DNA from: an uncultured Ignavibacteriales bacterium
GTDB taxonomy: Bacteria > Zixibacteria > MSB-5A5 > GN15 > FEB-12
Reading direction: 5' to 3'
NCBI GenBank assembly: GCA_964627305.1
Contig: CAZVHP010000003.1
Coordinates: 64,927-128,926 of the forward strand
Length of the DNA: 64,000 nucleotides
Shown: piece after piece, positions 1 to 64,000 of the stretch
How positions within the stretch are numbered: position 1 is the first letter of the stretch
Layout: the number at the start of each line of letters is the position of its first letter
Notes under the pieces: model-generated
Told to the model about the DNA's origin: nothing
Database searches by the model: none
The model's input: the letters and a program-made list of their open reading frames with translations, nothing else
Made by a program: the position numbers and the translations under genes

Positions 1-364
1 AGCCGGGGTCGAGTTTGTGCCGGGTCGGGCCAAGGTTGGCGACCATGCCCATAGTGACGCACTGGACGGCGGTATCGGCTCGGAAGCCCTTGTAGGCGAA
101 GTGTTCGACGCGTCCGCCGGTGTAGACGGCGGAATCGCCGACGATCCGGTTCTCACCGGCGCCAAGGCGAAGGGGGACTGAGAGGCCGACGACGGGCTGA
201 TCGTTGGTATACGAGACGGTCACCGACCAGTTGAGGTCGTTGATATTCTCGATTTCGACATAGACGGTGTCGATGCTGCCGAAATAGTCGGTCTGCGCGG
301 TCGCCAGCACCGGCGCCATCAGTAGTGCCAGAAGGCAGGGAATCAGGTAGCGATATGGTTTCAT
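1..364 (-). CDS. hypothetical secreted protein, N-terminal part (gene runs off left edge)
   Basis: Not in the ORF track because there is no stop in the window. Reverse-strand ATG at 364 is preceded by GGGAG. Translation MKPYRYLIPCLLALLMAPVLATAQTDYFG... has a signal-peptide-like N-terminus and stays open to position 1. Confidence 0.5.
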   Translation of the reverse strand, partial: MKPYRYLIPCLLALLMAPVLATAQTDYFGSIDTVYVEIENINDLNWSVTVSYTNDQPVVGLSVPLRLGAGENRIVGDSAVYTGGRVEHFAYKGFRADTAVQCVTMGMVANLGPTRHKLDPG

Positions 365-453
365 CAGTTACTCCCAAAGAGGCTATTGTTAATCGTTGTC
401 ATGTCTTGTACATACTCCCACAGGGTTCAGATCCCCGATTCTCGGTCACTCGG

Positions 454-1953
454 TCAGCTTTCGAATGAGGGGCGCTCAGCCCTGGCGAGTGACTGGCGGA
501 GGGCTTCCCGGAGTGAATCGGCGACGGCCGGTCTGCTCAGTTTCTGATCATAGATGCGGATGGCGTTGACAATGGCTCGCTGGCCGATGGTCGCCTTGGG
601 GTAGCTGTCATACACCCGGGTGAGGATATCGGCGGCTTCCTGCCACCGTCCCTGTTGTCCAAACAGGTCGGACTTGAAGAGCCTGGCGCGTGCCTCGTCG
701 ACAGTTCCGCTTCGTCGGGCGATCATTTCATCGTAGACAAGTTCAGCATCTTCGTACCATCGGGCGGCCTCATCGTGGCGTCCCTGCTTCTGGAACTCTT
801 TGGCAAGGTAGAGATAGGTGGACAGAGCTTCATCCGATTCGCGGTACTTTTCAAGGAGCACTTTGTATTCGGCGAGGGCGCGGTTGAAGCTTCCCTCGAG
901 CTCAAAGGACCGTGCCAGCGTGTACTGGGCCAGGGGGCTGGAGGTGAAGTGGCGACGGTGGTTGTCGCGGACGTCGACGAGCAGTTCGCGGGCCTCGGCG
1001 AACCTGCCCTGATCCATCTTTGCGCCGGCCTTCTTGAGCTTGATGACGGGAACATAGTTGCTGTCTGCCGGTTGGAGGTCGCTCATCAGGGAGTCATACA
1101 GCCGCACGGCGGTTGCGAACTGGCGAAGCTCCCGGGCATAGATGTCGGCGATTTCAAGGCGGGCGCGTTTGAGTGTGTGGCCGGCGGAATCAACCATGAG
1201 GGTGAGGTGCTCGATGGCTTTCGGCCAGTCTGCTTTCATCTGGTAGACCTGGCTGAGGTTGCTGTGGCTTGGTACCACAATGATGGTGCCGGGGTACTCA
1301 TCGATCAGGCCCTGGTAGTAGTCGCGTGCCCAGGGAAAACGCTGGTTGAAGGAAGCGGTGTCGTTGATACTGGTGATGACGCGCAGAACGTGAGCCGGCA
1401 GATTGAACAGGCGGCCGACTATCTGGGTGCCGCTGGTGGGCGGGTAGAAGCGATCGACAGCGTTGTCATAGACGGTCAGGGCACTATCCCAGCGGCCGGC
1501 GGCCTGCAGGCACTGCCCGAGATTGACATAGGTAACCATGAGGTCTGAATCGTAGAGGCTGACCTCGCTGAGCAGTCGGTTAAGGATGGTGACGCAGGTG
1601 TCGTAATGGTCGATGGTGTAATACATCTGGGTGAGTCTGCTGGCGGCCTGATGGGCGAGGGTGGACATCTCGCGGGTTTCCACCGGGTAGCGGGCCGAGT
1701 CGACGGCTTTGAGACCGCCCAGGCAGATTTCGAAGACTTCGCCATAGGAGTCGGCAATCGACTGCTTCAGGGAAGCATCGGCCAGGTCCGGGCGTATCTG
1801 TAGTTCGGCGAGTTGGCGCTCGGTCTGCTCGTAGAGCTTCTCCGCCTGATAGCGGACTTTGAGTGCCGGGTTGTCGCTGCAGGCGACCGTGGTCAAGGCC
1901 AGCAGTGCCAGCGCGACAAGGATACATCTTGTTACATCCGTGTGTTTGTTCAT
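454..1953 (-). CDS. TPR-repeat lipoprotein
   Basis: ORF 454..1974 begins with TTG. The ATG at 1953 gives MNKHTDVTRCILVALALLALTTVAC, a lipobox-type signal peptide. The rest is TPR-like helical repeat sequence. Confidence 0.7.
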   Translation of the reverse strand: MNKHTDVTRCILVALALLALTTVACSDNPALKVRYQAEKLYEQTERQLAELQIRPDLADASLKQSIADSYGEVFEICLGGLKAVDSARYPVETREMSTLAHQAASRLTQMYYTIDHYDTCVTILNRLLSEVSLYDSDLMVTYVNLGQCLQAAGRWDSALTVYDNAVDRFYPPTSGTQIVGRLFNLPAHVLRVITSINDTASFNQRFPWARDYYQGLIDEYPGTIIVVPSHSNLSQVYQMKADWPKAIEHLTLMVDSAGHTLKRARLEIADIYARELRQFATAVRLYDSLMSDLQPADSNYVPVIKLKKAGAKMDQGRFAEARELLVDVRDNHRRHFTSSPLAQYTLARSFELEGSFNRALAEYKVLLEKYRESDEALSTYLYLAKEFQKQGRHDEAARWYEDAELVYDEMIARRSGTVDEARARLFKSDLFGQQGRWQEAADILTRVYDSYPKATIGQRAIVNAIRIYDQKLSRPAVADSLREALRQSLARAERPSFES

Positions 1954-2084
1954 CCTACAACCTATATCGGACAATCAGTTAGAGTATTCAGTGACCAGTG
2001 GGTGAAATATAGGGGCTGACTGCAATCACTACAAGTGTATTGTGAGGGCTTTGGTCGTGTCGGTTGTGTTGTGCCGGAACAGGC

Positions 2085-2113
2085 AAAAAAAGAACCCGCC
2101 GAATGGCGGGTTC
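2085..2113 (-). terminator. rho-independent terminator of the PEP-CTERM gene
   Basis: Reverse strand reads GAACCCGCC-attc-GGCGGGTTC followed by TTTTTTT, about 40 nt past the stop at 2153. Confidence 0.75.
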
Positions 2114-2152
2114 CTTTTGGTGAATTTGCTACGTGAGCCAAATTACTTGCAA

Positions 2153-2923
2153 TTACTTATTGCGGCGACGGAGGATGCCGGCACCCAGCAGGCCCAGACC
2201 GAACAGGGCGATGGTGGTCGGCTCAGGAATCGGGTTGTACTCGATCTTGTCGTTGCCGCAGCGCCAAGTCTGGCTCAGGGTGAAGTAGTTATAGTCACCC
2301 AGCAACTCCTTGTCGAACGCGAACTCGTAGAAGTAAGTACCAGTCTGCCAGGCGTACATGGGATCGCTCTCGACATAGCCCATGAAGGTCAGGTGGCTCT
2401 CAACGACGCCCTCAATCTTCTGGCCACCGGTAACCTCAAACGGACCGGCCGCGTCGCGAATGGTCGGATTGTGGCCGTAGCCGCCCGGGAGATCCGGGAT
2501 CATGCTGTAGTCGCTAACCATCCAGAGGTCGGAGTCGTAACCGAATTCGGCATTAATGTTTGCATTGACATCAATGGCGAACATGTTGCCGGTGTTGGTG
2601 GTGATGAAAAGGTCACCCATCCACCACTCGCGGCCCTGCGCCCAGACGCTCCAGCCGGAGCTGTTGGTGACGCCGATGTAGACGCGGCTCTCGTCGGAAC
2701 GGACGAAGATGCCTTCGAGGTCAAACGCCTCGCCACCGACGTCGAGGTTACCCGGGGAGGGGACATTGCCGACACCGCCGGGATAGCTGATCGGGGACCA
2801 GTTGTTGTTGTGGTCAAACATGTCATCGTAGCTGTCGAACGTAAAGAAATTGGTGTTGACCTGCGCGGAGGCGACACCAGCCACGAAGACCAGACCGAGT
2901 GCGAGAGTAAGCAGTTTCTTCAT
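2153..2923 (-). CDS. PEP-CTERM sorting domain-containing secreted protein
   Basis: Signal peptide MKKLLTLALGLVFVAGVASAQ. ATG 2923 has GAGGA 8 nt upstream, while the ORF track starts at 2935. C-terminus PEPTTIALFGLGLLGAGILRRRNK is a PEP motif plus TM helix plus basic tail. Confidence 0.85.
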   Translation of the reverse strand: MKKLLTLALGLVFVAGVASAQVNTNFFTFDSYDDMFDHNNNWSPISYPGGVGNVPSPGNLDVGGEAFDLEGIFVRSDESRVYIGVTNSSGWSVWAQGREWWMGDLFITTNTGNMFAIDVNANINAEFGYDSDLWMVSDYSMIPDLPGGYGHNPTIRDAAGPFEVTGGQKIEGVVESHLTFMGYVESDPMYAWQTGTYFYEFAFDKELLGDYNYFTLSQTWRCGNDKIEYNPIPEPTTIALFGLGLLGAGILRRRNK

Positions 2924-3118
2924 TTTAGTCCTCATTGTTGGTTATAGGTATGTTTTCCAGTTATTCTATCTTCTGAGCCCGTAATGAGCAATTGTGATGC
3001 CAAAGAGCGACAGGGTCGATTGTTTTATTCGTAAGGTATTGTACTACAGCGGTTTATTTCTCGATAGCGAGCACGCAACGGGTGCTGCCGGCATTGTCCG
3101 GCCAATATGTCGCCTGGG

Positions 3119-3139
3119 AGTGTCCAGACTGTGGACAAC
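3119..3139. promoter_or_regulatory. dyad-symmetric site AGTGTCC-N7-GGACAAC (operator candidate, copy 1)
   Basis: Read directly: AGTGTCCAGACTGTGGACAAC. It has the same half-sites and 7-nt spacer as the copy at 3419. Confidence 0.35.
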
Positions 3140-3418
3140 GACAAGCCGGGGGCAGGGCTGGCTTGTCGGGAGTAAAGCATTGTTGAGCAATGGCTTATGC
3201 CAAATAGTCGGCGGCGGTCCTGGTGACGAGGGGGATCACGGCGTTGTGTGACTGCGTCCGTCGGTCCGGAATCACGGGATGCGCGATACGACCACCTGCC
3301 CAGGATGTGTAAGCTTAAGTTTTGCAGCGCCTTATGCGAGGCCGCCGGGGCCTGACAGGAACCGGCGTGGACTGTTGGACCCTCTTTGGGTTGTCAAAGG
3401 GCCGGAAGGCTGGTCCGA

Positions 3419-3439
3419 AGTGTCCGGAGACTGGACACT
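3419..3439. promoter_or_regulatory. perfect dyad AGTGTCC-N7-GGACACT (operator candidate, copy 2)
   Basis: Read directly: AGTGTCCGGAGACTGGACACT with 7-bp perfect inverted arms. It lies 80 bp upstream of the portal-like ATG and exactly 300 bp from copy 1. Confidence 0.4.
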
Positions 3440-3518
3440 CGAAAACCGGTCCAGGGCATTTTTGCTACTGGTTCTGAGGTGATTTCCGCCGGGCAGACAG
3501 GGGAAAAGGAGGGTTTCA

Positions 3519-4787
3519 ATGAAGTCAAAGAAGACCATAGCAGTCTATAATAGGAAGAGTAACAATAGTCTTCGGCAGGCAGTCTCGGTAGCCGGTGCTG
3601 ATGATCGGAGTCTGCCGACGGCGGCTCGTCTGGAGCGGGTGCTGCGGTTGACGCCACCGGAAGTACATGAGGGGCGGCACCGCATCCGGCTGTATCGATT
3701 TCTGGCCGAGAGCATTCCCAGTGTGAGTGCCTGTCTGTGGACGTGGGTCCGTCTGACGGCCTCGCCGGCGCGCCTGGTGCCCGATGAGACAGCGCCATTG
3801 GCTGTGCAGGATCGGGCGCGGGCGGTGCTGGAGCAGTTGGCTCGTCGGTTGTATCCGAGGCCGCATAACCGTCATACCGATCTGAAGCGCCTGGTAACCG
3901 ATGTTTGTCTGCATTTGTATCGTGATGGTGGTTTCGGGGGTTTTCTGACCGTACTGGCTGACGGTTCCGGGGTTGACGGTGTGTTTCCGGTCGATCCGGT
4001 GCATATCGGCACGGACTACTCGCGCGGGCGGGTATCTTTGGTGCTGCAGACCGACACGAAGGCGGTGTCGCTGGACCGGCCGGATTTCTATCACCTGCCG
4101 ATGGGGGGCGGGGTTGATGATCCTTTCGGCCGTTCGCTGCTGGCGGGGATTCCTTTTGTGGCATATATCGAACAGCAACTGGTCGATGATATGCGCCGGG
4201 CGGTGCACAATGCCGGGTATCATCGGTTGCACGTGAAGATCACGCCGCCGGAGCGTCAGGCCGGGGAGTCGGACCGGGGCTATACTGAGCGGATCAATGA
4301 GTACTTTGATGCCACGGTGGGCATGATTCGTTCGTGTCGGACCGAGGACAATCCGGTGACGTGGGACAATGTGGCGATTGAGTACATCGGCCCGGGCGGG
4401 GTGCGCAGTCAGAGCAACAGTTGGTTTTTCAATCACCGGGCGATGATCGAGGAGATCTGCGGGGGGATGAACCTGGCGCCGTTTCTTCTTGGCTATTCGT
4501 ATGGTGCCACCACGACCTGGTCGGCGTTCAAATTCGATCTGGTCATGCGGCAGGTGCATACGGTGCAGCAGCAGGTAGCATCATTTCTGGAGTGGATTGG
4601 AAATATTGAGCTGGCCCTGCGGGGGGTGCCGGTGTCGTGCCGTGCGGAATTCGAAAACAGCTTCAGTTATCAGGCGAAAGAGCAGGCGGAGATTCAGTCG
4701 CGGCGGACCGACGGCCTGCTGAAGCTGTACGAGGCGGGGTTGATCGATGAGGTGATGGCGAAAGCGCAGGCGGCGAAGCTTCTCTGA
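3519..4787 (+). CDS. putative phage portal protein
   Basis: 422-aa ORF with an AAGGAGGG RBS, ending 1 nt before the terminase gene. Size, position and overall sequence pattern fit a portal. No single diagnostic motif was verified. Confidence 0.55.
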   Translation: MKSKKTIAVYNRKSNNSLRQAVSVAGADDRSLPTAARLERVLRLTPPEVHEGRHRIRLYRFLAESIPSVSACLWTWVRLTASPARLVPDETAPLAVQDRARAVLEQLARRLYPRPHNRHTDLKRLVTDVCLHLYRDGGFGGFLTVLADGSGVDGVFPVDPVHIGTDYSRGRVSLVLQTDTKAVSLDRPDFYHLPMGGGVDDPFGRSLLAGIPFVAYIEQQLVDDMRRAVHNAGYHRLHVKITPPERQAGESDRGYTERINEYFDATVGMIRSCRTEDNPVTWDNVAIEYIGPGGVRSQSNSWFFNHRAMIEEICGGMNLAPFLLGYSYGATTTWSAFKFDLVMRQVHTVQQQVASFLEWIGNIELALRGVPVSCRAEFENSFSYQAKEQAEIQSRRTDGLLKLYEAGLIDEVMAKAQAAKLL

Positions 4788-4788
4788 C

Positions 4789-6126
4789 ATGAAGCCGGGA
4801 AGTGTTGACTGGCGGCGATGTCTTGGCGACCCGGCGCATTTCGCGCGCGAGGTTCTCGGGCAGCGGCTGCATCCGGGGCAGGCGGCGTGGCTGACCAATT
4901 CGCGGTGTCGGGAGAATCTGCTGGCGACCGGTAATCGGTGGGGGAAATCGTTCGTATCGGCAGTGAAGCTGGTGCATGCCGCGCTGTTTCGGGTGCGTTC
5001 GACCCGTTTCGATGGATCGGGACGCTACCGGGCCGTGGTGGCTTCGATTACCCAGGAGCAGGCGAACCTTGTGTTCGATCAGGCCGTGCGGCTGGTGCAC
5101 CAGTCGCCCCTGCTGGCGCCACTGGTTGGCTCGCTGGTGCGGACGCCCTTTCCGCGCCTGACTTTGGGTAATGGCGCCACCATTGAGTCGCGGTCTACCC
5201 AGAACAGGGGGCAGTATCTGCTGGGCAATGATTATGACCTGTTCGTGTTCGACGAGGTGGCTTTCGAGAGCGACGCCGAGTATGTGGTCGAGGAGGTCAT
5301 CCAGATGCGACTGGCTGATCGTGAGGGGCGGCTGGACCTGGTATCGACTCCCAATGGCAAGAACTGGTTCTACAGGCGGGCGTGCGAATTGCAGTCAGGG
5401 GTGCGTCGGGGTTACTACCAGACGGGCGACAGCCGGGAGAATGTTGCCATATCGAGGCGGTTTCTGCACGAGCGGGTGCGTTGTTTTTCGGAGCGACGGG
5501 TTCGCCAGAACATCATGGGGCAGTTCGTGGACAGCGGCGGGGAGGTCATTCCCGGTGCTCATGTCGACCTGGCGCTGGCGCTGGAGGCGCGGTTGCGGCG
5601 TCGGGGCACGGCGGAGTCAGTCGGCGAAGGGCGCTATGTGACCGGCTGGGACCTGGCGCGCAAGCGGACGGCGACTGTGGGCGTGACGGTGGCCCTCGTG
5701 GACGGGGTTGCGCGGGTCGTGGCGCTGGAGCGTTTTCAGCACCTTGACTGGCAGGTGGTGATCGAACGAATCAAGGCTCGTCAGCGGGGCTATCCGGGGC
5801 AGTTGGTTCTGGATGCAACCGGGCTGGGGGATGTTATTGCACAGCAGCTTGCCGAATACAATCCGCTGTGTTTCGTGTTCACGCCGGTGAGCAAATCGGA
5901 ACTGCTGACCAATCTGGAGGTGATACATGCCCAGCGGCGAATCGCATACGGGCGCTGGGAGATTGCCGACAGTCAGGGGAGGGTATGGTCGCTGGAGGAC
6001 GAGTTGCGGCAGGCGCGATGGGACGATAACAGCGAATGCGATGCGCTTATGGCGCTGGCCCTGGCGGTGTGGCCCCTGCACAGAGGAGGCCGGGCGGCCG
6101 TTCAGCCTCGGGTAGGACGCATTTGA
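4789..6126 (+). CDS. phage terminase large subunit
   Basis: Walker A-like LATGNRWGKS and Walker B DYDLFVFDEVAF. C-terminal RNaseH-like nuclease acidic motifs (GWDLARKRT, VLDATGLGD, ECDALMALA). Confidence 0.75.
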   Translation: MKPGSVDWRRCLGDPAHFAREVLGQRLHPGQAAWLTNSRCRENLLATGNRWGKSFVSAVKLVHAALFRVRSTRFDGSGRYRAVVASITQEQANLVFDQAVRLVHQSPLLAPLVGSLVRTPFPRLTLGNGATIESRSTQNRGQYLLGNDYDLFVFDEVAFESDAEYVVEEVIQMRLADREGRLDLVSTPNGKNWFYRRACELQSGVRRGYYQTGDSRENVAISRRFLHERVRCFSERRVRQNIMGQFVDSGGEVIPGAHVDLALALEARLRRRGTAESVGEGRYVTGWDLARKRTATVGVTVALVDGVARVVALERFQHLDWQVVIERIKARQRGYPGQLVLDATGLGDVIAQQLAEYNPLCFVFTPVSKSELLTNLEVIHAQRRIAYGRWEIADSQGRVWSLEDELRQARWDDNSECDALMALALAVWPLHRGGRAAVQPRVGRI

Positions 6127-6191
6127 AATCAGAAGGGGATGAGGGGATGTTCTCTGAGTGTCCGAGTCTGCGTACCGTCCCGGCCTTTGTT

Positions 6192-6237
6192 GAAAAGAGG
6201 AAACGCCTTCTTAGTGGAAGGTCACCTGGGAAGGCGT
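6192..6237 (-). terminator. hairpin terminator candidate for the small PEP-CTERM gene
   Basis: ACGCCTTC (6203-6210) pairs with GAAGGCGT (6230-6237). On the reverse strand it is followed by the T-rich tract TTCCTCTTTTC. Confidence 0.4.
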
Positions 6238-6276
6238 CTCGGGATAGGGGGGGAAGTCTTTCCCGCGACTGTCCGC

Positions 6277-6582
6277 TTATTTGTTCCGTCGCGCCAGATA
6301 GATCCCAGCCAGGCCGGTCGCCATCAGGATCAGGGTGGTCGGCTCGGGAACAGCAGGCGGATCGTCAGAGTGATGATTCGTCACATGCCCGTCGGGAGTA
6401 AGCGCAGTCATGTCATATACATACTGAGTCGTAATGGTCCCGTCGGGACCGGTTGGCGTGCCGCCTTTCACGAAATTGAAACCATGAACGTCGGAAAAGG
6501 TCACGCCCAGCGCCAGCATGAAGACCAGTAACGCTATGATCCACTTGAACGGATGTGATGCCTTGGTCTGGGTTTTTCTCAT
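6277..6582 (-). CDS. small PEP-CTERM sorting domain-containing protein
   Basis: ATG 6582 has AGGTG 6 nt upstream, while the ORF track starts at TTG 6612. N-terminal hydrophobic signal WIIALLVFMLALGV. C-terminus VPEPTTLILMATGLAGIYLARRNK. Confidence 0.75.
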   Translation of the reverse strand: MRKTQTKASHPFKWIIALLVFMLALGVTFSDVHGFNFVKGGTPTGPDGTITTQYVYDMTALTPDGHVTNHHSDDPPAVPEPTTLILMATGLAGIYLARRNK

Positions 6583-6838
6583 AATCGCACCTAAGTTGTT
6601 GGAAACAGACAAACTACCTCATTCGATACCAAAGCAATCGCGGTGCCGTTAGGGGTGCGGCTGGCATCTTGAGGTCGTATGTTCTTGCTCCACAAACTGT
6701 TAACACATTCCTAACAAAACAGTACTGATTTGGTGGCGAATATCAGATAATGCACTACTTTGCACACAATTACTACAACTGTGCAGCAATTGGCCTGAGG
6801 GGCGGCATTGGTAAAGGAGACAACAGATTGGAGCCCAT

Positions 6839-8434
6839 ATGGATGAGCGCATAGGACGGATTGTCGCCCGGCTTTCGGAGGGGGATACTCCGGGGGTTGA
6901 GGCGGAACAGATTGATCGTATCAATCGGAATGTCTCGCCGGAGCAGCCGGTGCGTGCGGGGGAGGTTTACATCCGGCGAATGCTGATTTTATCGGACCGG
7001 GTTAACAGCTTTGGTGGGCGTTTTCCGGCCGAAGAACATGCCCGTCTGGCCGAGTTGCTGGTGGACTCGCCGGTGCTGATCGGTCACCGCAAGGACAGTC
7101 TGCCGATCGGGCGGACGTTCCACGCGGAGTGTGTCAGTCGTGGGGGCATCCGCTGGGTGCTGAGTTACTTCTATTGGCTGAAGGCTACCCGTGGAGCTGA
7201 GGATTTGCGGCGGCAGATTGATCAGGGGATTGTCAAGGAGTGTTCGATTGGGTTCGTATTCGGGCGGGCGGAGTGCTCCATTTGCGGGTGCGATATCCGC
7301 GAATGCGAGCATGAGCCGTTGGCGAGCTACCGCGTGAGCGGGGTCGAGCGCCGCTGCTGGTTCGACTATCGGGACATTCGCAAAGTATTGGAGACCTCGC
7401 TGGTCTACCGCGGGGCGACTCCGGACACGCGGGTGGGCAGCGAACTGGCCGAGGAGTCGGTCATCGTGCCGGTTCTGCAAGCGGGCGCGGGAGAGAATGA
7501 TGCGCCGGCACAACCGGAACCCCTGATGATGGAAGCGCTCAACCCCGTGGAGCGGTGCCTGGTGATGCCTCGTTATGACGGGGTGCCGGTGCGGTTGCAG
7601 ATTGGGGAATCGAAGGTTGTACTGATGTCGGTCGAGGGGCGACAGCTCGCGGACATGGGCGGGGTCGTGTCTTGCAGCCGAATGCATGGGGGTGCGACCG
7701 AAAGCCTGCCGGACGACTCGTGCGAGAACACGCGGGCTGTCACACTGGCCGGTTTGCTGGTGGGGTATCGCGGCAAATCGCGCTGCCCCGTTGAGCAGGT
7801 GCAACGCTACCTGCACGGTCTGCCGGGACCGGTCACGCGGCTTGCGTTGATGCTGTGGCCGGGTCAGCAGGGGCAGGTTCATCTGCGGTCGCGCGGTGCG
7901 CTGTCGATCCGGGTCATGCCGCACGAGTGTGTACGGGTGCACCAGTTGCCGGGGGCGGTGGCGCGAGTGAGCAGCCGCGACGGCGGGTGGGTGTGTCTGC
8001 TCGATTCACCGCCGCGGGTGTTCGCGGTGAGCGGGAGCGACCTTGAACGGGCCGGTGGCAGTTTCGGCTGGCTGGTGCAGGCGGAGAGCGCGGTGTATCT
8101 GCTGCTGGCCGACGGCAAGGGGACGCAGTGCTGGCGACTGGCCGGGGCGGACCTCGGTTCATTTGGTTGCGGGCGTGGCCGTGGTTGTCTGGCCGAACGG
8201 ATGGAGGCACCGCCGGACGATGTCGGGGTGGGTGCGTATGTCGGCGCGCCGGTGATGACCCGGCGGGGAACACAGGGCGCGTGGCGGCTGGAGGCGTCCG
8301 AGGCGTCATTCGACGGGATGAGCCTGCGGCCGATTGTGCTCAGGGGGTGCGTGAGGCACCTGCTGCGGCCGGGCGCGGGTCAGGTCGCCGGCGGGAGTTT
8401 CACGAATGAAGAAGGTGATTTGGATGAGAAGTAA
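6839..8434 (+). CDS. HK97/S78-type prohead protease domain fused to a ~290-aa C-terminal extension (scaffold-like?)
   Basis: N-terminal third shows the S78-like pattern PVLIGHRKDSLPIGRTF ... IVKECSIGFVFG (His and Ser motifs), followed by a Cys/His cluster CSICGCDIRECEH. The rest has no motif I recognise. Confidence 0.6.
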   Translation: MDERIGRIVARLSEGDTPGVEAEQIDRINRNVSPEQPVRAGEVYIRRMLILSDRVNSFGGRFPAEEHARLAELLVDSPVLIGHRKDSLPIGRTFHAECVSRGGIRWVLSYFYWLKATRGAEDLRRQIDQGIVKECSIGFVFGRAECSICGCDIRECEHEPLASYRVSGVERRCWFDYRDIRKVLETSLVYRGATPDTRVGSELAEESVIVPVLQAGAGENDAPAQPEPLMMEALNPVERCLVMPRYDGVPVRLQIGESKVVLMSVEGRQLADMGGVVSCSRMHGGATESLPDDSCENTRAVTLAGLLVGYRGKSRCPVEQVQRYLHGLPGPVTRLALMLWPGQQGQVHLRSRGALSIRVMPHECVRVHQLPGAVARVSSRDGGWVCLLDSPPRVFAVSGSDLERAGGSFGWLVQAESAVYLLLADGKGTQCWRLAGADLGSFGCGRGRGCLAERMEAPPDDVGVGAYVGAPVMTRRGTQGAWRLEASEASFDGMSLRPIVLRGCVRHLLRPGAGQVAGGSFTNEEGDLDEK

Positions 8435-8738
8435 TGATCGGCACGAGGCGAGCGGCTGGTTCAATTATCACTTGCCGGGCCTGATCACGGTCGTGGTCAG
8501 TATGGTGGCGGCCTACTTCCTGACGATTCAGTCGCTGAAGGTGGAGCTGGCGGCCAAGGCAGAGGGCGTGATGGTTGAGACGCTGGATCGGAAGCTGGCG
8601 ACCTTCGAGGTGCTGCTTCGTGAGGGGGTGGTCAGCCGGGAGCAGTTCTATCAGTTCTCGCGGCAGGTGGAGTCGCGGCTGTCGCGGATTGAATACTATC
8701 TCAAAGAGCAAACAGGGGGCAGGTGTGAAGAACCATGA
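8406..8738 (+). CDS. hypothetical single-TM coiled-coil protein
   Basis: One TM helix (LPGLITVVVSMVAAYFLTIQSL) followed by helical sequence. It overlaps the 3' end of the protease gene by 29 nt. The start is uncertain (8406 or 8424). Confidence 0.4.
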   Translation: MKKVIWMRSNDRHEASGWFNYHLPGLITVVVSMVAAYFLTIQSLKVELAAKAEGVMVETLDRKLATFEVLLREGVVSREQFYQFSRQVESRLSRIEYYLKEQTGGRCEEP

Positions 8739-8748
8739 GTCACAGCAG

Positions 8749-9228
8749 ATGGCAACGGTATCGGAAACGGCGCGGGCGATTCGAGGGGCAGTGGAGCTGA
8801 TCCGAGACGAATCGCTGGCGGTGATGGATTTCGATGAGCTGTGTGGCCGTCTGGAGGCGGCATCGTTGATGCTCGGGCGGCTGGACCGGGCCGAGGCAGA
8901 ACTGGCGGTGCTCAGGCAGGACCTCACGGGTCGCATTGCGGGGATGGCGCGGGCCTCGGCGGTTGCGCGCGGCACGCGGCGTGATCTGGAGACGGCAAGC
9001 GAGCTTACGGAGCGTCTGCCGCTCATGTCGGCGCGGGAGCTGGTGCGGTGTTATGGTCGGGTAGCGGCCCGATTCCGGGATACATTCCCGGCCAGCATGT
9101 CAGCGGTGACATCGTGTACGCGAACACCACACGGGCAGTGGCGCAGAACCGATGAACACACCGCGCCTTTGCAACAGGCACTGACGGGGTTGGTAGACGA
9201 CACGAGGGACCATCGGTCCCGGCCATGA
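8749..9228 (+). CDS. hypothetical helical protein (scaffold-like position)
   Basis: Internal ATG of ORF 8575..9228. MATVSETARAIRGAVELIRDE... is Ala/Arg/Leu-rich and helical. It sits between the protease and capsid genes. Confidence 0.4.
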   Translation: MATVSETARAIRGAVELIRDESLAVMDFDELCGRLEAASLMLGRLDRAEAELAVLRQDLTGRIAGMARASAVARGTRRDLETASELTERLPLMSARELVRCYGRVAARFRDTFPASMSAVTSCTRTPHGQWRRTDEHTAPLQQALTGLVDDTRDHRSRP

Positions 9229-9346
9229 GGGAGTATCTCCCGGCCGCAGGATGTGTGTGGGCAGCATCGCTCAGGACGTTTGAGCCTGAGCGAGAATATG
9301 AGCAAGAGCATGAACATGAGAATGAAGCAAAACGGGGGCAGAACCC

Positions 9347-9760
9347 ATGACAGTGAGAGAACAGAATCTGGACACGATTGCGCCGGTGCTGGCGACATTC
9401 GAGGTCAATCGAACGACTGGAACAGATGATCTGGCAGCAGATGACATCGGCTGCGCGGTGACCCTGACCAGCGGTGGCAAGGCTACGGCTATCGGCGCGG
9501 GGGAGGTGCTGGTCGGGCGGCTGATCAGTGTGACCACGCGCGAGAACGAGGCGACGCTGGCGACGGTGCAGGTGGGCGGAATCTGCCGTCTGGCGATTTC
9601 GACTACGTATCCGCAGGTGGGCGACCGCGTCGTAGGCGGCGCGGCCGGAACAGTGAGACAGGCTCCGGCGGTTGCCAGCGACCCGGCGGGGGGCAATGTG
9701 GCCCGCGGCACGGTGCTGGCGGTCAACGGCACCACTGATGCAGTAATCCTGCTGAATTAG
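9347..9760 (+). CDS. DUF2190-like head decoration protein candidate
   Basis: 137 aa, immediately upstream of the capsid gene. It has a Gly/Val-rich beta pattern (VLVGRLISV...VQVGGICRLA...VGDRVVGGAAGTV), as in DUF2190 capsid decoration proteins. Confidence 0.5.
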   Translation: MTVREQNLDTIAPVLATFEVNRTTGTDDLAADDIGCAVTLTSGGKATAIGAGEVLVGRLISVTTRENEATLATVQVGGICRLAISTTYPQVGDRVVGGAAGTVRQAPAVASDPAGGNVARGTVLAVNGTTDAVILLN

Positions 9761-9774
9761 GGAAAGGAGCATCC

Positions 9775-10878
9775 ATGGATTTCGAACGATTTCTTAACAG
9801 CGAGGCCCTGAGTCGTCTGGAGGGGGCGATCAGCAGCGACAGTGGCGGGGTGCGTTGCGATCTGGACCGGGCGGCGAGCCTTGAAATTACCCGTGAGCAG
9901 TATCAGGAGGCGGACAACCGCGGGTTGACGCTTTCGGAGCTTCTGGAGGCGGATGAGTATGATCCCTCGCCGGTCGGTTCCACACTGGATGCATTCGAGC
10001 GGCAGTTGCTGCTGGCCGGGATTCGGTTGGGCGGCAAACAGCCGACGACGGTGGAGCAGTTCTATCATCAGGCGCCGGCGTTGTTGCCGGAGTTCATGCG
10101 CCGGGAGATTCGTCGTGGTCAGGCGATGCGCCCGGAGGTAGGCAAGCTGGTGGCCAATAGCTCGACGGTGGCCACGAATCGCTACACGCCGTTTCATGTT
10201 GACACCTCGGAGGCCGCGAGGTTCTCGCTGCGGCCGATTGGTGACGGGGCCGAGGTGCCCTCGTTGATTGTCACCGAGCAGAACCACGCGCTGTCTGTCA
10301 CTGACTACGGTTTGGCGCTGAAGGCCAGCTACAAGGCGCTTCGCTACCGCACGACGGCGCAGTTCCGGGTGTTGCTGTGGTATATCGGGTTCAAGCTGCA
10401 GACGGACAAGCTGGCGCTGCTGGTGGACTGCATCATCAACGGCGACGGCAATGACAACGCCGCCGGGGTGATCGAGACGGCGACCAGCGGTACTCTGGCC
10501 TATGAGGACCTGATTTCGCTGTGGGCGCAGTTTTCGCCCTTCGAGATGAACACGATCATCTGCCACGTCAACCAGATGAAGGCGATTCTGACGATGGACG
10601 AGTTCAAGGACCCGATGGCGGGGTATCGCTTCCAGCAGAAGGGGGACCTGTTCAGTCCGCTGGGAGCCTCGCTGGTGCGTTCCGACGACGTTGTCGGTGA
10701 CCTGGTGGTCGGGCTGGATCGTCGCTTCGCAGTCGAGGAAGTCATCACGCAGCCGCTTACAATCGAGTATGACAAGGTAATCGAGCAGCGGTTTGAGGAA
10801 GCGGTGATTACCGAATCGGTCACGTATGCGAAAGTGATCAGCGACGCCTCCGTGGTGCTGGACGTCACTCACGGCTGA
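9775..10878 (+). CDS. HK97-fold major capsid protein
   Basis: 367 aa, positioned after the protease and decoration genes. The sequence pattern is typical of HK97-type MCPs (e.g. YGLALKASYKALRY, C-terminal ...EAVITESVTYAKV). Confidence 0.7.
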   Translation: MDFERFLNSEALSRLEGAISSDSGGVRCDLDRAASLEITREQYQEADNRGLTLSELLEADEYDPSPVGSTLDAFERQLLLAGIRLGGKQPTTVEQFYHQAPALLPEFMRREIRRGQAMRPEVGKLVANSSTVATNRYTPFHVDTSEAARFSLRPIGDGAEVPSLIVTEQNHALSVTDYGLALKASYKALRYRTTAQFRVLLWYIGFKLQTDKLALLVDCIINGDGNDNAAGVIETATSGTLAYEDLISLWAQFSPFEMNTIICHVNQMKAILTMDEFKDPMAGYRFQQKGDLFSPLGASLVRSDDVVGDLVVGLDRRFAVEEVITQPLTIEYDKVIEQRFEEAVITESVTYAKVISDASVVLDVTHG

Positions 10879-10931
10879 GTTACTGCCCCCGGGGTCTGAC
10901 GTATCAGGCTCCGGGGGGCGGAAAGGATGTT

Positions 10932-12344
10932 ATGAAGAAGCTTCTGACGACAACGACAGCCTCGCACAGCCTGGCTCCGCCGGGGGCGCGTCGGCTGCTG
11001 CGGGTGCGATCGGGCGCGTATGCCGAGCGGCTGGTGGCGCTTCTGCACACGGCGCCGCATGAGCTGTATGTCGCCTGGGCCGATCCGCCGTACGAGGTCT
11101 GGTCGACGCCGCAGCTTGCGGTCGATGACCTCGCGGACCGGGGAGTTGACGCGCTCATGACCGATGCCGGGGATATCCAGATCATATATACGGAGTGGGC
11201 CTCGAGTTTTATCAAGACGGTCAGGATGGCCTTCGTCGAGGGGGCCTGGAGCGCCGGGTCACCGGTGGTGGTCTGCAATACCGGGCTGGCGACCGGCCCG
11301 ACCATTGCCCGTGACAGTTCCGGGGCGATGTGGGCGGCATTTGTCAGGCTGGACGGTCCGTTCAGGTATCTGCATGTGAAGCGTTCGATCGACGATGGCG
11401 CCACCTGGGGCAGCGGACCCGCCGATGAGGGAACCGTGCTGACCAGCGGCGTGTCTCAGGTCGATGCGAAGCTGCTGAGCGGCGCGAACGCCACCTGTCT
11501 GGTGTACACGCAACTCAACACCGAGCTGGTCATGCGCAGTTGTGAGACCGGCGGCAGTGCCTGGAGCGAGGCGTATGTTGTGGTGAGCGATCCGGTGGTG
11601 GATGAGCACTTCGATGCCGCGGTATCGCCGGGCGGAATGTTGGGAATCGTGTATGACTCGGGGGATCTTCGCTATCGCGAGTTCAACGGGGTGAACTGGT
11701 CGACGATTGCGGTGATCGATGCCGGCGGCGGCAGCTATCCGCAGTTGCGGTTTGAGGGGGAAGTGCCGGTGGTGTTCTACCTGAGCGAGTTTGCTGCGGA
11801 TCATAGGCTACTGACTTACAGCCATCGTCGGACCGGCGCGTTCAGCCTGCCGGAGACAGTCGATCCGCAGACCGGGGTGTTTGACGCGGTGGTGCTCTAC
11901 AATCAATTGAGCGCGTCATACGCCAATCTCACGTCCGAGGCTGCCGACGCTGCCCCGGCGGACATGGTGCACCCGGATTCCTCAGCGCTGGTGGCGCATC
12001 TCGGCGACGCGGTCTACCTGGGGCGTGACAAGCGCTTTCGGCTGGTGCGTGTTGACCTCAGTACGGCAGGTAGTGGCGGCGCTACGGCCGCAAGCTATTT
12101 TGACGGCAGCCAGTGGCGATTTTTCACGCCGGTAACCGGAAACTGCGAGTTCAACGCCAGCACGCAACTGGTGGTGCTGTTTCAGGACGATGAGGATCTA
12201 CCGGACGAGTGGCAGCGCACGACGGTTAACGGTCAGTTGCGCTACTGGGTGCGTCTGGTGGTAACCTCACCGTATGCGACGCCTCCGGTCGGCAGCCGGA
12301 TCACGGCAATCGGCGATGTGCAGGCTGTGCAGGTGGGGAGGTAG
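10932..12344 (+). CDS. BNR/Asp-box (sialidase-like beta-propeller) repeat protein
   Basis: Canonical Asp-box SIDDGATW at 11385-11408, plus degenerate blades (RDSSGAMW, ETGGSAWSE). Confidence 0.6.
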   Translation: MKKLLTTTTASHSLAPPGARRLLRVRSGAYAERLVALLHTAPHELYVAWADPPYEVWSTPQLAVDDLADRGVDALMTDAGDIQIIYTEWASSFIKTVRMAFVEGAWSAGSPVVVCNTGLATGPTIARDSSGAMWAAFVRLDGPFRYLHVKRSIDDGATWGSGPADEGTVLTSGVSQVDAKLLSGANATCLVYTQLNTELVMRSCETGGSAWSEAYVVVSDPVVDEHFDAAVSPGGMLGIVYDSGDLRYREFNGVNWSTIAVIDAGGGSYPQLRFEGEVPVVFYLSEFAADHRLLTYSHRRTGAFSLPETVDPQTGVFDAVVLYNQLSASYANLTSEAADAAPADMVHPDSSALVAHLGDAVYLGRDKRFRLVRVDLSTAGSGGATAASYFDGSQWRFFTPVTGNCEFNASTQLVVLFQDDEDLPDEWQRTTVNGQLRYWVRLVVTSPYATPPVGSRITAIGDVQAVQVGR

Positions 12345-12346
12345 CG

Positions 12347-13159
12347 ATGTCGTATACACATGTAGATGTTGTTCGGCACCACCTGGCGCCGCTGGGTGCG
12401 TCCGGCGAGGCGGTATATGACCAGATGGTGGTCGTTCCCGCAGACGGTGCGGTCCGCTTTTTTTCAGGCGAGGTTGCGGCCGAGTCGGTTGTGGTGAAAT
12501 CGGTACGAGACGGCCAGCGCGTGCGCCGGCAGCTTCAGCTCAGCGGCGATCAGGTGGCGGTGGTCTCGGGCCCGGTGGTGCCGGGGACGGTGGTGGTGGC
12601 GTCTGACAGCTCGCTGGGGACCGTGTATGTGGAGAACCGGGATTACGTGATAGAGCACAGCACCGGGATGCTGACGGTCAAGCCCGGCGGCGATATGACT
12701 GCGGGCATGACGGTGGTGGTGTGGTGCCTGCCGTACGTGGTGTATCAGCGGTCGGTTGACTACGCGCTCAATGCGACGAAGGCGGAACTGGTTCGGTTGA
12801 GTGGCGGTGGTATGATTGCGGGTGAGTTGGTGTGGGTGGACTATCGGCCGGTCTATGATGACTACACGGATGAGTTGATTGCTCAGGCGGTGACGGAGGC
12901 TAATGCCACGGTGGCGGCCGAAGTGGATCCGAGTCGGGAGTTCGGCACCGACCCGTTGCTGCAGGTGGCGGCGACGTACCGTGCTCTCGCGGCGGTGGCG
13001 CGCAGTACGGCGGGGCGACGGCTCGGGAGTGTTCGTGGTACCGGCGGCCAGGCGCAGGCGTGGCTGACGTTGGCCGGGCAGTACGCCGAGCGGGCGGACC
13101 AGTTGTTGCGGTCGTTCCGGCCGCCATTCGAGAATCCGGCCGTACCACGCAGAAGCTGA
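12347..13159 (+). CDS. hypothetical protein (possible head-tail connector region)
   Basis: 270-aa ORF with a GGGGAGG RBS, starting 2 nt after the upstream stop. No motif recognised. Confidence 0.5.
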   Translation: MSYTHVDVVRHHLAPLGASGEAVYDQMVVVPADGAVRFFSGEVAAESVVVKSVRDGQRVRRQLQLSGDQVAVVSGPVVPGTVVVASDSSLGTVYVENRDYVIEHSTGMLTVKPGGDMTAGMTVVVWCLPYVVYQRSVDYALNATKAELVRLSGGGMIAGELVWVDYRPVYDDYTDELIAQAVTEANATVAAEVDPSREFGTDPLLQVAATYRALAAVARSTAGRRLGSVRGTGGQAQAWLTLAGQYAERADQLLRSFRPPFENPAVPRRS

Positions 13160-13170
13160 AAGGGGGCACA

Positions 13171-13545
13171 ATGAACACTGGATTGGCACAGGTGACGGCG
13201 CGACGAATCTGGTTCGTGCCGCAGTTTCAGGTGTGGGGGCAATCGGGACTGGGCGCGGTGGACTGCCTGCTGCTGGAGCAGACCGGCTCGGCGCAGGGGA
13301 TGTTTTTCTTTCGCCGGATGTTGGGGGAACCCTCGCAGACAGTGCGGTTCGAGGACGTGGTCGACTTTCGCGGCAATGCGCTTCCGAGAAACCTCAACAA
13401 CCCGCGCGTGGTCATTCGAGACCGGTCGGATCGCCGGGTGTGGATTGTGGGGAGCGAGACGAGCGAATCGTTTCGCATTGCGCGGGACATGGCGGAGTCG
13501 GGCCCGGCGACGGTGGACCTGTTTGTCATCGAGCTGGGACCATGA
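13171..13545 (+). CDS. hypothetical protein
   Basis: Internal ATG 13171 of ORF 13060..13545, preceded by AAAGGGGG. 124 aa. Confidence 0.5.
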   Translation: MNTGLAQVTARRIWFVPQFQVWGQSGLGAVDCLLLEQTGSAQGMFFFRRMLGEPSQTVRFEDVVDFRGNALPRNLNNPRVVIRDRSDRRVWIVGSETSESFRIARDMAESGPATVDLFVIELGP

Positions 13546-13901
13546 GCATGACGAGCACGACGCGAACGACACGGCAGGGCAAGGCCGGCAAAGGCGGGAA
13601 CGGCGGCAGAGGCGGCAAGAGTGGGAAAGACGGGCGGCCGGAGGAGCTGAGGATGCTCGATGAGCTGATTCGTCGCAGTTACCGGGAGCTGCTGGCCACG
13701 ATCGGTGAGAACGTGAAGGTAGGAGACTTCATCAAGATGCTGGAGACGAGACACAAATTGATGCCAACCGGCGCCGACCAGCGGGAATTCTGGTCGATGC
13801 TGGAGAGGATTCGGCAAGAGACGCTTTCCGAAGATGGGGAGGCTGAGGCTGTTGCTGTTGAGGGTGGCACTTCGGTTGGAGGAGAGGACTCGCATGGGTA
13901 A
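13542..13901 (+). CDS. hypothetical protein with basic Gly/Lys-rich N-terminus
   Basis: ATG 13542 overlaps the upstream stop (ATGA). The N-terminus RQGKAGKGGNGGRGGKSGKDGR suggests nucleic-acid binding. The C-terminal tail is acidic. Confidence 0.5.
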   Translation: MSMTSTTRTTRQGKAGKGGNGGRGGKSGKDGRPEELRMLDELIRRSYRELLATIGENVKVGDFIKMLETRHKLMPTGADQREFWSMLERIRQETLSEDGEAEAVAVEGGTSVGGEDSHG

Positions 13902-14667
13902 GTCGCCGGCAATTATTGTGCTTCTGGTCTTGTTGCTGATGGCCCTGCCGGAACCGGAGGCCCTGGCGGCGGTGGATACGTTGCGGGGTACGGCGGATAT
14001 CGCGGACGCCATGCTGATCGGGTATACGAACTGCGTGGGGGAGATTTCTGATGAAGACTGTCGGCGATTCAACACCGGGGGTGCATCGTGGCTGAGTAGT
14101 GGCACGGTGGGTATTGGGCAGGAGAGTCGGACAGTGATTGCCCTGCCCGGATGGAACGGCATTGTGCCGGACTCGGCGAGGCTCGAGTTGTATTGTTTTC
14201 GCGAAGGGGATACGGTGGACCGGCGCGTCATGGCGTATCCGTTGACGACACCGTTCATCGAGGGTACGGAGCTGGACTATGGTGTCGGCAACTATCCGGA
14301 CCCGGACAGCGGCGTGACGTGGTATCACGCTTACCTTGATGTCGGCGATGGCGACTCGCTGAACTGGTCGACGGCCGGAGGTGACTACACGACGGTGGTG
14401 GCATGCACGGCCATCGTGGCGGATACGAGCGGCTGGGTGGTGTTTTCGCATTTCGAGCGGCTGCTGGCCTTGTGGGATTCAACCGGGATGGCCTATGGGT
14501 GCATCCTGATCAACGAGAACGCCTTTCCGGTTAACAGCACGCAGAAGAGTTTCTATTCCAGCGAGTCAGCCACGGGCCTGGGGCCGCGGGTGGTGCTGTA
14601 TCGCAGTGACGGATTGCGCGGATCGATGCGTCGTCGTCAGGCCGCGGCGATGCTGAATCATGAATGA
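13894..14667 (+). CDS. secreted protein, DNRLRE-like domain candidate
   Basis: ATG 13894 has a GGAGGAGAGG RBS and overlaps the upstream gene by 8 nt. Signal peptide MGKSPAIIVLLVLLLMALPEPEALA. The pattern SARLELYCF...VMAYPLT...GVTWYHA...LNWSTAGGDY resembles DNRLRE-type secreted domains. Confidence 0.55.
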   Translation: MGKSPAIIVLLVLLLMALPEPEALAAVDTLRGTADIADAMLIGYTNCVGEISDEDCRRFNTGGASWLSSGTVGIGQESRTVIALPGWNGIVPDSARLELYCFREGDTVDRRVMAYPLTTPFIEGTELDYGVGNYPDPDSGVTWYHAYLDVGDGDSLNWSTAGGDYTTVVACTAIVADTSGWVVFSHFERLLALWDSTGMAYGCILINENAFPVNSTQKSFYSSESATGLGPRVVLYRSDGLRGSMRRRQAAAMLNHE

Positions 14668-15878
14668 AGGATGGAAGGGGGTGCATCGTGATGGTGATGC
14701 GGCGGATAGCGATGCTGCTGGTGGGTCTGGTGGTTGGGTGGTCACTGGTGCAGGGTGCAATAGTGCGCAACGCGACGACCGGAGTGACGGCCGAGGACTC
14801 AGTGGCGGTGGCGTTCGGTGTGCTTGACAGTATCGGCAACCCGACGACGGCGGATTCGCTGGTGGTGGCGGTTAGCGGTCCATCGGGGGCGCTGGTGTTT
14901 CGTGACAGTGTCGCAATCGGCGACGGGCGGATCACTGCGGATACGATAACTGGTTGTCCGGTATACGCTTTTGCCGATCTTGCGGCAGGTCTCGGAGCCG
15001 ACAGAGCAGGCAGTTACCGGGTGTTGCTGGTGGCGAAGAACAGCGCGCTGAACCTTCAGACAGTACACCGAACGAGCTTCCAGGTAGTGAACCGACGGCT
15101 GGCGGAGGCGCTTGATCAGATTGATGACAGCGTGTGGGTTCGTGGCGGCGCCGTCGACAGCAACCGCACTGAGCAGGGCGCCGGCGATTCCTCGCAGATC
15201 GCGGCCTGGGTGTGGAACACGCCGCAGTCCGGGCATGTGCTGCCGGGGACATTCGGGAGCTATGTTGATGCGAACATCTCCGGGCTGGGGATGGGGGGCG
15301 GCGCCTATGCGGTGACGGTGGTTGCGTACGACTCGGTCCTGTCGCAACCGGTAGCGGGCGTGAGGGTAGCGGTGCGTAACCAGTCGCAGACGGCTTTGAT
15401 GGCCACCGCGGCGACCGACAGCGAGGGGGAGGTGTCATTTAATCTCGATGCCGGCGATTATGCCGTAGTAGCCACGGCTCCGGGATACCAGTTTGCCGCT
15501 GCACATACGCTAACGGTGCCTGGGGCCGCTACGGACACAGTGACCGGCGGCAGGTTTGATCCGGGGATGCCATCGCTTCCGGGATTATGCCGGGTGTACG
15601 GATATGTATACGGAATCGACGGGCGGCCGATCGAGGGGGCAAGAATCGAGGCGCGGCTTCCTGATGGCGTCAACGGGGCGAGTATCCTGATAGTGGCGCC
15701 GTTTGCCGTGGAGACGGACAGCGACGAGAGCGGGTACTTCTTTGTGGACCTGATACCGTCGGCTGAGCTGCAGCCGGTGGTAACAGACTACGAGATCACG
15801 ATCAGTGCCAGCGGCAGGACACTGTACCGCAAGCGTGTGACAGTGCCGTCACAGGCGGCGCTGTGGCTGGTGCCGTAG
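14664..15878 (+). CDS. secreted or anchored protein with carboxypeptidase-regulatory-like (prealbumin-fold) domains
   Basis: ATGA overlap with the upstream stop, with alternative GTG/ATG starts near 14688. Hydrophobic N-terminus RRIAMLLVGLVVGWSLVQGA. Two CarboxypepD_reg-like segments (VAGVRVAVRNQ...TDSEGEVSFNLDAGDYAVVATAPGYQ and GYVYGIDGRPIEGARIEARL). Confidence 0.6.
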   Translation: MKDGRGCIVMVMRRIAMLLVGLVVGWSLVQGAIVRNATTGVTAEDSVAVAFGVLDSIGNPTTADSLVVAVSGPSGALVFRDSVAIGDGRITADTITGCPVYAFADLAAGLGADRAGSYRVLLVAKNSALNLQTVHRTSFQVVNRRLAEALDQIDDSVWVRGGAVDSNRTEQGAGDSSQIAAWVWNTPQSGHVLPGTFGSYVDANISGLGMGGGAYAVTVVAYDSVLSQPVAGVRVAVRNQSQTALMATAATDSEGEVSFNLDAGDYAVVATAPGYQFAAAHTLTVPGAATDTVTGGRFDPGMPSLPGLCRVYGYVYGIDGRPIEGARIEARLPDGVNGASILIVAPFAVETDSDESGYFFVDLIPSAELQPVVTDYEITISASGRTLYRKRVTVPSQAALWLVP

Positions 15879-15945
15879 TGGGGAAGGCGGTAAGCAAAAG
15901 TGAGCGAATCACAGAACCGGAGATAACCGGAAGAAGGGAGCGAAG

Positions 15946-16257
15946 ATGGAGAAGCTGATTACGGAGCCGATTGGCTGGTTTGGCCTGTTGGGATCGATGG
16001 CGCTGATGGTGGTTGGGCATGTGGGGCGCAAGTACCTGTTGCCGTTTTTGACGGTTGGCAAGCGCCAGAAATACGCCGGGTTCGTGGCGATGATCGCCGA
16101 TGAGATTACTGACGATCTGCGCAACAAGTACCCTGACAAGCAATGGACCGAGTGGCTGGATGAGGCGGTCGATTTGCTGGTGGACATTTGTGAGGTCGGT
16201 CCGGATGTTGCGCGGCGGGCGATCAGCGCGGCGGTCGCGCGCCGTCAGGCCGGATAG
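15946..16257 (+). CDS. small single-TM protein, holin-like (tentative)
   Basis: 103 aa with a GGAAGAAGGGAG RBS. One N-terminal TM (GWFGLLGSMALMVVGHV) and a helical C-terminus. It is the last gene of the block. The holin assignment is only positional and architectural. Confidence 0.4.
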   Translation: MEKLITEPIGWFGLLGSMALMVVGHVGRKYLLPFLTVGKRQKYAGFVAMIADEITDDLRNKYPDKQWTEWLDEAVDLLVDICEVGPDVARRAISAAVARRQAG

Positions 16258-16365
16258 GGTCGCGGTCGGGTCAGCCTGCGTGACGGATGCCGGGCGGTTG
16301 CGCCGGGGGCGTGGCTGCCCGGTATTTGTCATAGTGGCGGGTTGTGGGGCGTGAGAATGGTTCAG

Positions 16366-17859
16366 TTACCGGTGTGCTGTTTGCTGGTCGGCAAAGAGCA
16401 ACCGGCGAAAGGCGATGATGTCCGCCGGCGTGAGGCGCTGGTCGCCATCGATGTCGCACGCGGCGGCACCGGCTTGTGGCACGGGGCCATCGAACAGAAT
16501 GAAAGCCGCCAGCAACTGCAAATCGACGATGTTGATGCTGCCGTCGCCATTGAGGTCATGATGGCCGACAGAGATGGCTGTCTGGGTTACATGTTCGACA
16601 GCGGACCCGGCGGCAATGACTGCGGGAAGGAGCTCGAGGTGAACGGTGATGGTGTCGGTGACCAGTTGTCGGCAGTAATCGGAGGCATGGATGACCAATC
16701 GGTGGCTTCCGGCGGTGGTGTCATTGAGGGCGACGCGCCAGGTCTTGTCGACGATACGTCCGGGGCCGTCGGTAAGATAGACATCGAAGAGATTGCGATC
16801 CGGATCGCTGGTATCGAGGTGCCATTGGATCATCTGACCGGAGGTGCCGCTGAAGGTGGTGTCGCCGGGCAGGCGAAGGTGGGGGGGGCGGTTGAAGCGC
16901 ACCCGGACATGGAAGTCGGCGGTGTCGGAGGCGTGTTCGTTGGTTGCAGCGAGACGGACGGTGAAGGCGGCATCCGAGGTAGCGTGGTACTCCCAATAGC
17001 GATCGTTGAGGTGTCCGGGACCCTCGACAAGGCTGAGGGGGGCCGGGCGGCGGTTCTGGTCGTGGGCACTCACGGCCAGCCGTATGGTTTGTGGCTCACA
17101 GAGGAAGATGGTGGTATCGCGGGGCGCGCGACAAGTGACGGTGGGTTTGAGGCCTCCGGCGGGACGCCCGGCGGAGAACAGGACAAGGCGGCCGGGCAAA
17201 TCGCAGTAGGCGAAATCGTTCATGTCGATCCAGACCTCCGGCGATCCCCAGTAATTGAAGCAGGTCTGGGGCACCGGGGTATGATCCAGGAAGAGAGCGA
17301 TGGAATCGTGCGGGGCGAGTTGGTTTCTGATGAAGACACCGGCGAAGAACGGCTCGCTTATGACCAGAGGGGTATCCAGCGGGATGTACAGCAGAAAGGC
17401 TCCGGAATGGGGGATGCGGATCTCTCGCGGCTGGCTGATGGTAATGATCTCTCCGGGTTCAGGGCGCCCCTTGCGATAGTGCACGGTGCTGATGTCGGCG
17501 GCGAGGGTGATTCGCCCGGGGGAAGGGAACTCAAGGGGCAGGCAGACCTCGGTGATGACGAAGGGGTAGGCCGCCGCGCCAAAGACTGCTTCGGGGTCCT
17601 GCCAGGCTCGGTAGAGTTCATTGCCGACAGTCCAGTGATAGAGGTGGTACATGGAGCCTTTGTCGTGGCGAACTATGCCCAGATCGTTGCGCAGGGCGAG
17701 GCGTCGGGACCGGATTTCGACGAAGTCGGGCGGCTGCTGGAGCGGCACGGCCAGCCCGCTCTTGTGCTGCTTCGCCGCACCGGCGGTGCCCGGTATCAGG
17801 AGGACAGAGATCAGGCTGATGACTGCGATACTGACAGCGATGATGGTCCGAGACGTCAT
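16366..17859 (-). CDS. secreted protein with C-terminal dockerin domain
   Basis: ATG 17859 with an AGGAA RBS gives the signal peptide MTSRTIIAVSIAVISLISVLLIPGTAGA. The C-terminus has two EF-hand-like dockerin repeats (DLNGDGSINIVD, DIDGDQRLTPADI). Confidence 0.75.
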   Translation of the reverse strand: MTSRTIIAVSIAVISLISVLLIPGTAGAAKQHKSGLAVPLQQPPDFVEIRSRRLALRNDLGIVRHDKGSMYHLYHWTVGNELYRAWQDPEAVFGAAAYPFVITEVCLPLEFPSPGRITLAADISTVHYRKGRPEPGEIITISQPREIRIPHSGAFLLYIPLDTPLVISEPFFAGVFIRNQLAPHDSIALFLDHTPVPQTCFNYWGSPEVWIDMNDFAYCDLPGRLVLFSAGRPAGGLKPTVTCRAPRDTTIFLCEPQTIRLAVSAHDQNRRPAPLSLVEGPGHLNDRYWEYHATSDAAFTVRLAATNEHASDTADFHVRVRFNRPPHLRLPGDTTFSGTSGQMIQWHLDTSDPDRNLFDVYLTDGPGRIVDKTWRVALNDTTAGSHRLVIHASDYCRQLVTDTITVHLELLPAVIAAGSAVEHVTQTAISVGHHDLNGDGSINIVDLQLLAAFILFDGPVPQAGAAACDIDGDQRLTPADIIAFRRLLFADQQTAHR

Positions 17860-18016
17860 AAGGTTCCTGTTGGTGGTCAGAAGTCTGTGGAAGGTCCTTT
17901 CTTTGATTATCGAACGGGATTGTGTTATACTTGATCGAAGCCGGCCGGATGCTGCTGTGCGGGTCATCTGTGCCTCCGGCGGCAAGGTGTTGGAAAGGGA
18001 AGGAACGACCGTATAG

Positions 18017-18892
18017 ATGGACGATATGCATGAGAAGCTACCCGGGCGCAAGCCTCCGTGGCTGAAGGTGAGCGGGTTCAGCGGCCATCAGTTCGAGCAG
18101 GTCAGCCATCTGCTCAAGGCGTATGGGCTGAACACGGTATGTCAGGCTGCGAATTGCCCCAATCGGGGGGAGTGCTTCAATCGGGGGACGGCGACCTTTC
18201 TGATCATGGGGCCGTTGTGTACGCGCAATTGCCGCTTCTGCGATGTTCCGCCGGGTGTGCCGGGCGAGTTGGATCCCGGCGAACCGTTGCGGGTGGCGCA
18301 GGCTGCAGCCGAACTGAAGCTGAGGCACGTGGTGATTACCTCGGTAACCCGGGACGATCTGCCGGATGGCGGAGCGGGGCAGTTTGTACAGGTGGTCAGG
18401 GAGATTCGACGGTTGCTGCCGCAGGCGACGGTGGAGATTCTGACGCCTGATTTCAAGGGGGTGGACAACGCGGCTGAGCTGATGATCGGGGCGCGCCCGG
18501 ATGTATTCAACCACAACCTCGAGACGGTCCCGCGGTTGTATCCCAGGGTGCGTCCGGGGGCGGACTATGGTCGTTCGCTGGAGCTTCTTCGACAGGTGGG
18601 GGAAGGTTCCGATTTTGCTACCAAGTCGGGGTTGATGCTGGGGCTGGGGGAGACGACTGGTGAGCTTCAGACCGTTTTCGATGACCTGTCCGCGGCGGGG
18701 GTGAGTATTCTGACTATGGGGCAGTACCTGGCTCCCTCACGGGAGCACTATCCGGTGCAGCGATACGTACCGCCGGAGGAGTTTGAGCAGATCGGCCAGA
18801 TGGCTCGTCAGGCCGGCATTCTTAGGGTAATCTCGGCGCCGCTGGTGCGGTCATCGTACCGGGCCGATGAGGCTATGGGCGATTCCCACTGA
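18017..18892 (+). CDS. lipA: lipoyl synthase
   Basis: N-terminal auxiliary cluster motif CPNRGEC and the radical-SAM CTRNCRFC motif. Full-length LipA-like sequence. Confidence 0.95.
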   Translation: MDDMHEKLPGRKPPWLKVSGFSGHQFEQVSHLLKAYGLNTVCQAANCPNRGECFNRGTATFLIMGPLCTRNCRFCDVPPGVPGELDPGEPLRVAQAAAELKLRHVVITSVTRDDLPDGGAGQFVQVVREIRRLLPQATVEILTPDFKGVDNAAELMIGARPDVFNHNLETVPRLYPRVRPGADYGRSLELLRQVGEGSDFATKSGLMLGLGETTGELQTVFDDLSAAGVSILTMGQYLAPSREHYPVQRYVPPEEFEQIGQMARQAGILRVISAPLVRSSYRADEAMGDSH

Positions 18893-19012
18893 TTCTTTCT
18901 TCTTACCTGTTTTCTCAGCGCAATCTTTTACCAATCAGTTTTCTTCTGGTGCGCCTCTTGTGTGGTTTAGCCGAAAGAGAGGAAAGATGAATAAAAGGGA
19001 TAAGGACCTGCG

Positions 19013-20527
19013 ATGACTGACACCTATCGAGCCAACATACTGGTTGTGGACGATGAGGAGTACGTCTGCAACATCATCGAGGAGTCCCTGAGTCAGGAGA
19101 ACTACAGCGTATCAGTGACCTCAGATCCCGCCGAGGCGCTGACGATTCTGCAGGAAAGACCGATTGATCTGGTTCTGAGTGACCTGGTGATGGGTGAATA
19201 TTCCGGTGTCCAGGTACTGGATGCCGCCCAGGCGATTGATCGGGATATCATAGTGATCCTGATGACGGCTCATCCGACGGTGCAGACGGCGATTTCGGTG
19301 CTGAAGAAGGGCGCCTATGACTTCATGGTCAAGCCGTTCAAGCTGGAGGTGCTCAAGGCGACGATCCGTCGCGGTCTGGAACACCAGCGGATCAAGCGTG
19401 AGAACCTCAGCCTGAAAGAGCAGGTGGCGTTCTTGAAGATAGCCAATAACTGCTCGGACGTACAGGACCTTGAGCAATACCTCAAGATGGTGGCCCACTC
19501 GTGTATGCGGGAGATGTCGGCGCAGGCCGTGGGGATCATCCAGGTCGATCCGGAGACGCGCCAGAAGATTCGGATGGTTGCCGAGGTCGAGGGGGAGATG
19601 CCCTCATCGGAGGTGGTCGACATGGCGACGGTGGGCCGGTTCGCCCTGAGCCGTGATTCTCGGCCGTTGATCGACTCGCGCCCGGTGACAGCCGGACGTC
19701 GTCGGACGGTGCGGACATTCATTTCGCAGCCGATCTACGTGGGCCAGAGTTTCCACGGGGTGGTCAACATCCTGTTGTTCAACCGGTTTGAGAGTGTCCG
19801 GCAGGGGCAGCTTAAGGTACTGACCATTCTCACCAATTCGGCCGCCTCGGCCATGGCTAACTATCGGTTGTATCAGGACTTGCGGGGATCATATCTGCAG
19901 GCCATTCATGGTTTGGCCAACGCTATTGAAGCGCGCGATGCCTATACTGCCGGACATACCGACCGCGTGAGCCGAATTGCCGAGGCCATAGCGCGGCACC
20001 TGGGGTGGTCGGAGATGCGCATCCACCACCTGCACATGGGGTGCACCCTGCACGACATCGGCAAGATCGGGGTGCCGGACAGTATTCTGAACAAGCCCGG
20101 CCGGCTCACCGATGAGGAACTGGCCCTGATGCAGGACCACCCGAGACTGGGTCTGAAGATCATCGAGGGCATCGACCTGTTCAAGCCGGCGGTTCCATAC
20201 ATTATCGCCCATCATGAGCGTTATGACGGTCAGGGGTATCCCAACGGTTTGAAGGGCGAAGAGATTCCGATCGAGGGTCGACTGTTGACTGTTGCCGATA
20301 CGATCGACGCCATCCTGTCCAATCGGCCATACCGGGACGGGGCCAGTCTTGAGGTGGCCATGCGCGAGCTGATCAACAATCGCGGCACGCAGTTCGACCC
20401 GCATCTGGTCGACGTGGCTATTGAGATCATTTGCACCGGCAAAGTTGACCTGGAGGCGATGTACGGTCACCCGTTCAATCTGGAGGCTCTCCGGAGTATC
20501 GTCAGCTCAGGAAAGGTACCGGTGTAA
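19013..20527 (+). CDS. response regulator with receiver, GAF-like and HD-GYP domains (c-di-GMP phosphodiesterase type)
   Basis: Receiver NILVVDDE...DLVLSDLVM. HD-GYP motifs HTDRV, HDIGK and HHERYDGQGYPNGL. Confidence 0.9.
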   Translation: MTDTYRANILVVDDEEYVCNIIEESLSQENYSVSVTSDPAEALTILQERPIDLVLSDLVMGEYSGVQVLDAAQAIDRDIIVILMTAHPTVQTAISVLKKGAYDFMVKPFKLEVLKATIRRGLEHQRIKRENLSLKEQVAFLKIANNCSDVQDLEQYLKMVAHSCMREMSAQAVGIIQVDPETRQKIRMVAEVEGEMPSSEVVDMATVGRFALSRDSRPLIDSRPVTAGRRRTVRTFISQPIYVGQSFHGVVNILLFNRFESVRQGQLKVLTILTNSAASAMANYRLYQDLRGSYLQAIHGLANAIEARDAYTAGHTDRVSRIAEAIARHLGWSEMRIHHLHMGCTLHDIGKIGVPDSILNKPGRLTDEELALMQDHPRLGLKIIEGIDLFKPAVPYIIAHHERYDGQGYPNGLKGEEIPIEGRLLTVADTIDAILSNRPYRDGASLEVAMRELINNRGTQFDPHLVDVAIEIICTGKVDLEAMYGHPFNLEALRSIVSSGKVPV

Positions 20528-21626
20528 AGGACAGGATCAGGATTACCAGGGCGGCTATTCCCATAGCTCGCGCGTAGGTTGGGGGGCGGGCCTGATCGCT
20601 GAGTGTCGGCGGATGCTTGACGCCGAAGATCACTCCGAGGGCGGCAAAGAACCACCACATAGTCGAGAGAAATCCCAGCAGGATCAGGGCACCGACGGCG
20701 ATCTTGCCCAGTGTGTGCTGACGTTTCTGCACGAGGCCGTAGAGCACGTGGCCGCCGTCGAGCTGACCGATCGGCAGCATGTTAATGGCTGTGATTAAAA
20801 GGCCGATCCAGCCGGCGAACGCGGCCTCGGAGAGGCGGTAGACCCACGCTTCGGGGGCCGGGCCGACCAGAAGCAGGGTAAGGGTTTGCATGAGGATTGA
20901 CTCCCCCCACAGTTGCAGGGGCATGTCGGGCGGGGCAAGCTCGGAGATGGGGATTGCCTCGGTACGCGTGAGCCCCCAGACAAGGACGATGAGCGTGACG
21001 ATCCAGCCGGCGATGGGTCCGGCGGCGCCGACTTCGAGCAGGTCGCGCCGGTTCCAGAAGGGGGATTTGGACTTGATGACGGCGCCAAAGGTGCCGATCA
21101 GGCTGAACCCGGGCAGGAAATACGGCCAGGAGATAATGATATGGCGCCGACGTCCCGCGATGAAATGGCCCATTTCGTGACAGAAGAGGATGACGATCAG
21201 CACCAGCGTGAATTCGAGGTTGGTGCCGCGGCCGAGTTCGACCAGGGTGCGGTCGAAGGCGAGTGTGAACGGGTCTCTGTCCGGGGCAAACTGCAGGAAG
21301 TAGATGTAGCAGCGCCAGTAGAGTGATATGAAGTAGACCGACGCAAGGGTGATGACAAACAGGATAATGTTGAGTTTCGGAATCCGCAGGCGGCGTTGCG
21401 CCTGCAGGGTGAGCAGCAGGGTGTCATCGCGCTCGTCGAGAGCATAGGTGTAGCCGCCGTAGCGCAGGCGGTCTTTGAGGAGGTCGACGGAGCGCGTTGT
21501 GTCGAAGCGTGGGGTCAGGCTGACCATGAGGCGGTCCTCCTGGCGGTACAGGGCGCCGATGTCGAACAGGTCGGCGACCAGGGCGGTGATTTCCTCCGCT
21601 CGTTTGTCTAAGGTGGTGTTGATCAT
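20502..21626 (-). CDS. M50 family (site-2 protease type) membrane metalloprotease
   Basis: HEMGH zinc motif within a multi-TM protein. The 3' end overlaps the convergent HD-GYP gene by 26 nt. Confidence 0.85.
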   Translation of the reverse strand: MINTTLDKRAEEITALVADLFDIGALYRQEDRLMVSLTPRFDTTRSVDLLKDRLRYGGYTYALDERDDTLLLTLQAQRRLRIPKLNIILFVITLASVYFISLYWRCYIYFLQFAPDRDPFTLAFDRTLVELGRGTNLEFTLVLIVILFCHEMGHFIAGRRRHIIISWPYFLPGFSLIGTFGAVIKSKSPFWNRRDLLEVGAAGPIAGWIVTLIVLVWGLTRTEAIPISELAPPDMPLQLWGESILMQTLTLLLVGPAPEAWVYRLSEAAFAGWIGLLITAINMLPIGQLDGGHVLYGLVQKRQHTLGKIAVGALILLGFLSTMWWFFAALGVIFGVKHPPTLSDQARPPTYARAMGIAALVILILSFTPVPFLS

Positions 21627-21682
21627 AGTCCTCAGGTATATACGTCGGCAGAAAAGCGGCGGACAAGCATCAACATCAAAGA

Positions 21683-21721
21683 GACAAAAAGAAAGCGAGG
21701 AGGCTTTGGGCCTCCTCGCTT
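21683..21721 (-). terminator. rho-independent terminator of the 1633-aa gene
   Basis: AAGCGAGGAGGC (21693-21704) pairs with GCCTCCTCGCTT (21710-21721). The reverse strand is followed by TTCTTTTTGT. Confidence 0.75.
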
Positions 21722-21752
21722 GATCTATGCGCTTGCGCGACAGACGACGGGA

Positions 21753-24700
21753 TTAGATTTCCCAGTCACCCAGCGGACAAGCACCGCACTCGAAGTAGAA
21801 CTGGATGAGGTACGCGACGTCAGCAGCGTCGATAGTACCATCAGCGTTCACATCGCCGAGGTGCTTGAACGGGATGGGACCAGGATTGGTCGCATCGTCG
21901 ATCACGTAAGATGCCAGATAGGTAATGTCGGCGAGGTTGATCACGCCGTCATTGTTGACGTCACCGCGCCCGAAGCCGGCCCACTTGTTGACGAACTGAG
22001 CCAGTTCGGCAACCTCAGCAGGCGTCGCGGGAGTCCCGGTGACGCTGGTCAGACCGAAGTGGGCGACACCAAAGGTGTACGTCTCGTTCGGTCCGAAGTC
22101 GTGGCCAGCGTAGGTGAAGTGAGCTTCGAAGTCACCGGCACTGGTGTTCTGGCTATAGTGGCCCGGAGCGTTGCTCAGGTAGATGTAGGCGGAATCGAAG
22201 TAGGCATTCCAATCCCACAGAGCAGCGCTTCCGATGAGGCCCTTGACGTTGAGCAGCGGCTCGTAACCGCATCCGAACGGCACCTTGACAGCACCCCAGA
22301 CGCCGGGAGCGCCCGCGGTGTAGGCATAGGCAACGGAGTTGCTGCGGTCGATGGCGATAGTATCGCCGGAGCCGATGTCATAGTCAATGTACTCACCGAC
22401 AAACCAATCCGGAACGTCCTGACCGTTACGCTCGGTGATTTCGAGGACCTCCATCGTCACGCTTGCCAGCGGGGCGAAGTTGGCCACACCGATCGTGCGG
22501 GTTTCGGCATACAGACCCATCGTGAGCGTGTCATCGAACGGACCGCCGAAGTTCGTCCAATCCCAGGCCGTGATGAGCGGATCAGGATTGCCATCGAAGT
22601 TCTGGACGGAGTCGATGTAGCTCTTGCATACGAAGTCGCCACTGATAGTCGAGTACGTCAGACCATCGGTCGAGTACTGACCCAGAGAGACACCGGTCTG
22701 GAGGTACGGCTTGCAGTCGTTATCGCACCAGTTCGGGTCACCCTGCATGGAGATGACTTCGTAGTCAGTCCCGCTGGTCCAGTCAGGCGAGTTCATGGCG
22801 AGACGGTACGTGTCAACACCCCAGATGTAGGAGCCACCGTAGTAGACACTCACATCACCGTCGATGTCGAACGCGTAGACGTTGTCGTCAGAATCGTGCT
22901 GATAGCCCATACGACCGGAGTTGTAGACGACCTGATAGTTGGCGGCACCCATACCGAAGTTGAGGTATGTGGTATCCTCAAGACAGCCACCGACAACGGT
23001 CGCTTTCATCTGAGGAGCCAGGGTGACGTCGTTCAGGAAGAAGTCCGGATCGTTGGTTTCGAGCTGGATATAGACCACGTTGGGACCGCGGCCGACCAGC
23101 TCGTTCTGGACGTTAAGGATCAGGTTGATGGTGTCACCCGGGGCGACGTTCTGACCGACGGCCGGGGAGACGATATTGTTGAGCCACACAGGGGCCGCAG
23201 AGGCGGCGCGGTTGTACAGCTCGTTACGGGTCAGGAGATCACGCGGATCGTCGATATCCGTGACCGACGCGGCGCGGGAGAACTTCTGGAGGAAGTGATC
23301 CCTGGCGACGCGGTCAGCGATGAACTCAGCTCTCTGGAGCAGTTCGTCGGCTGTGTAATCCGCGTTGCTGAACAGCGGAATACCGGGCGTGAACGGATTC
23401 TCATCGGCGTTCACACCGTTGAAGACGAGATCCAGACAGCCCGGGTTGTGGAACATCTGGCCGAAGTCAACGTTGATGGCGCCGGTGCCGAAGTTCAGGC
23501 CGGTCACAGCGTTGTATGACAGGAACTCAAGGCGCGCACGATCGGCACCTTTCTTGAGCAGGAAGATATCGCCCCAGAAGTCACCGACAGCGAGTTCACC
23601 GTTGGCGGACAGAGCGAAACCATTACCGATGTTGGAAGGACGGTCGATACGACGACGGAAGATTTCGTCACCGTCACGGCCGTTGAAGCAGCTCAGGAAG
23701 CCGTCTTCGGAGAACATGAACAGCAGCTCAGGCTGATCAGGCTCACAGGTCAGGATGCCGGTGGCACGGTAGCTGTCACCACCCTGCGCGCCAGAGACCC
23801 ACTGAAGGGCGCCATTCTGGCGGGTGAAGCACAGCAGGTTGTTGCCGGCCGGCGGGTTGACCCAGTTGGAGAAGGTTCCGATATAGACGCGGTTGCAATC
23901 CATGACCGGATGGTTCCAGAGGCTACGACCGGAGACACTCGCGGAGAGCGGCTCACCGGTGGTTGAGCTAATGCGATAGAAGACACCGTCTTCCGGATAC
24001 GCGGGTGAGTTAACGGTGGCGTTGACATAGATCTCGCCGCCGTTCACACCGGCGTAGTAGCTGATGCCGCTCCAGAAGTTCTCGAAGCCGGCAAAGCCCG
24101 GATAGACGTTGCTGCCCTGGAGGCCGAAGGTGGAGAGCTGCCACGCGATGGAGCCGTCATCGGCATTGATCGCGTAGACATCACCGGGACCGCCGGGCTG
24201 AGTGGCAAAGAACAGGCGGACGCCGTCGGTCGCACCGGAGACACCAACTGTGGCACCGAGGTTGACAGGGTTGGTCGCCCAGCCCTCACCCGGGAAGTTA
24301 GTCGGAGTCCAGAGCACACCGGTGGCAGCATCGGCAGCCTGAATCTTGCCAGTCTGGGTGCCCCAGTACACGACATCGCGACCGCCCTGGTTCAGGACGA
24401 CAAACGACGGATACTGGGTCTGACCCTGAATGGCTTCAGAACCGAAGGTGGTAAAGTCACGGGCCCAGATCAGGGCGCCAGTGGCATAGTCGATACAGAA
24501 GATGGACTGCTGCAGACCGCCGCCGACAAAAACGACCTCGGTCGGCGTACCGGCGATGTCGATCGTGTAGATGGTCGGGGTGCAGCGCAGGTTGTCACCC
24601 AGGTTCGGGTGCGTGAAGGTCCACACAACACTGCCGTCGGCCAGCGACAGGCGCTGGTACTGGTCAGTGAAGTTGGCGACCAGACCGGTTCCGGAAATGA

Positions 24701-26654
24701 CGGGACCGGAGTACAGGCCCATCCCCTGCGCCGGGTGTTCATACGCCCAGGACAGGTTCAGATCACAATGAGCGTCGTCGAGGGCAACATTTGACGCAGA
24801 GTTGCGAGCGAAGTTGCCGCCGGGCGCCCAGTAATCATCCACGATACCGCAGTTGCAGTCCGGGAAGGGCATGCAGCACATGTATGCATCGGCCAAGAAG
24901 GCGATGTCACAGGGGACACCCCAGCCGTCGCACATATACTCCCAGGTGCCGAGGTAGCGCTCGGCCGCGTTGTTAAGGCAGCCGCCGCCGCCGGCATCGG
25001 AGAGGGTACGGATACCGGTTTCCGGGGTCGGGGCGAAGGACTCGATGACAATCCAGTAGCCACCGCTGACGAACACGTTCAGAGGCGTGAAGTCAACGGT
25101 CTGAATGGCCGGATACACGACGTAGTCAGCCGGTTCAAGAGTGATACCGGCCAGCTTGGCGCCCGGCAGGCCACCGACGTCAGTCCAGACAGAGATTTCA
25201 GAGTTATAGGTGTAGATGTCCGGATCACCGTTGTCGTACAACGCCCATTCCACTTGCTGGACACGGCACTCGATGCCGCTGCCCGGCATGAACTGCGCGT
25301 TGGCGTCATCGCCATACGCATCCGGCAGACGCCAGAAGTAGGTGAGGCCGGCGAGGCACTGGTTGCCCCAGAAGCAGTCGGAATAGGGGTCGACACACAG
25401 ATACGGATCGACCACCAGGTTACCGTCAAATCCCCAACCGGTCAACAGCGGAGTCCAGGGCTGTCCGGGCCAGATGGAGGCCGCGCGGCCGACGCCGTCG
25501 GTACCATCGGAGAACAGGAACGACTCATAGTCGACTGTTCCGCTGGAGGACAAGACCACATGGAACTCGTTGCCGTCCTCGAAGACCAGACCATCGGCCT
25601 CGAAGTCGACAAAGTTGGCGGTAGGATACGCGGCATACGTACCGGCGGCCAGAGTCTTGCTGACCAGCAGATTGCCCGGAAGGCCAGCATTGTCGTCGTA
25701 GATGCTGACATACACGTCATCGTTACCGAACGAACCGTCGGCAGGATCGTGCACGAAGACATCGACGAACTTAAGAGTATCACTGGAGCCTACTTTGATA
25801 CGCTGCGCATAGGCGGTGTCGCCGAACACCGGGTGAGGAGCGGCAAGGTAGTAAGTGATATTCTTGTAATAAGTCTCGTAATCGCAATCGGAAATGGGCA
25901 ACTCAACACAGCAGCGCTCGGCCTCAATGACGAAGGCAACATCGACGCCCCAGTCATTGAGCATCGAGCCCCAGAAGCCGTTCCAGTTCTCAGAGGCGCG
26001 CTCTTCGCCCGAATGGGGGCCAAAGCCATCATCTGAGAGACAGGCCAGCACATCGCTCGGTCCGCCCAGGTTGGTCCAACCAATGTGGTATTCTTCACCG
26101 GTGGTGAAGATCCACTCGTTGGGGAAGTCGGCCTCGACCCAGTAGAGTCCGGACATGCCGACTGTGGAGATAGTAACGGAGTCGAGCTTGTTATTCGGGA
26201 AGCCGAAACCGTCAGTGTCCCACAGATAGACGCGCATGTCGGGTTCACCGACCTGAGCGGGACCATACATTAACAACCAACCGGCCAGAAGCGTGCACTC
26301 CTGAATTTCAGGCTCGACCGTAAAGCGCATATTGAACAGGTCGTCCCCGTAATTGTCCGGGATCGTCCAGAAGTAAGCCAGGTCACCGTAGTAACCCTGG
26401 AACTCACAGAAGGACGATTGCGGCGGAGCCGGAGTACCTTGGTGCTCGACAGGGAGCTCCAGGATGGCACTGGCCGGCTTCTTAAAGGACGGCTGAACAG
26501 GCCGGGCATCAGATACGGCATCGAACCTCTCGTGAAGCGGGTTCACTTTGATCACTTCATTGAGGGGGCCTTTGCCGGTATCTGATATTGCTGTACCGCT
26601 TAGAGCCATTACCAGACTCAAAACGAATACCGCGATTATCAGTCTCTTTAACAT
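21753..26654 (-). CDS. giant secreted protein: repeated N-terminal domains, PQQ-like beta-propeller, C-terminal dockerin
   Basis: Signal peptide MLKRLIIAVFVLSLVMALSGTAIS. Recurring motif YFW(T/R)(I/L)PD(N/A)YGDD. BamB/PQQ-like blades (DGSVVWTF, TGALIWARDF, DDGSIAWQL, NGALQWVS). Dockerin repeats GDVNNDGVINLADI and GDVNADGTIDAADV. Confidence 0.85.
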   Translation of the reverse strand: MLKRLIIAVFVLSLVMALSGTAISDTGKGPLNEVIKVNPLHERFDAVSDARPVQPSFKKPASAILELPVEHQGTPAPPQSSFCEFQGYYGDLAYFWTIPDNYGDDLFNMRFTVEPEIQECTLLAGWLLMYGPAQVGEPDMRVYLWDTDGFGFPNNKLDSVTISTVGMSGLYWVEADFPNEWIFTTGEEYHIGWTNLGGPSDVLACLSDDGFGPHSGEERASENWNGFWGSMLNDWGVDVAFVIEAERCCVELPISDCDYETYYKNITYYLAAPHPVFGDTAYAQRIKVGSSDTLKFVDVFVHDPADGSFGNDDVYVSIYDDNAGLPGNLLVSKTLAAGTYAAYPTANFVDFEADGLVFEDGNEFHVVLSSSGTVDYESFLFSDGTDGVGRAASIWPGQPWTPLLTGWGFDGNLVVDPYLCVDPYSDCFWGNQCLAGLTYFWRLPDAYGDDANAQFMPGSGIECRVQQVEWALYDNGDPDIYTYNSEISVWTDVGGLPGAKLAGITLEPADYVVYPAIQTVDFTPLNVFVSGGYWIVIESFAPTPETGIRTLSDAGGGGCLNNAAERYLGTWEYMCDGWGVPCDIAFLADAYMCCMPFPDCNCGIVDDYWAPGGNFARNSASNVALDDAHCDLNLSWAYEHPAQGMGLYSGPVISGTGLVANFTDQYQRLSLADGSVVWTFTHPNLGDNLRCTPTIYTIDIAGTPTEVVFVGGGLQQSIFCIDYATGALIWARDFTTFGSEAIQGQTQYPSFVVLNQGGRDVVYWGTQTGKIQAADAATGVLWTPTNFPGEGWATNPVNLGATVGVSGATDGVRLFFATQPGGPGDVYAINADDGSIAWQLSTFGLQGSNVYPGFAGFENFWSGISYYAGVNGGEIYVNATVNSPAYPEDGVFYRISSTTGEPLSASVSGRSLWNHPVMDCNRVYIGTFSNWVNPPAGNNLLCFTRQNGALQWVSGAQGGDSYRATGILTCEPDQPELLFMFSEDGFLSCFNGRDGDEIFRRRIDRPSNIGNGFALSANGELAVGDFWGDIFLLKKGADRARLEFLSYNAVTGLNFGTGAINVDFGQMFHNPGCLDLVFNGVNADENPFTPGIPLFSNADYTADELLQRAEFIADRVARDHFLQKFSRAASVTDIDDPRDLLTRNELYNRAASAAPVWLNNIVSPAVGQNVAPGDTINLILNVQNELVGRGPNVVYIQLETNDPDFFLNDVTLAPQMKATVVGGCLEDTTYLNFGMGAANYQVVYNSGRMGYQHDSDDNVYAFDIDGDVSVYYGGSYIWGVDTYRLAMNSPDWTSGTDYEVISMQGDPNWCDNDCKPYLQTGVSLGQYSTDGLTYSTISGDFVCKSYIDSVQNFDGNPDPLITAWDWTNFGGPFDDTLTMGLYAETRTIGVANFAPLASVTMEVLEITERNGQDVPDWFVGEYIDYDIGSGDTIAIDRSNSVAYAYTAGAPGVWGAVKVPFGCGYEPLLNVKGLIGSAALWDWNAYFDSAYIYLSNAPGHYSQNTSAGDFEAHFTYAGHDFGPNETYTFGVAHFGLTSVTGTPATPAEVAELAQFVNKWAGFGRGDVNNDGVINLADITYLASYVIDDATNPGPIPFKHLGDVNADGTIDAADVAYLIQFYFECGACPLGDWEI

Positions 26655-27543
26655 TTATTTCCTCCTTATAAGGAAAATCTAGCAATTCACGCGCTAAGAC
26701 TCTGCTGATTACCGGACTAACTGATACTTGCAATAAGTATCGGCAGTCATGTGGCAATCGGCCATATCCCATTGGTGTCCAGGGAAAGTCGGGATCATCC
26801 AAGCCTTAACCATGTGAATTCATTCTATTCCTATACTGGAGTCGGAGTCTCCAACTGGCTGATCAGTCGGGGTCTCCTGTTGTAGTCGTGTAGTATTAAT
26901 GCGAAGTTTCTTCTGCCTTGCATGCTCCTTAAGAAACTATCGGTCTTAAGCGTCTTTTTTGCACCTCCTCAAACGGCATTCAAGAAGGCCGTCCAAGTGT
27001 AGGGTTGTAGGTTGTAGGTTTAATGGAAAGAACAGACATACGAACGGCTGACTGTTACTTTCAGGGCAGACGTATCCGCTGATTGCTTAACAGCTTCAGC
27101 GCACACTGTCGGTGCAGAGGATGCAACTCACCCCTTGCAGGGTAAGTCCTGTCAGTTTTCGTTAGCTATTCGGTCGTTGAGGTATTTTTGTCGTACCTGT
27201 CACACCAAGCTTCACTTGTGGCTCTCGGAAGCTCGATACAACTGGCACACGCTCAAGTGCAAGATAAAGTCTTTCTTGGCGTTGTCAAGAGAAAAGCCGG
27301 AAATTATTTCCGGAATCGCAGTCTTAACATCAAAATAATGTTAGCGGTTGGCCGGTAGTTTTCGGCCGGAATTCGGGCCATTCTGGGGCAGTTTGGGGTT
27401 CTGCGAGTCATGGTCCTTATCACGCTGGATCACTTTGGATCACATTCGTCATCGGCGAGGTCGCCCGGCCCGGGAGCGGGCTTGACAGCGGTGGTAGTAT
27501 TTCGGTTTCTTGCGGACAATTCTAACGGGCAGGTGACAGGCAT

Positions 27544-29958
27544 ATGCGGCTATTATCGCTCAAAATCCGCAATTTCCGGGTGTTGAAGACCTTTGCATTC
27601 AGCTTTGGTGAGCAGGTGATCGGTATTGTCGGTCCGAACGGGGCGGGGAAGTCCTCGATCATTGAGGCTATGGCGTGGGTCTTGTGGGGTAATGCGGTGG
27701 CCCGGACGGGCAAGGATGAGATCCGTTCGGTGTTCGCCGGGCCGGATGAGGCCTGTGAGGTTGAGCTGGGGCTGGCGATGCGAGGGGAGGAATATACGAT
27801 ACGTCGTAGTATATCAGCCAAGGGGCAGACCTCGGCTGACATGCGCTGCGGGCAGGCACTGGTGGCCACGGGGGTGCGGGAGACGCAGGAGGCGATTGGC
27901 CGGCTGATCGGGCTGGATTCACGAGGATTTCTGTCCTCGGTGCTGGCGCGTCAGCAGGAGTTGAACGCGCTCTCGGACGTGACGGCCTCGGCGCGCCGGG
28001 AGAAGCTGGCGACCATGCTGGGTGTGGATCGTCTGGATCGGGCCATTTCGCGGCTGAAAGAGGACAATCGGGAGCTTCAGGGCCGGACCGAGCAACTGGC
28101 GGCCATTGTTGGGGGGCGGGAGCAGGTTGAGAAAGACCGGGCGGACCTTGGGCGACAACTCGTCGAGGCCGAGAAGCAGGCGGCGGAGATTCATCAGCAA
28201 CTGGCCGGACAGCGGGAACGCGTGAAGCAGGCAGCCGGGGAACTGGAAAGCTGGCAGGAGAAAAGGGGTCAGTTTGAGGTGTGGACGGTTGAACTTGGGG
28301 GCCGTCGCGAGCAGTTGGCTCAGACGATCCAGAGTATCGAGCGGCTCTCGGAGCGGCTTGGGCGGCTGGCCGCGGCGGCCGAGCGGCTGCCGGAGATGCA
28401 CAGGGAGCTGGCGGCTTATCCGGAGGTTCTCAAGGAACTCAAGCGGCTGGATGAGGCCCTGGCGAACAAGAAGCTGGTCGAGGGGCTGAAAGGGCAGTTG
28501 GCGGACGGCAAGAGAGATATCCTTGCCGCCGAGCAGGAGGCCGGGAAGCTGGCGCAGGAGCGGAATTCGCTGCAGACGCAGTTGTCGGGACTGCCGGCCG
28601 ATCTGGCCGATCAGGTGGCGGTTGTGTCGGCTGAGCGGGAGCGGGCGGGGGAGAAATACTACGCCGAAAAGGCCCGGTGCGATCGTTTGGCGGCCGATCT
28701 GGCGAAGATCACGTCACAACTGCAGCACATGGACCAGTGGGGGCCGGATTCTGTCTGCGACCGCTGCCACCGCCGGCTGGGGGACGATCTGGTGGAGGTG
28801 AGAGGGCATTTCGAGCGGGAGAAGACTGAGATTGCCGGCAGGCTCGAGGTGGCTCGATTGGAGCTTCAGAAGGTGACTGAGTCCGGGACGAGGCTCAAGG
28901 AGCGACGGGACCTGTTGAAGGCGCAGCAGGAGAGCTATGTTAAGTGGAGTAGTCGGTTGCAGGTTATCGAGAGTTCGCTGGGGCAGCAGGAGCAGACCCG
29001 CAAGCGACTGGCAGAGCAGCAGGCGCGGCTTCTGGCCGAGCTGGAGAGGGTGGGCGAAGTGGTGTTCGATATGCCAACATACCAGAAAGTACTGACCGCC
29101 AAGGAGCGGCTGGACGGACTGCAGCGGGAAGCGGACCGTCTGTCAGGAGAGCTGAAGGACCGTCCGGTAGTTGCTGAGGATCTTGAAAAAGCGCGCAAAC
29201 AACAGGAGAATCTGCAAGCAGACATTGCCTCTTTGGGCGGTCGGATTGCCGGGCTGGGGTTTTCGATGGCGGCTTTTGAGGCGGCTCGAGGCAAACTGGA
29301 GACAGAGCAGAGACAGGCCGATCAGCTCAACGGCGAGGCGCAGTCGAGAAAGGACCTGGTGACGCGGCTGACGAGTGACCTGGGCGCCCTGAACCGTAAA
29401 ATGGCGGAAATCGAACTTCTTGCTGAGGATCTGGCGGTGCTTCGGACGGACCGGTACTACGGTGAGAAGCTGGTGAATCTGCTGGCCCAGTTTCGGCAGT
29501 TTCTTGTGTTACGGATTCGGCCGATGCTGGCGGAACTGGCCGGGGACCTTCTGGCGCAGATGACTGATGGTCGGTACACGATGGTGGAACTGGACGAGCA
29601 GTATGAGTTGCGGGTATTCGATGCCGGCGAGTACTACGGGGTGAGCCGTTTTTCGGGAGGGGAGAAGGACCTGGCCAACTTGTGCCTTCGGCTGGCGATT
29701 TCGCAGGCGCTGACGGAGTCGGCGGGGTTGCCGGGGTCGTTCGTCATTCTGGATGAGGTTTTCGGGAGCCAGGATGCCAGCCGGAAGGATTTGATTCTGC
29801 AGGCACTGGCCAGTCTGAAGGGGCGGTTTCCGCAGATCATTCTGGTGACACATATCGAGGATATCAAAGACCGGGTCGAGGAGTTGATTGAGGTAGTGCC
29901 GACCGGTCAGGGTTGGTCGGAGGTGAGGGTAAATGGTCAAGCGATACCGGTTGCCTGA
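27544..29958 (+). CDS. SbcC/Rad50-like SMC-type ATPase with central zinc hook
   Basis: Walker A GPNGAGKSS, ABC signature FSGGEKD and Walker B FVILDEVF. Long coiled-coil with CxxC (CDRC, aa 405-408 of 804, nt 28756-28767) at the exact midpoint. Confidence 0.85.
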   Translation: MRLLSLKIRNFRVLKTFAFSFGEQVIGIVGPNGAGKSSIIEAMAWVLWGNAVARTGKDEIRSVFAGPDEACEVELGLAMRGEEYTIRRSISAKGQTSADMRCGQALVATGVRETQEAIGRLIGLDSRGFLSSVLARQQELNALSDVTASARREKLATMLGVDRLDRAISRLKEDNRELQGRTEQLAAIVGGREQVEKDRADLGRQLVEAEKQAAEIHQQLAGQRERVKQAAGELESWQEKRGQFEVWTVELGGRREQLAQTIQSIERLSERLGRLAAAAERLPEMHRELAAYPEVLKELKRLDEALANKKLVEGLKGQLADGKRDILAAEQEAGKLAQERNSLQTQLSGLPADLADQVAVVSAERERAGEKYYAEKARCDRLAADLAKITSQLQHMDQWGPDSVCDRCHRRLGDDLVEVRGHFEREKTEIAGRLEVARLELQKVTESGTRLKERRDLLKAQQESYVKWSSRLQVIESSLGQQEQTRKRLAEQQARLLAELERVGEVVFDMPTYQKVLTAKERLDGLQREADRLSGELKDRPVVAEDLEKARKQQENLQADIASLGGRIAGLGFSMAAFEAARGKLETEQRQADQLNGEAQSRKDLVTRLTSDLGALNRKMAEIELLAEDLAVLRTDRYYGEKLVNLLAQFRQFLVLRIRPMLAELAGDLLAQMTDGRYTMVELDEQYELRVFDAGEYYGVSRFSGGEKDLANLCLRLAISQALTESAGLPGSFVILDEVFGSQDASRKDLILQALASLKGRFPQIILVTHIEDIKDRVEELIEVVPTGQGWSEVRVNGQAIPVA

Positions 29959-30607
29959 GGCATCCCGGCGGCGGCGCCGGTGGGGCTGGCTGGCCGTGCC
30001 ACTGGTGGTGCTCCTGATTCTGGCCTTCCGACTGGCGGAGGATGTCGGCCACGAAGCAACTGTTACGCAGCGGTTTACGGTGCTCCGCATACTTGACGGG
30101 GACACCTTCGAGCTGGTTGGTGGGGACCGGGTGCGGATGCTTTCGATCGACACGCCGGAGCGGGGCGAGCCTTTGTATGACTCGGCGCGGGCAGTGCTGG
30201 AGCGGCTGGTTATGGGGCAGCCGGTGGGTTTGGAGTATGCCGGTCCGCGACGGGATCGCTATGGCCGGCTGCTGGCTTATGTGTATGTGGACACGGTGCT
30301 GGTCAATGCCACGCTGGTGCGGCAGGGGCTGGCGTATGTGTATCTGTTCGATGATACTGAAATGTCGCGGCCGGAGGTGGGGCGGCTTCTGGAGGCCCAG
30401 AAGGCGGCGGTGTTCGAGCGGGGCGGGCTGCATGGCCTGGCGCGGGTGGGGGAGAGCTACTATGTGGCGGTCAGGGGGGCGTTTCGGTTTCATCGGCCGG
30501 GCTGTTCGAACATATCGAGGACGCCGCCGGAGCGTTTGTTGCGGTTTGAGACTAGGGAGGAGGCGCTGCTTCAGGGGTTGTCGCCGGCACGGAATTGCCG
30601 GCCGTAG
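29933..30607 (+). CDS. membrane-anchored thermonuclease (SNase) family protein with C-terminal Cys-containing tail
   Basis: N-terminal anchor RRRRRWGWLAVPLVVLLILAF. SNase motifs LDGDTFEL and RMLSIDTPE. C-terminal FHRPGC...ARNC. GGAGGTGAGGG RBS. Overlaps the upstream gene by 26 nt. Confidence 0.85.
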   Translation: MVKRYRLPEASRRRRRWGWLAVPLVVLLILAFRLAEDVGHEATVTQRFTVLRILDGDTFELVGGDRVRMLSIDTPERGEPLYDSARAVLERLVMGQPVGLEYAGPRRDRYGRLLAYVYVDTVLVNATLVRQGLAYVYLFDDTEMSRPEVGRLLEAQKAAVFERGGLHGLARVGESYYVAVRGAFRFHRPGCSNISRTPPERLLRFETREEALLQGLSPARNCRP

Positions 30608-30609
30608 TG

Positions 30610-30795
30610 GCGGTGTCGAGACCTCGTTTTGCGATCCCTTTGGGGCAGGCGGGACTCCTGCCGGCCGCGGGTTGGGGGGATGTCGAAACCTCGCTTCGCG
30701 ACCCGCCTTTGGCGGGCAGGGGTTTCGACCTACGTCAGAGGTGACGAAAGGGCAGGGGTTTCGACCTACCTCTCATGAATGATGGGGCACACGGG
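30610..30795. repeat. composite REP/MITE-like palindromic repeat cluster (locus A)
   Basis: Contains GTGTCGA(G/A)ACCTCG(T/C)TT(T/C)GCGA...GGGGCAGGCGGGACTCCTGCC and two GGGCAGGGGTTTCGACCTAC units. GTCGAAACC and GGTTTCGAC are reverse complements. Flanked by the identical 20-mer CGGAATTGCCGGCCGTAGTG at 30590-30609 and 30796-30815. Confidence 0.8.
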
Positions 30796-30876
30796 CGGAA
30801 TTGCCGGCCGTAGTGTAGATGGGCGGGTTTCGGCTGTTGTGTGCGGGGGCTGATTGTGTATACTACTCAGACTATT

Positions 30877-31530
30877 ATGTATAGTGTGTCATCATACGGG
30901 AACTGGCGGTCGGCGGCGGCTGTGCTGCTGGTGGCGCTTTTTGTCTGCTCGGCGGCGTTCGGCGGGGGGCGGGATCTGACCACTCCACCGGCTGACCCCG
31001 ACGAGGCCTATCGGGTACAGATCTGGATTCCGGCAAAGATGAGTACGCGCTGCCGGTTGGCGGTGGAGATTCGCGACGGGCGCAATCAGGTGGTGCGGAA
31101 TCTGGTGGAGGAGTTCATCGGGGCCGGATACTACAACTACTACTGGGATAAGAAGGATGATTCCGGGCACTGGGTGGAGCCGGGGCGTTACCTGGCGGTG
31201 GCGGATATCTGCGGAGAGCGCCGTTACCGGGACCTCCACGCGGAATATGTGGCCGGTGAACGGGAGCTTCGCACCGCCAGCGCGGGCGGCGAGCGGCCGG
31301 ACACGCTGGTGTATGAGGTGATGGCGGATTCGATCCCGGTGGTGATCAATGTGCACGACCTGGGTGGGCAACTGATGGCCGGCAGGGTGGTGGACACGGC
31401 GCTGGCGGCCGGGAGTTACCGGTTGACGTTGCAGCCGGACTGGGTGGTGCCGAAGGTGGAGGCGCGCTATGAACTGCGGCTGGAGGTTCTGGAGTATGTG
31501 CACTATGACACAATCTGGTATCGGCCATAA
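30877..31530 (+). CDS. secreted protein with FlgD-Ig-like beta-sandwich repeats
   Basis: ATG 30877, while the track starts at GTG 30841. Signal AAAVLLVALFVCSAAFG. Pattern VEIRDGRNQVVRNLVEEFIGAGYYNYYWDKKDDSGHWVEPGRY is typical of FlgD_ig-like domains. Confidence 0.6.
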   Translation: MYSVSSYGNWRSAAAVLLVALFVCSAAFGGGRDLTTPPADPDEAYRVQIWIPAKMSTRCRLAVEIRDGRNQVVRNLVEEFIGAGYYNYYWDKKDDSGHWVEPGRYLAVADICGERRYRDLHAEYVAGERELRTASAGGERPDTLVYEVMADSIPVVINVHDLGGQLMAGRVVDTALAAGSYRLTLQPDWVVPKVEARYELRLEVLEYVHYDTIWYRP

Positions 31531-32023
31531 GGGGACGGGGACGTTGTCCCCCAGATTCCTGATAGTATTCCTGATCGCAATGGTGCTGCTCGTGGTGGCT
31601 GTCGGCTGCGGGGGGGACAGGGCGCAGGTAGTGCCGGAGGCGGAGGAGCCGCTGGTGCGTTATGAACTGGCGTGGGTAGACCCGCAGATTGTCATGGGGG
31701 ATACCTTGTTCACGCTGATTCGGGCGGCGCGGGTGGATTCGTTCGTGGTGGCCGGGGAGGATACGGCGGCAGGGGCCGAGGCAACGCCGCTGGTGTTCGA
31801 GGTGACGCCGCCGGGTTGTTTTGTGGCGGTGAATCTGGTGGATGCTTCCGGGCGGGTGTATCTGCCGTTGCTGGCGCGGAATCTGGGGCCGGGGCATTAC
31901 AAGCTGAGTTTGAATCGGAGAAGGCTGACGCCGCCGGCGGGGGGAGCCTCGCCGGTGATGATGAGGGCGCTGGTTTGCGGTCGGGAGAAGACGGTGCTGT
32001 TGAACCCGTTTGTTGGGGGGTAG
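31505..32023 (+). CDS. lipoprotein with FlgD-Ig-like domain
   Basis: Internal ATG 31505. Lipobox LLVVAVGC. Pattern VAVNLVDASGRVYLPLLARNLGPGHYKLSL. Confidence 0.55.
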   Translation: MTQSGIGHKGTGTLSPRFLIVFLIAMVLLVVAVGCGGDRAQVVPEAEEPLVRYELAWVDPQIVMGDTLFTLIRAARVDSFVVAGEDTAAGAEATPLVFEVTPPGCFVAVNLVDASGRVYLPLLARNLGPGHYKLSLNRRRLTPPAGGASPVMMRALVCGREKTVLLNPFVGG

Positions 32024-32190
32024 GGGGGGTGTCGGAAGGGCGGGGGTTTCGACCTACGTCTCATGAATGATGGGGTACCGGGCAGGCCGGGAGGCCTGCC
32101 GCGCACGAGATATCGTATTCACAAGGCAGAGGGGTGTCGAAACCTCGCTTTGCGATCCCTTTGGGGCAGGCGGGGACCTGCCGCGTACGA
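32024..32190. repeat. composite REP/MITE-like palindromic repeat cluster (locus B)
   Basis: GGGCGGGGGTTTCGACCTACGTCTCATGAATGATGGGG (32038-32075), the hairpin GGCAGGCCGGGAGGCCTGCC, and GTGTCGAAACCTCGCTTTGCGATCCCTTTGGGGCAGGCGGGGACCTGCC. Confidence 0.8.
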
Positions 32191-32237
32191 GAATAGAGCT
32201 TTCCGGAGTCTGGTCGGAGATGGATGGGGGAGAGGGC

Positions 32238-32969
32238 CTAATTCAGGTCTACGAGTTTGCGGAGGCGCGCGATTTCCTCGCTGGTCAGCATCCGCCACTG
32301 GCCCGGGCGCAGGCTGCCCACCACGATTCCCCCGAATGAAATTCGCCGAAGCTGAAGCACCGGGTGTCCGACGGCTTTGCACAACTGGCGCACCTCCCGT
32401 TTGCGGCCCTCGGTGAGAGTCAGTTTCAGCAGCGAGTATTTCGGCGTCGCCTCGATGATGTCTACCTGTGCCTTCCCGGTCGCGCCATCCTCGAGCGTGA
32501 TGCCGTCGGCAATCTTCCGGGTGTCGGCCTCGGTGAACCGTCCGGCGACCCGCGCCTCGTAGGTTTTTTCGACCTGCCAGCGCGGGTGGGTGAGGCGATG
32601 CGCCAGTTCGCCGTCATTGGTCAGCAGCAGCGCTCCCTCGGTGTCGTAGTCGAGTCGGCCGACCGGGTAGACCCGTGCGATGACATCCTTCACCAGTTGT
32701 TTCACGGTGGGGCGTTTCTGAGGATCATCGAGCGTGGTCACGACCTCGACCGGTTTGTTGAGCAGCACGTACACGTTGTGGGGGACGGGGCGGACCTGCA
32801 TTCCGTCAACCTCGACGACATCGGCCTCGGCATCGATGCGCATCCCCTGCCGATTGAGGACCTGACCGTTGACCTTGACCCGTCCCTGGTCGATGAGTTC
32901 CTCGGCGGCGCGTCGCGACGCGATGCCGCACTGCGAGAGGTACTTGTTGATGCGAATTGCTTCAGCCAT
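32238..32969 (-). CDS. rluB: rRNA pseudouridine synthase, RsuA/RluB family
   Basis: N-terminal S4 domain (RINKYLSQCGIASRRAAEELI) and catalytic motif GRLDYDTEGALLLTNDG. Confidence 0.85.
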   Translation of the reverse strand: MAEAIRINKYLSQCGIASRRAAEELIDQGRVKVNGQVLNRQGMRIDAEADVVEVDGMQVRPVPHNVYVLLNKPVEVVTTLDDPQKRPTVKQLVKDVIARVYPVGRLDYDTEGALLLTNDGELAHRLTHPRWQVEKTYEARVAGRFTEADTRKIADGITLEDGATGKAQVDIIEATPKYSLLKLTLTEGRKREVRQLCKAVGHPVLQLRRISFGGIVVGSLRPGQWRMLTSEEIARLRKLVDLN

Positions 32970-33007
32970 GATATATCGTGAGTCGAGCCCTCAGGCTCAT
33001 GGGGTCG

Positions 33008-33823
33008 TCAGCGCCCCTCATCCGTAGTATCAAAGTCGACATGAACTTCTCGGGCCGGACGCGCCTGTTCGGCAATGTGCGGCTTGTCGCTGGTATCGGT
33101 CTCGGCGTCGTCGGACATCTGTTCATCATCGGGCATGTTGTCAGTCGTTCGACGGCTCGCGGGATCGAAAGTGCCATCGGCGACATTGAGCTTCCGGCTG
33201 GCCAGATCGGCGGCCAGTTCCAGGGTCAGTTCGGTTTGGTCGGCGCTTTGCTGCGCGACCATTTCCTCGATCTCCGCCATCTTCGGCAGATCGTCCAGGG
33301 AGGCCAGGCCGAAGAACTTCAGGAACTCGTCGGTGGTCCCGTACTGCAGGGGTTTGCCGACTGTCTGAGCGCGTCCTCTGATGGTGATCATCCCTTTTTC
33401 AAGGAGGTTCTGCAGGACGCCATCGGAGGCGACTCCGCGAATGTGCTCGATCTGTGCTTTGGTGACGGGCTGGCGGTAGGCCACGATGGCCAGTGTTTCC
33501 AGGGCTGCCCGGGTCAGCCGCATCTTGCGCCGCCGCGTGAACAGCTCCTCGACATAACCGGTGTACTCCGGCAGGATGTAGAACTGGAAGCCGCCGGCCA
33601 GTTCGCGAATGCGGTACGACGCTCCCCGGTCGGCGTAGTCTTCGTTGAGTTGCGCCACGGCCTTGCCGATACGGCCGGGGGTGAGGTCCTCGAACACCTC
33701 GGCAATCCTGCGTGCGGGCAGCGGTTCCGGTGAACTCAGGATCAGGGCCTCAACGGCGTTGGTGCTTATTTCGTCATTCATTTCGTGCATGGTGCTCATG
33801 TTACATTCGCTCGCCGCCGTCAT
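33008..33823 (-). CDS. scpB: segregation and condensation protein B
   Basis: ScpB-like winged-helix sequence (LETLAIVAYRQPVTKAQIEHIRGV...GKPLQYGTTDEFLKFFGL). ATGA overlap with scpA. Confidence 0.9.
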   Translation of the reverse strand: MTAASECNMSTMHEMNDEISTNAVEALILSSPEPLPARRIAEVFEDLTPGRIGKAVAQLNEDYADRGASYRIRELAGGFQFYILPEYTGYVEELFTRRRKMRLTRAALETLAIVAYRQPVTKAQIEHIRGVASDGVLQNLLEKGMITIRGRAQTVGKPLQYGTTDEFLKFFGLASLDDLPKMAEIEEMVAQQSADQTELTLELAADLASRKLNVADGTFDPASRRTTDNMPDDEQMSDDAETDTSDKPHIAEQARPAREVHVDFDTTDEGR

Positions 33824-34647
33824 GCACTTTGTGCCTGGGGCGTTACGCGGACCGCGGTCACCAGGTCGATCGCCGAGGGGGGCGCGTCGAAACGATTTCC
33901 GCGGTAGACGCGAAGCTTCGCAAAGGGAGTACTTTGTCTTATGGAAACACGGTGTGCCCGCACCAGTTCCAAAAGGGCCACGAAGGTGACGATGGCCACG
34001 ATTTTGCGTGGAACGTCGGCGAACAACTCGGCGAAACTGACGACCTCGTGCCCCCGCAGGTACTCGATGATGTGCGCGATGCGGTCTTCGATCGAGACTT
34101 CTTCGACATGCACCTCATGAATGGCCACCTCGCGCTTTTGTGCCAGTACATCGCGGAATGCCATCAGCAGATCATACAGCGTCGTTGCCGGAGAGACATC
34201 GACTCGGCTGGGCATGTCTTCCAATGGTGAGGGGGGGATATAGCGACGCTGCTCCAGGAGGGCACGCTCGCGGAGCATTTCTCCGGCCTCGCGGTACTTC
34301 TTGTACTCGATCAGGGCCAGCACCAGTTCCTCGCGAGGATCCATTTCCTCTTCTTCGGTCTCGGTGCGCGGCAGCAGCATTCGTGTTTTGATCCGGATCA
34401 GCGTTGCCGCCATCAGGATGAACTCCCCGGCGATTTCCAGGTTCAGCACCTGCATCAGCTCGATATACTTCAGATACTGCCGGGTAATCCGCGCGATGGG
34501 GATATCGTAGATGTCGACTTCTTCTTTGCGGATCAGGTACAGCAGCAGATCCAGCGGCCCATGGAAGACGGCCAGATCGACGCGGTAGTCGCTGCCGTCG
34601 GTCAGTTCGGGGTCGTGTTCGTTCGCATCCGTGTTCATTGATGTCAC
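33820..34647 (-). CDS. scpA: segregation and condensation protein A
   Basis: FHGPLDLLLYLIRKEEVDIYDIPIARIT is the typical ScpA N-terminus. The GTG start overlaps the trpS stop. Confidence 0.9.
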   Translation of the reverse strand: MTSMNTDANEHDPELTDGSDYRVDLAVFHGPLDLLLYLIRKEEVDIYDIPIARITRQYLKYIELMQVLNLEIAGEFILMAATLIRIKTRMLLPRTETEEEEMDPREELVLALIEYKKYREAGEMLRERALLEQRRYIPPSPLEDMPSRVDVSPATTLYDLLMAFRDVLAQKREVAIHEVHVEEVSIEDRIAHIIEYLRGHEVVSFAELFADVPRKIVAIVTFVALLELVRAHRVSIRQSTPFAKLRVYRGNRFDAPPSAIDLVTAVRVTPQAQSA

Positions 34648-35699
34648 TTCTTCTTGTTCTTACCGGCGGTCCGGTAATCGATCTTCATTTTTCGGCGGAC
34701 TTTTTCCATTGTCCGCTGTGCCCGGGCACTCGCCCGGTCCCGTCCGTCCGCCAGCACATCCCAGACATAGTCGGGTTTGGCCAGCAGCTCCGCGCGCTTT
34801 TGGCGCATCGGCGCCAGCGCCGCGTTGAGGTTTGCGACCAGCATCATCTTGCAGTCCACACAGCCCAGTTCGCCCGTTTTGCAGGGCGGGGCGATTTGTT
34901 GGCTGGCGTTCGGCGTGTATATACGGTGAAGCAGGTATACCGGGCACTGTTCCGGTCGACCCGGATCGCCCTTGCGCACTTTTTTCGGATCGGTATAGAA
35001 CTGCTTGATTCGCTTTTCTGTCTGTTTGTCGGTGAACTCGAGCGGGAGGTGGTTGTCGTAGGATTTCGACATCTTGCGGTTGTCTGATCCCTTAATCAGC
35101 GGGATTTCGGTGAACAGCGCCTCCGGCTCCCTGAACGTGTTTCCATAGAGGGCGTTGAAGCGCTGAGCCATGTCCTTGGCCAGCCAGACGTGTTTCTCCT
35201 GATCCTTGCCGACCGGGACGCGGTCGGCGTTGTACAGGCAGATGTCGGCCGCCTGCAGGACCGGGTAGCCGAGGAAGCCGTACGAGTCCAGCTTGTCCTT
35301 CTTTTCCTGGTAGGTTGGCAGCCGCAGCAGGGTCGGCACGGTGATGAGCATGGAGAACAGCAGGTGCAGCTCGGCGTGTTCCTTAACCTCCGACTGCACG
35401 AAGATGGCGCTCTTTTCGGGTTCCATGCCGGCGGCGAGGAAATCGGTCGCCATCTGGAAGATGAGGTTCTTCAGCGGCTTGGTGTCCTCGTAGATGGCCG
35501 TCAGCGAATGCAGATCGACAATGCAGGCGTAGAACTCGTAGTCGTGCTGCAGCCGGACCCAGTTCTTGAGCGCGCCTTCGAGATTCCCGATATGCAGTGC
35601 CCCGGTAGGCTGCATCCCGGAGAGGATTACCGGCTTGCGCGGAGGTTTCTGTTCGCTGCCTGTGTCGGCAATGTTGACGATTGGCTTGTCTTGACTCAT
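34644..35699 (-). CDS. trpS: tryptophan--tRNA ligase
   Basis: HIGH-type motif PTGALHIGN and a KMSKS motif. ATG 35699 is preferred over the ORF-track start at 35777. Confidence 0.95.
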   Translation of the reverse strand: MSQDKPIVNIADTGSEQKPPRKPVILSGMQPTGALHIGNLEGALKNWVRLQHDYEFYACIVDLHSLTAIYEDTKPLKNLIFQMATDFLAAGMEPEKSAIFVQSEVKEHAELHLLFSMLITVPTLLRLPTYQEKKDKLDSYGFLGYPVLQAADICLYNADRVPVGKDQEKHVWLAKDMAQRFNALYGNTFREPEALFTEIPLIKGSDNRKMSKSYDNHLPLEFTDKQTEKRIKQFYTDPKKVRKGDPGRPEQCPVYLLHRIYTPNASQQIAPPCKTGELGCVDCKMMLVANLNAALAPMRQKRAELLAKPDYVWDVLADGRDRASARAQRTMEKVRRKMKIDYRTAGKNKKK

Positions 35700-35880
35700 T
35701 CTATCAGATTCTATCAGACTATCTACCAGACTATTCCCGTTTTTCGTTGTGCCAGTGTAGGCCCAGGACCAACCCAAATCAATTAAAAAGAAGAGGAAAA
35801 ACAGCCCGGCGATAACTCGAGCGGGTTGTGCGGAATTTCGGTGACGCTACCGGTAAGAGAATCGGCCCCTGCCTGTCAGC

Positions 35881-36402
35881 CTACAGCGGGTCCATGAACA
35901 GATACGGCCGCCAGCGATCGGAGATTTTCACATGGCGCTGGATGAAGGTGATATAGCTTGGTCGCACCGGGCGTTTGCGCAGTCTCATGCCGGCCTGTTC
36001 CGGGGTGTGGTCGCCCTTGCGGTTGTTACACTTGGCGCAGGCGCATACGAGGTTTGTCCAGGTATCCTTGCCGCCCATATGCCTGGGGATGACGTGATCG
36101 ACCGTCATCGGTCCTTTGGTGGTGCCGCAATACTGGCAGGCGTGACCGTCGCGAAGCAGGATGTTCTTGCGCGAGAGCATGATTTGTTTGAAGGGGACTT
36201 TTTTGTACTGCCACAACCGCACTACGGAGGGCAGGGCGAAGGCCCGGTTGACGGTGCGGACTTTGAGGCCGTCAGCGGTTTCAACCATCTCGGCCTTGCC
36301 GGAGAACAGCAGGACGATGGCGCGGCGGGCCGAGCAGATCGTCAGGGGTTCGTAGTTCTGATTCAGCATCAGAACGTTGCGGTTGATTAACGATGACGCC
36401 AT
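35881..36402 (-). CDS. HNH endonuclease family protein
   Basis: CQYCG...DHVIPRHMGGKDTWTNLVCACAKCNNRK is the HNH motif with two CxxC pairs. Confidence 0.85.
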   Translation of the reverse strand: MASSLINRNVLMLNQNYEPLTICSARRAIVLLFSGKAEMVETADGLKVRTVNRAFALPSVVRLWQYKKVPFKQIMLSRKNILLRDGHACQYCGTTKGPMTVDHVIPRHMGGKDTWTNLVCACAKCNNRKGDHTPEQAGMRLRKRPVRPSYITFIQRHVKISDRWRPYLFMDPL

Positions 36403-36588
36403 GCAAACCTCTCAAACTTCCGGGCACAGCGCCGGGATGCAGACATACACCCCCGAAGACGGCAGGTATCCGGGGCGCACGCGCCCGCCAAGCAAGTTCT
36501 GAGAAGGTACGAACGGTCCTGGTCAGGTGTCAAATGAATTTTGGGTTTGGCGTGTCACAGGCTTGGTGCGACGGATTTCTCACTGGCC

Positions 36589-36618
36589 AAAAAAGCGGCC
36601 GCTTGTCCCAAAGCGGCC
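36589..36618 (-). terminator. rho-independent terminator of the NtrC-family gene
   Basis: Reverse strand reads GGCCGCTT-tgggac-AAGCGGCC followed by GCTTTTTT. Confidence 0.7.
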
Positions 36619-36657
36619 TCCCTCTCCCTAACAGCACTACGCCCGTCGCGAGCGTTG

Positions 36658-38031
36658 TCAGGACTGCAGGTCTTTGTCGATCTTGTATTTTTTGATCTTG
36701 TCGAACAGGGTCGTGTAGTCGATCTGTAGTATCTTGGCTGTCTTGCGCTTGTTGCCGCGTGTTTCGCGCAGCACGCGGATGATGGTGCCGCGCTCGGCCT
36801 GCATCTGGGCATGGGCGCCGATCTCTTTGAGGCCGCTTCCGTCGCGGAGGCGGATTTCATCGGTGCGGCGGAGCCTGATGGCCAGATGATCGGGCGTGAT
36901 TTTCTTGCCCTCGGCCAGGATGACGGCCCGCTCGATCGTGTTTTCCAGCTCGCGCACGTTGCCCGGCCAGTGGTATTTTTCCAGCAGCTTGACGGCCTCG
37001 CGCGAGAGTGACTTGCGCGGCTTGCGCATCTCGCGGCAGTATTTGTCCACGAAATAGTCCGCCAGTTCCGGTACATCCTGGAAGCGCTCGCGAAGCGGCG
37101 GTATGGTCACCGGGAAGACCGAGAGGCGGTAATACAGGTCCTCGCGGAAGTGTTTTGCGGCGATCTGCTGGCTGAGGTCCATATTGGTTGCGGCGATCAC
37201 GCGCACGTCGACATCAACAGTCCGGGTGCCGCCGAGACGCTCGAAGTTTTTCTGTTGGAGGACGCGAAGCAGCTTGGCCTGCAATTGAATGTCCATATCA
37301 CCGATTTCATCGAGGAAGATCGTCCCGGTGTGGGCGATTTCGAACTTGCCCATCTTGCGGGCGTGCGCCCCCGTGAAGGCCCCTTTCTCGGAGCCGAACA
37401 GCTCGTTTTCGAGCAGCTCGTGCGGGATGGCGGCGCAGTTGATGGCGATAAAAGGTTTGTCCTTGCGAAGCGACAGAGAGTGGATCGCCCGCGCGAACAG
37501 CTCTTTGCCCGTGCCGGACTCACCCTGCAGCAGCACCGAGGCATCGGAGCCGGATACTTTTTTCACGAGTTCGCAGATCTCGCGCATCTTTTCGCTTTTG
37601 CCGATGATCTCCGTGAACCCCGATACCTGCATCAGCTCCTGGCGGAGCAGTACGTTCTCGGCCTGCATGCGGCGACTCTCGAGTGCGCGGTTGACCAGCA
37701 CGCAGAGATGCTCGGTGTCGAACGGTTTGGTGATGAAGTCAAATGCCCCCTTCTTCATCGCCGAAACGGCTGTCTCCACTGTCCCGTAGGCTGTCATGAC
37801 GATTACGGAGGTCTCGTCATCGTGTTCTTTGACGCCGCTGAGCACCTCCAGCCCGTCGACATCCGGCATTTTCATGTCTGTCAGGACCAGGTCGTACGAC
37901 TTGTTGCGCACCAGTTCCAGCGCCGCGCGACCATTGGCAGCAGAGTCCACCCGGTACCCCTCCTCGGACAGGGTCTGGGTGAGCATATCACGCATCGAAT
38001 CCTTGTCGTCTACCACCAATATATTGGGCAT
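36658..38031 (-). CDS. sigma-54-dependent response regulator (NtrC family)
   Basis: Receiver (ILVVDDKDSMRD...DLVLTDMKMP). AAA+ domain with GESGTGKE, GAFTGA and ESELFG-like motifs. C-terminal Fis-type HTH. Confidence 0.9.
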   Translation of the reverse strand: MPNILVVDDKDSMRDMLTQTLSEEGYRVDSAANGRAALELVRNKSYDLVLTDMKMPDVDGLEVLSGVKEHDDETSVIVMTAYGTVETAVSAMKKGAFDFITKPFDTEHLCVLVNRALESRRMQAENVLLRQELMQVSGFTEIIGKSEKMREICELVKKVSGSDASVLLQGESGTGKELFARAIHSLSLRKDKPFIAINCAAIPHELLENELFGSEKGAFTGAHARKMGKFEIAHTGTIFLDEIGDMDIQLQAKLLRVLQQKNFERLGGTRTVDVDVRVIAATNMDLSQQIAAKHFREDLYYRLSVFPVTIPPLRERFQDVPELADYFVDKYCREMRKPRKSLSREAVKLLEKYHWPGNVRELENTIERAVILAEGKKITPDHLAIRLRRTDEIRLRDGSGLKEIGAHAQMQAERGTIIRVLRETRGNKRKTAKILQIDYTTLFDKIKKYKIDKDLQS

Positions 38032-38287
38032 GTACTCTCCTTGTCGATCACGTTGTTTCTTACCGGTACCTTCCTGACAGACTGCAGAAACGCGCCCTTG
38101 GCAGCAGCGGCCTCCCTGCGTGTTGGGACTGTCCGCCGGCGCAGGCGCATGGTTTCACTCAGATATATCGGCGTATTCCCCTAAGATTTCAGCCTGTCCT
38201 TTGTGCAAAGATTGCTCAGGGGGAGGGTGCGCTGAGGCTTGATTTGGTATTGGGCGACGGGTTGAGTTTGGGTGATACTGTGGAAGG

Positions 38288-38475
38288 TCGCGGTGTCGAA
38301 ACCGCACGGGTTTCGACCTACCTCAGAGGTGACTGGGTGGATTACGGCAGGGGCAGGCGGGACGCCTGCCGCCCACGGGTTCGAGGGATGTCGAAACCTC
38401 GCTTCGCGACCCCTTCGGGGCAGGGGTTTCGACCTACATTCATCGGGGCAGGGGTTTCGACCTACCTGTTTGGGG
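38288..38475. repeat. composite REP/MITE-like palindromic repeat cluster (locus C)
   Basis: GTGTCGAAACC-gcac-GGGTTTCGACCTAC is a perfect hairpin, alongside the hairpin GGCAGGCGGGACGCCTGCC. Also ATGTCGAAACCTCGCTTCGCGACCCCTTCGGGGCAGGGGTTTCGACCTAC, followed by one more GGGGCAGGGGTTTCGACCTAC unit. Confidence 0.8.
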
Positions 38476-38525
38476 TGAAGGGAACGCAGTACGGCTAAGT
38501 ACTTTGCCAGGTGGATCAAAGACGA

Positions 38526-38547
38526 AGCCCCGCCAGAGGGCGGGGCA
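38526..38547 (-). terminator. GC hairpin downstream of the ferritin-like gene (terminator candidate)
   Basis: GCCCCGCC-agag-GGCGGGGC. The T-tract on the reverse strand is weak. Confidence 0.35.
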
Positions 38548-38550
38548 CGT

Positions 38551-38615
38551 TATAGATTCGAAGTACAGATTCGAAGTATAGATTCGAGGCGTAGATTCGA
38601 GATATGGGTTCGAGC
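38551..38615. repeat. 13-bp tandem repeat, 5 copies
   Basis: tatagattcgaag / tacagattcgaag / tatagattcgagg / cgtagattcgaga / tatgggttcgagc, read head to tail. Confidence 0.8.
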
Positions 38616-38620
38616 AGATA

Positions 38621-39115
38621 TTAGTAGTCCTCGAGGTGGTTCCATTCGGCGTCCTCGAGCCACTGCTGCGGGCGGTCGAGGAAGCGGATGACGTTTTCGA
38701 TGGTGACCCAGTGCTTGTGCTCTTCGTCGGCGATGCGGTTGAGGATGTGTTTCTGGCTGTCGTCGCCCACTTCCTCGGCCTTTTCGCGGTAGAAGTCCTC
38801 GGAGTCCTTCTCGACCTGCTGGGCCTTCTCCCAGACGCCGCGTGTGTCGGGTGAGAAGCTGAATCCGTCGCCTTCGGATTTAAGGCGCTCAAAGACGTTC
38901 TTGACGGAACTGAGGATGGTGGTCTTTTCGGCTTCCTTGTACTCGGTGGTCCGACCTTCCTTCATGGCCTTGAAGATATTGTAGTGTTTCAGCTCGTCAT
39001 CGGCGAGTTGCTGAAGGATACCCTTGAGCTGAGCGCTGTCGGTTTGTTCGGCCATGTCCAAATAGTACTGGCGTCCATCCTGCTCCATTTTCATGGCGTA
39101 TTCGAAGATATTCAT
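38621..39115 (-). CDS. ferritin-like diiron protein (rubrerythrin family, no rubredoxin domain)
   Basis: ATG 39115 with an AGGAGA RBS. Paired E...ExxH motifs (EQDGRQYY / DDELKH and EKDSEDFY / DEEHKH). Confidence 0.8.
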   Translation of the reverse strand: MNIFEYAMKMEQDGRQYYLDMAEQTDSAQLKGILQQLADDELKHYNIFKAMKEGRTTEYKEAEKTTILSSVKNVFERLKSEGDGFSFSPDTRGVWEKAQQVEKDSEDFYREKAEEVGDDSQKHILNRIADEEHKHWVTIENVIRFLDRPQQWLEDAEWNHLEDY

Positions 39116-39250
39116 GCGGTCTCCTGTAGGTAATCTTGTTCTGTTTCGGCCTATGGTACACAACGCCGGGGTTCGTGTCAACGTTCCCGGTGGCAGCTGG
39201 TGGTGATTGTCCAAGCTTGCTAATACCGGGAAGCGGGTTATCTTGGAGCC

Positions 39251-40264
39251 ATGGAAAGTCGGGTATTGAGCGGTGTAACTTTGCTGCTGGTGGTGGTGGT
39301 CCTTGTCCTGGAGACCGGGGCGACCGAGCCGGAGCCGGTGAGGCGGTTGTGGGCGGAGTACTATTTCGACAACCAGCGATACATACCGCAGGCGGATTCG
39401 GCGCTGGTGCGGGCGCGGGCTCAGTTGACCGGGTATTTAGGGGAGATAGAGATACCGCCGGTGAAGGTGTACCTGGTGGACGACCTTGAGCGTTTTGAGC
39501 GCCTGATTGGCGGTCGGTTTCCGGAATGGGGGGCGGCGGCGGCCCTGCCGGCCCGGGGGATGATCGTGATCAAGTCGCCGGACAGGCACCGCCTGGGCAA
39601 GTCGCTGACGGAGCTGGTGGGTCACGAGTACACGCATATCGTGCTGGCCCACAAGGCGGCTTTCGCGCCGATTCCGCGCTGGTTCAACGAGGGGCTGGCG
39701 ATGCTGGTGGGGATGGACTGGAGTTGGGAGAACAACATGGCCATGAGCAAGGCCGGGGCGATGGGGCAGTTCATTTCGCTGACGGAGATCGACCGGGTGA
39801 ACAGTTTCACCGGCCCCCGGGCGCAGCTTGCGTATGGGCAGTCGTACCTTGCCGTGAGGTACCTGAGGGAGAATTATGGTGACAGTTCGCTGGTGCGGTT
39901 TGTGTCGACGCTGGCTGTGGGGGGGAGTGTCGATGATGCCCTGATGGCGGCGACCGGGTCGACCCTGAGCGAGTTCGAGACGGAGTATCATGTGTTTTTG
40001 ACAGAGCATTATAACCTTGTGAGTTTGTTTACGAATACCATGCTGTTCTGGCTGTTTCTGGCCCTGCTGGTGGTGGTCGGGTTCTTTGTGAAGTACCGTC
40101 AACGACGGAAGTACTATGAGAAATGGGAAGAGGACGAGAAGTTGCACTCGACCGATTTCGATTACGGCGATCCCGAGCGTCCTGAGCAGGCCGACCACGA
40201 CGACGATGTCGACTATGACGATGATGTCGAGTATGACGACGATGATGAGCCATGGCGCGGCTGA
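39251..40264 (+). CDS. secreted HExxH metallopeptidase-like protein with C-terminal TM and acidic tail
   Basis: Signal-like N-terminus, a GHEYTH zinc motif and a late TM (MLFWLFLALLVVVGFFV). The tail is rich in D/E. Confidence 0.6.
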   Translation: MESRVLSGVTLLLVVVVLVLETGATEPEPVRRLWAEYYFDNQRYIPQADSALVRARAQLTGYLGEIEIPPVKVYLVDDLERFERLIGGRFPEWGAAAALPARGMIVIKSPDRHRLGKSLTELVGHEYTHIVLAHKAAFAPIPRWFNEGLAMLVGMDWSWENNMAMSKAGAMGQFISLTEIDRVNSFTGPRAQLAYGQSYLAVRYLRENYGDSSLVRFVSTLAVGGSVDDALMAATGSTLSEFETEYHVFLTEHYNLVSLFTNTMLFWLFLALLVVVGFFVKYRQRRKYYEKWEEDEKLHSTDFDYGDPERPEQADHDDDVDYDDDVEYDDDDEPWRG

Positions 40265-41136
40265 CGCACAGGCTTGAGTACGTTCTGGCGCGTGCTGTGC
40301 AGATGGCGGCGCAGCCGCTGAGTATGGCTGCTGCAGACCGGGTTGGAGCGGGCCTGGGGCGGGTGATGTACCATGTGCTGGGGTCGCGGCGACGGATAGC
40401 GGCGGACAATATCAGGTGTACGATTGGCGGGGAGTGGGGGGCTGATGAGGTCGAGGAGCTGGTGCGTCGGGTGTTTGGCAATCTTGGGCGGACCCTGCTG
40501 GAGACAGCACGGCTGGGGAGATATCGTCCGGAGCGGATAGGCGACCTGGTGGCGGGGGCCGGGGGGGAACACTTGCGCCGGGCGCACGAGCGCGGGAAGG
40601 GGGCGGTTTTGGCTGTGGCGCACTATGGCAACTGGGAGTTGGCCGGCAGTTGGGGGTTGTCGCTGGGATACCAGATTGATTACCTGACGGGTATTCAGCA
40701 CAACCCGTTGGTTGATGGTCTTATACAACGTGCTCGCGGCCAGTTGGGGGTGGGTTTGATTCCGTCCCGCGGGGCCCTTCGTGGAGTACTTAAGGCGTTG
40801 AAGGACAACCACTTTGTGGCGTTTGCGTGTGATCAGCACGCGCCTCGGAACGCGATTGTCATTGAGTTTCTGGGGCGGAAGGCGGCGGTGGCGATCGGTC
40901 CGGCGCAGTTTGCGATTCGGGCCGACTGTCCCATATTGCCGTTTGGGTTTCGCCGGGAGCGATACGATCGGCATATCATTACGGCGGGCGAGCCGGTGTA
41001 TCCGCCGCATTCGGGTGATGAGAAGGCGGATATCAGGCAGATGACATTGGCTTATTCGCGGTTCTTCGAGCAGCAGATCCGGGCGTATCCTGACCAGTGG
41101 ATGTGGACGCACCGGCGGTGGAAACTGGGTGAGTGA
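40252..41136 (+). CDS. lysophospholipid / lipid A (LpxL/HtrB-type) acyltransferase
   Basis: HX4E motif HYGNWE and overall LpxL-family pattern. Confidence 0.8.
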   Translation: MARLTHRLEYVLARAVQMAAQPLSMAAADRVGAGLGRVMYHVLGSRRRIAADNIRCTIGGEWGADEVEELVRRVFGNLGRTLLETARLGRYRPERIGDLVAGAGGEHLRRAHERGKGAVLAVAHYGNWELAGSWGLSLGYQIDYLTGIQHNPLVDGLIQRARGQLGVGLIPSRGALRGVLKALKDNHFVAFACDQHAPRNAIVIEFLGRKAAVAIGPAQFAIRADCPILPFGFRRERYDRHIITAGEPVYPPHSGDEKADIRQMTLAYSRFFEQQIRAYPDQWMWTHRRWKLGE

Positions 41137-41234
41137 GGCAACTTTCGGAGGGTTGAATCGTTAGAAAGAGGTGAAATTCGGCCGATGGTGCCGCCGGGCA
41201 CAGGTCGAAGGCGCGGTGGATTCATGCGTTGGTA

Positions 41235-42512
41235 ATGGCTGAAAGGACAGGTTGCGTGAAGAAGTACATTTATGTCGCGGTGGCGGCGGCGCTGGTGTTG
41301 ATTGGTTATCTTGTTGTCAATGCGATATTTACGCCTTCGTATGACATTCCGACAGCCCGGGTTGAGAAGGGGGAGTTTGTCATCGCGCTCAATGAAAACG
41401 GGGAGATCGATGCCAAGAATGCGGTGACGTTGTCGGCGCCGAGGATTCGCGGGCTTCAGATTACGTGGTTGGCGCCGGAGGGATCTATTGTCGAGAAGGG
41501 GGATGCGATCATTCGTTTCGATGCCACGCAGCAGACGGCGGAACTGGCTGAGCATGAGTCCGACCTGAAGATCAAGCGGGCGGCTTTGGAGCGGGCGCGC
41601 AAGGAGTATACGATCCAGGAAAAGCAGTTGAAGCTGGATTTGGAAAAGGCGCGCCGTTCGTATGACGAGAAGAAGCACGAGGCGCCGCGAATTGCCGAGG
41701 AGGCCCGGCTGGAGCTTGAGGTCGCGGAGCTGAATTTCAATGCCAAGCTGGAGCAGCTTAAGGGGGATGTGGAGAAGTTCGAGGTGGAAGTTGCCCGTGC
41801 CGAGGATAAGGTACGGCTGGCGCGCCGGGAGCTGGACCAGATGACGATGTATGCGCCGTTGCCGGGTCTGGTGGTGTACCTGTCGATCTGGAAGGGAGGC
41901 TCGCAGGGGAAGGTGCAGGAGGGTGACTCGCCGTGGCCGGGACAGGGGCTGGTGAATATACCGGACTTGTCGGAGATGATCGTCAACACGACGGTCAGCG
42001 AGGTTGACGCCAACAAGGTGGATACCGGCCAGGAGGTGATCGTGAAGCTGGACGCGCTGCCAGACCGGGAGTATGTCGGCCGGGTGATATCCAAGAGCAC
42101 GCTGGCGCGCAAGAAGGACTATTCCTCGCGGATCAATGTGTTTGATGTCGAGGTGTTGATTACTGACAATGATGAGCAGCTCAAGCCGGGGATGTCGGCC
42201 TCGTGCCGGATCGTGGTGCAGCGGATTCCGGAAGTAGTGTCGGTTCCGCTGGAGGCGGTATTCGAGCGTGACGGGCAGACGGTTGTCTTTATGGAGAACA
42301 AGAAGAAGCGGGAGGTGACGGTGGGGCGCCGCAACGACATGTCGATCGAGATTGTCGAGGGACTTGCCGGCGGTGAGCAGATATGTCTGGTGGACCCGAC
42401 GCTTGACGAGCCGGGGCTTCCGGGGGACAGGGCCACGGAACCGGAGATCAACACCTCCAGTCAGGCCGGCCGTGGTGAGGCGAGGGACCGCGGCGGACGT
42501 CGCGGGCGGTGA
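41235..42512 (+). CDS. efflux transporter periplasmic adaptor (HlyD/MacA family)
   Basis: N-terminal TM, long coiled-coil hairpin, and beta-barrel/lipoyl-like segments (GDAIIRFD, PGMSASCRIVV). Start uncertain (41229, 41235 or 41256). Confidence 0.8.
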   Translation: MAERTGCVKKYIYVAVAAALVLIGYLVVNAIFTPSYDIPTARVEKGEFVIALNENGEIDAKNAVTLSAPRIRGLQITWLAPEGSIVEKGDAIIRFDATQQTAELAEHESDLKIKRAALERARKEYTIQEKQLKLDLEKARRSYDEKKHEAPRIAEEARLELEVAELNFNAKLEQLKGDVEKFEVEVARAEDKVRLARRELDQMTMYAPLPGLVVYLSIWKGGSQGKVQEGDSPWPGQGLVNIPDLSEMIVNTTVSEVDANKVDTGQEVIVKLDALPDREYVGRVISKSTLARKKDYSSRINVFDVEVLITDNDEQLKPGMSASCRIVVQRIPEVVSVPLEAVFERDGQTVVFMENKKKREVTVGRRNDMSIEIVEGLAGGEQICLVDPTLDEPGLPGDRATEPEINTSSQAGRGEARDRGGRRGR

Positions 42513-42522
42513 CCGGTCGAGT

Positions 42523-43830
42523 ATGGAGTATCTCGGTTCGTACCAGGTAGCGCTTGACCAGTTGTGGGCGCATAAGCTTCGCACCCTGCTGACGATGCTG
42601 GGTGTGATTTTTGGGGTGGGGGCGGTGATTTCGATGCTGTCGATCGGGGAGGGAGCCAAGCGCGAGGCGCTGGAGCAGATTTCGATCCTGGGGATTAATA
42701 ATGTCATTGTGAATGTCAAGACACCCGACGAGAGTGGGGCATCCGACATCGGTCTGGCGCGGTCGCCGGGGTTGACGCTGGCCGACGCGGAGAACATTGC
42801 GGTTTTTGATGACATGGTAGAGAATATTGTGCCGCAGCGCTTTGAGGAGGCACGTCGGGTGTATTACGGGTCGCACCAGTCCCCGGCCCGGGTGGTGTCG
42901 ACGACGCCGGACTACGTGTTCAGCTCGTCGATAGAGGTTGAGACCGGGCGGTTCATAACGCCTGCGGACATGCGGGATTTCTCACAAGTGTGCGTGCTGG
43001 GGGCCAAGACGAAACGGGAGTTGTTTGCTTTCGAGGACCCGCTGGGCAAGACGGTGCGGATCGGGGATCTGGACTTCACGGTCGTCGGGGTGATGGCGGA
43101 CAAGTATATCGGCCGGGGGAAAGTGGAGGGGTTTGAACTGAAGAACCTCAACGAGGATGTGTACATTCCGTTTGCGACCGCCAGGAAGAAGATGGATCGG
43201 TACTATCCCGGTTTCGGCTACAGTATGCAGAGCACGGGTTGGTCGACATCGGTCAGCACGCAGACGCAGAACTTCAATATCCCAGAGATAGACCAGTTGA
43301 CGATCACCGTGACGGACCTGAAGCACGTGCAGGCGGTAACGAAGCTGGTGGAGCGGATATTGAGTCGCCGTCATTTCGGGGTTGACGATTACGAGATCGT
43401 GGTACCGGAATCGCTGTTGCGGCAGACGCAGAAGACGCAGCGGATATTCAATATAGTGATGGGGGCGATTGCCGGTATCTCGCTGCTGGTGGGCGGGATC
43501 GGGATCATGAATATCATGCTGGCGACGGTGCTGGAGCGGACGCGCGAGATCGGGGTGCGACGGGCCGTGGGGGCGCGGCAGGGGGATATCATGCGTCAGT
43601 TTTTGATCGAGGCGGTTATCATTTGTCTGATCGGGTGTGCGATTGGCATCGCGGTGGGGTTGGTGCTGGCCAAAGTGATTTCGTACTACGCTGAGTGGCC
43701 GACGATAGTGAGTATTTTCTCGATTGTGCTGGCGGTTGGCGTTTCGACGGCAGTGGGTGTGGGTTTCGGTCTGTATCCGGCGCGGAAGGCGGCCCGTCAG
43801 GATGTGATCGAGGCGCTTCGTTACGAGTAG
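42523..43830 (+). CDS. ABC transporter permease, MacB/FtsX family (no fused ATPase)
   Basis: Internal ATG 42523. N-terminal TM, large periplasmic domain and C-terminal FtsX 3-TM bundle (REIGVRRAVGARQGDIMRQFLIEA). Confidence 0.85.
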   Translation: MEYLGSYQVALDQLWAHKLRTLLTMLGVIFGVGAVISMLSIGEGAKREALEQISILGINNVIVNVKTPDESGASDIGLARSPGLTLADAENIAVFDDMVENIVPQRFEEARRVYYGSHQSPARVVSTTPDYVFSSSIEVETGRFITPADMRDFSQVCVLGAKTKRELFAFEDPLGKTVRIGDLDFTVVGVMADKYIGRGKVEGFELKNLNEDVYIPFATARKKMDRYYPGFGYSMQSTGWSTSVSTQTQNFNIPEIDQLTITVTDLKHVQAVTKLVERILSRRHFGVDDYEIVVPESLLRQTQKTQRIFNIVMGAIAGISLLVGGIGIMNIMLATVLERTREIGVRRAVGARQGDIMRQFLIEAVIICLIGCAIGIAVGLVLAKVISYYAEWPTIVSIFSIVLAVGVSTAVGVGFGLYPARKAARQDVIEALRYE

Positions 43831-43934
43831 CAGGTGTGTCCTGAGTCGATCTTGAGTGAGTTTGTGAGTGAGGTTATGTGTGCAGTCGGGTGTCGGGCAT
43901 TGATTACGAGATGTGAGAGGATAGTGAGAGGATA

Positions 43935-45404
43935 GTGAGCATGGCATGTTTCGCAGGCGGGCGGTTGGCCCTGATGGTAGTAGGATCACTGGTGGCTGTA
44001 GCGGTCTCTCCGGGTTTGGCGCGTGATCTGAGTTTTGCCGAGGCGATGCGCATGGCGGTGGGGCAGACGAGTCGGGGGGCGATCATCGCAGGTGATCTGG
44101 AGGTGGCGGAGAAGCGGTATTTCGCGGAGCGGATTACGTTTTATGTGCCGAAGGTATCGATCAATTCCTCCTTGCCATCGTACAGTTCGGAGCAGTCGTT
44201 TCGATTGTGGGGTCAGCCGACCAAGGAGACAGTGAAGACCTCGGATCTTGATTTCACCTCCAATATCCAGCTCAAGCAGAGCCTGTTCACCGGTGGCGAG
44301 CTGACCGCGCGGGCGAATCTTCTGAGCAACGAGTCGAGTTACCCGTTGTGGGGTAACCCGGGGATGCGAATTGATGAGTCGACGCTGCGGGGCTTTTTCG
44401 ATTTCGAGCTGACACAACCGGTTTTGAAGCCCTCGGAGAATCGTCATGCGCTCAACAACAGCCGGGACAACTACCGCCTGGCGGAGCTTACGCGGGTGGA
44501 GGAACAGTCGGCGTTGAGACGAGAGATTGCGGAGGCGTATTTCGGGGTTCTGCAGACAGACCTGCGGACTGAGATCGCACAGGCGAAGCTTCGTTCGGCC
44601 CGGTTGCAGTCCGAGATAGACTCAGTCAAGCATGTTGATGAAGTGGTGTCTGAGGAGACGTGGTTGATGTCGGCCTCGGCGCGGATCGATGCCGAGCTGG
44701 CGCTGGTGGAGATCGAGAATGAGGCTGCCGAGAAGAACCGGGAGCTGGCCAGTCTGCTGGATCAGGATGTGACCGAGGAGATCGCGCCGCAGGTCCCCTT
44801 CCCGGAGCGTTTTGCCGAGGGTGAGAAGGCGGCGTATCTGCAGGAGTGGAAGGAGTCGATTCCGATCCGTCGCGCGAGCCTTGAATGGGAGAAGGCGCGT
44901 CGCAATGCGGACTATCAGAGCAGTTCGCTTGGGATCAACGGTGACCTCCGGGCGAGTTACTCGATGGGGCGCGGCCGGGTTGAATCCGACGCCAGCGCCG
45001 ATGACGACCAGATCAAGACGTCTTCGTGGGGCATATCGCTGAACGTGACGTTTCCGGTGTTTGACGGGGGTGCTTCGGGGGCGACGGTGCGGGCGGCGGA
45101 GATAGAGGCCGACAAGAAGCGTCTGGAGTATGAGCGGGCGGAGAAGTCGGCGCGGGCGGAGATTGTCAATCTGGTCAGCCGGGTGGAGGTTGGTTATCGC
45201 AAGCTGGAGGTTGTGCGCAAGCAGATCGATCTGTCGCGGGAGCGGCTGGACATATCGGAGTATCGTTTCAACGACGGGCAGATATCGGAGATCGAGTATC
45301 TTGCGGCGCGCGTTGCGTTTCTGGAGGCCCGGGACAAGTATCTGGAGGAGTTGAAGCAGTATCTGCTTGACAGGATTGCTCTTGAGGGCAAGTATTCGGT
45401 CTGA
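43935..45404 (+). CDS. TolC family outer membrane efflux protein
   Basis: Signal peptide and two OEP-type repeats with long helices. Sits downstream of the adaptor and permease genes. Confidence 0.85.
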   Translation: MSMACFAGGRLALMVVGSLVAVAVSPGLARDLSFAEAMRMAVGQTSRGAIIAGDLEVAEKRYFAERITFYVPKVSINSSLPSYSSEQSFRLWGQPTKETVKTSDLDFTSNIQLKQSLFTGGELTARANLLSNESSYPLWGNPGMRIDESTLRGFFDFELTQPVLKPSENRHALNNSRDNYRLAELTRVEEQSALRREIAEAYFGVLQTDLRTEIAQAKLRSARLQSEIDSVKHVDEVVSEETWLMSASARIDAELALVEIENEAAEKNRELASLLDQDVTEEIAPQVPFPERFAEGEKAAYLQEWKESIPIRRASLEWEKARRNADYQSSSLGINGDLRASYSMGRGRVESDASADDDQIKTSSWGISLNVTFPVFDGGASGATVRAAEIEADKKRLEYERAEKSARAEIVNLVSRVEVGYRKLEVVRKQIDLSRERLDISEYRFNDGQISEIEYLAARVAFLEARDKYLEELKQYLLDRIALEGKYSV

Positions 45405-46447
45405 TGGCCAGAAAGATACTCATCCGTACGCCCAATCATCTGGGCGACTGCATCATGGCGCTGCCCATGATCAGCGAGGCGCGCGAGGCGCACCCCGGGG
45501 GTGTGGTGACAGTGCTCGTGCCGGAGAACCTTGCGGATCTGTTTCGAGGCAATCCTGCTATCGACGAGCTGCTGGTTATCCCGGCGCGGTACGTTCACGG
45601 TCTGGCGGGGGTACTGAAGATAAGGGACATCGTAGCTTCGGGCGACTATGATGTCGGCTATGTTCTGCCGCCATCGTTCGGGGCAGCCTCTGCGTTCAAG
45701 CTGGCCGGGGTGAAGCTTCGGATCGGTTACATTGCGGATGGGCGAAGGCTGCTGCTGAATAAACCCTTGCCACTGCCCACGCCGCTGAATTCGGCGCATC
45801 GCAGCGAGACCTATTTCAACCTTCTGCGCCGGGGGGCCGGGGTTGATCTGACTTACACGCCGCCCAAGCTGTTTCTCAATGATCAGGATATTGTGCAGGC
45901 GATCGAGTTGCTGGGGCGGTTCGGTGTGGCCGAGGAGGAGCCATACGCAGTGTTTGCACACCGGGCGGTGGCCGAATCGCGCCGCTGGGGTGTCGCGAAC
46001 TACACCGAGCTGGCCAAGCGGACGGTTTCCGAGCGCGGGTTGAAGGTGGTGCTGATCGGGGGGCCGGAAGATGAGGTCGAGGGTGAGCGGATTGGTGCCT
46101 CGGGCGGAGCGAGCCAGGTTGTGAACCTGGCCGGGAAAACGAGTTTGCGGGAGGTGGCGGCGGTGCTTTCGCGGGCGCGGTTTTTCGTGGGGAATGATTC
46201 CGGTCCGGCGCACCTGGCGGCTGCGGTCGGGGCGCCGGTGGTGGTATTGTCGGGGGCAGATGATCCGAAAGAGACCTCGCCGGTGACGCCGCGCAAGGCG
46301 CTGGTGTACCTGAGCGATCTGGAATGTATCAGCTGTGTGAAGAACACCTGTCCGCTCAAGGGGGAGTTGCATATGCAGTGTATGCGCCTTATTACTGTCA
46401 ATCAGGTTGAGGCGGCGATGGCGCGTTTGTTGGCTCTGGATCATTAG
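45404..46447 (+). CDS. glycosyltransferase family 9 (LPS heptosyltransferase type)
   Basis: N-terminus ILIRTPNHLGDCIMALPMI plus GNDSGPAHLAAAVG. Confidence 0.85.
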   Translation: MARKILIRTPNHLGDCIMALPMISEAREAHPGGVVTVLVPENLADLFRGNPAIDELLVIPARYVHGLAGVLKIRDIVASGDYDVGYVLPPSFGAASAFKLAGVKLRIGYIADGRRLLLNKPLPLPTPLNSAHRSETYFNLLRRGAGVDLTYTPPKLFLNDQDIVQAIELLGRFGVAEEEPYAVFAHRAVAESRRWGVANYTELAKRTVSERGLKVVLIGGPEDEVEGERIGASGGASQVVNLAGKTSLREVAAVLSRARFFVGNDSGPAHLAAAVGAPVVVLSGADDPKETSPVTPRKALVYLSDLECISCVKNTCPLKGELHMQCMRLITVNQVEAAMARLLALDH

Positions 46448-46504
46448 CGCATCGGTAATTTCGGCATCAAGCGACGGGGGGAGTGGTTTCGTATCACATT
46501 TACC

Positions 46505-47659
46505 ATGTCCAGCGAATTACTGTCAACGGTAGCTCTGGTTCGGGCGGAGAGCTACGAACGCGATCGGGTCGACCAGGCTGTCGCCGACGCTGTCGGGCGT
46601 CTCGGTGGCTGGGGGCGGTATGTCTGTCCGGGGATGACGGTTCTTCTCAAGCCGAATATGCTTTCGCCGCGTCATCCGGATCAGGCTGTTACCACACATC
46701 CGCAAGTGGTGGCGGCGGTCGCCCGTCAGGTGAGAGCCTGCGGAGCGCGCGTATTGGTGGGGGACTCACCCTCGGCGGTCAAATGGGATATCGAGCGGGT
46801 GTGGCGTGAGACAGGGCTTCGGCAGGCTTCCCGGGAGGAGGGGTTCGAGCTGGTGAATTTCGAGGCGGCGGGCAGCCGGGCGGTGGCGATCGACACGCGC
46901 GTGTTTCACATTGCCCGGCCGGTTCTGGAGGCAGACCTGGTGATCAATGTGCCGAAGCTGAAGACGCACACGCTGACTTTGCTTTCCGGTGCGCTGAAGA
47001 ACATGTATGGTTCGATCCCGGGGTTTCGGAAAGCCCTGTGGCATAAGGATGCGCCGCGGCCGAGGGACTTCTCGCAGGTGATTGTGGACGTTTTTTCGGC
47101 GGTGCAGCCGCAGTTGACGATCATGGATGCGGTGGTGGCTATGCAGGGGGATGGTCCCTCGGCAGGGCGGCCATACCGGCTGGGGCTGGTGCTGGCCTCG
47201 ACGGACGCGGTTGCGGTCGATACGGTGGCCTGCCGTTTGATCGGGTTGCGTCCGGAGAAGGTGCACATGATCCGTCTGGCTGCCGAGGCCGGTCTGGGGA
47301 TGGGGCACAGCGAGGCGATTGAGGTGGTGGGCGAGGCAGTCAGGCCGGTGCGGAAGGGGACATTCCGGCTGCCATCGAACGCGATCATGGAACTGCTGCC
47401 GCCGGTGCTTGTTAATCTGGCAGGGCCGTTGTTCTGGATGCGTCCGAAAGTGGACGCCGCTCGGTGCACCGGATGTCAGAAGTGCATTGAGGCGTGTCCG
47501 GTCGGTGCCCTGAGTGTCGATGGCGCCATGCCGCGCATCAATCATCATGTATGTGTCACCTGCTGGTGTTGCCACGAGATATGCCCGGAACAGGCGGTTG
47601 GGATTGAGAAGTCCTGGCTGGCGCGGCGGTTGACCGCAGACAGCCTCCGAGGCGTCTGA
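46505..47659 (+). CDS. DUF362 domain protein with C-terminal 2x[4Fe-4S] ferredoxin domain
   Basis: DUF362-like body and the Cys motifs CTGCQKCIEACP and CVTCWCCHEICP. Confidence 0.8.
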   Translation: MSSELLSTVALVRAESYERDRVDQAVADAVGRLGGWGRYVCPGMTVLLKPNMLSPRHPDQAVTTHPQVVAAVARQVRACGARVLVGDSPSAVKWDIERVWRETGLRQASREEGFELVNFEAAGSRAVAIDTRVFHIARPVLEADLVINVPKLKTHTLTLLSGALKNMYGSIPGFRKALWHKDAPRPRDFSQVIVDVFSAVQPQLTIMDAVVAMQGDGPSAGRPYRLGLVLASTDAVAVDTVACRLIGLRPEKVHMIRLAAEAGLGMGHSEAIEVVGEAVRPVRKGTFRLPSNAIMELLPPVLVNLAGPLFWMRPKVDAARCTGCQKCIEACPVGALSVDGAMPRINHHVCVTCWCCHEICPEQAVGIEKSWLARRLTADSLRGV

Positions 47660-47722
47660 GCCTTCGCGGCGCGGACTCTGGCGCAGTTTGTGCGCCGATG
47701 TCGGATAAGGTTAATATATTGC

Positions 47723-47752
47723 TTGACAACGTATAAGGTGTGATAGTATACT
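47723..47752 (+). promoter_or_regulatory. sigma-70-type promoter candidate
   Basis: TTGACA (47723-47728), an 18-nt spacer, then TATACT (47747-47752). It lies about 150 nt upstream of the small secreted-protein gene. Confidence 0.4.
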
Positions 47753-47899
47753 GTGAGTGGCAGAATATGCGCTTTACACACCATTGCTGTTCAATTGATA
47801 TTCGGCACTGTTTTTTCTGATGTATATAGCACCACGCCAGTGGTTTACAGCGACAGACAGATATATCACCATAAGTTTCTCTTTTAAGGAGGCAAGGCC

Positions 47900-48241
47900 A
47901 TGAAACGTTCGCGCTTGATAGCGTTGCTGTTGATGCTATCGTTGCTTTGTGCCTGCTTTGTCTCGGCCCCTGTATTGGCCGAACATCCCTGGGATGCTGA
48001 TGCCGGCGGTGGTTCTTCCAGCGGTATCGGTCAGACGATGGTTGATTCCTCGCAGCCTCCAGCCAATGGCGGTCCCGGGAATACCAATCAGTCGACCAGT
48101 GGTGAGGCTGATCCGCAAGTCAGTCTGCTGGGCTGGCTGTGGGAGCTGATGATGGAGTTTGGGCGCGGCCTGATTTGTGGCGGCGCATCGACCGGCAGCA
48201 GTACTGTTGCCACCGACGCCCCGGCCGGCTCGGGCAAGTAG
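47900..48241 (+). CDS. small secreted low-complexity protein
   Basis: AAGGAGG RBS and signal peptide MKRSRLIALLLMLSLLCACFVSAPVLA. Gly/Ser/Pro-rich middle and a hydrophobic WLWELMMEF segment. Confidence 0.55.
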   Translation: MKRSRLIALLLMLSLLCACFVSAPVLAEHPWDADAGGGSSSGIGQTMVDSSQPPANGGPGNTNQSTSGEADPQVSLLGWLWELMMEFGRGLICGGASTGSSTVATDAPAGSGK

Positions 48242-48286
48242 AAGGATCCTATCAGGTAAATCCGAAACACGGACGGGAACGATTTA

Positions 48287-51232
48287 ATGTCTCTCTCTTC
48301 ACAAAACTTAACGTTCGATAACCGTCTTCTTGCGATTGAGGAGGAGTTCCGTCAGCGCAAGTTCTCCGGCGCCCTGAAGGATCTGGAGGGTTTGGCCGAG
48401 AGTGAGTTCTCAGGGAATTCACACGAGGCCGGGCTGTACTTGCTGTTGACAGCGGAAGCATCGCTGCACGAGGGTCGCTACCGTGACGCGCTCGCCCGGG
48501 GTTTACAGGCGGCGCGGGTACTGGCCGACTTTCCGTTGAATCGGCGTTACGGCCGGGTGCAGTTGGTGCTGTCGAAGGCGTATTCCTCGATTGGTGATCT
48601 GAAGAACGCCGAGATTCGTGCTCGTGACGCCCTGGCGGCCTTTCGGCGGGCGGGTGAGAATGCGGGTCAGATCGACTCGTTCAATGAGCTGGCGCGCATT
48701 GCCTTTGTCAGGTGCGATTATCCTTCTGCGGCGGACTTCCTCGGTGAGGCCATCGGCATGGTGGTGGATAACCCGAGAAAGAAAGCGCAGTTGACGGGTA
48801 ACCTGGGGCGTATTCAGACATTCACGGGTGAGTGGAACAAGGCGCGGGAGAATCTTCAGGCGGCGCTTGTGTATGCACAGGAGAACAACCAGGACATATC
48901 CCGGGCGGTCAATATGTTGTCGCTCGGTTATCTGGAGATGCGAACCCGGCAGTTTGCCGAGGCGCACCGGCTGTACGAGCAGGCGCGGGAGATCATCGAC
49001 CGACTCAGTCTCAAGCGAGAGAAGGTTATCTATTTAGAGTACACCGGGGAGTTGGCCCTCGAGAAGGGCGATCTGTACCGGGCCAAGTCGATGTTGAGCG
49101 AAGCCTACAAGGAAGGTATGATGCTGGCCTCGTCCTCGGCGCTGGTGTCGCAGTCGGCTCGTCGGTTGGCCGAGGTCGAGTTGCTTCTGGACAATGTCGA
49201 GGAAGCCATGAAGTATGGCCAGAAGGCGCTTGATCTGTCTTTGCAACTGGGCGAGAAGGCGGAGATAGGCGTTTCACAGCGGGTGATTGCGCGGGTCTTT
49301 GTGGCGAAAGGGCACAGCGAGGAGGCGCTGGAGTACGCGGCCAGTGCGGTTGAGGTGCTCGGGCAGGTGGGCGATCCCTGTGAACTGGGCCAGGCGCTTC
49401 TGACGCAGGCGCAGATCAGCATGGAGTTGGGTGATTTTGATCACAATCGGGTTTCGGGTCTGTTTGACCGGGCGCGGCGGCTGTTCCGCAAGCTGGACCT
49501 GGAGTACTGGCAGGCCGAGATAGACTTCCGCAGCGGTGTGTTGTCGTGTCAGCATGGCGATTTGTCTACCGGCTTCAAGCGGCTGAGCAATGCCGAGCGC
49601 GTGTTTTCGCTGGTCAACGACAAGGTGAAGCTTCGTGCCGTCAGCAGCTTCCTGCGCACGCTGGCCGATCAGGCCGTGGCGCTTTCGGTCTCCGAGGAGA
49701 ACGGGTTCAAGATCTTCGGTAACCTGGTGACACCGGATGAATACTCGCGCCTGCGCTCGTCACGTATAGAGGATATTCTCGAGATCGTGCTTCGCAAGAC
49801 CGGTGGTGACCGGGCCGTGATCTACACCCCGGGCAATGCCGAGCACCGGCTGGCGTCCTCGGTGAACATGACCACCGATGATCAGCAGACGTTCGTGGAC
49901 GGTTTCAACAAGCTGCTGGGCGAGGAGTTCAATCGTGATCGACCCACGCTGACGCTTGATTGCCGCCGTGATCCGTTTATCAACGCTCTGTTCGACCATG
50001 ATCCCTCGATGGTGACCTCGGTGGTGGTGGTGCCGTTCAAGATGACCGATGGCGCGCAGTGTTACCTGTATGTCGACCGGCTGGCGCGGGATAACCGATT
50101 GAATCCGTTCAGTCAGGCGGAGTTGAATTTCGCGGTCGGGTTCAGCGATTTTGTCGCTTTCAAGTGGGCGGAGATCGAGAAGAACCGGCTTTTGGAGGAT
50201 AACCGTCGATTGACGCGTCAGTTGATGGAGAAGTCCGAGTTCCCGAATATCATCACGCAGAACAAGGCGATGCTGGACCTTCTGGTGCAGGTGCGCCAGG
50301 TGGTGAATTCCAATATATCGATCTCGATCACGGGCGAGACCGGTTCGGGCAAGGATCTCGTGGCGCAGGCGATTCATTACAACTCGACACGTCGTGATAA
50401 GCGGTTCGTGTCGGTCAACTGCGCGGCGCTGCCGGAGACGTTGCTGGAGAGCGAGTTGTTCGGCTATAAGCGGGGCGCTTTTACGGGGGCGGACCGTGAC
50501 AAGTCCGGGCTGTTCGAGGAGGCCGACGGCGGCACGTTTTTCCTTGATGAAATCGGTGATATGCCGCTTTCGATTCAGGCGAAGATTCTTCGGGTGCTCG
50601 AGGAGAAAGAGATTGTGCGTCTGGGCGAAACCCGGCCGCGCAAGGTGGATGTGCGGATCGTGTCGGCGACCAATCGTGACCTGAAGGAGCTGATGGAGGA
50701 GAAGTTGTTCCGTCAGGATTTGTATTACCGGTTGTCGGCGCTGACGTTCCGCCTGCCGCCGCTTCGCGAGCGGCGGGAGGATATCCCGCTTCTGGCAGCG
50801 CACTTTTTGAAAGAGAGTGGCAAGAGGGTGTCCGCGGAGGTGCTCCGGCGCCTGATGGAGTACGACTGGCCGGGCAATGTGCGCGAGCTTGACAACGAGA
50901 TCAGGAAGCTGGCGCTTTTGGCGGGCGAGTCCGAGGAGATCGGGCCGGAGTTGCTCTCGGGCAAGATGGCGACGGCTGCTCCTGGCGGTGGCGCCAATGG
51001 CGGCAATGGCTCGGTGCAGCCGGTGGTGGCGCCGGAGGTGGAGTTTGATGATGATTACTCGTTGTACGACTACCTGTCGGCGCACGAGAAGCACTTCATC
51101 CTTCGCGCGCTCAAGCGCAAGGGGGGTGTGAAGAAGCATGCGGCGGCGATGCTGAATATTCCGGAGTCGACGCTGCGGCTGAAGATCAAGCAGTACGGGA
51201 TTGATTTGAAGAATCTGGATGCGATTCATTGA
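48287..51232 (+). CDS. sigma-54-dependent transcriptional activator with N-terminal TPR-like array and GAF-like domain
   Basis: About 480 aa of TPR-like helical repeats and a GAF-like middle. AAA+ domain (GETGSGKD, GAFTGA, ESELFGY) and a C-terminal Fis HTH. Confidence 0.9.
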   Translation: MSLSSQNLTFDNRLLAIEEEFRQRKFSGALKDLEGLAESEFSGNSHEAGLYLLLTAEASLHEGRYRDALARGLQAARVLADFPLNRRYGRVQLVLSKAYSSIGDLKNAEIRARDALAAFRRAGENAGQIDSFNELARIAFVRCDYPSAADFLGEAIGMVVDNPRKKAQLTGNLGRIQTFTGEWNKARENLQAALVYAQENNQDISRAVNMLSLGYLEMRTRQFAEAHRLYEQAREIIDRLSLKREKVIYLEYTGELALEKGDLYRAKSMLSEAYKEGMMLASSSALVSQSARRLAEVELLLDNVEEAMKYGQKALDLSLQLGEKAEIGVSQRVIARVFVAKGHSEEALEYAASAVEVLGQVGDPCELGQALLTQAQISMELGDFDHNRVSGLFDRARRLFRKLDLEYWQAEIDFRSGVLSCQHGDLSTGFKRLSNAERVFSLVNDKVKLRAVSSFLRTLADQAVALSVSEENGFKIFGNLVTPDEYSRLRSSRIEDILEIVLRKTGGDRAVIYTPGNAEHRLASSVNMTTDDQQTFVDGFNKLLGEEFNRDRPTLTLDCRRDPFINALFDHDPSMVTSVVVVPFKMTDGAQCYLYVDRLARDNRLNPFSQAELNFAVGFSDFVAFKWAEIEKNRLLEDNRRLTRQLMEKSEFPNIITQNKAMLDLLVQVRQVVNSNISISITGETGSGKDLVAQAIHYNSTRRDKRFVSVNCAALPETLLESELFGYKRGAFTGADRDKSGLFEEADGGTFFLDEIGDMPLSIQAKILRVLEEKEIVRLGETRPRKVDVRIVSATNRDLKELMEEKLFRQDLYYRLSALTFRLPPLRERREDIPLLAAHFLKESGKRVSAEVLRRLMEYDWPGNVRELDNEIRKLALLAGESEEIGPELLSGKMATAAPGGGANGGNGSVQPVVAPEVEFDDDYSLYDYLSAHEKHFILRALKRKGGVKKHAAAMLNIPESTLRLKIKQYGIDLKNLDAIH

Positions 51233-51282
51233 TGGTTTGTAACGGTGCTCTCGTTTTGGGAGTGCCTTCGTGATAGATGCGC

Positions 51283-51320
51283 AAGCGGGCCTTCGGATGA
51301 GGGTCCGCTTGTGGTGTTTT
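51283..51320 (+). terminator. terminator candidate of the activator gene
   Basis: AAGCGGGCC ... GGTCCGCTT stem with one G-U pair, followed by GTGGTGTTTT. Confidence 0.5.
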
Positions 51321-51375
51321 AGGGGGGGGAAGTTCGTTTGCGGGAGGACGATCGGCCTGCCGCGCAGCGTGGTAA

Positions 51376-51480
51376 AGGGGCAGGCAGGACGCCTGCCGAG
51401 TAGGGGAAGGCAACCCACCCCGCCGGAGGCGGGATGGGGCACCCCATGCTGGGGCAGGCCGGGAGGCCTGCCGCCCACAG
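51376..51480. repeat. REP-like GC hairpin cluster (locus D)
   Basis: GGCAGGCAGGACGCCTGCC, CCCCGCCGGAGGCGGG and GGCAGGCCGGGAGGCCTGCC. The last is identical to the hairpin at 32081-32100. Confidence 0.7.
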
Positions 51481-51503
51481 CATGCGGAGTGTTGAGGATT
51501 GCG

Positions 51504-51875
51504 TCAGGACATAGCGGCGGCTTTTTCGCCGATGTGATTGTAGACCTTCTTGATTTCGTCCTTAGGGCTGAATTCGATGAAGGCGGTGTCTTCCTCGACC
51601 CGGACGGTATGGCCCGACGGCCAGTGGAAGGTTTCTCCGGCCTTGCAGGTTTCCTCGTTCCCGTCCTTGTAGCGCACATGAATGGCGCCCTTGAGCATGT
51701 AGCCCCAGTGCGGGCTCATGCACTTGTCATCGGGGAGACCTTCGAGGAGGGGGGTGGCATCGGTTCCGGCGTCGAGTTCGACGTATGCGATGGCCATATC
51801 GCCCCACTCGGAGGCGCGGAAGGTCGCACCCGGCAAGTCCAGGGCGATCGGCATGTTCTCTTTGAGTTGTTTCAT
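51504..51875 (-). CDS. cupin domain protein
   Basis: ATG 51875 has AAGGA 8 nt upstream, while the track starts at 51917. Cupin-like motifs PHWGYMLKGAIHV and GETFHWPSGH. Confidence 0.7.
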   Translation of the reverse strand: MKQLKENMPIALDLPGATFRASEWGDMAIAYVELDAGTDATPLLEGLPDDKCMSPHWGYMLKGAIHVRYKDGNEETCKAGETFHWPSGHTVRVEEDTAFIEFSPKDEIKKVYNHIGEKAAAMS

Positions 51876-52222
51876 GAGCAAATCCTTTGCTTCAGTTACT
51901 GATTGACGGTTTCGCATGAATCACAAGTTGGTTGCGATGCAATGCAGGTTTGTTCATTGGCCCCCGGGATTGAAGTGGTGCCCACTTGTGACACGTATGC
52001 CCTTCATCAGTTGCGCTACGGTATTGAAGCGAGTGTGTTTGAGGGGTAGATGGTTTAGTCTATCGGTTGTAGTTTGTGTCGTCGATCATGCAGTGCCAGC
52101 GGTTCGTGACTCTCTGCTGTCCCTGGGCCGGCGGCGGGGTTGATCCGCCGCCGGCTGTTGCCCCTCTACCATCACCAGACAACCCCCTTGAGCCCAAAGC
52201 CCCCTTTTGGGTTTCCGGCCCC

Positions 52223-53200
52223 CTATATTCGGAACATGCGCCGGCTGCTCGGGCCGCTCATGTGGCCGCCGTCGGAATCGCTCTCGCGTGGGAAGAAGGC
52301 GGCGTGGATGACGTCTTCATTATAGACCAGGGCCGAGCCGACGACGTGCGCGGAGGCGAAGCGCAGGTCGGTACCGTGGCCGACGGATTCATACTGCACG
52401 CCGTGAGCGGCGCGGGCCTGGCTGATGAATCGCAGGGCGGTGTTGATGGAGGCCGTGATCGGTTTTTCGTGGCCGGAGAGCAGGGCCTCCATGGCGTAGC
52501 TGGTAGTCAGTTTGGGGCGCAGGTGCTCAAAGGCCTCCGGGCGGGAGACGATGTCCATGCCTGCGGGGACGCCATCGATCAGTACCATCAGGCCGGTTTG
52601 ATTGTCGGCCGGGGGGAACGCTTTCAGGTAGTCCTCGAGGCCGCTTCGACGGGATTCATAGACATCGCGCATGGCCCGTGTTTCGGAGTGTGACCCGGCG
52701 CGACAGGCGAGGTCGTGCACCTCGCTCCAGATTTCTCCCTGGTCGGATTGGTAGCCCTTTTTGTTGGAGAGCGAGGCCGACACGGCGTCGATCTTGCTTC
52801 GGCGGGCGCGCGGATGCATGACGTAGCCGGAGTCTGTAAAGGTGGGCGAGGTGTAGGACCATCGGCCCTGCTCGGTGCAGCTTACCGGGATAATGGTGGT
52901 TGAGGCGGCCTTGAGCAGGATGGTGGTGTTGAGCACGCGGTTTTGTTTGGCGCCGGCGAGTTCTTCGCCATCGAGCAACAGCACCGGCAGGTCGGCGTGG
53001 TTTTCCACGCGCAGTTGCGGTACGGAACCGTGCTTGTCGATTTCGGTGACGTGCAGCGAGCCATCGGCGACCGCCTCAGACAGGGTCAGGTAGTAGGGGC
53101 CATCGGTCGGCCCGAACAGGGGCACGACGGCCATGTGCTCGAACTGGCTTATCTCGCCCAAGGAGACTCTCTTGAGAAACTCGGTAACAAGGCTATCCAC
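52223..53200 (-). CDS. DUF6569 (ARPP-1-like) family protein candidate
   Basis: GTG start with a GGGAGGG RBS. The N-terminal pattern MAVVPLF...YLTLSEAVADGSLHVTEIDKHGSVPQLRVENHADLPVLLLDGEELAGAKQNRVLNTTILL matches my recollection of DUF6569. This needs HMM confirmation. Confidence 0.5.
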   Translation of the reverse strand: MDSLVTEFLKRVSLGEISQFEHMAVVPLFGPTDGPYYLTLSEAVADGSLHVTEIDKHGSVPQLRVENHADLPVLLLDGEELAGAKQNRVLNTTILLKAASTTIIPVSCTEQGRWSYTSPTFTDSGYVMHPRARRSKIDAVSASLSNKKGYQSDQGEIWSEVHDLACRAGSHSETRAMRDVYESRRSGLEDYLKAFPPADNQTGLMVLIDGVPAGMDIVSRPEAFEHLRPKLTTSYAMEALLSGHEKPITASINTALRFISQARAAHGVQYESVGHGTDLRFASAHVVGSALVYNEDVIHAAFFPRESDSDGGHMSGPSSRRMFRI

Positions 53201-53284
53201 AGTTGTGTCCCTCCCGATTTCGTGGTCTGGTCTGGCGGGGCGACTGTTCTGGTGTTCGCCTGCGCCTGATTATCAATAACCTTG

Positions 53285-53309
53285 CTATCCGTCACCTGAT
53301 GACCGATAG
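53285..53309. promoter_or_regulatory. 25-bp nested palindrome in a divergent promoter region (operator candidate)
   Basis: CTATC-c-GTCA-cctga-TGAC-c-GATAG read directly. It lies between the divergent genes 52223-53200 (-) and 53395-54342 (+). Confidence 0.4.
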
Positions 53310-53394
53310 TGTGAGGAAAATCGAAAAAATGTGATAGCGATGTGACTTTTTTGCGGGGTGGTTGGAAGCCGCTCCGGGAAGCGGGGTGTGAGCG

Positions 53395-54342
53395 ATGCCG
53401 GAGGTCAAGCAGATAGAGCGAGTGATCAGGATTCTACAGCGGTTCTACGTTTGTCGGGAACTGACAGTGAGCGATTTGTATGAGTATTTCGATCGCCAGG
53501 TGCCGAAGCGGACGCTGCTTCGGGACCTGAATGAGATTTCGGCGGCGAACATCCCGATCCGGGATGAGCCGCATCGGGGGCGGGAGCGGATCTGGCGGGT
53601 GGACAAGAACTTTCTGAGGTTCATTCCCCAGACGATAGGTAACCAGGAGGTGCTGGCCTCGTTTTTTCTGGAGCGGCTGGCGGTGGTGGCGAAGGGGACG
53701 CGTCTGGAGCAGGACATTCGTTCGCTTCTGGACAAGGCCAAGCAGTTGATCGGTCCCAATGTGTTCGAGTCGACCGACGGGGGGGATTTTCCGCACGACA
53801 TGTTTGGGGCGACCTTCATGGGATATATCGATTACACGGACCATTCGGACAAGATCGATGCGCTGGTGAAGGCGACCTCGGAGTGCCGGACTTGCCGGTT
53901 CGTGTACAAGCGGGGGACGGGTGAGAAGGAATCGGAGTTTACGGCTGAACCGTATTTGTTGCTGTACCACAAGGGAGCCATGTATGCGGTGGTGTACGTA
54001 TCGGCGTACGACAACTACATCTTCTTGCCGGTGCAGCGCATTCGCTCCATCGCATATACCGGGGAGCGGTTTGTGCGCGATCCGCAATTCAGCCTGGAGA
54101 AGCTTCGCGAGGGGAGGTTTGGCATTTTCGGGGGGCCTGATCTGAAACCGGAGCGGGTGGTGCTGAAGTTTGGTGCTGACATAGCGGATGTGGTAGCCGA
54201 GCGGATGTGGCATCCCTCGCAGGTGTTGACGCGGAACGGGGACGGATCGCTGACGATGGAGCTGGAGACGGTGATATCGGATGAGTTGCGGGCGTGGGTG
54301 GGCAGTTGGCTGCACCGGGTGGAGGTGATCGAGGGGTTGTGA
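53395..54342 (+). CDS. WYL domain-containing transcriptional regulator (HTH-WYL-WCX)
   Basis: N-terminal HTH (IERVIRILQRF...LTVSDLYEYF). WYL-like core (EPYLLLYHKGAMYAVVY...FLPVQRIRSI). WCX-like C-terminus (VVLKFGADIADVVAERMWHPSQ...VEVIEG). Confidence 0.8.
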   Translation: MPEVKQIERVIRILQRFYVCRELTVSDLYEYFDRQVPKRTLLRDLNEISAANIPIRDEPHRGRERIWRVDKNFLRFIPQTIGNQEVLASFFLERLAVVAKGTRLEQDIRSLLDKAKQLIGPNVFESTDGGDFPHDMFGATFMGYIDYTDHSDKIDALVKATSECRTCRFVYKRGTGEKESEFTAEPYLLLYHKGAMYAVVYVSAYDNYIFLPVQRIRSIAYTGERFVRDPQFSLEKLREGRFGIFGGPDLKPERVVLKFGADIADVVAERMWHPSQVLTRNGDGSLTMELETVISDELRAWVGSWLHRVEVIEGL

Positions 54343-54349
54343 CCGGATG

Positions 54350-54853
54350 TCAGTTCAGGCGCATGAGCTGGAGGTTGAGGGTGGCGGCGTAGGTGACCCA
54401 GAGGACATAGGGAACGAAGAGCACGCCGGCGATGGTGTGGTGTCGCCAGAAGACAATCATGGTCAGGATGATCAGCAGCCACAGGGCGATGATGTCGATG
54501 AACGCCATGCCGATCATCCGGCGGCCGAAGAAGAGGTAAGACCAGAGGCCGTTGAGCAGCAACTGGCCGGCGAACAGCGCCATCGGGCGGGCGACCCGGC
54601 TCAGGCTGCGTTGGCGCCAGACGAGCCATGCGGCGACGGCCATGGCGGCGTACAGGACGGTCCAGACGGGACCGAAGACCCAGTTGGGAGGGGTCCACGA
54701 TGGTTTGGTGAGATTCTGGTACCAGTCGCCGGGCATGTATTGAGAGGACGCGCCGGCGACGGCGAAGGTGAGGGCGAGAGTGACGAGGAGTTTGAGGATG
54801 TGCGTGGTGCGGCTGTTGGTCTCGTTGCTGGTGGCGGTTGAGTCGGTGTGCAT
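54350..54853 (-). CDS. tspO: TspO/MBR family tryptophan-rich sensory protein
   Basis: WYQNLTKPSWTPPNWVFGPVWTVLYAAMAVAAW within a five-TM Trp-rich protein. Confidence 0.9.
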   Translation of the reverse strand: MHTDSTATSNETNSRTTHILKLLVTLALTFAVAGASSQYMPGDWYQNLTKPSWTPPNWVFGPVWTVLYAAMAVAAWLVWRQRSLSRVARPMALFAGQLLLNGLWSYLFFGRRMIGMAFIDIIALWLLIILTMIVFWRHHTIAGVLFVPYVLWVTYAATLNLQLMRLN

Positions 54854-54978
54854 ATATCAATTGTAACGACCGGTCAGCAGGGGTTGTTCCGCGCAGGGGT
54901 ATTGCCGGTCGGCGCGGTTCATTCGATTGGGTGCAGGGGGTATTTGCTCCGGGCGGTGTTTGGTCGTATTATGGGCTC

Positions 54979-55797
54979 ATGATAAAGGGCAGGTTCTTTG
55001 CGGATTTCGCCGGCGACCCGGACTGGAACATGGCGGTTGATGAGTGGCTGCTGGCGCAGGCTCTGGCGGGTTCCGGTGCAGACGGCAGTGCTGTCTGGCT
55101 GCGGCTGTATTCGTGGCGGCCGGGGGCGATAACGTTCGGGCGGAATCAGTGCGCGGAGACGGCTCTGGATTGGAGTAAAGTCGGCAAGACGCCGGTGATT
55201 CGTCGGGTGACGGGTGGCAGGGCATTGTACCACGACGAATCGGAGCTGACCTATGCGATAGCGGCTGATCTGGGGCGGCTTGAGGGGACGCCGCTGGGTG
55301 GTTCCATAGCCGAGACCGGGCGAGTGATCAGTGAGGCCCTGGTGGAGTTTCTGAAGCTGCGGGGGGTGGAGACGCAGTTTATGCGTCATTCGTCGCGTGA
55401 GAATGCCAGGCCGGGTTTCTTTCACAAGGCGCCGTGTTTTGCTTCGCATGCCCGGCACGAGATCAAGTCGGCGGTGGGCAAAGTGGTGGCCTCGGCGCAG
55501 CGTCGGGTGGGCCGGGCATTGTTTCAGCACGGTGCGATCAAGCTCTCGGGCGTTGTCCGGCATCCTGCACTGGGCGGAGTTGGTGAATGTGAAGAATTTG
55601 ATTGTCAGGCGGTTACATTGGCGATGGTGGAGTGTGATGGGGCACGATTGGTGTCGTCGTTCGCGCGGGTTCTGGGGATGGAGTTCGGTTGTGAGTCATT
55701 GGCATCTGAGGAGTCAGAGCAGGTCAGGCATCGTTGCGAGTTGGTGCGGAAAAATCGACTGAACCGTCGGGAAATACTAAACAGTATCAGCCAGTGA
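54979..55797 (+). CDS. lipoate-protein ligase / octanoyltransferase family (BPL_LplA_LipB) protein
   Basis: Internal ATG 54979. Motifs RRVTGGRALYHD and GKVVASAQRR. Confidence 0.8.
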   Translation: MIKGRFFADFAGDPDWNMAVDEWLLAQALAGSGADGSAVWLRLYSWRPGAITFGRNQCAETALDWSKVGKTPVIRRVTGGRALYHDESELTYAIAADLGRLEGTPLGGSIAETGRVISEALVEFLKLRGVETQFMRHSSRENARPGFFHKAPCFASHARHEIKSAVGKVVASAQRRVGRALFQHGAIKLSGVVRHPALGGVGECEEFDCQAVTLAMVECDGARLVSSFARVLGMEFGCESLASEESEQVRHRCELVRKNRLNRREILNSISQ

Positions 55798-55849
55798 GAA
55801 GTCTTAGGGTTAGCGCGGCCGAGGGAGCCGGATGCGGGCGAGAAATCGC

Positions 55850-55879
55850 TTGACTTGTCGGCAGGAGCGTGGCTATTAT
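55850..55879 (+). promoter_or_regulatory. sigma-70-type promoter candidate with ~245-nt leader
   Basis: TTGACT (55850-55855), an 18-nt spacer, then TATTAT (55874-55879), upstream of the TonB-dependent receptor gene. Confidence 0.4.
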
Positions 55880-56123
55880 TGCCATTTACGTGCCGGCCTG
55901 CTGGAGGTTGTGCATATTGCCGTGTAACGGCTTACGTGACGGAGGTATCGATCGACTTGAAAGACAAAGCCATGTTCTCACAACGTTACAACGTTATTCT
56001 GTCTTTGTCCGGAAGTCCTCTCCGTTGAACATGAGTGATTGGTTGGTTCCGGTCCGGCGTTAAATGGGTTTCGCCGCGATTGGTTGGTAACGCAAAGTAA
56101 GTGTTCTTTCAGGAGGCATAAAG

Positions 56124-59100
56124 ATGCTCAACGGATACAGGCATCGCTTCGTTCTGCTGGTACTGCTGGTATTCGCTGTCATGATTCCGGCAAGTGTTTT
56201 CGGGGCGGCGGAAGGTCAGATTAAGGGGAAGGTGACGGCCAGGGAATCGGGCAATCCGGTGGTTGGCGCCTCGGTGTTGATTGTGGGAACCACCCGTGGT
56301 GCCATGACCGATTTCGACGGCAACTATATCATCCGTCAGGTTGAACCGGGAACGTATACGCTCCGCATCAGTCATCTTGATTACCAGAACGTGGATATCA
56401 CCGACGTGGTGGTGCGGTCGGACTTGACGACAGAGCAGAATATGGCTCTGGCCCAGGATGAGATCGGTCTTGATGAGAAGATCACGGTGATGGGGGAGAG
56501 AGACATTCTGGACCGGTTTGAAGTATCGAACCAACAGACGATTTCCAAGGAAGTGATTGCGTCGCGGCCGGTGACGACGGTTGATGATCTGCTGACGCAG
56601 GTGGCCGGTGTGATTACGAACACTCAGGGTGAGATCTTCATACGCGGCGGTCGTGCGGGTGAGATATCGTACATCGTGGACGGTGTGCAGATTGGCGATC
56701 CTCTTGGAGCGCTGGGGCAGGCGGGGGCGCAGCTTTCGCTGGTGTCCGGGTCGATTCAGGAGTTTACGGTCATTAAGGACGGTTTTGATCCTGAGTATGG
56801 TGATGCTTTGTCGGGCATTGTGAAGATCACGACGCAGACGGGTTCCAAGGATTTCACGCGAATCAATGCTCAGTTCATCACGGATGATTTCGGCAACGAG
56901 TCACTTAACAAGTATTCTCGCAATAACGACTTTGTGCGGTTTTCTGTCTCGGGTCCGGATCCGTTGTTCAAGAGCAAGCTGCTTCCTGCTTTGGGGATCA
57001 ACTGGCTTGAGGACAAGGAGTTGACGTATTACTTCTATGGTGAGGTTGACAAGTCTGATGGTGTGTTTCAGTACGAGACGTATGATTCGGATTTGACTCG
57101 TCGCAGGGCACGGAGTCTGGATCTTCTGGGGATAGATGTTCCCGAGCGATTGACTAACAAGTATTACTGGATGACGAATATCCGTTTCCGCCCGCGTCAG
57201 GACATCAAGATGATCCTGTCGTACAAGAACAACAAGGTACAGCGCACGATATTCGACTGGGACTTCCGGTATTCGCCTAATACGGCGCCAGTTCAGGAGT
57301 CGTGGTGGAATTCTTTGTCGCTGGAGATTTCGCAGACGCTGTCGCGTAACATGAACTATGAGGCGGTGATTTCGTACACGGAGAACGGAATCCGGCAGCA
57401 GCCGGGTGACCCGCGCAACCCCGGTCGTGGTCTGAATCCTGATGATATTGCGTTGGACACTGAGTGGGAGACGTTCGAGGATCGGAACAATAATGGTGTG
57501 TATGATCCGCCCGAGCCGATTATCAACATATTCCCTGATACGATGACGTACGGACTAGATTTCACGGGGCCGGCGTACACGTTTGGCGAGTACGTGTGGA
57601 TTGGTGATCAGCTGGTCCCGCTGACTCTGTACAACAGCCAGGCAGCGGTGGACGAACTCACGTTCTTCCGGTTCAACGACAATCTCATTCTGGACAGCCT
57701 CGAGGGCGAGGCGTTCATAGATTTGAATGGTAACGGTGTATGGGATGCCGGTGATTATCTGTATGACCGGAACGGGAATGGCATACTGGACGGCCCGCGT
57801 GACTGGTGGGTGAACGTTCGCGAGCCGGAGCCGTTTGTTCGGGGGGATTCGGTCATTGGCGAGCCGTTCATTGATGTTAACGGTAACGGTGTGTATGACC
57901 CCGGTTTAGATATCTGGGACCGTCTGACGATGGATTTGAATCGGAACGGTCAGTATGACGGACCGAACGACGCGTGGGAGCCGGGGATTCCGTTTGAGGA
58001 TCGAAACGGCAATGGTTTGTTTGACGACCCCAGTGCCACCACCAACTACACCCCCGGTGATCCGTTCATCGATTTGAACGGTAACGGTATCTGGGATCCG
58101 GGAGGTTCGGCGAGTTTTCTGCGCTATGGCAGCTGGGATCAGAACATGTTGTGGCACTATTCGAACACCAAGACCTGGACGGGTGAGTTCAAGATGTTCT
58201 GGCAGTTGGGTAATCACGAATTGAAGGCCGGGTTTGCTACCCGCTTCCGGGATTTCGTGTACCAGGAGATCAGTCGCCCGTACACGCTGTACACGGGGCG
58301 TCCGGACGGCGGGCCGTATTCTGATCGAGGTTCCTTCCGTGACATGTTTGCTTACAAGCCGTATGGTGGTTATTTCTACATGCGCGACAAGCTTGAGTAT
58401 GGATCGATGATTGCTTCGCTCGGTTTCCGCTGGGACTACTTTGTTCAGGACACCGATCGGTTGATCCCGGTTGCTCAGCAGGACGACCTGGGGTCCGGTG
58501 TGATCTACGGTGACCGTCACAAGATATCGCCTCGGATTGGGTTCTCGTATCCGATTTCGGACAAGGCGAAGGTGCACTTCAATTACGGCCACTTCTATCA
58601 GATGCCGCCGCTGAATCGGTTGTACGCTCGCAACACGGCCTCGATCACGGAGAACACGGTTATCGGCAACTACAATCTGGACTATGTGAAGACGGTGCAG
58701 TACTCGTTCGGTGTGAAGTATGCCATGTCGGACTACTATTCTCTGGATATCTCGGGGTACTTCAAGGATGAGTTTGACAAGATCAACTCGTACGTGGTAC
58801 GTGTTGGCGGTCTTGAGTACCAGCAGTATCGTAACACTGACTATGGGCGCAGTCGCGGATTCGAGATGACGCTGGAGAAGCGTGGTGGTGGCTATGTCAA
58901 CGGCATGTTGAGTTACACATATGCGTTTGCGTTCGGCAAGGCCTCGCAGTCCAACGAGAACTACTTGTCGGACTTTGAGCTTTCGCGTGAGCCATTGGAC
59001 GAGGCGGCACTGGATCACGATGTACGTCACTCGCTGGTGGGTAATGTTCAGTTTTACATTCCGTCGACAGTCAAGCCGCGGTTATTCGGCTTGCCGATCC

Positions 59101-59477
59101 CGAATGGCTGGTCGTTGTCGATTGAGACGCTGATTCAGAGTGGGCGGCCGTTTACACCGACGAATCTGTACCCGGGTATTGACCGTGAATCCGGTGAGGA
59201 CATTCAGCGGAACTCGCTTCGCATGCCGTCGATTGTCAATTTCGATATTCGCTTCATGAAGGAATTCAAGTTCGTCGGGATGGACTACAACTTCATCGTG
59301 TGGGTGGAGAACATCTTTGACAACAAGAACGTGGCTTATGTGTACCCCGCGACGGGTCGTCCGGATACACGGCAGAATATCAATCAGCAGATTTTTGGTG
59401 GCACGGCTTATGATGCCAATCCGGCGCACTGGGATTATGGGCGCCAGATTCGTGTCGGGCTTGAGGTGAATCTGTAA
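56124..59477 (+). CDS. TonB-dependent receptor with N-terminal CarboxypepD_reg domain and an internal Ca-binding-like repeat insertion
   Basis: Signal peptide, then GKVTARESGNPVVGASVLIVGT...FDGNYIIRQVEPGTYTL. Plug region followed by a barrel. Between about aa 440 and 665 there are at least 8 D-x-N-G-N-G-x-x-D motifs. Confidence 0.9.
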   Translation: MLNGYRHRFVLLVLLVFAVMIPASVFGAAEGQIKGKVTARESGNPVVGASVLIVGTTRGAMTDFDGNYIIRQVEPGTYTLRISHLDYQNVDITDVVVRSDLTTEQNMALAQDEIGLDEKITVMGERDILDRFEVSNQQTISKEVIASRPVTTVDDLLTQVAGVITNTQGEIFIRGGRAGEISYIVDGVQIGDPLGALGQAGAQLSLVSGSIQEFTVIKDGFDPEYGDALSGIVKITTQTGSKDFTRINAQFITDDFGNESLNKYSRNNDFVRFSVSGPDPLFKSKLLPALGINWLEDKELTYYFYGEVDKSDGVFQYETYDSDLTRRRARSLDLLGIDVPERLTNKYYWMTNIRFRPRQDIKMILSYKNNKVQRTIFDWDFRYSPNTAPVQESWWNSLSLEISQTLSRNMNYEAVISYTENGIRQQPGDPRNPGRGLNPDDIALDTEWETFEDRNNNGVYDPPEPIINIFPDTMTYGLDFTGPAYTFGEYVWIGDQLVPLTLYNSQAAVDELTFFRFNDNLILDSLEGEAFIDLNGNGVWDAGDYLYDRNGNGILDGPRDWWVNVREPEPFVRGDSVIGEPFIDVNGNGVYDPGLDIWDRLTMDLNRNGQYDGPNDAWEPGIPFEDRNGNGLFDDPSATTNYTPGDPFIDLNGNGIWDPGGSASFLRYGSWDQNMLWHYSNTKTWTGEFKMFWQLGNHELKAGFATRFRDFVYQEISRPYTLYTGRPDGGPYSDRGSFRDMFAYKPYGGYFYMRDKLEYGSMIASLGFRWDYFVQDTDRLIPVAQQDDLGSGVIYGDRHKISPRIGFSYPISDKAKVHFNYGHFYQMPPLNRLYARNTASITENTVIGNYNLDYVKTVQYSFGVKYAMSDYYSLDISGYFKDEFDKINSYVVRVGGLEYQQYRNTDYGRSRGFEMTLEKRGGGYVNGMLSYTYAFAFGKASQSNENYLSDFELSREPLDEAALDHDVRHSLVGNVQFYIPSTVKPRLFGLPIPNGWSLSIETLIQSGRPFTPTNLYPGIDRESGEDIQRNSLRMPSIVNFDIRFMKEFKFVGMDYNFIVWVENIFDNKNVAYVYPATGRPDTRQNINQQIFGGTAYDANPAHWDYGRQIRVGLEVNL

Positions 59478-59528
59478 AGGCTGTGCAGTTAGTGGAAAAG
59501 AACAGAGGACTTACATACAGAGGTTATC

Positions 59529-60518
59529 ATGCTCGTGGAATCAGGTAGGGTTTCGAAGGTAGTGGCACATCGCCGGAGAGTGTTACTGATAGTGGCACTG
59601 CTGGCGGTTGTGTTATGCCTTGCGGCACCATCGAAAGTGATGGCCCAGGCCAAGGTGGGTACGACGGGCGCTCAGTTTCTGGAACTGGGTATCTCGGCTC
59701 GGGCAATGGGCATGGCGGAAGCGTTTACGGCAGTAGTCGATGATATATCGGCCATTTACTACAATCCGGCGGCGCTGGTATTGTTGTACAACCGTGAGGC
59801 CATGTTCACCTACGTTGATATGCCGGCCGGGGTTGGTTACGGGTTCGGTGGTATCGGGCTTCCGCTGGAGTCGATTGGCGGAGTGTTGGGTATAGGTGTG
59901 TATGCGCTGTCGTCAGGTGAGATGACTGAGACGACGTATTTCGACGGACAGGCATATGGTACCGGCCGGACATTCGGTTACAACGGATTCTCGCTGGGGG
60001 TGAGTTACGGGCGTTACCTGACGGATCGTTTTTCGGTTGGTTTCACTGTGAAGTATATCGGTGAGTTTGCTCATGATTATTCGGCCAACGGTTGGTCGGC
60101 GGATGTGGGTACCAACTATGACACCGGTTTCCGCAGTTTCCGGATCGGGATGGCGATTACCAATTTCGGTCCTGACATGAAGTTCATTCAGAACTCGTAT
60201 CCGCTGCCGATCAACTTCAAGTTTGGCGGTTCGATCAACGTGATCGACGGATACGATCATGTTTTGCGGTTCTCGGCTGAGGGTACGCATCCATCGGACA
60301 ACCTGGAGAAGTACAACTCCGGTCTTGAGTACATTTTCAAGGAGCGGTTCATCCTTCGTGGTGGCGGTCGGTTCAACTATGATGTTGACGGCTTCACGTT
60401 TGGTGGTGGTTTGCGGTTGCCGTTTGCTGATGACCGTGAGCTTCGGATCGATTATGCATATCAGGATTTCGGTATTTTGACGGAAGTGCACCGGTTTTCA
60501 TTGGTTTTCGCGTTCTAA
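59529..60518 (+). CDS. PorV/PorQ-family outer membrane beta-barrel protein
   Basis: Signal peptide. The mature N-terminus AQAKVGTTGAQFLELGISARAMGMAEAFTAVVDDISAIYYNPAAL matches the PorV-family signature pattern. Confidence 0.7.
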   Translation: MLVESGRVSKVVAHRRRVLLIVALLAVVLCLAAPSKVMAQAKVGTTGAQFLELGISARAMGMAEAFTAVVDDISAIYYNPAALVLLYNREAMFTYVDMPAGVGYGFGGIGLPLESIGGVLGIGVYALSSGEMTETTYFDGQAYGTGRTFGYNGFSLGVSYGRYLTDRFSVGFTVKYIGEFAHDYSANGWSADVGTNYDTGFRSFRIGMAITNFGPDMKFIQNSYPLPINFKFGGSINVIDGYDHVLRFSAEGTHPSDNLEKYNSGLEYIFKERFILRGGGRFNYDVDGFTFGGGLRLPFADDRELRIDYAYQDFGILTEVHRFSLVFAF

Positions 60519-60539
60519 CCAAGGTAGGGTGATAAGATC

Positions 60540-62756
60540 ATGATGAATATGAGAAGTGTTTTTGCCACATCGACGGCGCGGGCGGTAGCTGTCCTGGTGC
60601 TGCTGACGGCAGGTCTGGCGATTCTGATCGGCGCCTGTACCGACAGGTTGTCCGGTGAGTTCAGCGCCAACGAGCCGCCGGTTGTGTTCTTCACCAATAT
60701 TCCGCCCGACGGCGAGCAGTTCTCCCGGAACCCGGTGGTTTACTGGTATGGCGCGGACCGCGACGGGTTGATCGACTACTACCGCTACCATGTGTGGGCG
60801 GTGCCGGACGGGAACACGTTGTCGCCGGAGGACTATATAACGACGGTGCATGACTCGCTGTGGACCATTATTGATATCGATCCGAAGGCCGCCGATCAGA
60901 AGACGACCAATGTTGTGGAGTTAAAGGCGGATTCCAGCGACCCGGTGACCTCGTATGTACGGCAGTATGTCTTTTTGCAGGCGTTTGACTATGAGGGTTT
61001 GGGTTCAGAGATTGTGTATCGGCTCTTCTCGCGCAACACCAATCCGCCGACTACCGAGATATTCGCTATCGGTGAAGGAATTACGCCGTTTGTGAATGCG
61101 GTTGAACGCGGCGGTGTAAGCACAGGTGTATTCCTAAGATGGCGCGGTGCAGACCCGATCGACTATCCCAAGGATCCGCCGCCGTTGGAGTTCGAGTGGC
61201 GGTTGTTTGGTCCGTTTGGCGGGGAGGGTGAGCCGACGGTTACCGAGTTCTATGAGAACTTCAGAATTGATGTGTTCCTGACGCGTGATGGGAAGCGTTA
61301 TCGCAACGGTGAGTATATCTACACCTGTGATACGACAATTGCTGAAGAGATTGTGATCGAGTGCGACTCGTTCCTCGTTGACAAGAACAACAATGCCGCC
61401 ATGCAGGCCATTTTCGACAACTTCGGGACTGACTATGGTCGCTGGAAACAGTTCCTTCGGATAAACGATGCCGATTTTGCCAGTTCCGAGTTCAATGTTG
61501 TTGCGGCGAGGTCCTCGCGCGGGAATCCGGCGTTGCCTGAGGATCAGTGGATCATGGCAACGGCTGACACGATCTACAACGTGTTTCGGGATTATCCTAC
61601 CGATGAGACAATCCGACGTGATTTCGTCTTCTGGGTGCGTTCTCGCGATGATGCCTTTGTGGTTGATCTGACTCCTCCGTTTCTCACCTTCCCGGTCGTC
61701 GAGCCGAGGCACGAGCGGGATGTTCTGGTTATCGACTTCACTCAGTCTGGCCCAGCGACTCTACCTTATCCAGCGGTTGGCAGGGCCTACTGGCGGCAGT
61801 GGATTGACACATGGGGAGAGAAGAGGATGGCCGCAATCGGACGACCGGACTCCACGTTCCAGTACGATGATACGACGGCTGTTGGTACGACACCGGGCAT
61901 TTACCGGGATTTCATTGTTGCTAATCAGATGTTGAGCCAAGCTCCTATCTCTCTGGAGTCGGTATTGCAGCATAAGGTTGTTGTCTTGGTCAATGACGGC
62001 GTGTATAGAGCAGGTTTGCACAATGCGCAATTCCGGGGGCAGGTAGCGGCGGTGTGGAGGGGTATAGATGCGGGTGTCAATGCCTGGCTCACCATGCGTG
62101 CCACAGCCATCGGCAATGCGTTTGCGTCACCGGCATTCGGAGTACCGGTTTTTCTGGCGTCGCCCAACTACACATGGTACTTCGGTGTGGCAGCGACGAA
62201 CTTCTCCGGCTGGATGTGCCATGCCGGTACCATAGCGTGTGGTGACACCGTGCGGATTGAAGACTTTGTTGGCACATATAGCCTTAGGCCCCATGTCTGG
62301 CCGGAACTGGACGTTGACGATTCTCTTCATCGGGTACGGTATGACTGGAGCCAGCTAGCACAGTTCGGATTGGGTTACGATTCCACACTTCCGGCTGTAC
62401 CGGAGGTGGGGTGGTCAAGCCGTGTGTTTGGCACCGATCCAATCTACCTCTATAAGTCGCTGTATGGTCCCAACCATCCGCTTGGAGGCGACTATGTCTT
62501 CGAGGGAGCACCGGTGACGCACACGTTCGATCGTGGGTTCTTCCGGACGATCAACATGAACTTCACGCTCACGGCGATCAAGCAGGAACAGGCGGATTCG
62601 GTGGTGGCGCTTGCCCTGAACTGGCTGATGGAGCCGTGGGACATTGCCGAGGGCCGCGGGGCGCCGGCAGGTGTGCCGCACTACAACGAGAACGCACCGG
62701 CAAAGCTGACGCTTGATGAGGCTCGCAGCAACTATTTGCAGAGAGTGAGCTGGTAG
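60540..62756 (+). CDS. large hypothetical lipoprotein
   Basis: 738 aa with lipobox LAILIGAC. No motif recognised. Confidence 0.65.
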   Translation: MMNMRSVFATSTARAVAVLVLLTAGLAILIGACTDRLSGEFSANEPPVVFFTNIPPDGEQFSRNPVVYWYGADRDGLIDYYRYHVWAVPDGNTLSPEDYITTVHDSLWTIIDIDPKAADQKTTNVVELKADSSDPVTSYVRQYVFLQAFDYEGLGSEIVYRLFSRNTNPPTTEIFAIGEGITPFVNAVERGGVSTGVFLRWRGADPIDYPKDPPPLEFEWRLFGPFGGEGEPTVTEFYENFRIDVFLTRDGKRYRNGEYIYTCDTTIAEEIVIECDSFLVDKNNNAAMQAIFDNFGTDYGRWKQFLRINDADFASSEFNVVAARSSRGNPALPEDQWIMATADTIYNVFRDYPTDETIRRDFVFWVRSRDDAFVVDLTPPFLTFPVVEPRHERDVLVIDFTQSGPATLPYPAVGRAYWRQWIDTWGEKRMAAIGRPDSTFQYDDTTAVGTTPGIYRDFIVANQMLSQAPISLESVLQHKVVVLVNDGVYRAGLHNAQFRGQVAAVWRGIDAGVNAWLTMRATAIGNAFASPAFGVPVFLASPNYTWYFGVAATNFSGWMCHAGTIACGDTVRIEDFVGTYSLRPHVWPELDVDDSLHRVRYDWSQLAQFGLGYDSTLPAVPEVGWSSRVFGTDPIYLYKSLYGPNHPLGGDYVFEGAPVTHTFDRGFFRTINMNFTLTAIKQEQADSVVALALNWLMEPWDIAEGRGAPAGVPHYNENAPAKLTLDEARSNYLQRVSW

Positions 62757-62788
62757 CGGTTCTGAGTGTTTCGATATGACAACCTTTA

Positions 62789-62828
62789 CGGGGTCGGCCA
62801 CTGGTCGGCCCCGTTTTCTTTTCTTTTC
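62789..62828 (+). terminator. rho-independent terminator
   Basis: CGGGGTCGGCC-act-GGTCGGCCCCG (two G-U pairs) followed by TTTTCTTTTCTTTTC. It lies between convergent genes. Confidence 0.75.
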
Positions 62829-62858
62829 GTTGCGGCGGGGCGGCGGGGCAGTGTGATG

Positions 62859-64000
62859 TCAGTGTGGTTGACGGAGGGACCGGATGAGCTGGTTGTCGGG
62901 GAAACGTCGCTCGGCCAGAGTAAGGATGCTGTCGGCTTTGCGCAGGTCACCGCTGGCGATCAGGCCGGAGACGAGGTTGATCCAGGCCTCGGCGAGCGAG
63001 GAATCGCGGGCGATGGCCTCGCGGGTAAGGGCAATGGAGCGCTGGTAGAGGCCCTCACGACCGGCAAGGTAGCCGAGCTGGTACCAGGCCTGTGCCTGCT
63101 GGCGTCGCCAGGAGTCGGGGCTGTTGATCCAGTCGGGTCCAAAGGCGGCATCATCGGTTTCGATGGGGGGGCGCGGCGCGCGGGTGGTGATTTCGAGGTA
63201 GTGTCGGGCGGCCTCGATCTCCTGCCGTGACATGGCCAGCAGGCCGCACTCGAGGGCAGTGTAGACGCTGGTATCGGTACGGTCGAGGGCGCGATCGGCC
63301 GCGCGGGTGAACGACACGGGGTCAGCCAGCGTGTCGCCGGCGACAGCGCGCAGCCAGACACGGTTGGCGGTGATGTCATAAGGGGCAATGGTGAGGGCCC
63401 GTTCAGCTAAGTGCAGGGCGTCATCGGGCCGGTTCTGCAGCAGAGCTATGGAGGCGAGGTTGGTCCATGCCTTGTGGCGTCCGGGGTGCAGGGCTGTTTC
63501 CCGCTCAAACTGCTGCCGGGCGCGGTCGGTGTGGCCGAGGCGCAGGAGTGAGACGCCGACATTCAGGTGGAGTTCCGGGAAGGTGCTGTCGCTTTCGGCG
63601 GCTCGAGAGAGGAGGCGAAGGGCGTGGTCATGGTCGCCCCGGGACTGGTAGTGGAGGGCCTCGGAGATGAGTGGTTGTGCCGAGGTGGCGGCCTCGGGGC
63701 TGTGACCGGGCAGGTGGGCGGCGGCCAGGGCAAGCAGGGCAGTTGGCAGGATAAACCACAGGCGGCGGGAGCGGGCAGCGATGCTCCTGACAAGGATGAT
63801 GGTGCCAATTGCGGTGAAGACATAGAAGCAGGGCAGCAGCGGCAGGCGGAAGCGGGAGTTGAAGAAAAAGAGCGCCATTGCGGCGGTGTAGACCAGAATG
63901 GTCGCGGCGAGTAAAACGTACTCAGAGCGCGAGCGCCAGCCGAAGATGAGGCCGACAACCGAGGCGGCCAGCAGCCAGGCGAACGAGAGCGGGTTGTAGC
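62859..64000 (-). CDS. membrane protein with C-terminal TPR repeats (5' end beyond right edge)
   Basis: ORF 62859..63878 stays open in frame to 64000 (...YNPLSFAWLLAASVVGLIFGW...). N-terminal TM helices followed by TPR repeats. Confidence 0.7.
   Translation of the reverse strand, partial: YNPLSFAWLLAASVVGLIFGWRSRSEYVLLAATILVYTAAMALFFFNSRFRLPLLPCFYVFTAIGTIILVRSIAARSRRLWFILPTALLALAAAHLPGHSPEAATSAQPLISEALHYQSRGDHDHALRLLSRAAESDSTFPELHLNVGVSLLRLGHTDRARQQFERETALHPGRHKAWTNLASIALLQNRPDDALHLAERALTIAPYDITANRVWLRAVAGDTLADPVSFTRAADRALDRTDTSVYTALECGLLAMSRQEIEAARHYLEITTRAPRPPIETDDAAFGPDWINSPDSWRRQQAQAWYQLGYLAGREGLYQRSIALTREAIARDSSLAEAWINLVSGLIASGDLRKADSILTLAERRFPDNQLIRSLRQPH

Follow-up and report, generated by a model that had tools for sequence, protein, structure and literature searches.

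A probably exported protein pair with sugar-binding-type domains in an apparently domesticated capsid operon of Zixibacteria-type bacteria

Introduction

Capsid-forming satellites carry a head-only gene set without a tail, a feature that the gene cluster described here shares. In tailed phages, fibres are usually anchored by their N-termini, and in T4 and P22 the fibres and spikes can join the particle in vitro; we know of no precedent for a Sec-exported virion protein among tailed phages or GTAs. A preliminary description of the present locus, which was treated as phage, had placed genes for exported and carbohydrate-type proteins downstream of a capsid gene, where tail genes would be expected. 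Here we describe this locus in the window (the whole stretch of DNA that was analysed, 64,000 nucleotides) and in related genomes.

Results

The phage-derived head cluster occupies positions 3519–16257 of the window (~13 kb) and encodes a portal-like protein, the large terminase subunit (TerL) and a major capsid protein; the remainder of the window is ordinary chromosome. The genes up to and including the capsid gene are as follows.

3519–4787, + strand: portal-like protein, 422 aa, first gene of the cluster (PHROG portal families, co-linear)
4789–6126, + strand: TerL, 445 aa (phrog_2, E = 1.2e-31; Pfam Terminase_6N)
6277–6582, − strand: small PEP-CTERM exported protein, between the terminase gene and 6839 (PF07589, precomputed Pfam annotation)
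6839–8434, + strand: head-morphogenesis protein, 531 aa (phrog_16951, E = 1.7e-17)
8406–8738, + strand: membrane protein, 110 aa, within the head module (hydrophobic N-terminus; overlaps both neighbours)
8725–9228, + strand: putative scaffold-like protein, about 140–167 aa (scaffold position; conserved in 29/30 loci)
9347–9760, + strand: small head protein, 137 aa, highly conserved (phrog_4588 'virion structural protein', E = 9e-4)
9775–10878, + strand: major capsid protein, 367 aa (phrog_3922, E = 1.4e-57)

The portal-like protein matched phrog_3753 (E = 6e-16) and phrog_30703 (E = 9e-8), is present in 26 of the 30 full loci at a mean identity of 52%, and has a homologue adjoining the capsid gene in phage relatives (IMG/VR, INPHARED). 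TerL is found in 27/30 loci (mean identity 61%; dN/dS 0.03–0.10), and a homologue of 6277–6582 occupies the same place in 21/30 loci and in L088, a divergent copy that IMG/VR lists as viral. The N-terminal ~200 aa of the head-morphogenesis protein are conserved, in a domain that also occurs in phage genes near portal and capsid genes; by its invariant H83, S136 and CxxC...CxH cluster this part may be prohead-protease-like, an assignment for which Pfam and PDB searches gave no support. Of 66 orthologues of the 110-aa membrane protein, 98% have a strongly hydrophobic N-terminal segment preceded by K/R, and one orthologue of 8725–9228 weakly matched Phage_scaffold (E = 0.017). The small head protein has a mean column identity of 76% (dN/dS 0.04–0.16). 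The capsid protein has 856 homologues, the best 120 of which, with the identical sequence left aside, are 68–76% identical, and its matches fall in 288 places of the species-genome collection, including complete Zixibacteria chromosomes.

The same host genes flank the cluster in ~30 Zixibacteria-type genomes, and the order TPR (−), PEP-CTERM (−), cluster, dockerin (−), radical SAM, RR-HD is common to the 30 full loci. No integrase, att-like repeat or tRNA was found within the window, integration and replication genes are absent from the cluster, and neither a small terminase subunit nor a tail was identified in it. Its ORFs are intact and rigid in length, and purifying selection acts throughout: dN/dS is 0.03–0.26, with the exception of 13542–13901 (0.19–0.56), as compared with 0.06–0.16 for the flanking host radical-SAM gene. 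The capsid protein is more conserved than this host gene. Mantel tests against the host gene gave r values of 0.71 (capsid protein), 0.74 (TerL) and 0.56 (the propeller encoded downstream), with p ≤ 0.002. Because of the fixed site, the lack of integrase, att repeats and tRNA, the low dN/dS and the co-divergence with a host gene, the cluster, known here from its genes alone, looks domesticated and GTA-like and not like a prophage, and it is, judging from the genomes compared, inherited vertically at one chromosomal site. The treatment of the locus as phage thus gives way to that of a domesticated element.

The distal half of the cluster begins with a hairpin.

10883–10921, + strand: GC-rich hairpin in the spacer after the capsid gene (MFE −31.8 kcal/mol, z −4.3)
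10932–12344, + strand: sialidase-type β-propeller with a C-terminal β-sandwich, 470 aa (AF2 model, pLDDT 90; no export signal)
12347–13159, + strand: protein of β domains and a C-terminal three-helix bundle, 270 aa (AF2, pLDDT 84; no export signal)
13171–13545, + strand: conserved protein, 124 aa (53 loci, 121–125 aa; no export signal)
13542–13901, + strand: protein with a basic low-complexity N-terminus and a helical core, 119 aa (45 loci, mostly 83–132 aa)
13894–14667, + strand: exported protein 1, 257 aa, with a predicted Sec signal and a DNRLRE/CBM96-like domain (alignment A7; DNRLRE_dom)
14664–15878, + strand: exported protein 2, with a predicted Sec signal, an Ig-like N-domain, a variable middle and two CarboxypepD_reg domains (Pfam; alignment A8)
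15946–16257, + strand: membrane protein, 103 aa, ending the operon (hydrophobic N-terminal segment, 31 orthologues)

The gene chain had been described as coupled to the capsid gene; direct coupling is wrong, because a 53-nt spacer with the strong hairpin lies between the capsid stop (10878) and ATG 10932. In 97% of 61 loci this spacer holds a hairpin, despite differing sequences (median z −4.1). Since most copies, that of the window included, lack a U-run, we can only infer its function as an attenuator or mRNA stabiliser.

Within the chain, all four junctions of the preliminary description can be read in the DNA, and one gene, 13171–13545, had been omitted from it. TAG 12342–12344 precedes ATG 12347 by a gap of 2 nt, ATG 13542 overlaps TGA 13543–13545, the stop of the omitted gene (ATGA), ATG 13894 overlaps the upstream gene by 8 nt (stop at 13899–13901), and ATG 14664 overlaps TGA 14665–14667. 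The start of the last exported gene is ambiguous, with gene callers picking 14664 (404 aa) or 14691 (395 aa); orthologues start near the hydrophobic core, and ATG 14691 or 14697 is on that account the better candidate, so the ATGA at 14664 is real in the DNA although the start actually used may be another. Across loci, the gap between the 470-aa and 270-aa genes is ≤10 nt in 95% of 59 (commonest 1–4 nt), that between the 13171-type and 13542-type genes is ≤10 nt in 96%, and in 73% the first exported gene starts inside the 13542-type gene (commonest overlap 4 nt), even where a different family fills the slot, a pattern that exceeds chance. SD motifs precede the two exported genes in 54% and 79% of cases, versus 15% of random positions, and only 11 of 45 orthologues of 13542–13901 have one of their own, which is consistent with coupling. 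Relatives conserve these genes together with the head genes and so do not show the independence from the head module that would have spoken against the preliminary reading; however, co-conservation by itself cannot separate operon members from neighbours because the whole neighbourhood is conserved, and it is the conserved overlaps alone that tell them apart.

Export signals were judged by alignment patterns and by a home-made hydrophobicity and charge test, which scored a hydrophobic N-terminal stretch preceded by K/R. By this test, 0% of the orthologues of the portal-like protein, TerL, the capsid protein and the four proteins encoded at 10932–13901 have an export-type N-terminus. The propeller contains SIDDGATW, with one invariant Asp-box (S152, D154, G156, W159), and matches BNR_2 at E = 3.3e-5, under the curated cut-off, in line with the BNR/Asp-box propeller first described. 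Its orthologues occur in 30/30 loci, nearly all complete ones having 468–474 aa, and nearly all complete orthologues of the 270-aa protein have 269–270 aa. The best solved structure for the propeller in Foldseek is a portal-tail chain of podophage LME-1, which we take to be the nozzle, and generic sialidase and lectin propellers score equally (TM about 0.3–0.5). For the 270-aa protein Foldseek gave weak matches in which tail, neck and fibre parts of phages are over-represented: a baseplate chain of phi812 (2.6e-5), the tail tube of YSD1, the N-terminus of T7 gp17 and neck proteins. This protein also has Ig-like matches from NCBIfam tail_tube_6XGR and PHROG. The structure matches of both modelled proteins are generic or weak. 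The 124-aa protein (dN/dS 0.04–0.18) had no match in PDB or PHROG. Profile comparison of the chain revealed no similarity to the post-capsid genes of a phage relative. Three of the proteins (propeller, 270-aa and 124-aa) co-vary beyond capsid distance (partial r 0.34–0.57), most strongly the 124-aa protein with the propeller (0.57). The products of the chain thus do not form a single class, since the first four lack an export signal and, we infer, behave like particle proteins.

Both exported proteins carry what look like genuine Sec signals of the SPase I type. In 14 and 25 orthologues, respectively, the first ~20–26 residues keep only charge, hydrophobic core and small residues at −3/−1, and conserved sequence sets in at the predicted mature end (VDTLKG in exported protein 1, IVNNS in exported protein 2); the pattern, including an AxA-type site, recurs in >35 genomes for both. 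Two consecutive ORFs with signal-peptide-like N-termini are present in 39/42 loci, and two deep lineages, whose flanks differ and whose propeller is only ~33% identical, retain the pair as well. One genome (locus L013) has intact particle genes and no exported pair in cis.

The carbohydrate-type domains reported earlier were recovered. DNRLRE_dom (NCBIfam) matches exported protein 1 of the window under the cut-off (E = 2e-4) and 10 of 14 members of its family. In other loci its slot is filled by other families, all with a signal peptide, and 3 of 10 such alternatives match CBM96, an alginate-binding module (PMC9971899), with scores over the gathering threshold. Exported protein 1 (dN/dS 0.13–0.26) has invariant Cys47, Cys56 and Cys171, a nearly invariant Cys101 and an Arg-rich C-terminal tail; in 24 of 39 proteins a shared C-terminal basic run comes after a Y/T-rich strand. 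Exported protein 2 (dN/dS 0.08–0.17) has the hydrophobic N-terminus and two CarboxypepD_reg stretches previously noted (54.9 bits, over the cut-off). Its C-terminus is conserved and its middle, with an LDSLxxxLDTLQ coiled-coil and G-rich β-helix-like repeats, is hypervariable. In 110 sequence clusters (E ≤ 1e-30) the conserved part lies at the extreme C-terminus of proteins of mostly 200–860 aa, up to 1473 aa. This C-domain does not co-vary with particle proteins (partial r 0.12–0.20), and no relative of exported protein 2 was found among 50,697 phage records. A disaggregatase repeat, and in relatives PKD, fn3 and a polysaccharide deacetylase, add to the glycan-related modules; most versions of the exported proteins lack a recognisable catalytic domain.

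A membrane protein of the 103-aa type follows the pair on the same strand in most loci, and a terminator-like site lies beyond its gene (16307–16320). By its position this protein may be holin-like. Genes for exported proteins are frequent in this neighbourhood (two PEP-CTERM and one dockerin/DUF7451, all syntenic).

Discussion

Taken jointly, we are confident that the element is domesticated, that the export signals are real and that the exported genes belong to the operon. Our preferred reading, to which we give just under an even chance, goes further: the region would be the distal half of a domesticated, vertically inherited, GTA-like particle operon of Zixibacteria-type bacteria, in which the exported pair serves particle release. 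The hairpin would probably reduce read-through from the abundant capsid gene, and the four chained genes at 10932–13901 would supply particle proteins of the cytoplasm, of which three or more probably form one portal-vertex complex (neck, nozzle or spike). The genes at 13894–15878 would fill the slot where phages keep fibre or host-recognition genes, before a possible holin. Translated in step with the particle genes and routed by Sec to the envelope, the pair would bind or loosen the producer's own surface or matrix polysaccharide during particle production, so that particles could leave without being caught on cell debris. Variation in the glycan-binding modules would follow the surface chemistry of each species, and the conserved C-termini would hold the proteins in the envelope. 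That the pair acts on surface glycans during release is to us likelier than any single rival, at somewhat less than even odds, and 'loosening' is speculative because most versions have no recognisable catalytic domain. The size, modularity and coiled-coil or β-helix-like inserts of the exported proteins resemble fibres more than lysis helpers, and the L013 locus keeps its particle genes without the pair; both observations speak against a release role.

The main rival to a release role is that the exported proteins are adsorption fibres which fold in the periplasm with disulfides and join the particle only after lysis, docking onto DNA-filled heads in a two-compartment assembly. The pair sits where fibres belong, between presumed neck genes and a terminal small membrane protein, its genes overlap those for particle proteins before them, conserved cysteines occur in exported protein 1, and the conserved N-domain, hypervariable middle and conserved C-domain of exported protein 2 recall phage fibres; the propeller aside, the cluster has no other obvious receptor-binding protein, and T4 and P22 fibres and spikes do attach in vitro. 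Against this, the C-domain co-varies with no particle protein, N-termini usually anchor fibres, exported protein 2 has no relative in the phage records, and a Sec-exported virion protein would be the first we know of. We consider this assembly unlikely, yet the most serious competitor.

Less likely still, the pair could be ordinary surface adhesins or a receptor sharing only transcript or neighbourhood with the particle genes or, in a more interesting form, the particle's receptor on sibling cells. Syntenic exported-protein genes do lie nearby, surface proteins typically combine a signal peptide with a variable passenger and a conserved C-terminal module, as here, L013 lacks the pair, and the C-domain evolves independently of particle proteins. 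Against this, an overlap of 4–8 nt with the particle gene upstream is kept in 73% of loci and survives family replacement in the slot, the pair persists in deep lineages whose flanks differ, and the small membrane protein that ends the chain follows it in most loci. It is very improbable that all six products are cytoplasmic adaptor, nozzle and fibre proteins whose N-termini are not export signals: the LME-1 match of the propeller and the T7 fibre, neck and baseplate matches of the 270-aa protein point that way, but the propeller fits generic sialidases and lectins as well, profiles show no similarity to the post-capsid genes of the phage relative, and both exported proteins have the full signal-peptide pattern, with conservation from the cleavage site. 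A decaying or still mobile prophage or PICI-like satellite lying by chance beside host secreted-protein genes, as the small head-only gene set and the viral listing of L088 might suggest, is scarcely credible and largely refuted by the shared flanks, the missing mobility features, the intact and constrained ORFs and the co-divergence with a host gene.

Returning to the preferred reading, we could find in the literature no described counterpart of a secreted sugar-binding-type pair wired into a domesticated capsid operon. Precedents for such a role exist in phages, where genes next to those for fibres or lysis encode exported proteins that obstruct receptors or breach the envelope (T5 Llp, Cor, spanins, secreted endolysins).

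A phage-derived head operon among chromosomal genes

The genes under study belong to a phage-derived head operon (3519–16257; hereafter the cluster), in which five gene products of the upstream part matched phage head or packaging proteins; a scaffold-like gene accompanies the portal-like, large terminase (TerL) and capsid genes. Downstream of the capsid gene the operon continues as a chain of seven genes (10932–16257), the distal products of which include two proteins with predicted export signals.

Genes of the cluster (forward strand), with profile matches for the head genes and, for the chain, presence and mean identity among the 30 loci with full flanks
3519–4787, +, portal-like protein; PHROG portal, E 6e-16
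4789–6126, +, large terminase (TerL); E 1.2e-31
6839–8434, +, 531-aa protein; N-domain similar to phage proteins
9347–9760, +, small conserved head protein (137 aa)
9775–10878, +, major capsid protein; phrog_3922, E 1.4e-57
10932–12344, +, propeller protein (470 aa); 30/30, 37.5%
12347–13159, +, 270-aa protein; 29/30, 41%
13171–13545, +, 124-aa protein
13542–13901, +, 119-aa protein; 26/30
13894–14667, +, exported protein 1 (257 aa); its family in 8/30
14664–15878, +, exported protein 2; 27/30, identity over the C-terminal part only
15946–16257, +, 103-aa membrane protein

The cluster contains only head, packaging and downstream genes and is flanked by host genes. Beyond 16.3 kb, and elsewhere in the window, we found ordinary chromosomal genes, among them those for a radical SAM enzyme, a response regulator with an HD domain (RR-HD), SbcC, sigma-54 activators, MacB efflux components and a TonB-dependent receptor. 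No integrase, att-like repeats or tRNA genes were found within the window, and neither a small terminase subunit nor a tail tube was recognized among the cluster genes. At lenient thresholds, neither PHROGs nor Pfam yielded a usable match for the two small proteins or for the suggested identities as protease, scaffold and small head protein, and PDB-sequence profile searches gave no meaningful match for the 270-aa, 124-aa, exported-1, 531-aa and 137-aa families.

The N-terminal ~200 aa of the 531-aa protein (6839–7450) contain an invariant His83 and Ser136 in motifs reminiscent of HK97-type prohead proteases, together with a CxxC...CxH zinc-ribbon-like insert; neither Pfam nor the PDB supported a prohead-protease reading. 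Inside the head module, and overlapping both of its neighbors, is a gene (8406–8738) for a 110-aa protein with an N-terminal transmembrane segment, an unusual component of a head-assembly module; the hydrophobic N-terminus was kept in 98% of 66 orthologues. Two minus-strand genes encode PEP-CTERM exported proteins, one just upstream of the cluster (2153–2923) and one embedded in it (6277–6582), between the terminase and 531-aa head genes; the embedded gene recurs in 21 of 30 loci as well as in the divergent copy L088. An ORF at 6139–6531 was rejected as a gene, having zero homologues across the 30 loci. Convergent to the operon end, a gene at 16366–17859 (−) for a dockerin and DUF7451 protein with a signal peptide was syntenic in 25 of 30 loci, and the plus-strand ORF at 16342–17934 was rejected as its G-rich shadow. 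GC skew was positive in all 2-kb bins of the window (1–64000), which accounts for many spurious long ORFs opposite real genes. Also near the cluster, 21753–26654 (−) encodes a large secreted protein of 1633 aa with a PQQ-type β-propeller and a C-terminal dockerin.

Conservation of the cluster at a fixed locus

We recovered 856 homologues of the capsid protein, the best 120 of which, the identical sequence aside, were 68–76% identical to it; nearly all were ~367 aa long, and most came from genomes named Zixibacteria or GN15, with contigs reaching 2.8 Mb. When one genome per species was scanned, 288 matches were obtained, with complete Zixibacteria chromosomes among them and heterogeneous MAG taxonomy labels. 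The identical capsid protein was recorded in 52 assembly-collection blocks, and the context was the same in 24 of the 24 contigs read. Throughout the 30 loci with full flanks the entire neighborhood was syntenic, in the order TPR (−), PEP-CTERM (−), portal, TerL, PEP-CTERM (−), head genes and the 10932–16257 chain, followed by dockerin (−), radical SAM and RR-HD. Lengths were rigid in nearly all complete orthologues (propeller protein: 468–474 aa; 270-aa protein: 269–270 aa; 13171 type: 121–125 aa). Between close genome pairs, dN/dS was 0.03–0.26 for cluster genes and 0.19–0.56 for 13542–13901, and 0.06–0.16 for the flanking radical-SAM gene. Distances in this host gene correlated with those in the capsid protein (Mantel r = 0.71), TerL (r = 0.74) and the propeller protein (r = 0.56; p ≤ 0.002), and the capsid protein was better conserved than the radical-SAM gene itself. 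Synteny, dN/dS, rigid lengths and co-divergence together form the signature of a domesticated, vertically inherited element, and these sequence comparisons indicate that the cluster is a domesticated phage-particle operon passed on vertically, neither a prophage nor a satellite.

Free-phage relatives of the capsid protein (INPHARED, IMG/VR) had only the portal, the 531-aa N-domain and the capsid in common with the cluster, at 21–35% identity, and no similarity of their downstream genes to the propeller or 270-aa protein was detected by hhalign. Single-sequence IMG/VR scans with the capsid protein and exported protein 1 gave no matches. An 11-kb contig filed as viral in IMG/VR (L088; IMGVR_UViG_3300027896_005586) is a divergent copy of the cluster (capsid: 58% identity; propeller: 31%), embedded PEP-CTERM gene included, so virus catalogues may contain domesticated loci of this kind.

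Gene junctions and expression signals downstream of the capsid gene

The preliminary description held that the genes of the chain are translationally coupled to the capsid genes. On reading the sequence we found the 2-nt gap between the stop of the propeller ORF and ATG 12347, the ATGA overlap at ATG 13542 and the 8-nt overlap of ATG 13894 with the gene upstream, all as described. The overlap of ATG 14664 with the stop at 14665–14667 exists in the DNA, but the start in use is possibly ATG 14691 or 14697, because gene callers disagree and the orthologues start beside the hydrophobic core. Coupling does not extend to the capsid gene itself, from which the chain is separated by a 53-nt spacer, and one gene of the chain (13171–13545) had been left out of the listing.

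Close junctions recurred across loci: the gap was ≤10 nt in 95% between the propeller and 270-aa genes, in 96% between the 124-aa and 119-aa genes, and in 59% between the two exported genes, and the 119-aa gene overlapped exported gene 1 in 73%, most commonly by 4 nt, whichever family filled the slot. Shine-Dalgarno-like motifs preceded most genes (exported genes: 54% and 79%, vs. 15% of random positions). The capsid–propeller spacer contains a GC-rich hairpin (10883–10921; MFE −31.8, z −4.3), and 97% of 61 loci had a hairpin in this spacer, with differing sequences, a median z of −4.1 and, in most, no U-run. The hairpin probably sets the ratio of capsid to downstream products and may be an attenuator or an mRNA-stability element.

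The chain ends with the 103-aa membrane protein, a candidate holin by position only, and then a terminator-like site after this last gene, the one result of a promoter and terminator scan that was otherwise uninformative. A search for sigma-54 promoters and a count of shared 8-mers, both run on the sequence preceding the first gene, returned only the ribosome-binding site. At the orthologous locus L122, exported protein 2 is followed by a 131-aa gene (8742–9137) in which LAS/M15-type zinc-peptidase motifs were recognized by eye (SAHLGRPCRAVD ... HIH); its product may be an endolysin, for which PDB sequences and phage records gave no support.

Four non-exported proteins as candidate parts of the portal vertex

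Export signals were scored as a hydrophobic N-terminal stretch preceded by K/R, a heuristic and not SignalP; by this test the orthologue sets of the capsid, terminase, portal, propeller, 270-aa, 124-aa and 119-aa proteins were positive in 0%. The propeller protein was modeled (pLDDT 90) as a sialidase-type β-propeller (residues ~20–300) and a β-sandwich (~320–460). It contains the SIDDGATW motif from which a BNR/Asp-box propeller had been proposed, and its Pfam BNR_2 match is weak and below threshold (E 3.3e-5; 23.8 bits vs. a cut-off of 31.4). One Asp-box is conserved and no others. Sialidase active sites contain an Arg triad, a Tyr/Glu nucleophile pair and an acid/base Asp; in the propeller family R33, Y86 and E250 do not vary, and a number of further Arg are shared by ≥90% of sequences. 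Foldseek against the PDB placed a portal–tail chain of the podophage LME-1 at the top (E 1.5e-10; TM 0.32/0.22), with sialidases, lectins and lyases scoring equally. We take this 817-aa chain to be the nozzle, because the LME-1 paper describes a T7-like nozzle (PDB 9EFK, PMC12407071). A BFVD fold search gave generic propellers in large phage proteins and nothing more, and a PDB-sequence profile search one marginal sialidase match.

The model of the 270-aa protein (pLDDT 84) comprises β domains and a C-terminal three-helix bundle, and among its fold matches, all weak, components of phage virions were overrepresented (neck proteins, the YSD1 tail tube, a chain of the phi812 baseplate and the N-terminus of T7 gp17). 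Three of its homologues (P0158, P0191 and P0197) carry a precomputed Pfam match to PF27730. With capsid distance removed, the propeller, 270-aa and 124-aa proteins co-varied (partial r 0.34–0.57), which fits their belonging to one complex. We infer that the four non-exported proteins belong to the particle, at or close to its portal vertex, with nozzle, spike and adaptor as candidate roles.

Two proteins with predicted Sec signals in the fiber slot

In 39 of 42 loci the 13542-type gene was followed by two consecutive plus-strand ORFs with signal-peptide-like N-termini. The pair was also found in the deep lineages L121 and L122, where the propeller is just ~33% identical; L013 was the only locus without it, and L076 and L078 were interrupted by assembly gaps. 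L013 (13774–16400) has intact particle genes, but the exported pair is absent, as are the radical-SAM gene and the small membrane protein, and a dockerin gene lies directly 3' of the 13542-type gene.

Over the first ~20–26 residues both families conserve a pattern only (K/R, a hydrophobic core and small residues at −3/−1), and conservation begins at the predicted mature end (...ALA↓AVDTLRG and ...VQG↓AIVRN in the window). Neither a lipobox Cys nor a twin-arginine motif occurred in these N-termini, and features of Sec export with signal peptidase I, including a basic n-region and an h-region ~7–15 residues long, were present in the alignments of both proteins (A7, A8) and in 39 of 42 loci, by the heuristic and not by SignalP. 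Both distal proteins carry conserved predicted Sec signals, against the podovirus rule of cytoplasmic assembly. Purifying selection acts on both.

Three Cys of exported protein 1 are invariant, and a fourth nearly is. The DNRLRE-like domain proposed for it corresponds to a weak match to NCBIfam DNRLRE_dom (NF033679; E 2e-4), below the cut-off in the window protein (21.5 bits vs. 34) and found in 10 of 14 orthologues at E ≤ 0.01 (best 3.7e-7). Pfam CBM96 (PF24517) matched none of the 14 family members, for which Pfam overall gave nothing. Elsewhere the first exported slot holds other families of 200–514 aa, all with signal peptides; of 10 such proteins, 3 scored above the CBM96 gathering threshold, one of them with a disaggregatase repeat in addition. 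Across families, 24 of 39 slot proteins share a C-terminal pattern in which a strand rich in Y and T is followed by a short linker and then, ~8 residues from the end, by an RRRR-type run (window equivalent: 14620–14667). This tail could be a sorting, anchoring or binding signal; we know of no motif that matches it.

Exported protein 2 is modular: a signal peptide and a conserved Ig-like domain (IVNNS..EDS..DSLGN) precede a variable middle of 0–250 aa, with an LDSLxxxLDTLQ coiled coil and G-rich repeats, then a WVWNTPQ..GTFGxYLD motif and two CarboxypepD_reg domains ending in SWxLTW. The two carboxypeptidase-regulatory-like domains of the preliminary description were thereby recovered (PF13620; two stretches, 54.9 bits vs. 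a cut-off of 32.3). Among 1.84 billion representatives searched, 110 clusters matched at E ≤ 1e-30, and in all of them the conserved part occupied the extreme C-terminus; the proteins were mostly 200–860 aa long, with a maximum of 1473 aa, and some long relatives contain PKD, fn3 or polysaccharide-deacetylase modules. Among 50,697 phage records there was no match. The C-domain co-varied with no particle protein (partial r 0.12–0.20).

Possible roles of the exported pair

The particle would be made in the cytoplasm and probably released by lysis, and the exported pair would act in the envelope. We tentatively prefer a reading in which the pair binds or loosens the producer's own glycans, at its surface or in its matrix, letting particles leave without being trapped, the variable modules tracking each species' surface chemistry. 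The reading is modeled on exported phage proteins (among them T5 Llp, Cor of phi80/N15, spanins and signal-peptide endolysins), which are encoded beside fiber or lysis genes and act on the producer's envelope, in release or in preventing trapping or superinfection.

Somewhat doubtful, as we see it, is that the cluster employs either a two-compartment assembly with Sec-exported periplasmic fibers, which would join DNA-filled heads only at lysis, or a hypervariable surface receptor in a kin-recognition pair, the exported proteins then being the cognate receptor kept linked to the particle genes. To our knowledge, neither two-compartment nor receptor-linked building or targeting of a tailed-phage-type particle has been described. 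Taken by itself, the proposal that the pair are fibers folded in the periplasm that dock onto heads after lysis agrees with their slot position and fiber-like architecture, but we know of no precedent for it and no co-variation with particle proteins was seen, and we consider it unlikely. Less likely again is that they are hitch-hiking surface proteins or a linked receptor. That all six products are conventional cytoplasmic tail parts is highly improbable, set against the predicted Sec signals of the last two. A prophage or satellite origin for the cluster as it stands is scarcely credible, since the window showed no integrase or att repeats and the loci compared showed no variable insertion sites.

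Under any of these readings, particle production seems tied to the cell surface in a way not yet described. Tailed-phage particle components are, as a rule, made and assembled in the cytoplasm, a rule that Sec-exported, hypervariable proteins of glycan-binding type in the fiber slot challenge; this unexplained export feature of the operon could prove categorically new. GTA-like phage domestication is well documented in few lineages only, and a capsid–terminase cluster kept at a single locus throughout an uncultivated phylum would add an independent case from the FCB group, as well as a means of studying gene exchange among sediment bacteria not yet in culture. In the full-text literature we found nothing linking Zixibacteria with GTAs, capsids, prophage or such a cluster. 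The case is directly testable, on existing samples as well, by signal-peptide and complex prediction, virome read mapping and particle proteomics.

Comparison with known systems

By its genomic features, the cluster is closest to the RcGTA-type gene transfer agent (GTA) of Rhodobacter capsulatus and other Alphaproteobacteria. Both are chromosomal phage-structural clusters without integration or replication genes, both are vertically inherited across a large clade, at a conserved site and under purifying selection, and both run from head genes to neck and adsorption genes, putative ones in the cluster. The genomic marks of a GTA were found here, namely a structural cluster without integration, replication or lysogeny genes, and vertical inheritance with a conserved locus (in about 30 loci) and purifying selection. 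As a GTA it would also package random host DNA, in pieces too short to hold the cluster, and pass it to recipient cells. The proteins are nevertheless unrelated to those of RcGTA, and the cluster belongs to a different phylum (FCB group). In contrast to RcGTA, no tail tube or tape-measure genes were recognized in it, so the particle, if tailed at all, would be podovirus-like; unlike known GTAs, it has a membrane protein in the head module, Sec-exported proteins in the fiber slot and an embedded opposite-strand PEP-CTERM gene. The cluster does not fit an encapsulin nanocompartment, an HK97-fold shell with targeted cargo and with neither portal nor terminase, as portal-like and TerL genes are present and conserved.

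The tail genes of T7-like podoviruses (adaptor gp11, nozzle gp12 and fiber gp17), including Legionella phage LME-1, likewise lie directly downstream of the capsid gene, and the propeller and 270-aa proteins matched the LME-1 chain (top in Foldseek) and, weakly, the gp17 N-terminal domain, at generic-fold level (TM 0.2–0.3) and with 470 aa in the propeller protein vs. 817 aa in the LME-1 chain. In contrast to those tails, the gene order differs, no adaptor was recognized, and the distal proteins have signal peptides. GH33 sialidases, BNR propellers and phage spikes of endosialidase type likewise have a sialidase-type β-propeller (predicted here) with an Asp-box, then a β-sandwich, whereas the propeller protein has a single conserved Asp-box, a BNR_2 match below the gathering threshold and no signal peptide.

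Llp, Cor and the spanin group are, like the exported pair, products of phage-derived genes at the distal end of a late region and are exported. Proteins of the T5 Llp, Cor and spanin type are small and of defined families; those of the cluster, by contrast, have 200–670 aa (relatives up to 1473 aa), are modular and hypervariable, have no lipobox, and contain domains of the CBM96/DNRLRE, Ig-like and CarboxypepD_reg types. Capsid-forming phage-inducible chromosomal islands (cf-PICIs) are elements of ~10–15 kb with their own head and packaging genes and no tail, and the cluster resembles them in size, in its head and packaging genes and in having no recognized tail. Mobility, an integrase, att sites and variable locations characterize PICIs; the cluster, in contrast, keeps one position, shares synteny with host genes and co-diverges with them.

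Follow-up and report, generated by a model that had tools for sequence, protein, structure and literature searches.

The window analysed here, the whole stretch of 64,000 nucleotides, carries on its plus strand an SNase-family (thermonuclease) gene (29933-30607; Pfam PF00565) whose homologues come nearly all from Zixibacteria, which places the source in that phylum, and whose product ends in SPARNCRP. The C-terminal motif C-R-N-C-(R/K)-P, followed directly by the stop codon, is kept in SNase orthologues down to 50% identity, with those of Zixibacteria ending in SPCRNC(R/K)P; in the clade of the window, an Ala replaces the first Cys of the motif (SPARNCRP versus SPCRNCRP). The start of the SNase ORF overlaps the upstream gene for an SbcC/SMC-like ATPase (27544-29958) by 26 nt (29933-29958), and this overlap is kept in every relative examined. 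A native hairpin at the gene end (30583-30602, plus strand; GCCGGCA-CGGAAT-TGCCGGC, with a 7-bp stem) was read from the sequence and its fold. The downstream neighbour, a FlgD_ig-like gene on the same strand (30841-31530, start codon uncertain), keeps its place behind the SNase gene even in relatives that share only 50% amino-acid identity, and in these relatives it begins within about 17-58 bp of the SNase stop codon. No tRNA or tmRNA gene that could serve as an integration target was found in the window.

The original prediction had described an exact 20-bp direct duplication that flanks a cluster of palindromic repeats and includes the stop codon of the nuclease gene, and our analyses confirmed it: CGGAATTGCCGGCCGTAGTG, 20 nt long, is present at 30590-30609 and again, without a mismatch, at 30796-30815, both on the plus strand. 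The proximal copy begins in the loop of the native hairpin and reads CGG AAT TGC CGG CCG TAG followed by TG, encoding R-N-C-R-P-stop in frame with the SNase-family ORF; since the C-terminal motif is conserved, this copy is the native, working gene end. The distal one is a non-coding relic. The interval between them (30610-30795, 186 bp) is made up of repeat modules only. No further match to CGGAATTGCCGGCCGTAGTG was found in the 64-kb window with up to three mismatches allowed (0.01 expected; two or more matches in 0 of 100 shuffles), and a repeat search of the whole window returned this pair as the sole exact direct repeat of at least 20 nt outside the REP modules. The accompanying claim that GGCAC precedes both copies is true only loosely, in that at the first copy GGCAC (30586-30590) overlaps the first base of the 20-mer, and at the second it lies 5 nt upstream (30786-30790), inside the tail module of the cluster, GATGGGGCAC, which recurs near 51433-51442 and, as GGGGTAC, in cluster B. 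A dif/Xer-type site (11-6-11 arms) and a type-2 palindromic unit were each compared by eye with the 20-25-mer, with no convincing similarity in either case.

The inserted stretch, cluster A (30610-30795, plus strand), is a BIME-like mosaic of GTAG-type REP hairpins. Its first unit (30613-30662) combines the left arm GTGTCGAGACC with two small hairpins and a hairpin of type 2, GGCAGGC-GGGA-CTCCTGCC. Further along lie a complete Y-shaped REP (30679-30733), a linker (30734-30749), a lone right arm, GGGCAGGGGTTTCGACCTAC (30750-30769), and the tail, CTCTCATGAATGATGGGGCAC (30770-30790), after which comes ACGGG. Its outer arms are inverted (GTCGAGACC ... GGTTTCGAC). All of its modules recur in the other clusters of the window, namely cluster B (32028-32191, 164 bp, plus strand), cluster C (38290-38465, plus strand) and cluster D (51342-51478, plus strand), the last consisting of type-2 palindromic units, GGGCAGGCCGGGAGGCCTGCCGCCCAC, preceded by a GATGGGGCAC module. 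Together the four clusters hold about 10 units in 64 kb, all of them intergenic, and the clusters are frequent break points in contigs of the species. The main unit, of about 50 nt, runs from (A/G)TGTCGAAACC through two small inner hairpins to CAGGGGTTTCGAC-CTAC, the second unit type is GGGCAGGC-GGGA-GCCTGCC-GCGCAC, and the fixed linkers of the mosaic are CTCAGAGGTGAC and CTCTCATGAATGATGGGGCAC. Read on the minus strand, all full units, those of the window as well as those at 29 loci from other genomes, have the form GTAG-GTCGAAACC...GGTTTCGAC, with CTAC at the plus-strand 3' end; a GTAG tetranucleotide thus adjoins an imperfect palindrome, which is the signature of GTAG-type REPs (PMC2817692, PMC3733652). 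Within clusters A, B and C every unit points the same way (CTAC on the plus strand), each unit being itself palindromic, and the alternating, inverted neighbours of the BIME/REPIN architecture were not found in these three clusters.

We found the 20-nt right arm, without a mismatch, in 29 loci (L021-L049) of GTDB species representatives. The outer stem does not vary among these loci, and the sequence of the first inner hairpin differs between genomes with its pairing kept. Folded one by one, 17 of 21 distinct units adopt the Y shape; the covariation shown by these per-sequence folds carries no formal count, the MAFFT/RNAalifold consensus having misaligned the variable inner hairpin. A known structured RNA family was ruled out, as Rfam gave no match in the window at the gathering threshold and none at E<=10 in 30560-30860. 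The same 9-bp outer arms of the Y-shaped GTAG-REP of about 50 nt (30679-30733 and 38387-38437 in the window) are present in MAGs that bear the labels Zixibacteria, Ignavibacteriales, 'Acidoferrum' or unclassified bacteria. As a REP family is usually confined to one genus, the taxonomic breadth of this one is unusual, with mis-binning as a possible source. In addition, cluster C is followed at a short distance by about five tandem copies of a 13-nt unit, TAYAGATTCGARG (38551-38615).

A candidate enzyme for these repeats is encoded in sister lineages. A protein of 178 aa in L057 and L060 matches the NCBIfam model for REP-associated tyrosine transposases (RAYT; equivalog NF047646) with 97.4 bits against a cutoff of 80, and scores 35 bits, below the cutoff of 55, with the NCBIfam IS200 model; it also has a Pfam Y1_Tnp match, its best PDB match is 4er8, the E. 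coli TnpA-REP, and more than 2400 homologues were found at E<=1e-10. The RAYT locus is the third gene 3' of the SNase gene, about 1.5 kb downstream of the cluster at the SNase end, and the RAYT gene (1483-2019 in L060) is flanked by REPs between a gene for a protein of 180/184 aa and rluB (L060:1346-2519, L057:5066-5669). The gene order in L060 is FlgD_ig-like gene, 180-aa gene, REP, RAYT, many REPs, rluB, scpB and scpA. The window has the same order, but with the 164-bp cluster B in place of RAYT; cluster B probably represents a transposase-less remnant of the RAYT locus, RAYT having been lost in the lineage of the window with its repeats kept, so that cluster A would lie about 1.5 kb from a RAYT locus that lost its transposase. 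By tblastn no RAYT was found in the window or in the 29 loci from other genomes, and a crude HUH-motif screen of 99 ORFs beside REPs gave no candidate. A third type of palindromic unit, CCCACC-TGAAA-GGTGGG with its relatives, is abundant beside RAYT in L060 (2019-2519), and a related sequence is present in cluster D of the window (51400-51445).

These features place the locus among REP/BIME-RAYT systems, such as the 'REPtron' of E. coli and the REPINs of Pseudomonas, with a single unusual long target duplication. It shares with them the GTAG beside an imperfect palindrome, a location outside genes and for the most part directly behind stop codons, mosaic clusters that combine linkers with units of several types, and one RAYT gene with repeats on both sides (here in the sisters). 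Moreover, the loss of RAYT with kept repeats in the lineage of the window resembles the situation in E. coli clades without tnpA-REP, some of which have lost this RAYT gene with the flanking repeats retained (PMC2817692, PMC3733652, PMC3333891). It differs from them in that its units are Y-shaped (three-way) structures of about 50 nt rather than simple hairpins and are same-oriented rather than alternating, in that its host belongs to the Zixibacteria, with the same arms in MAGs labelled Ignavibacteriales and others, and in its target duplication of 20-25 bp, which is outside known REP/IS200-type behaviour. To our knowledge, REP/BIME-RAYT elements have not previously been described in Zixibacteria.

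We found the copy-insert-copy structure in at least seven independent assemblies from four lineages, at 94-100% nucleotide identity. The close relatives were taken from cluster members and exact-protein look-ups; a metagenome scan with the SNase protein returned distant relatives only. The structure is identical in L003 and L050-L054, which include JGI and ENA/MEGAHIT assemblies of several samples, and L003 has only 4 differences from the window in 12092 positions. Filled sites are also present in L055/L056, L057 and L060, with flanking genes 94-96.5% identical in nucleotide sequence to those of the window. The contigs L001, L003, L054 and L056 end in or beside clusters, and an odd third copy of the 20-mer stands at one contig end (L053), as might be expected if the duplication were produced by a de Bruijn-graph loop through the repeat, 20 nt being k-1 for k = 21; however, the same structure recurs across assemblies from different samples and assemblers, and diverged lineages have their own substitutions inside the insert and the distal copy, leaving next to no chance that the duplication is an assembly artefact.

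The two copies have fared differently in these lineages. The proximal copy stays coding in all of them. The distal copy is exact in L060 and the window; in L055 and L057 it has a single substitution, G to A (CCGTAG to CCATAG), and there the match between the copies extends to 25 bp, GGCGCGGAATTGCCGGCC[G/A]TAGTGG. Its left edge also differs by lineage, being ACGGG, TGGG or GGCG (TGGG/ACGGG in L060 and the window). The distal copy thus appears to drift at about the neutral rate, with the proximal copy under coding constraint. Because the distal copy has lineage-specific differences and filled sites are found in four lineages, the duplication is older than the split of these lineages. Originally it measured at least 20 bp and perhaps 25 bp, the exact length (20 versus 25 bp) being uncertain because the distal copy has a variable left edge.

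Orthologous SNase loci without the insert were expected to carry the 20-mer only once, and such loci were indeed found. A single copy of the gene end, with no REP, is present in L059 (77% nucleotide identity in the SNase gene), L058/L001 (81%) and L002 (71%). In L059, the best-aligned of these, the stop codon is followed directly by TGGGCGGGG...GTTGT...CGGGGGC...GTATAC...ATG, and this spacer can be aligned with the one behind the second copy in the window (30816-30877, plus strand), which is therefore orthologous to it and native; the predicted empty junction of the window is CGGAATTGCCGGCCGTAGTG joined to TAGATGGGCGGG. In orthologues at 50% identity, only 17-45 bp separate the stop codon from the start of the next gene. 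In the other genomes, too, CGGAATTGCCGGCCGTAGTG was found at SNase loci only. We regard the single-copy loci as true empty sites, on the strength of which the duplication can be read as an insertion footprint, as originally predicted. The empty-site lineages are only 71-81% identical to the window, and a precise loss of the insert by recombination between the copies would be possible, with parsimony arguing against it. The native spacer of the window holds a remnant resembling a REP right arm, GGGCGGGTTTCGGC, at 30821-30834, and stretches of the same form, GGGCGGG(G)TT(T)CG(G/A), lie in L058 (3680-3695) and L059 (1250-1262). Their presence in both filled and empty loci may reflect an older REP remnant that stood at the target before the insertion.

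Every locus seen has either one copy without REP or two copies with a REP cluster, and no intermediate was found. This pattern bears on a history of two events, in which slippage would first have duplicated the gene end in tandem and a REP cluster would later have entered the junction of the copies. Such slippage would be favoured by the hairpin-forming palindromes at the gene end, and short local duplications are frequent in the clusters, for example those of the right arm at 30714/30750 and 38418/38446 (spacings of 36 and 28 nt), with REP arms forming arrays in L029. A two-step history is nevertheless improbable, as it needs an insertion exactly at the junction of the copies and as its intermediate, two copies without REP, was seen in no lineage.

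The palindromic element had also been predicted to be, or to have been, mobile, and this holds in so far as it consists of GTAG-type REPs with a RAYT in sister lineages and a 147-nt composite is present at no fewer than two loci. Specifically, positions 38290-38437 of cluster C are 93% identical (138/148) to the 147-nt core of the insert at the L055 SNase site, indicating that the composite was copied to at least two loci, the copy in cluster C being without duplication. A regular duplication of the target by the element was not borne out. We surveyed the 80-nt flanks of 47 clusters for their longest common substring against mismatched flank pairs, and recovered the window locus (20 nt) and L055 (19 nt, exact), all other clusters except one, in L036, falling within the chance distribution. 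Similar duplications, which the prediction had led us to expect around other copies of the element, were thus found neither at clusters B, C and D of the window nor at about 45 clusters of the family elsewhere, apart from one ambiguous 15-mer. The alternative suggestion, that the element carries a copy of its target, gained nothing in support, the 20-mer being absent from all non-SNase places examined. The duplication therefore appears, from these sequence comparisons, to be a one-off insertion scar and not a regular feature of the repeat family. The ambiguous case lies in L036 (3560-3720; Zixibacteria MAG JAYRFH01), where a 15-nt direct repeat, AGATCACGACGCTTT, brackets a hairpin and a REP unit and an inverted near-copy of it lies inside the bracketed stretch; the 15-mer may belong to a different palindromic repeat and be no insertion scar.

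The survey also bears on whether the 20-mer is a true target-site duplication, made by an enzyme with staggered cuts of about 20-25 bp acting on a MITE-like non-autonomous element. The geometry of copy, insert and copy, together with the empty site, is exactly what such an enzyme would leave, and the cluster has inverted outer arms, GTCGAGACC ... GGTTTCGAC. A model for it is IS1630, an element of the IS30 family in Mycoplasma fermentans, which is said to choose palindromic, terminator-like sequences at gene ends as its targets. Its target duplications of 19-26 bp, as cited in PMC2853133, match the length seen here. IS1630 differs from the present case in being an autonomous DDE element, bounded by terminal inverted repeats, and in leaving such a duplication wherever it inserts. 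At the window locus no DDE transposase was found in the Pfam lists within at least 3 kb of the cluster A locus, and the other copies, including the 93% identical composite at 38290-38437, clusters B and D and about 45 others, have no duplication. In addition, the right end of the insert, its tail module, does not look like a defined terminus, since elsewhere a type-2 unit comes after it, and the only transposase linked to the family is of the Y1/HUH type, which makes no duplication. With neither a duplication of characteristic length at most copies nor the defined termini of a transposon or MITE, this explanation is unlikely.

Direct repeats of 15-50 bp that rebuild the 3' end of a gene are typical of integrase-mediated insertion. 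Such repeats (class b in PMC2853133) would be expected here if a site-specific integrative element had restored the 3' end of the SNase gene between att sites and had later been deleted, with REPs colonising the gap. However, no integrase was found within at least 3 kb of the cluster A locus, neither cargo nor any other non-REP remnant lies between the copies, the 186 bp consisting of REP modules from edge to edge, and no recurrent use of the core was seen, the 20-mer being confined to SNase loci. With no tRNA at hand and several extra steps needed, an att origin is very unlikely. The duplication of a repeat through off-target spacer integration of the Cas1 type was likewise considered and rejected, the insert being about five times the length of a spacer and made of REP modules.

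The data are best explained by a single insertion with long target duplication of the REP cluster, probably arising from repair or replicative synthesis in one irregular event, and we hold this explanation with moderate confidence. 'Insertion with long target duplication' is reportedly a term of Nobusato et al. (2000). It is a recognised class of insertions whose repeats often span the stop codon of a gene (Furuta et al. 2010, PMC2853133). The present case agrees with it in having no mobility gene in the insert, a repeat of unfixed length that is longer than usual, an overlap with the stop codon and an empty site in a relative: the insert is non-coding, the sites of L059, L058 and L002 are empty, and those of the window, L055, L057 and L060 are filled. 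It departs from the described cases, which are kilobase-sized restriction-modification cassettes with repeats of 26 to more than 100 bp, in being a 186-bp non-coding REP cluster with repeats of 20-25 bp, shorter than the >30 bp by which the set of Furuta et al. was defined (PMC2853133).

In this event, a BIME-like GTAG-REP composite of about 150-190 bp was inserted in the common ancestor of a small Zixibacteria clade (the lineage of the window with L055/56, L057 and L060). It entered directly behind the SNase stop codon, ahead of the native spacer that leads to the next gene, and a target of at least 20 and possibly 25 bp, made up of the last five codons, TAG and another 2-3 bases, was duplicated. 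Inside the cluster, the sequence has been remodelled since. The inserted DNA would belong to the repeat family served by the RAYT encoded 1.5 kb downstream in the sisters, with the event probably taking place near the RAYT locus. Two routes are conceivable. The incoming DNA could have been joined to the two target strands 20-25 nt apart, with subsequent fill-in, or the replication fork could have switched template to a donor cluster and then returned, with re-annealing at the hairpin-forming gene end 20-25 nt upstream. We found no donor locus that matches the insert exactly, which keeps a template switch hypothetical; microhomologies at the junctions are at most 2-4 nt and ambiguous, and the junctions have no recognisable cleavage motif. 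Participation of RAYT is suggested by family membership and proximity, and the mechanism is one that we infer from the end product of a single event.

The scar does not fit the chemistry expected of the family, in which single strands are handled without a scar. Elements of the IS200/IS605 type and their palindrome-associated miniature derivatives resemble the present one in having a related Y1/HUH transposase (Pfam Y1_Tnp) and in recognising hairpins, but they insert 3' of a short target motif without duplication (PMC3333891), as do, by their lack of flanking repeats, the other clusters here, cluster A being the exception. Enzymes of this type leave no target repeats, and the mechanism by which REPs spread is still unknown (PMC3333891, PMC8266576). 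Given HUH/Y1 single-strand chemistry without duplication, and other members of the family without duplication, the duplication is most likely a by-product of repair or replication. A bolder possibility, to which we give a small but appreciable chance, is that REP/BIME composites of this RAYT family occasionally enter double-stranded targets, with the strands cut or primed about 20-25 nt apart at a hairpin-forming gene end. If so, the scar would be a direct record of a step in REP spreading, and this step could be reconstituted with what the locus provides, namely an enzyme (the L060 RAYT of 178 aa), a substrate and a target.

As a lone event, the scar by itself leaves the picture of REP biology unchanged, but at least one insertion here misfits the scar-free single-strand model. 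Clean comparisons of filled and empty sites are rare for REP clusters, and this locus offers exact junctions, a dated clade, a second copy of the composite and the sequence of a cognate transposase. In practical terms, these repeats break metagenome assemblies, a REP cluster can sit directly on a stop codon without harm to the gene, and REP clusters mark sites of rearrangement, including the loss of the transposase itself.

The clusters have been remodelled since the insertion. Compared with L055:3590-3765, the interior of cluster A (30613-30769) has undergone two replacements or insertion/deletions, with flanks that are 94-100% identical, and it is also remodelled relative to L057 and L060. 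The first unit of cluster A (30612-30653) shares 95% identity with a cluster B unit (32133-32174) that lies 1.5 kb away, which suggests gene conversion between clusters. The right arm, of 20-21 nt, is locally duplicated with spacers of 7-16 nt (30714-30733/30750-30769 and 38418-38437/38446-38465), and a short tandem array of it, repeating about every 29 nt, is present in L029; these local duplications point to recurrent amplification on a small scale within clusters. The junction after the 180/184-aa gene differs between the window, L055 and L057/L060, and, taken together with a join at the contig end of L053, this variation indicates that the clusters are sites of recurrent rearrangement. In L053 (5040-5306; the same species, ENA ERZ27252297), the left part of cluster B is followed by a REP unit, the tail of cluster A, a third copy of the 20-mer and TAGATGGG of the native spacer, the kind of junction that recombination between REP units would create in forming a circle or tandem duplication of the 1.3-kb two-gene segment, although a graph artefact is also possible there.
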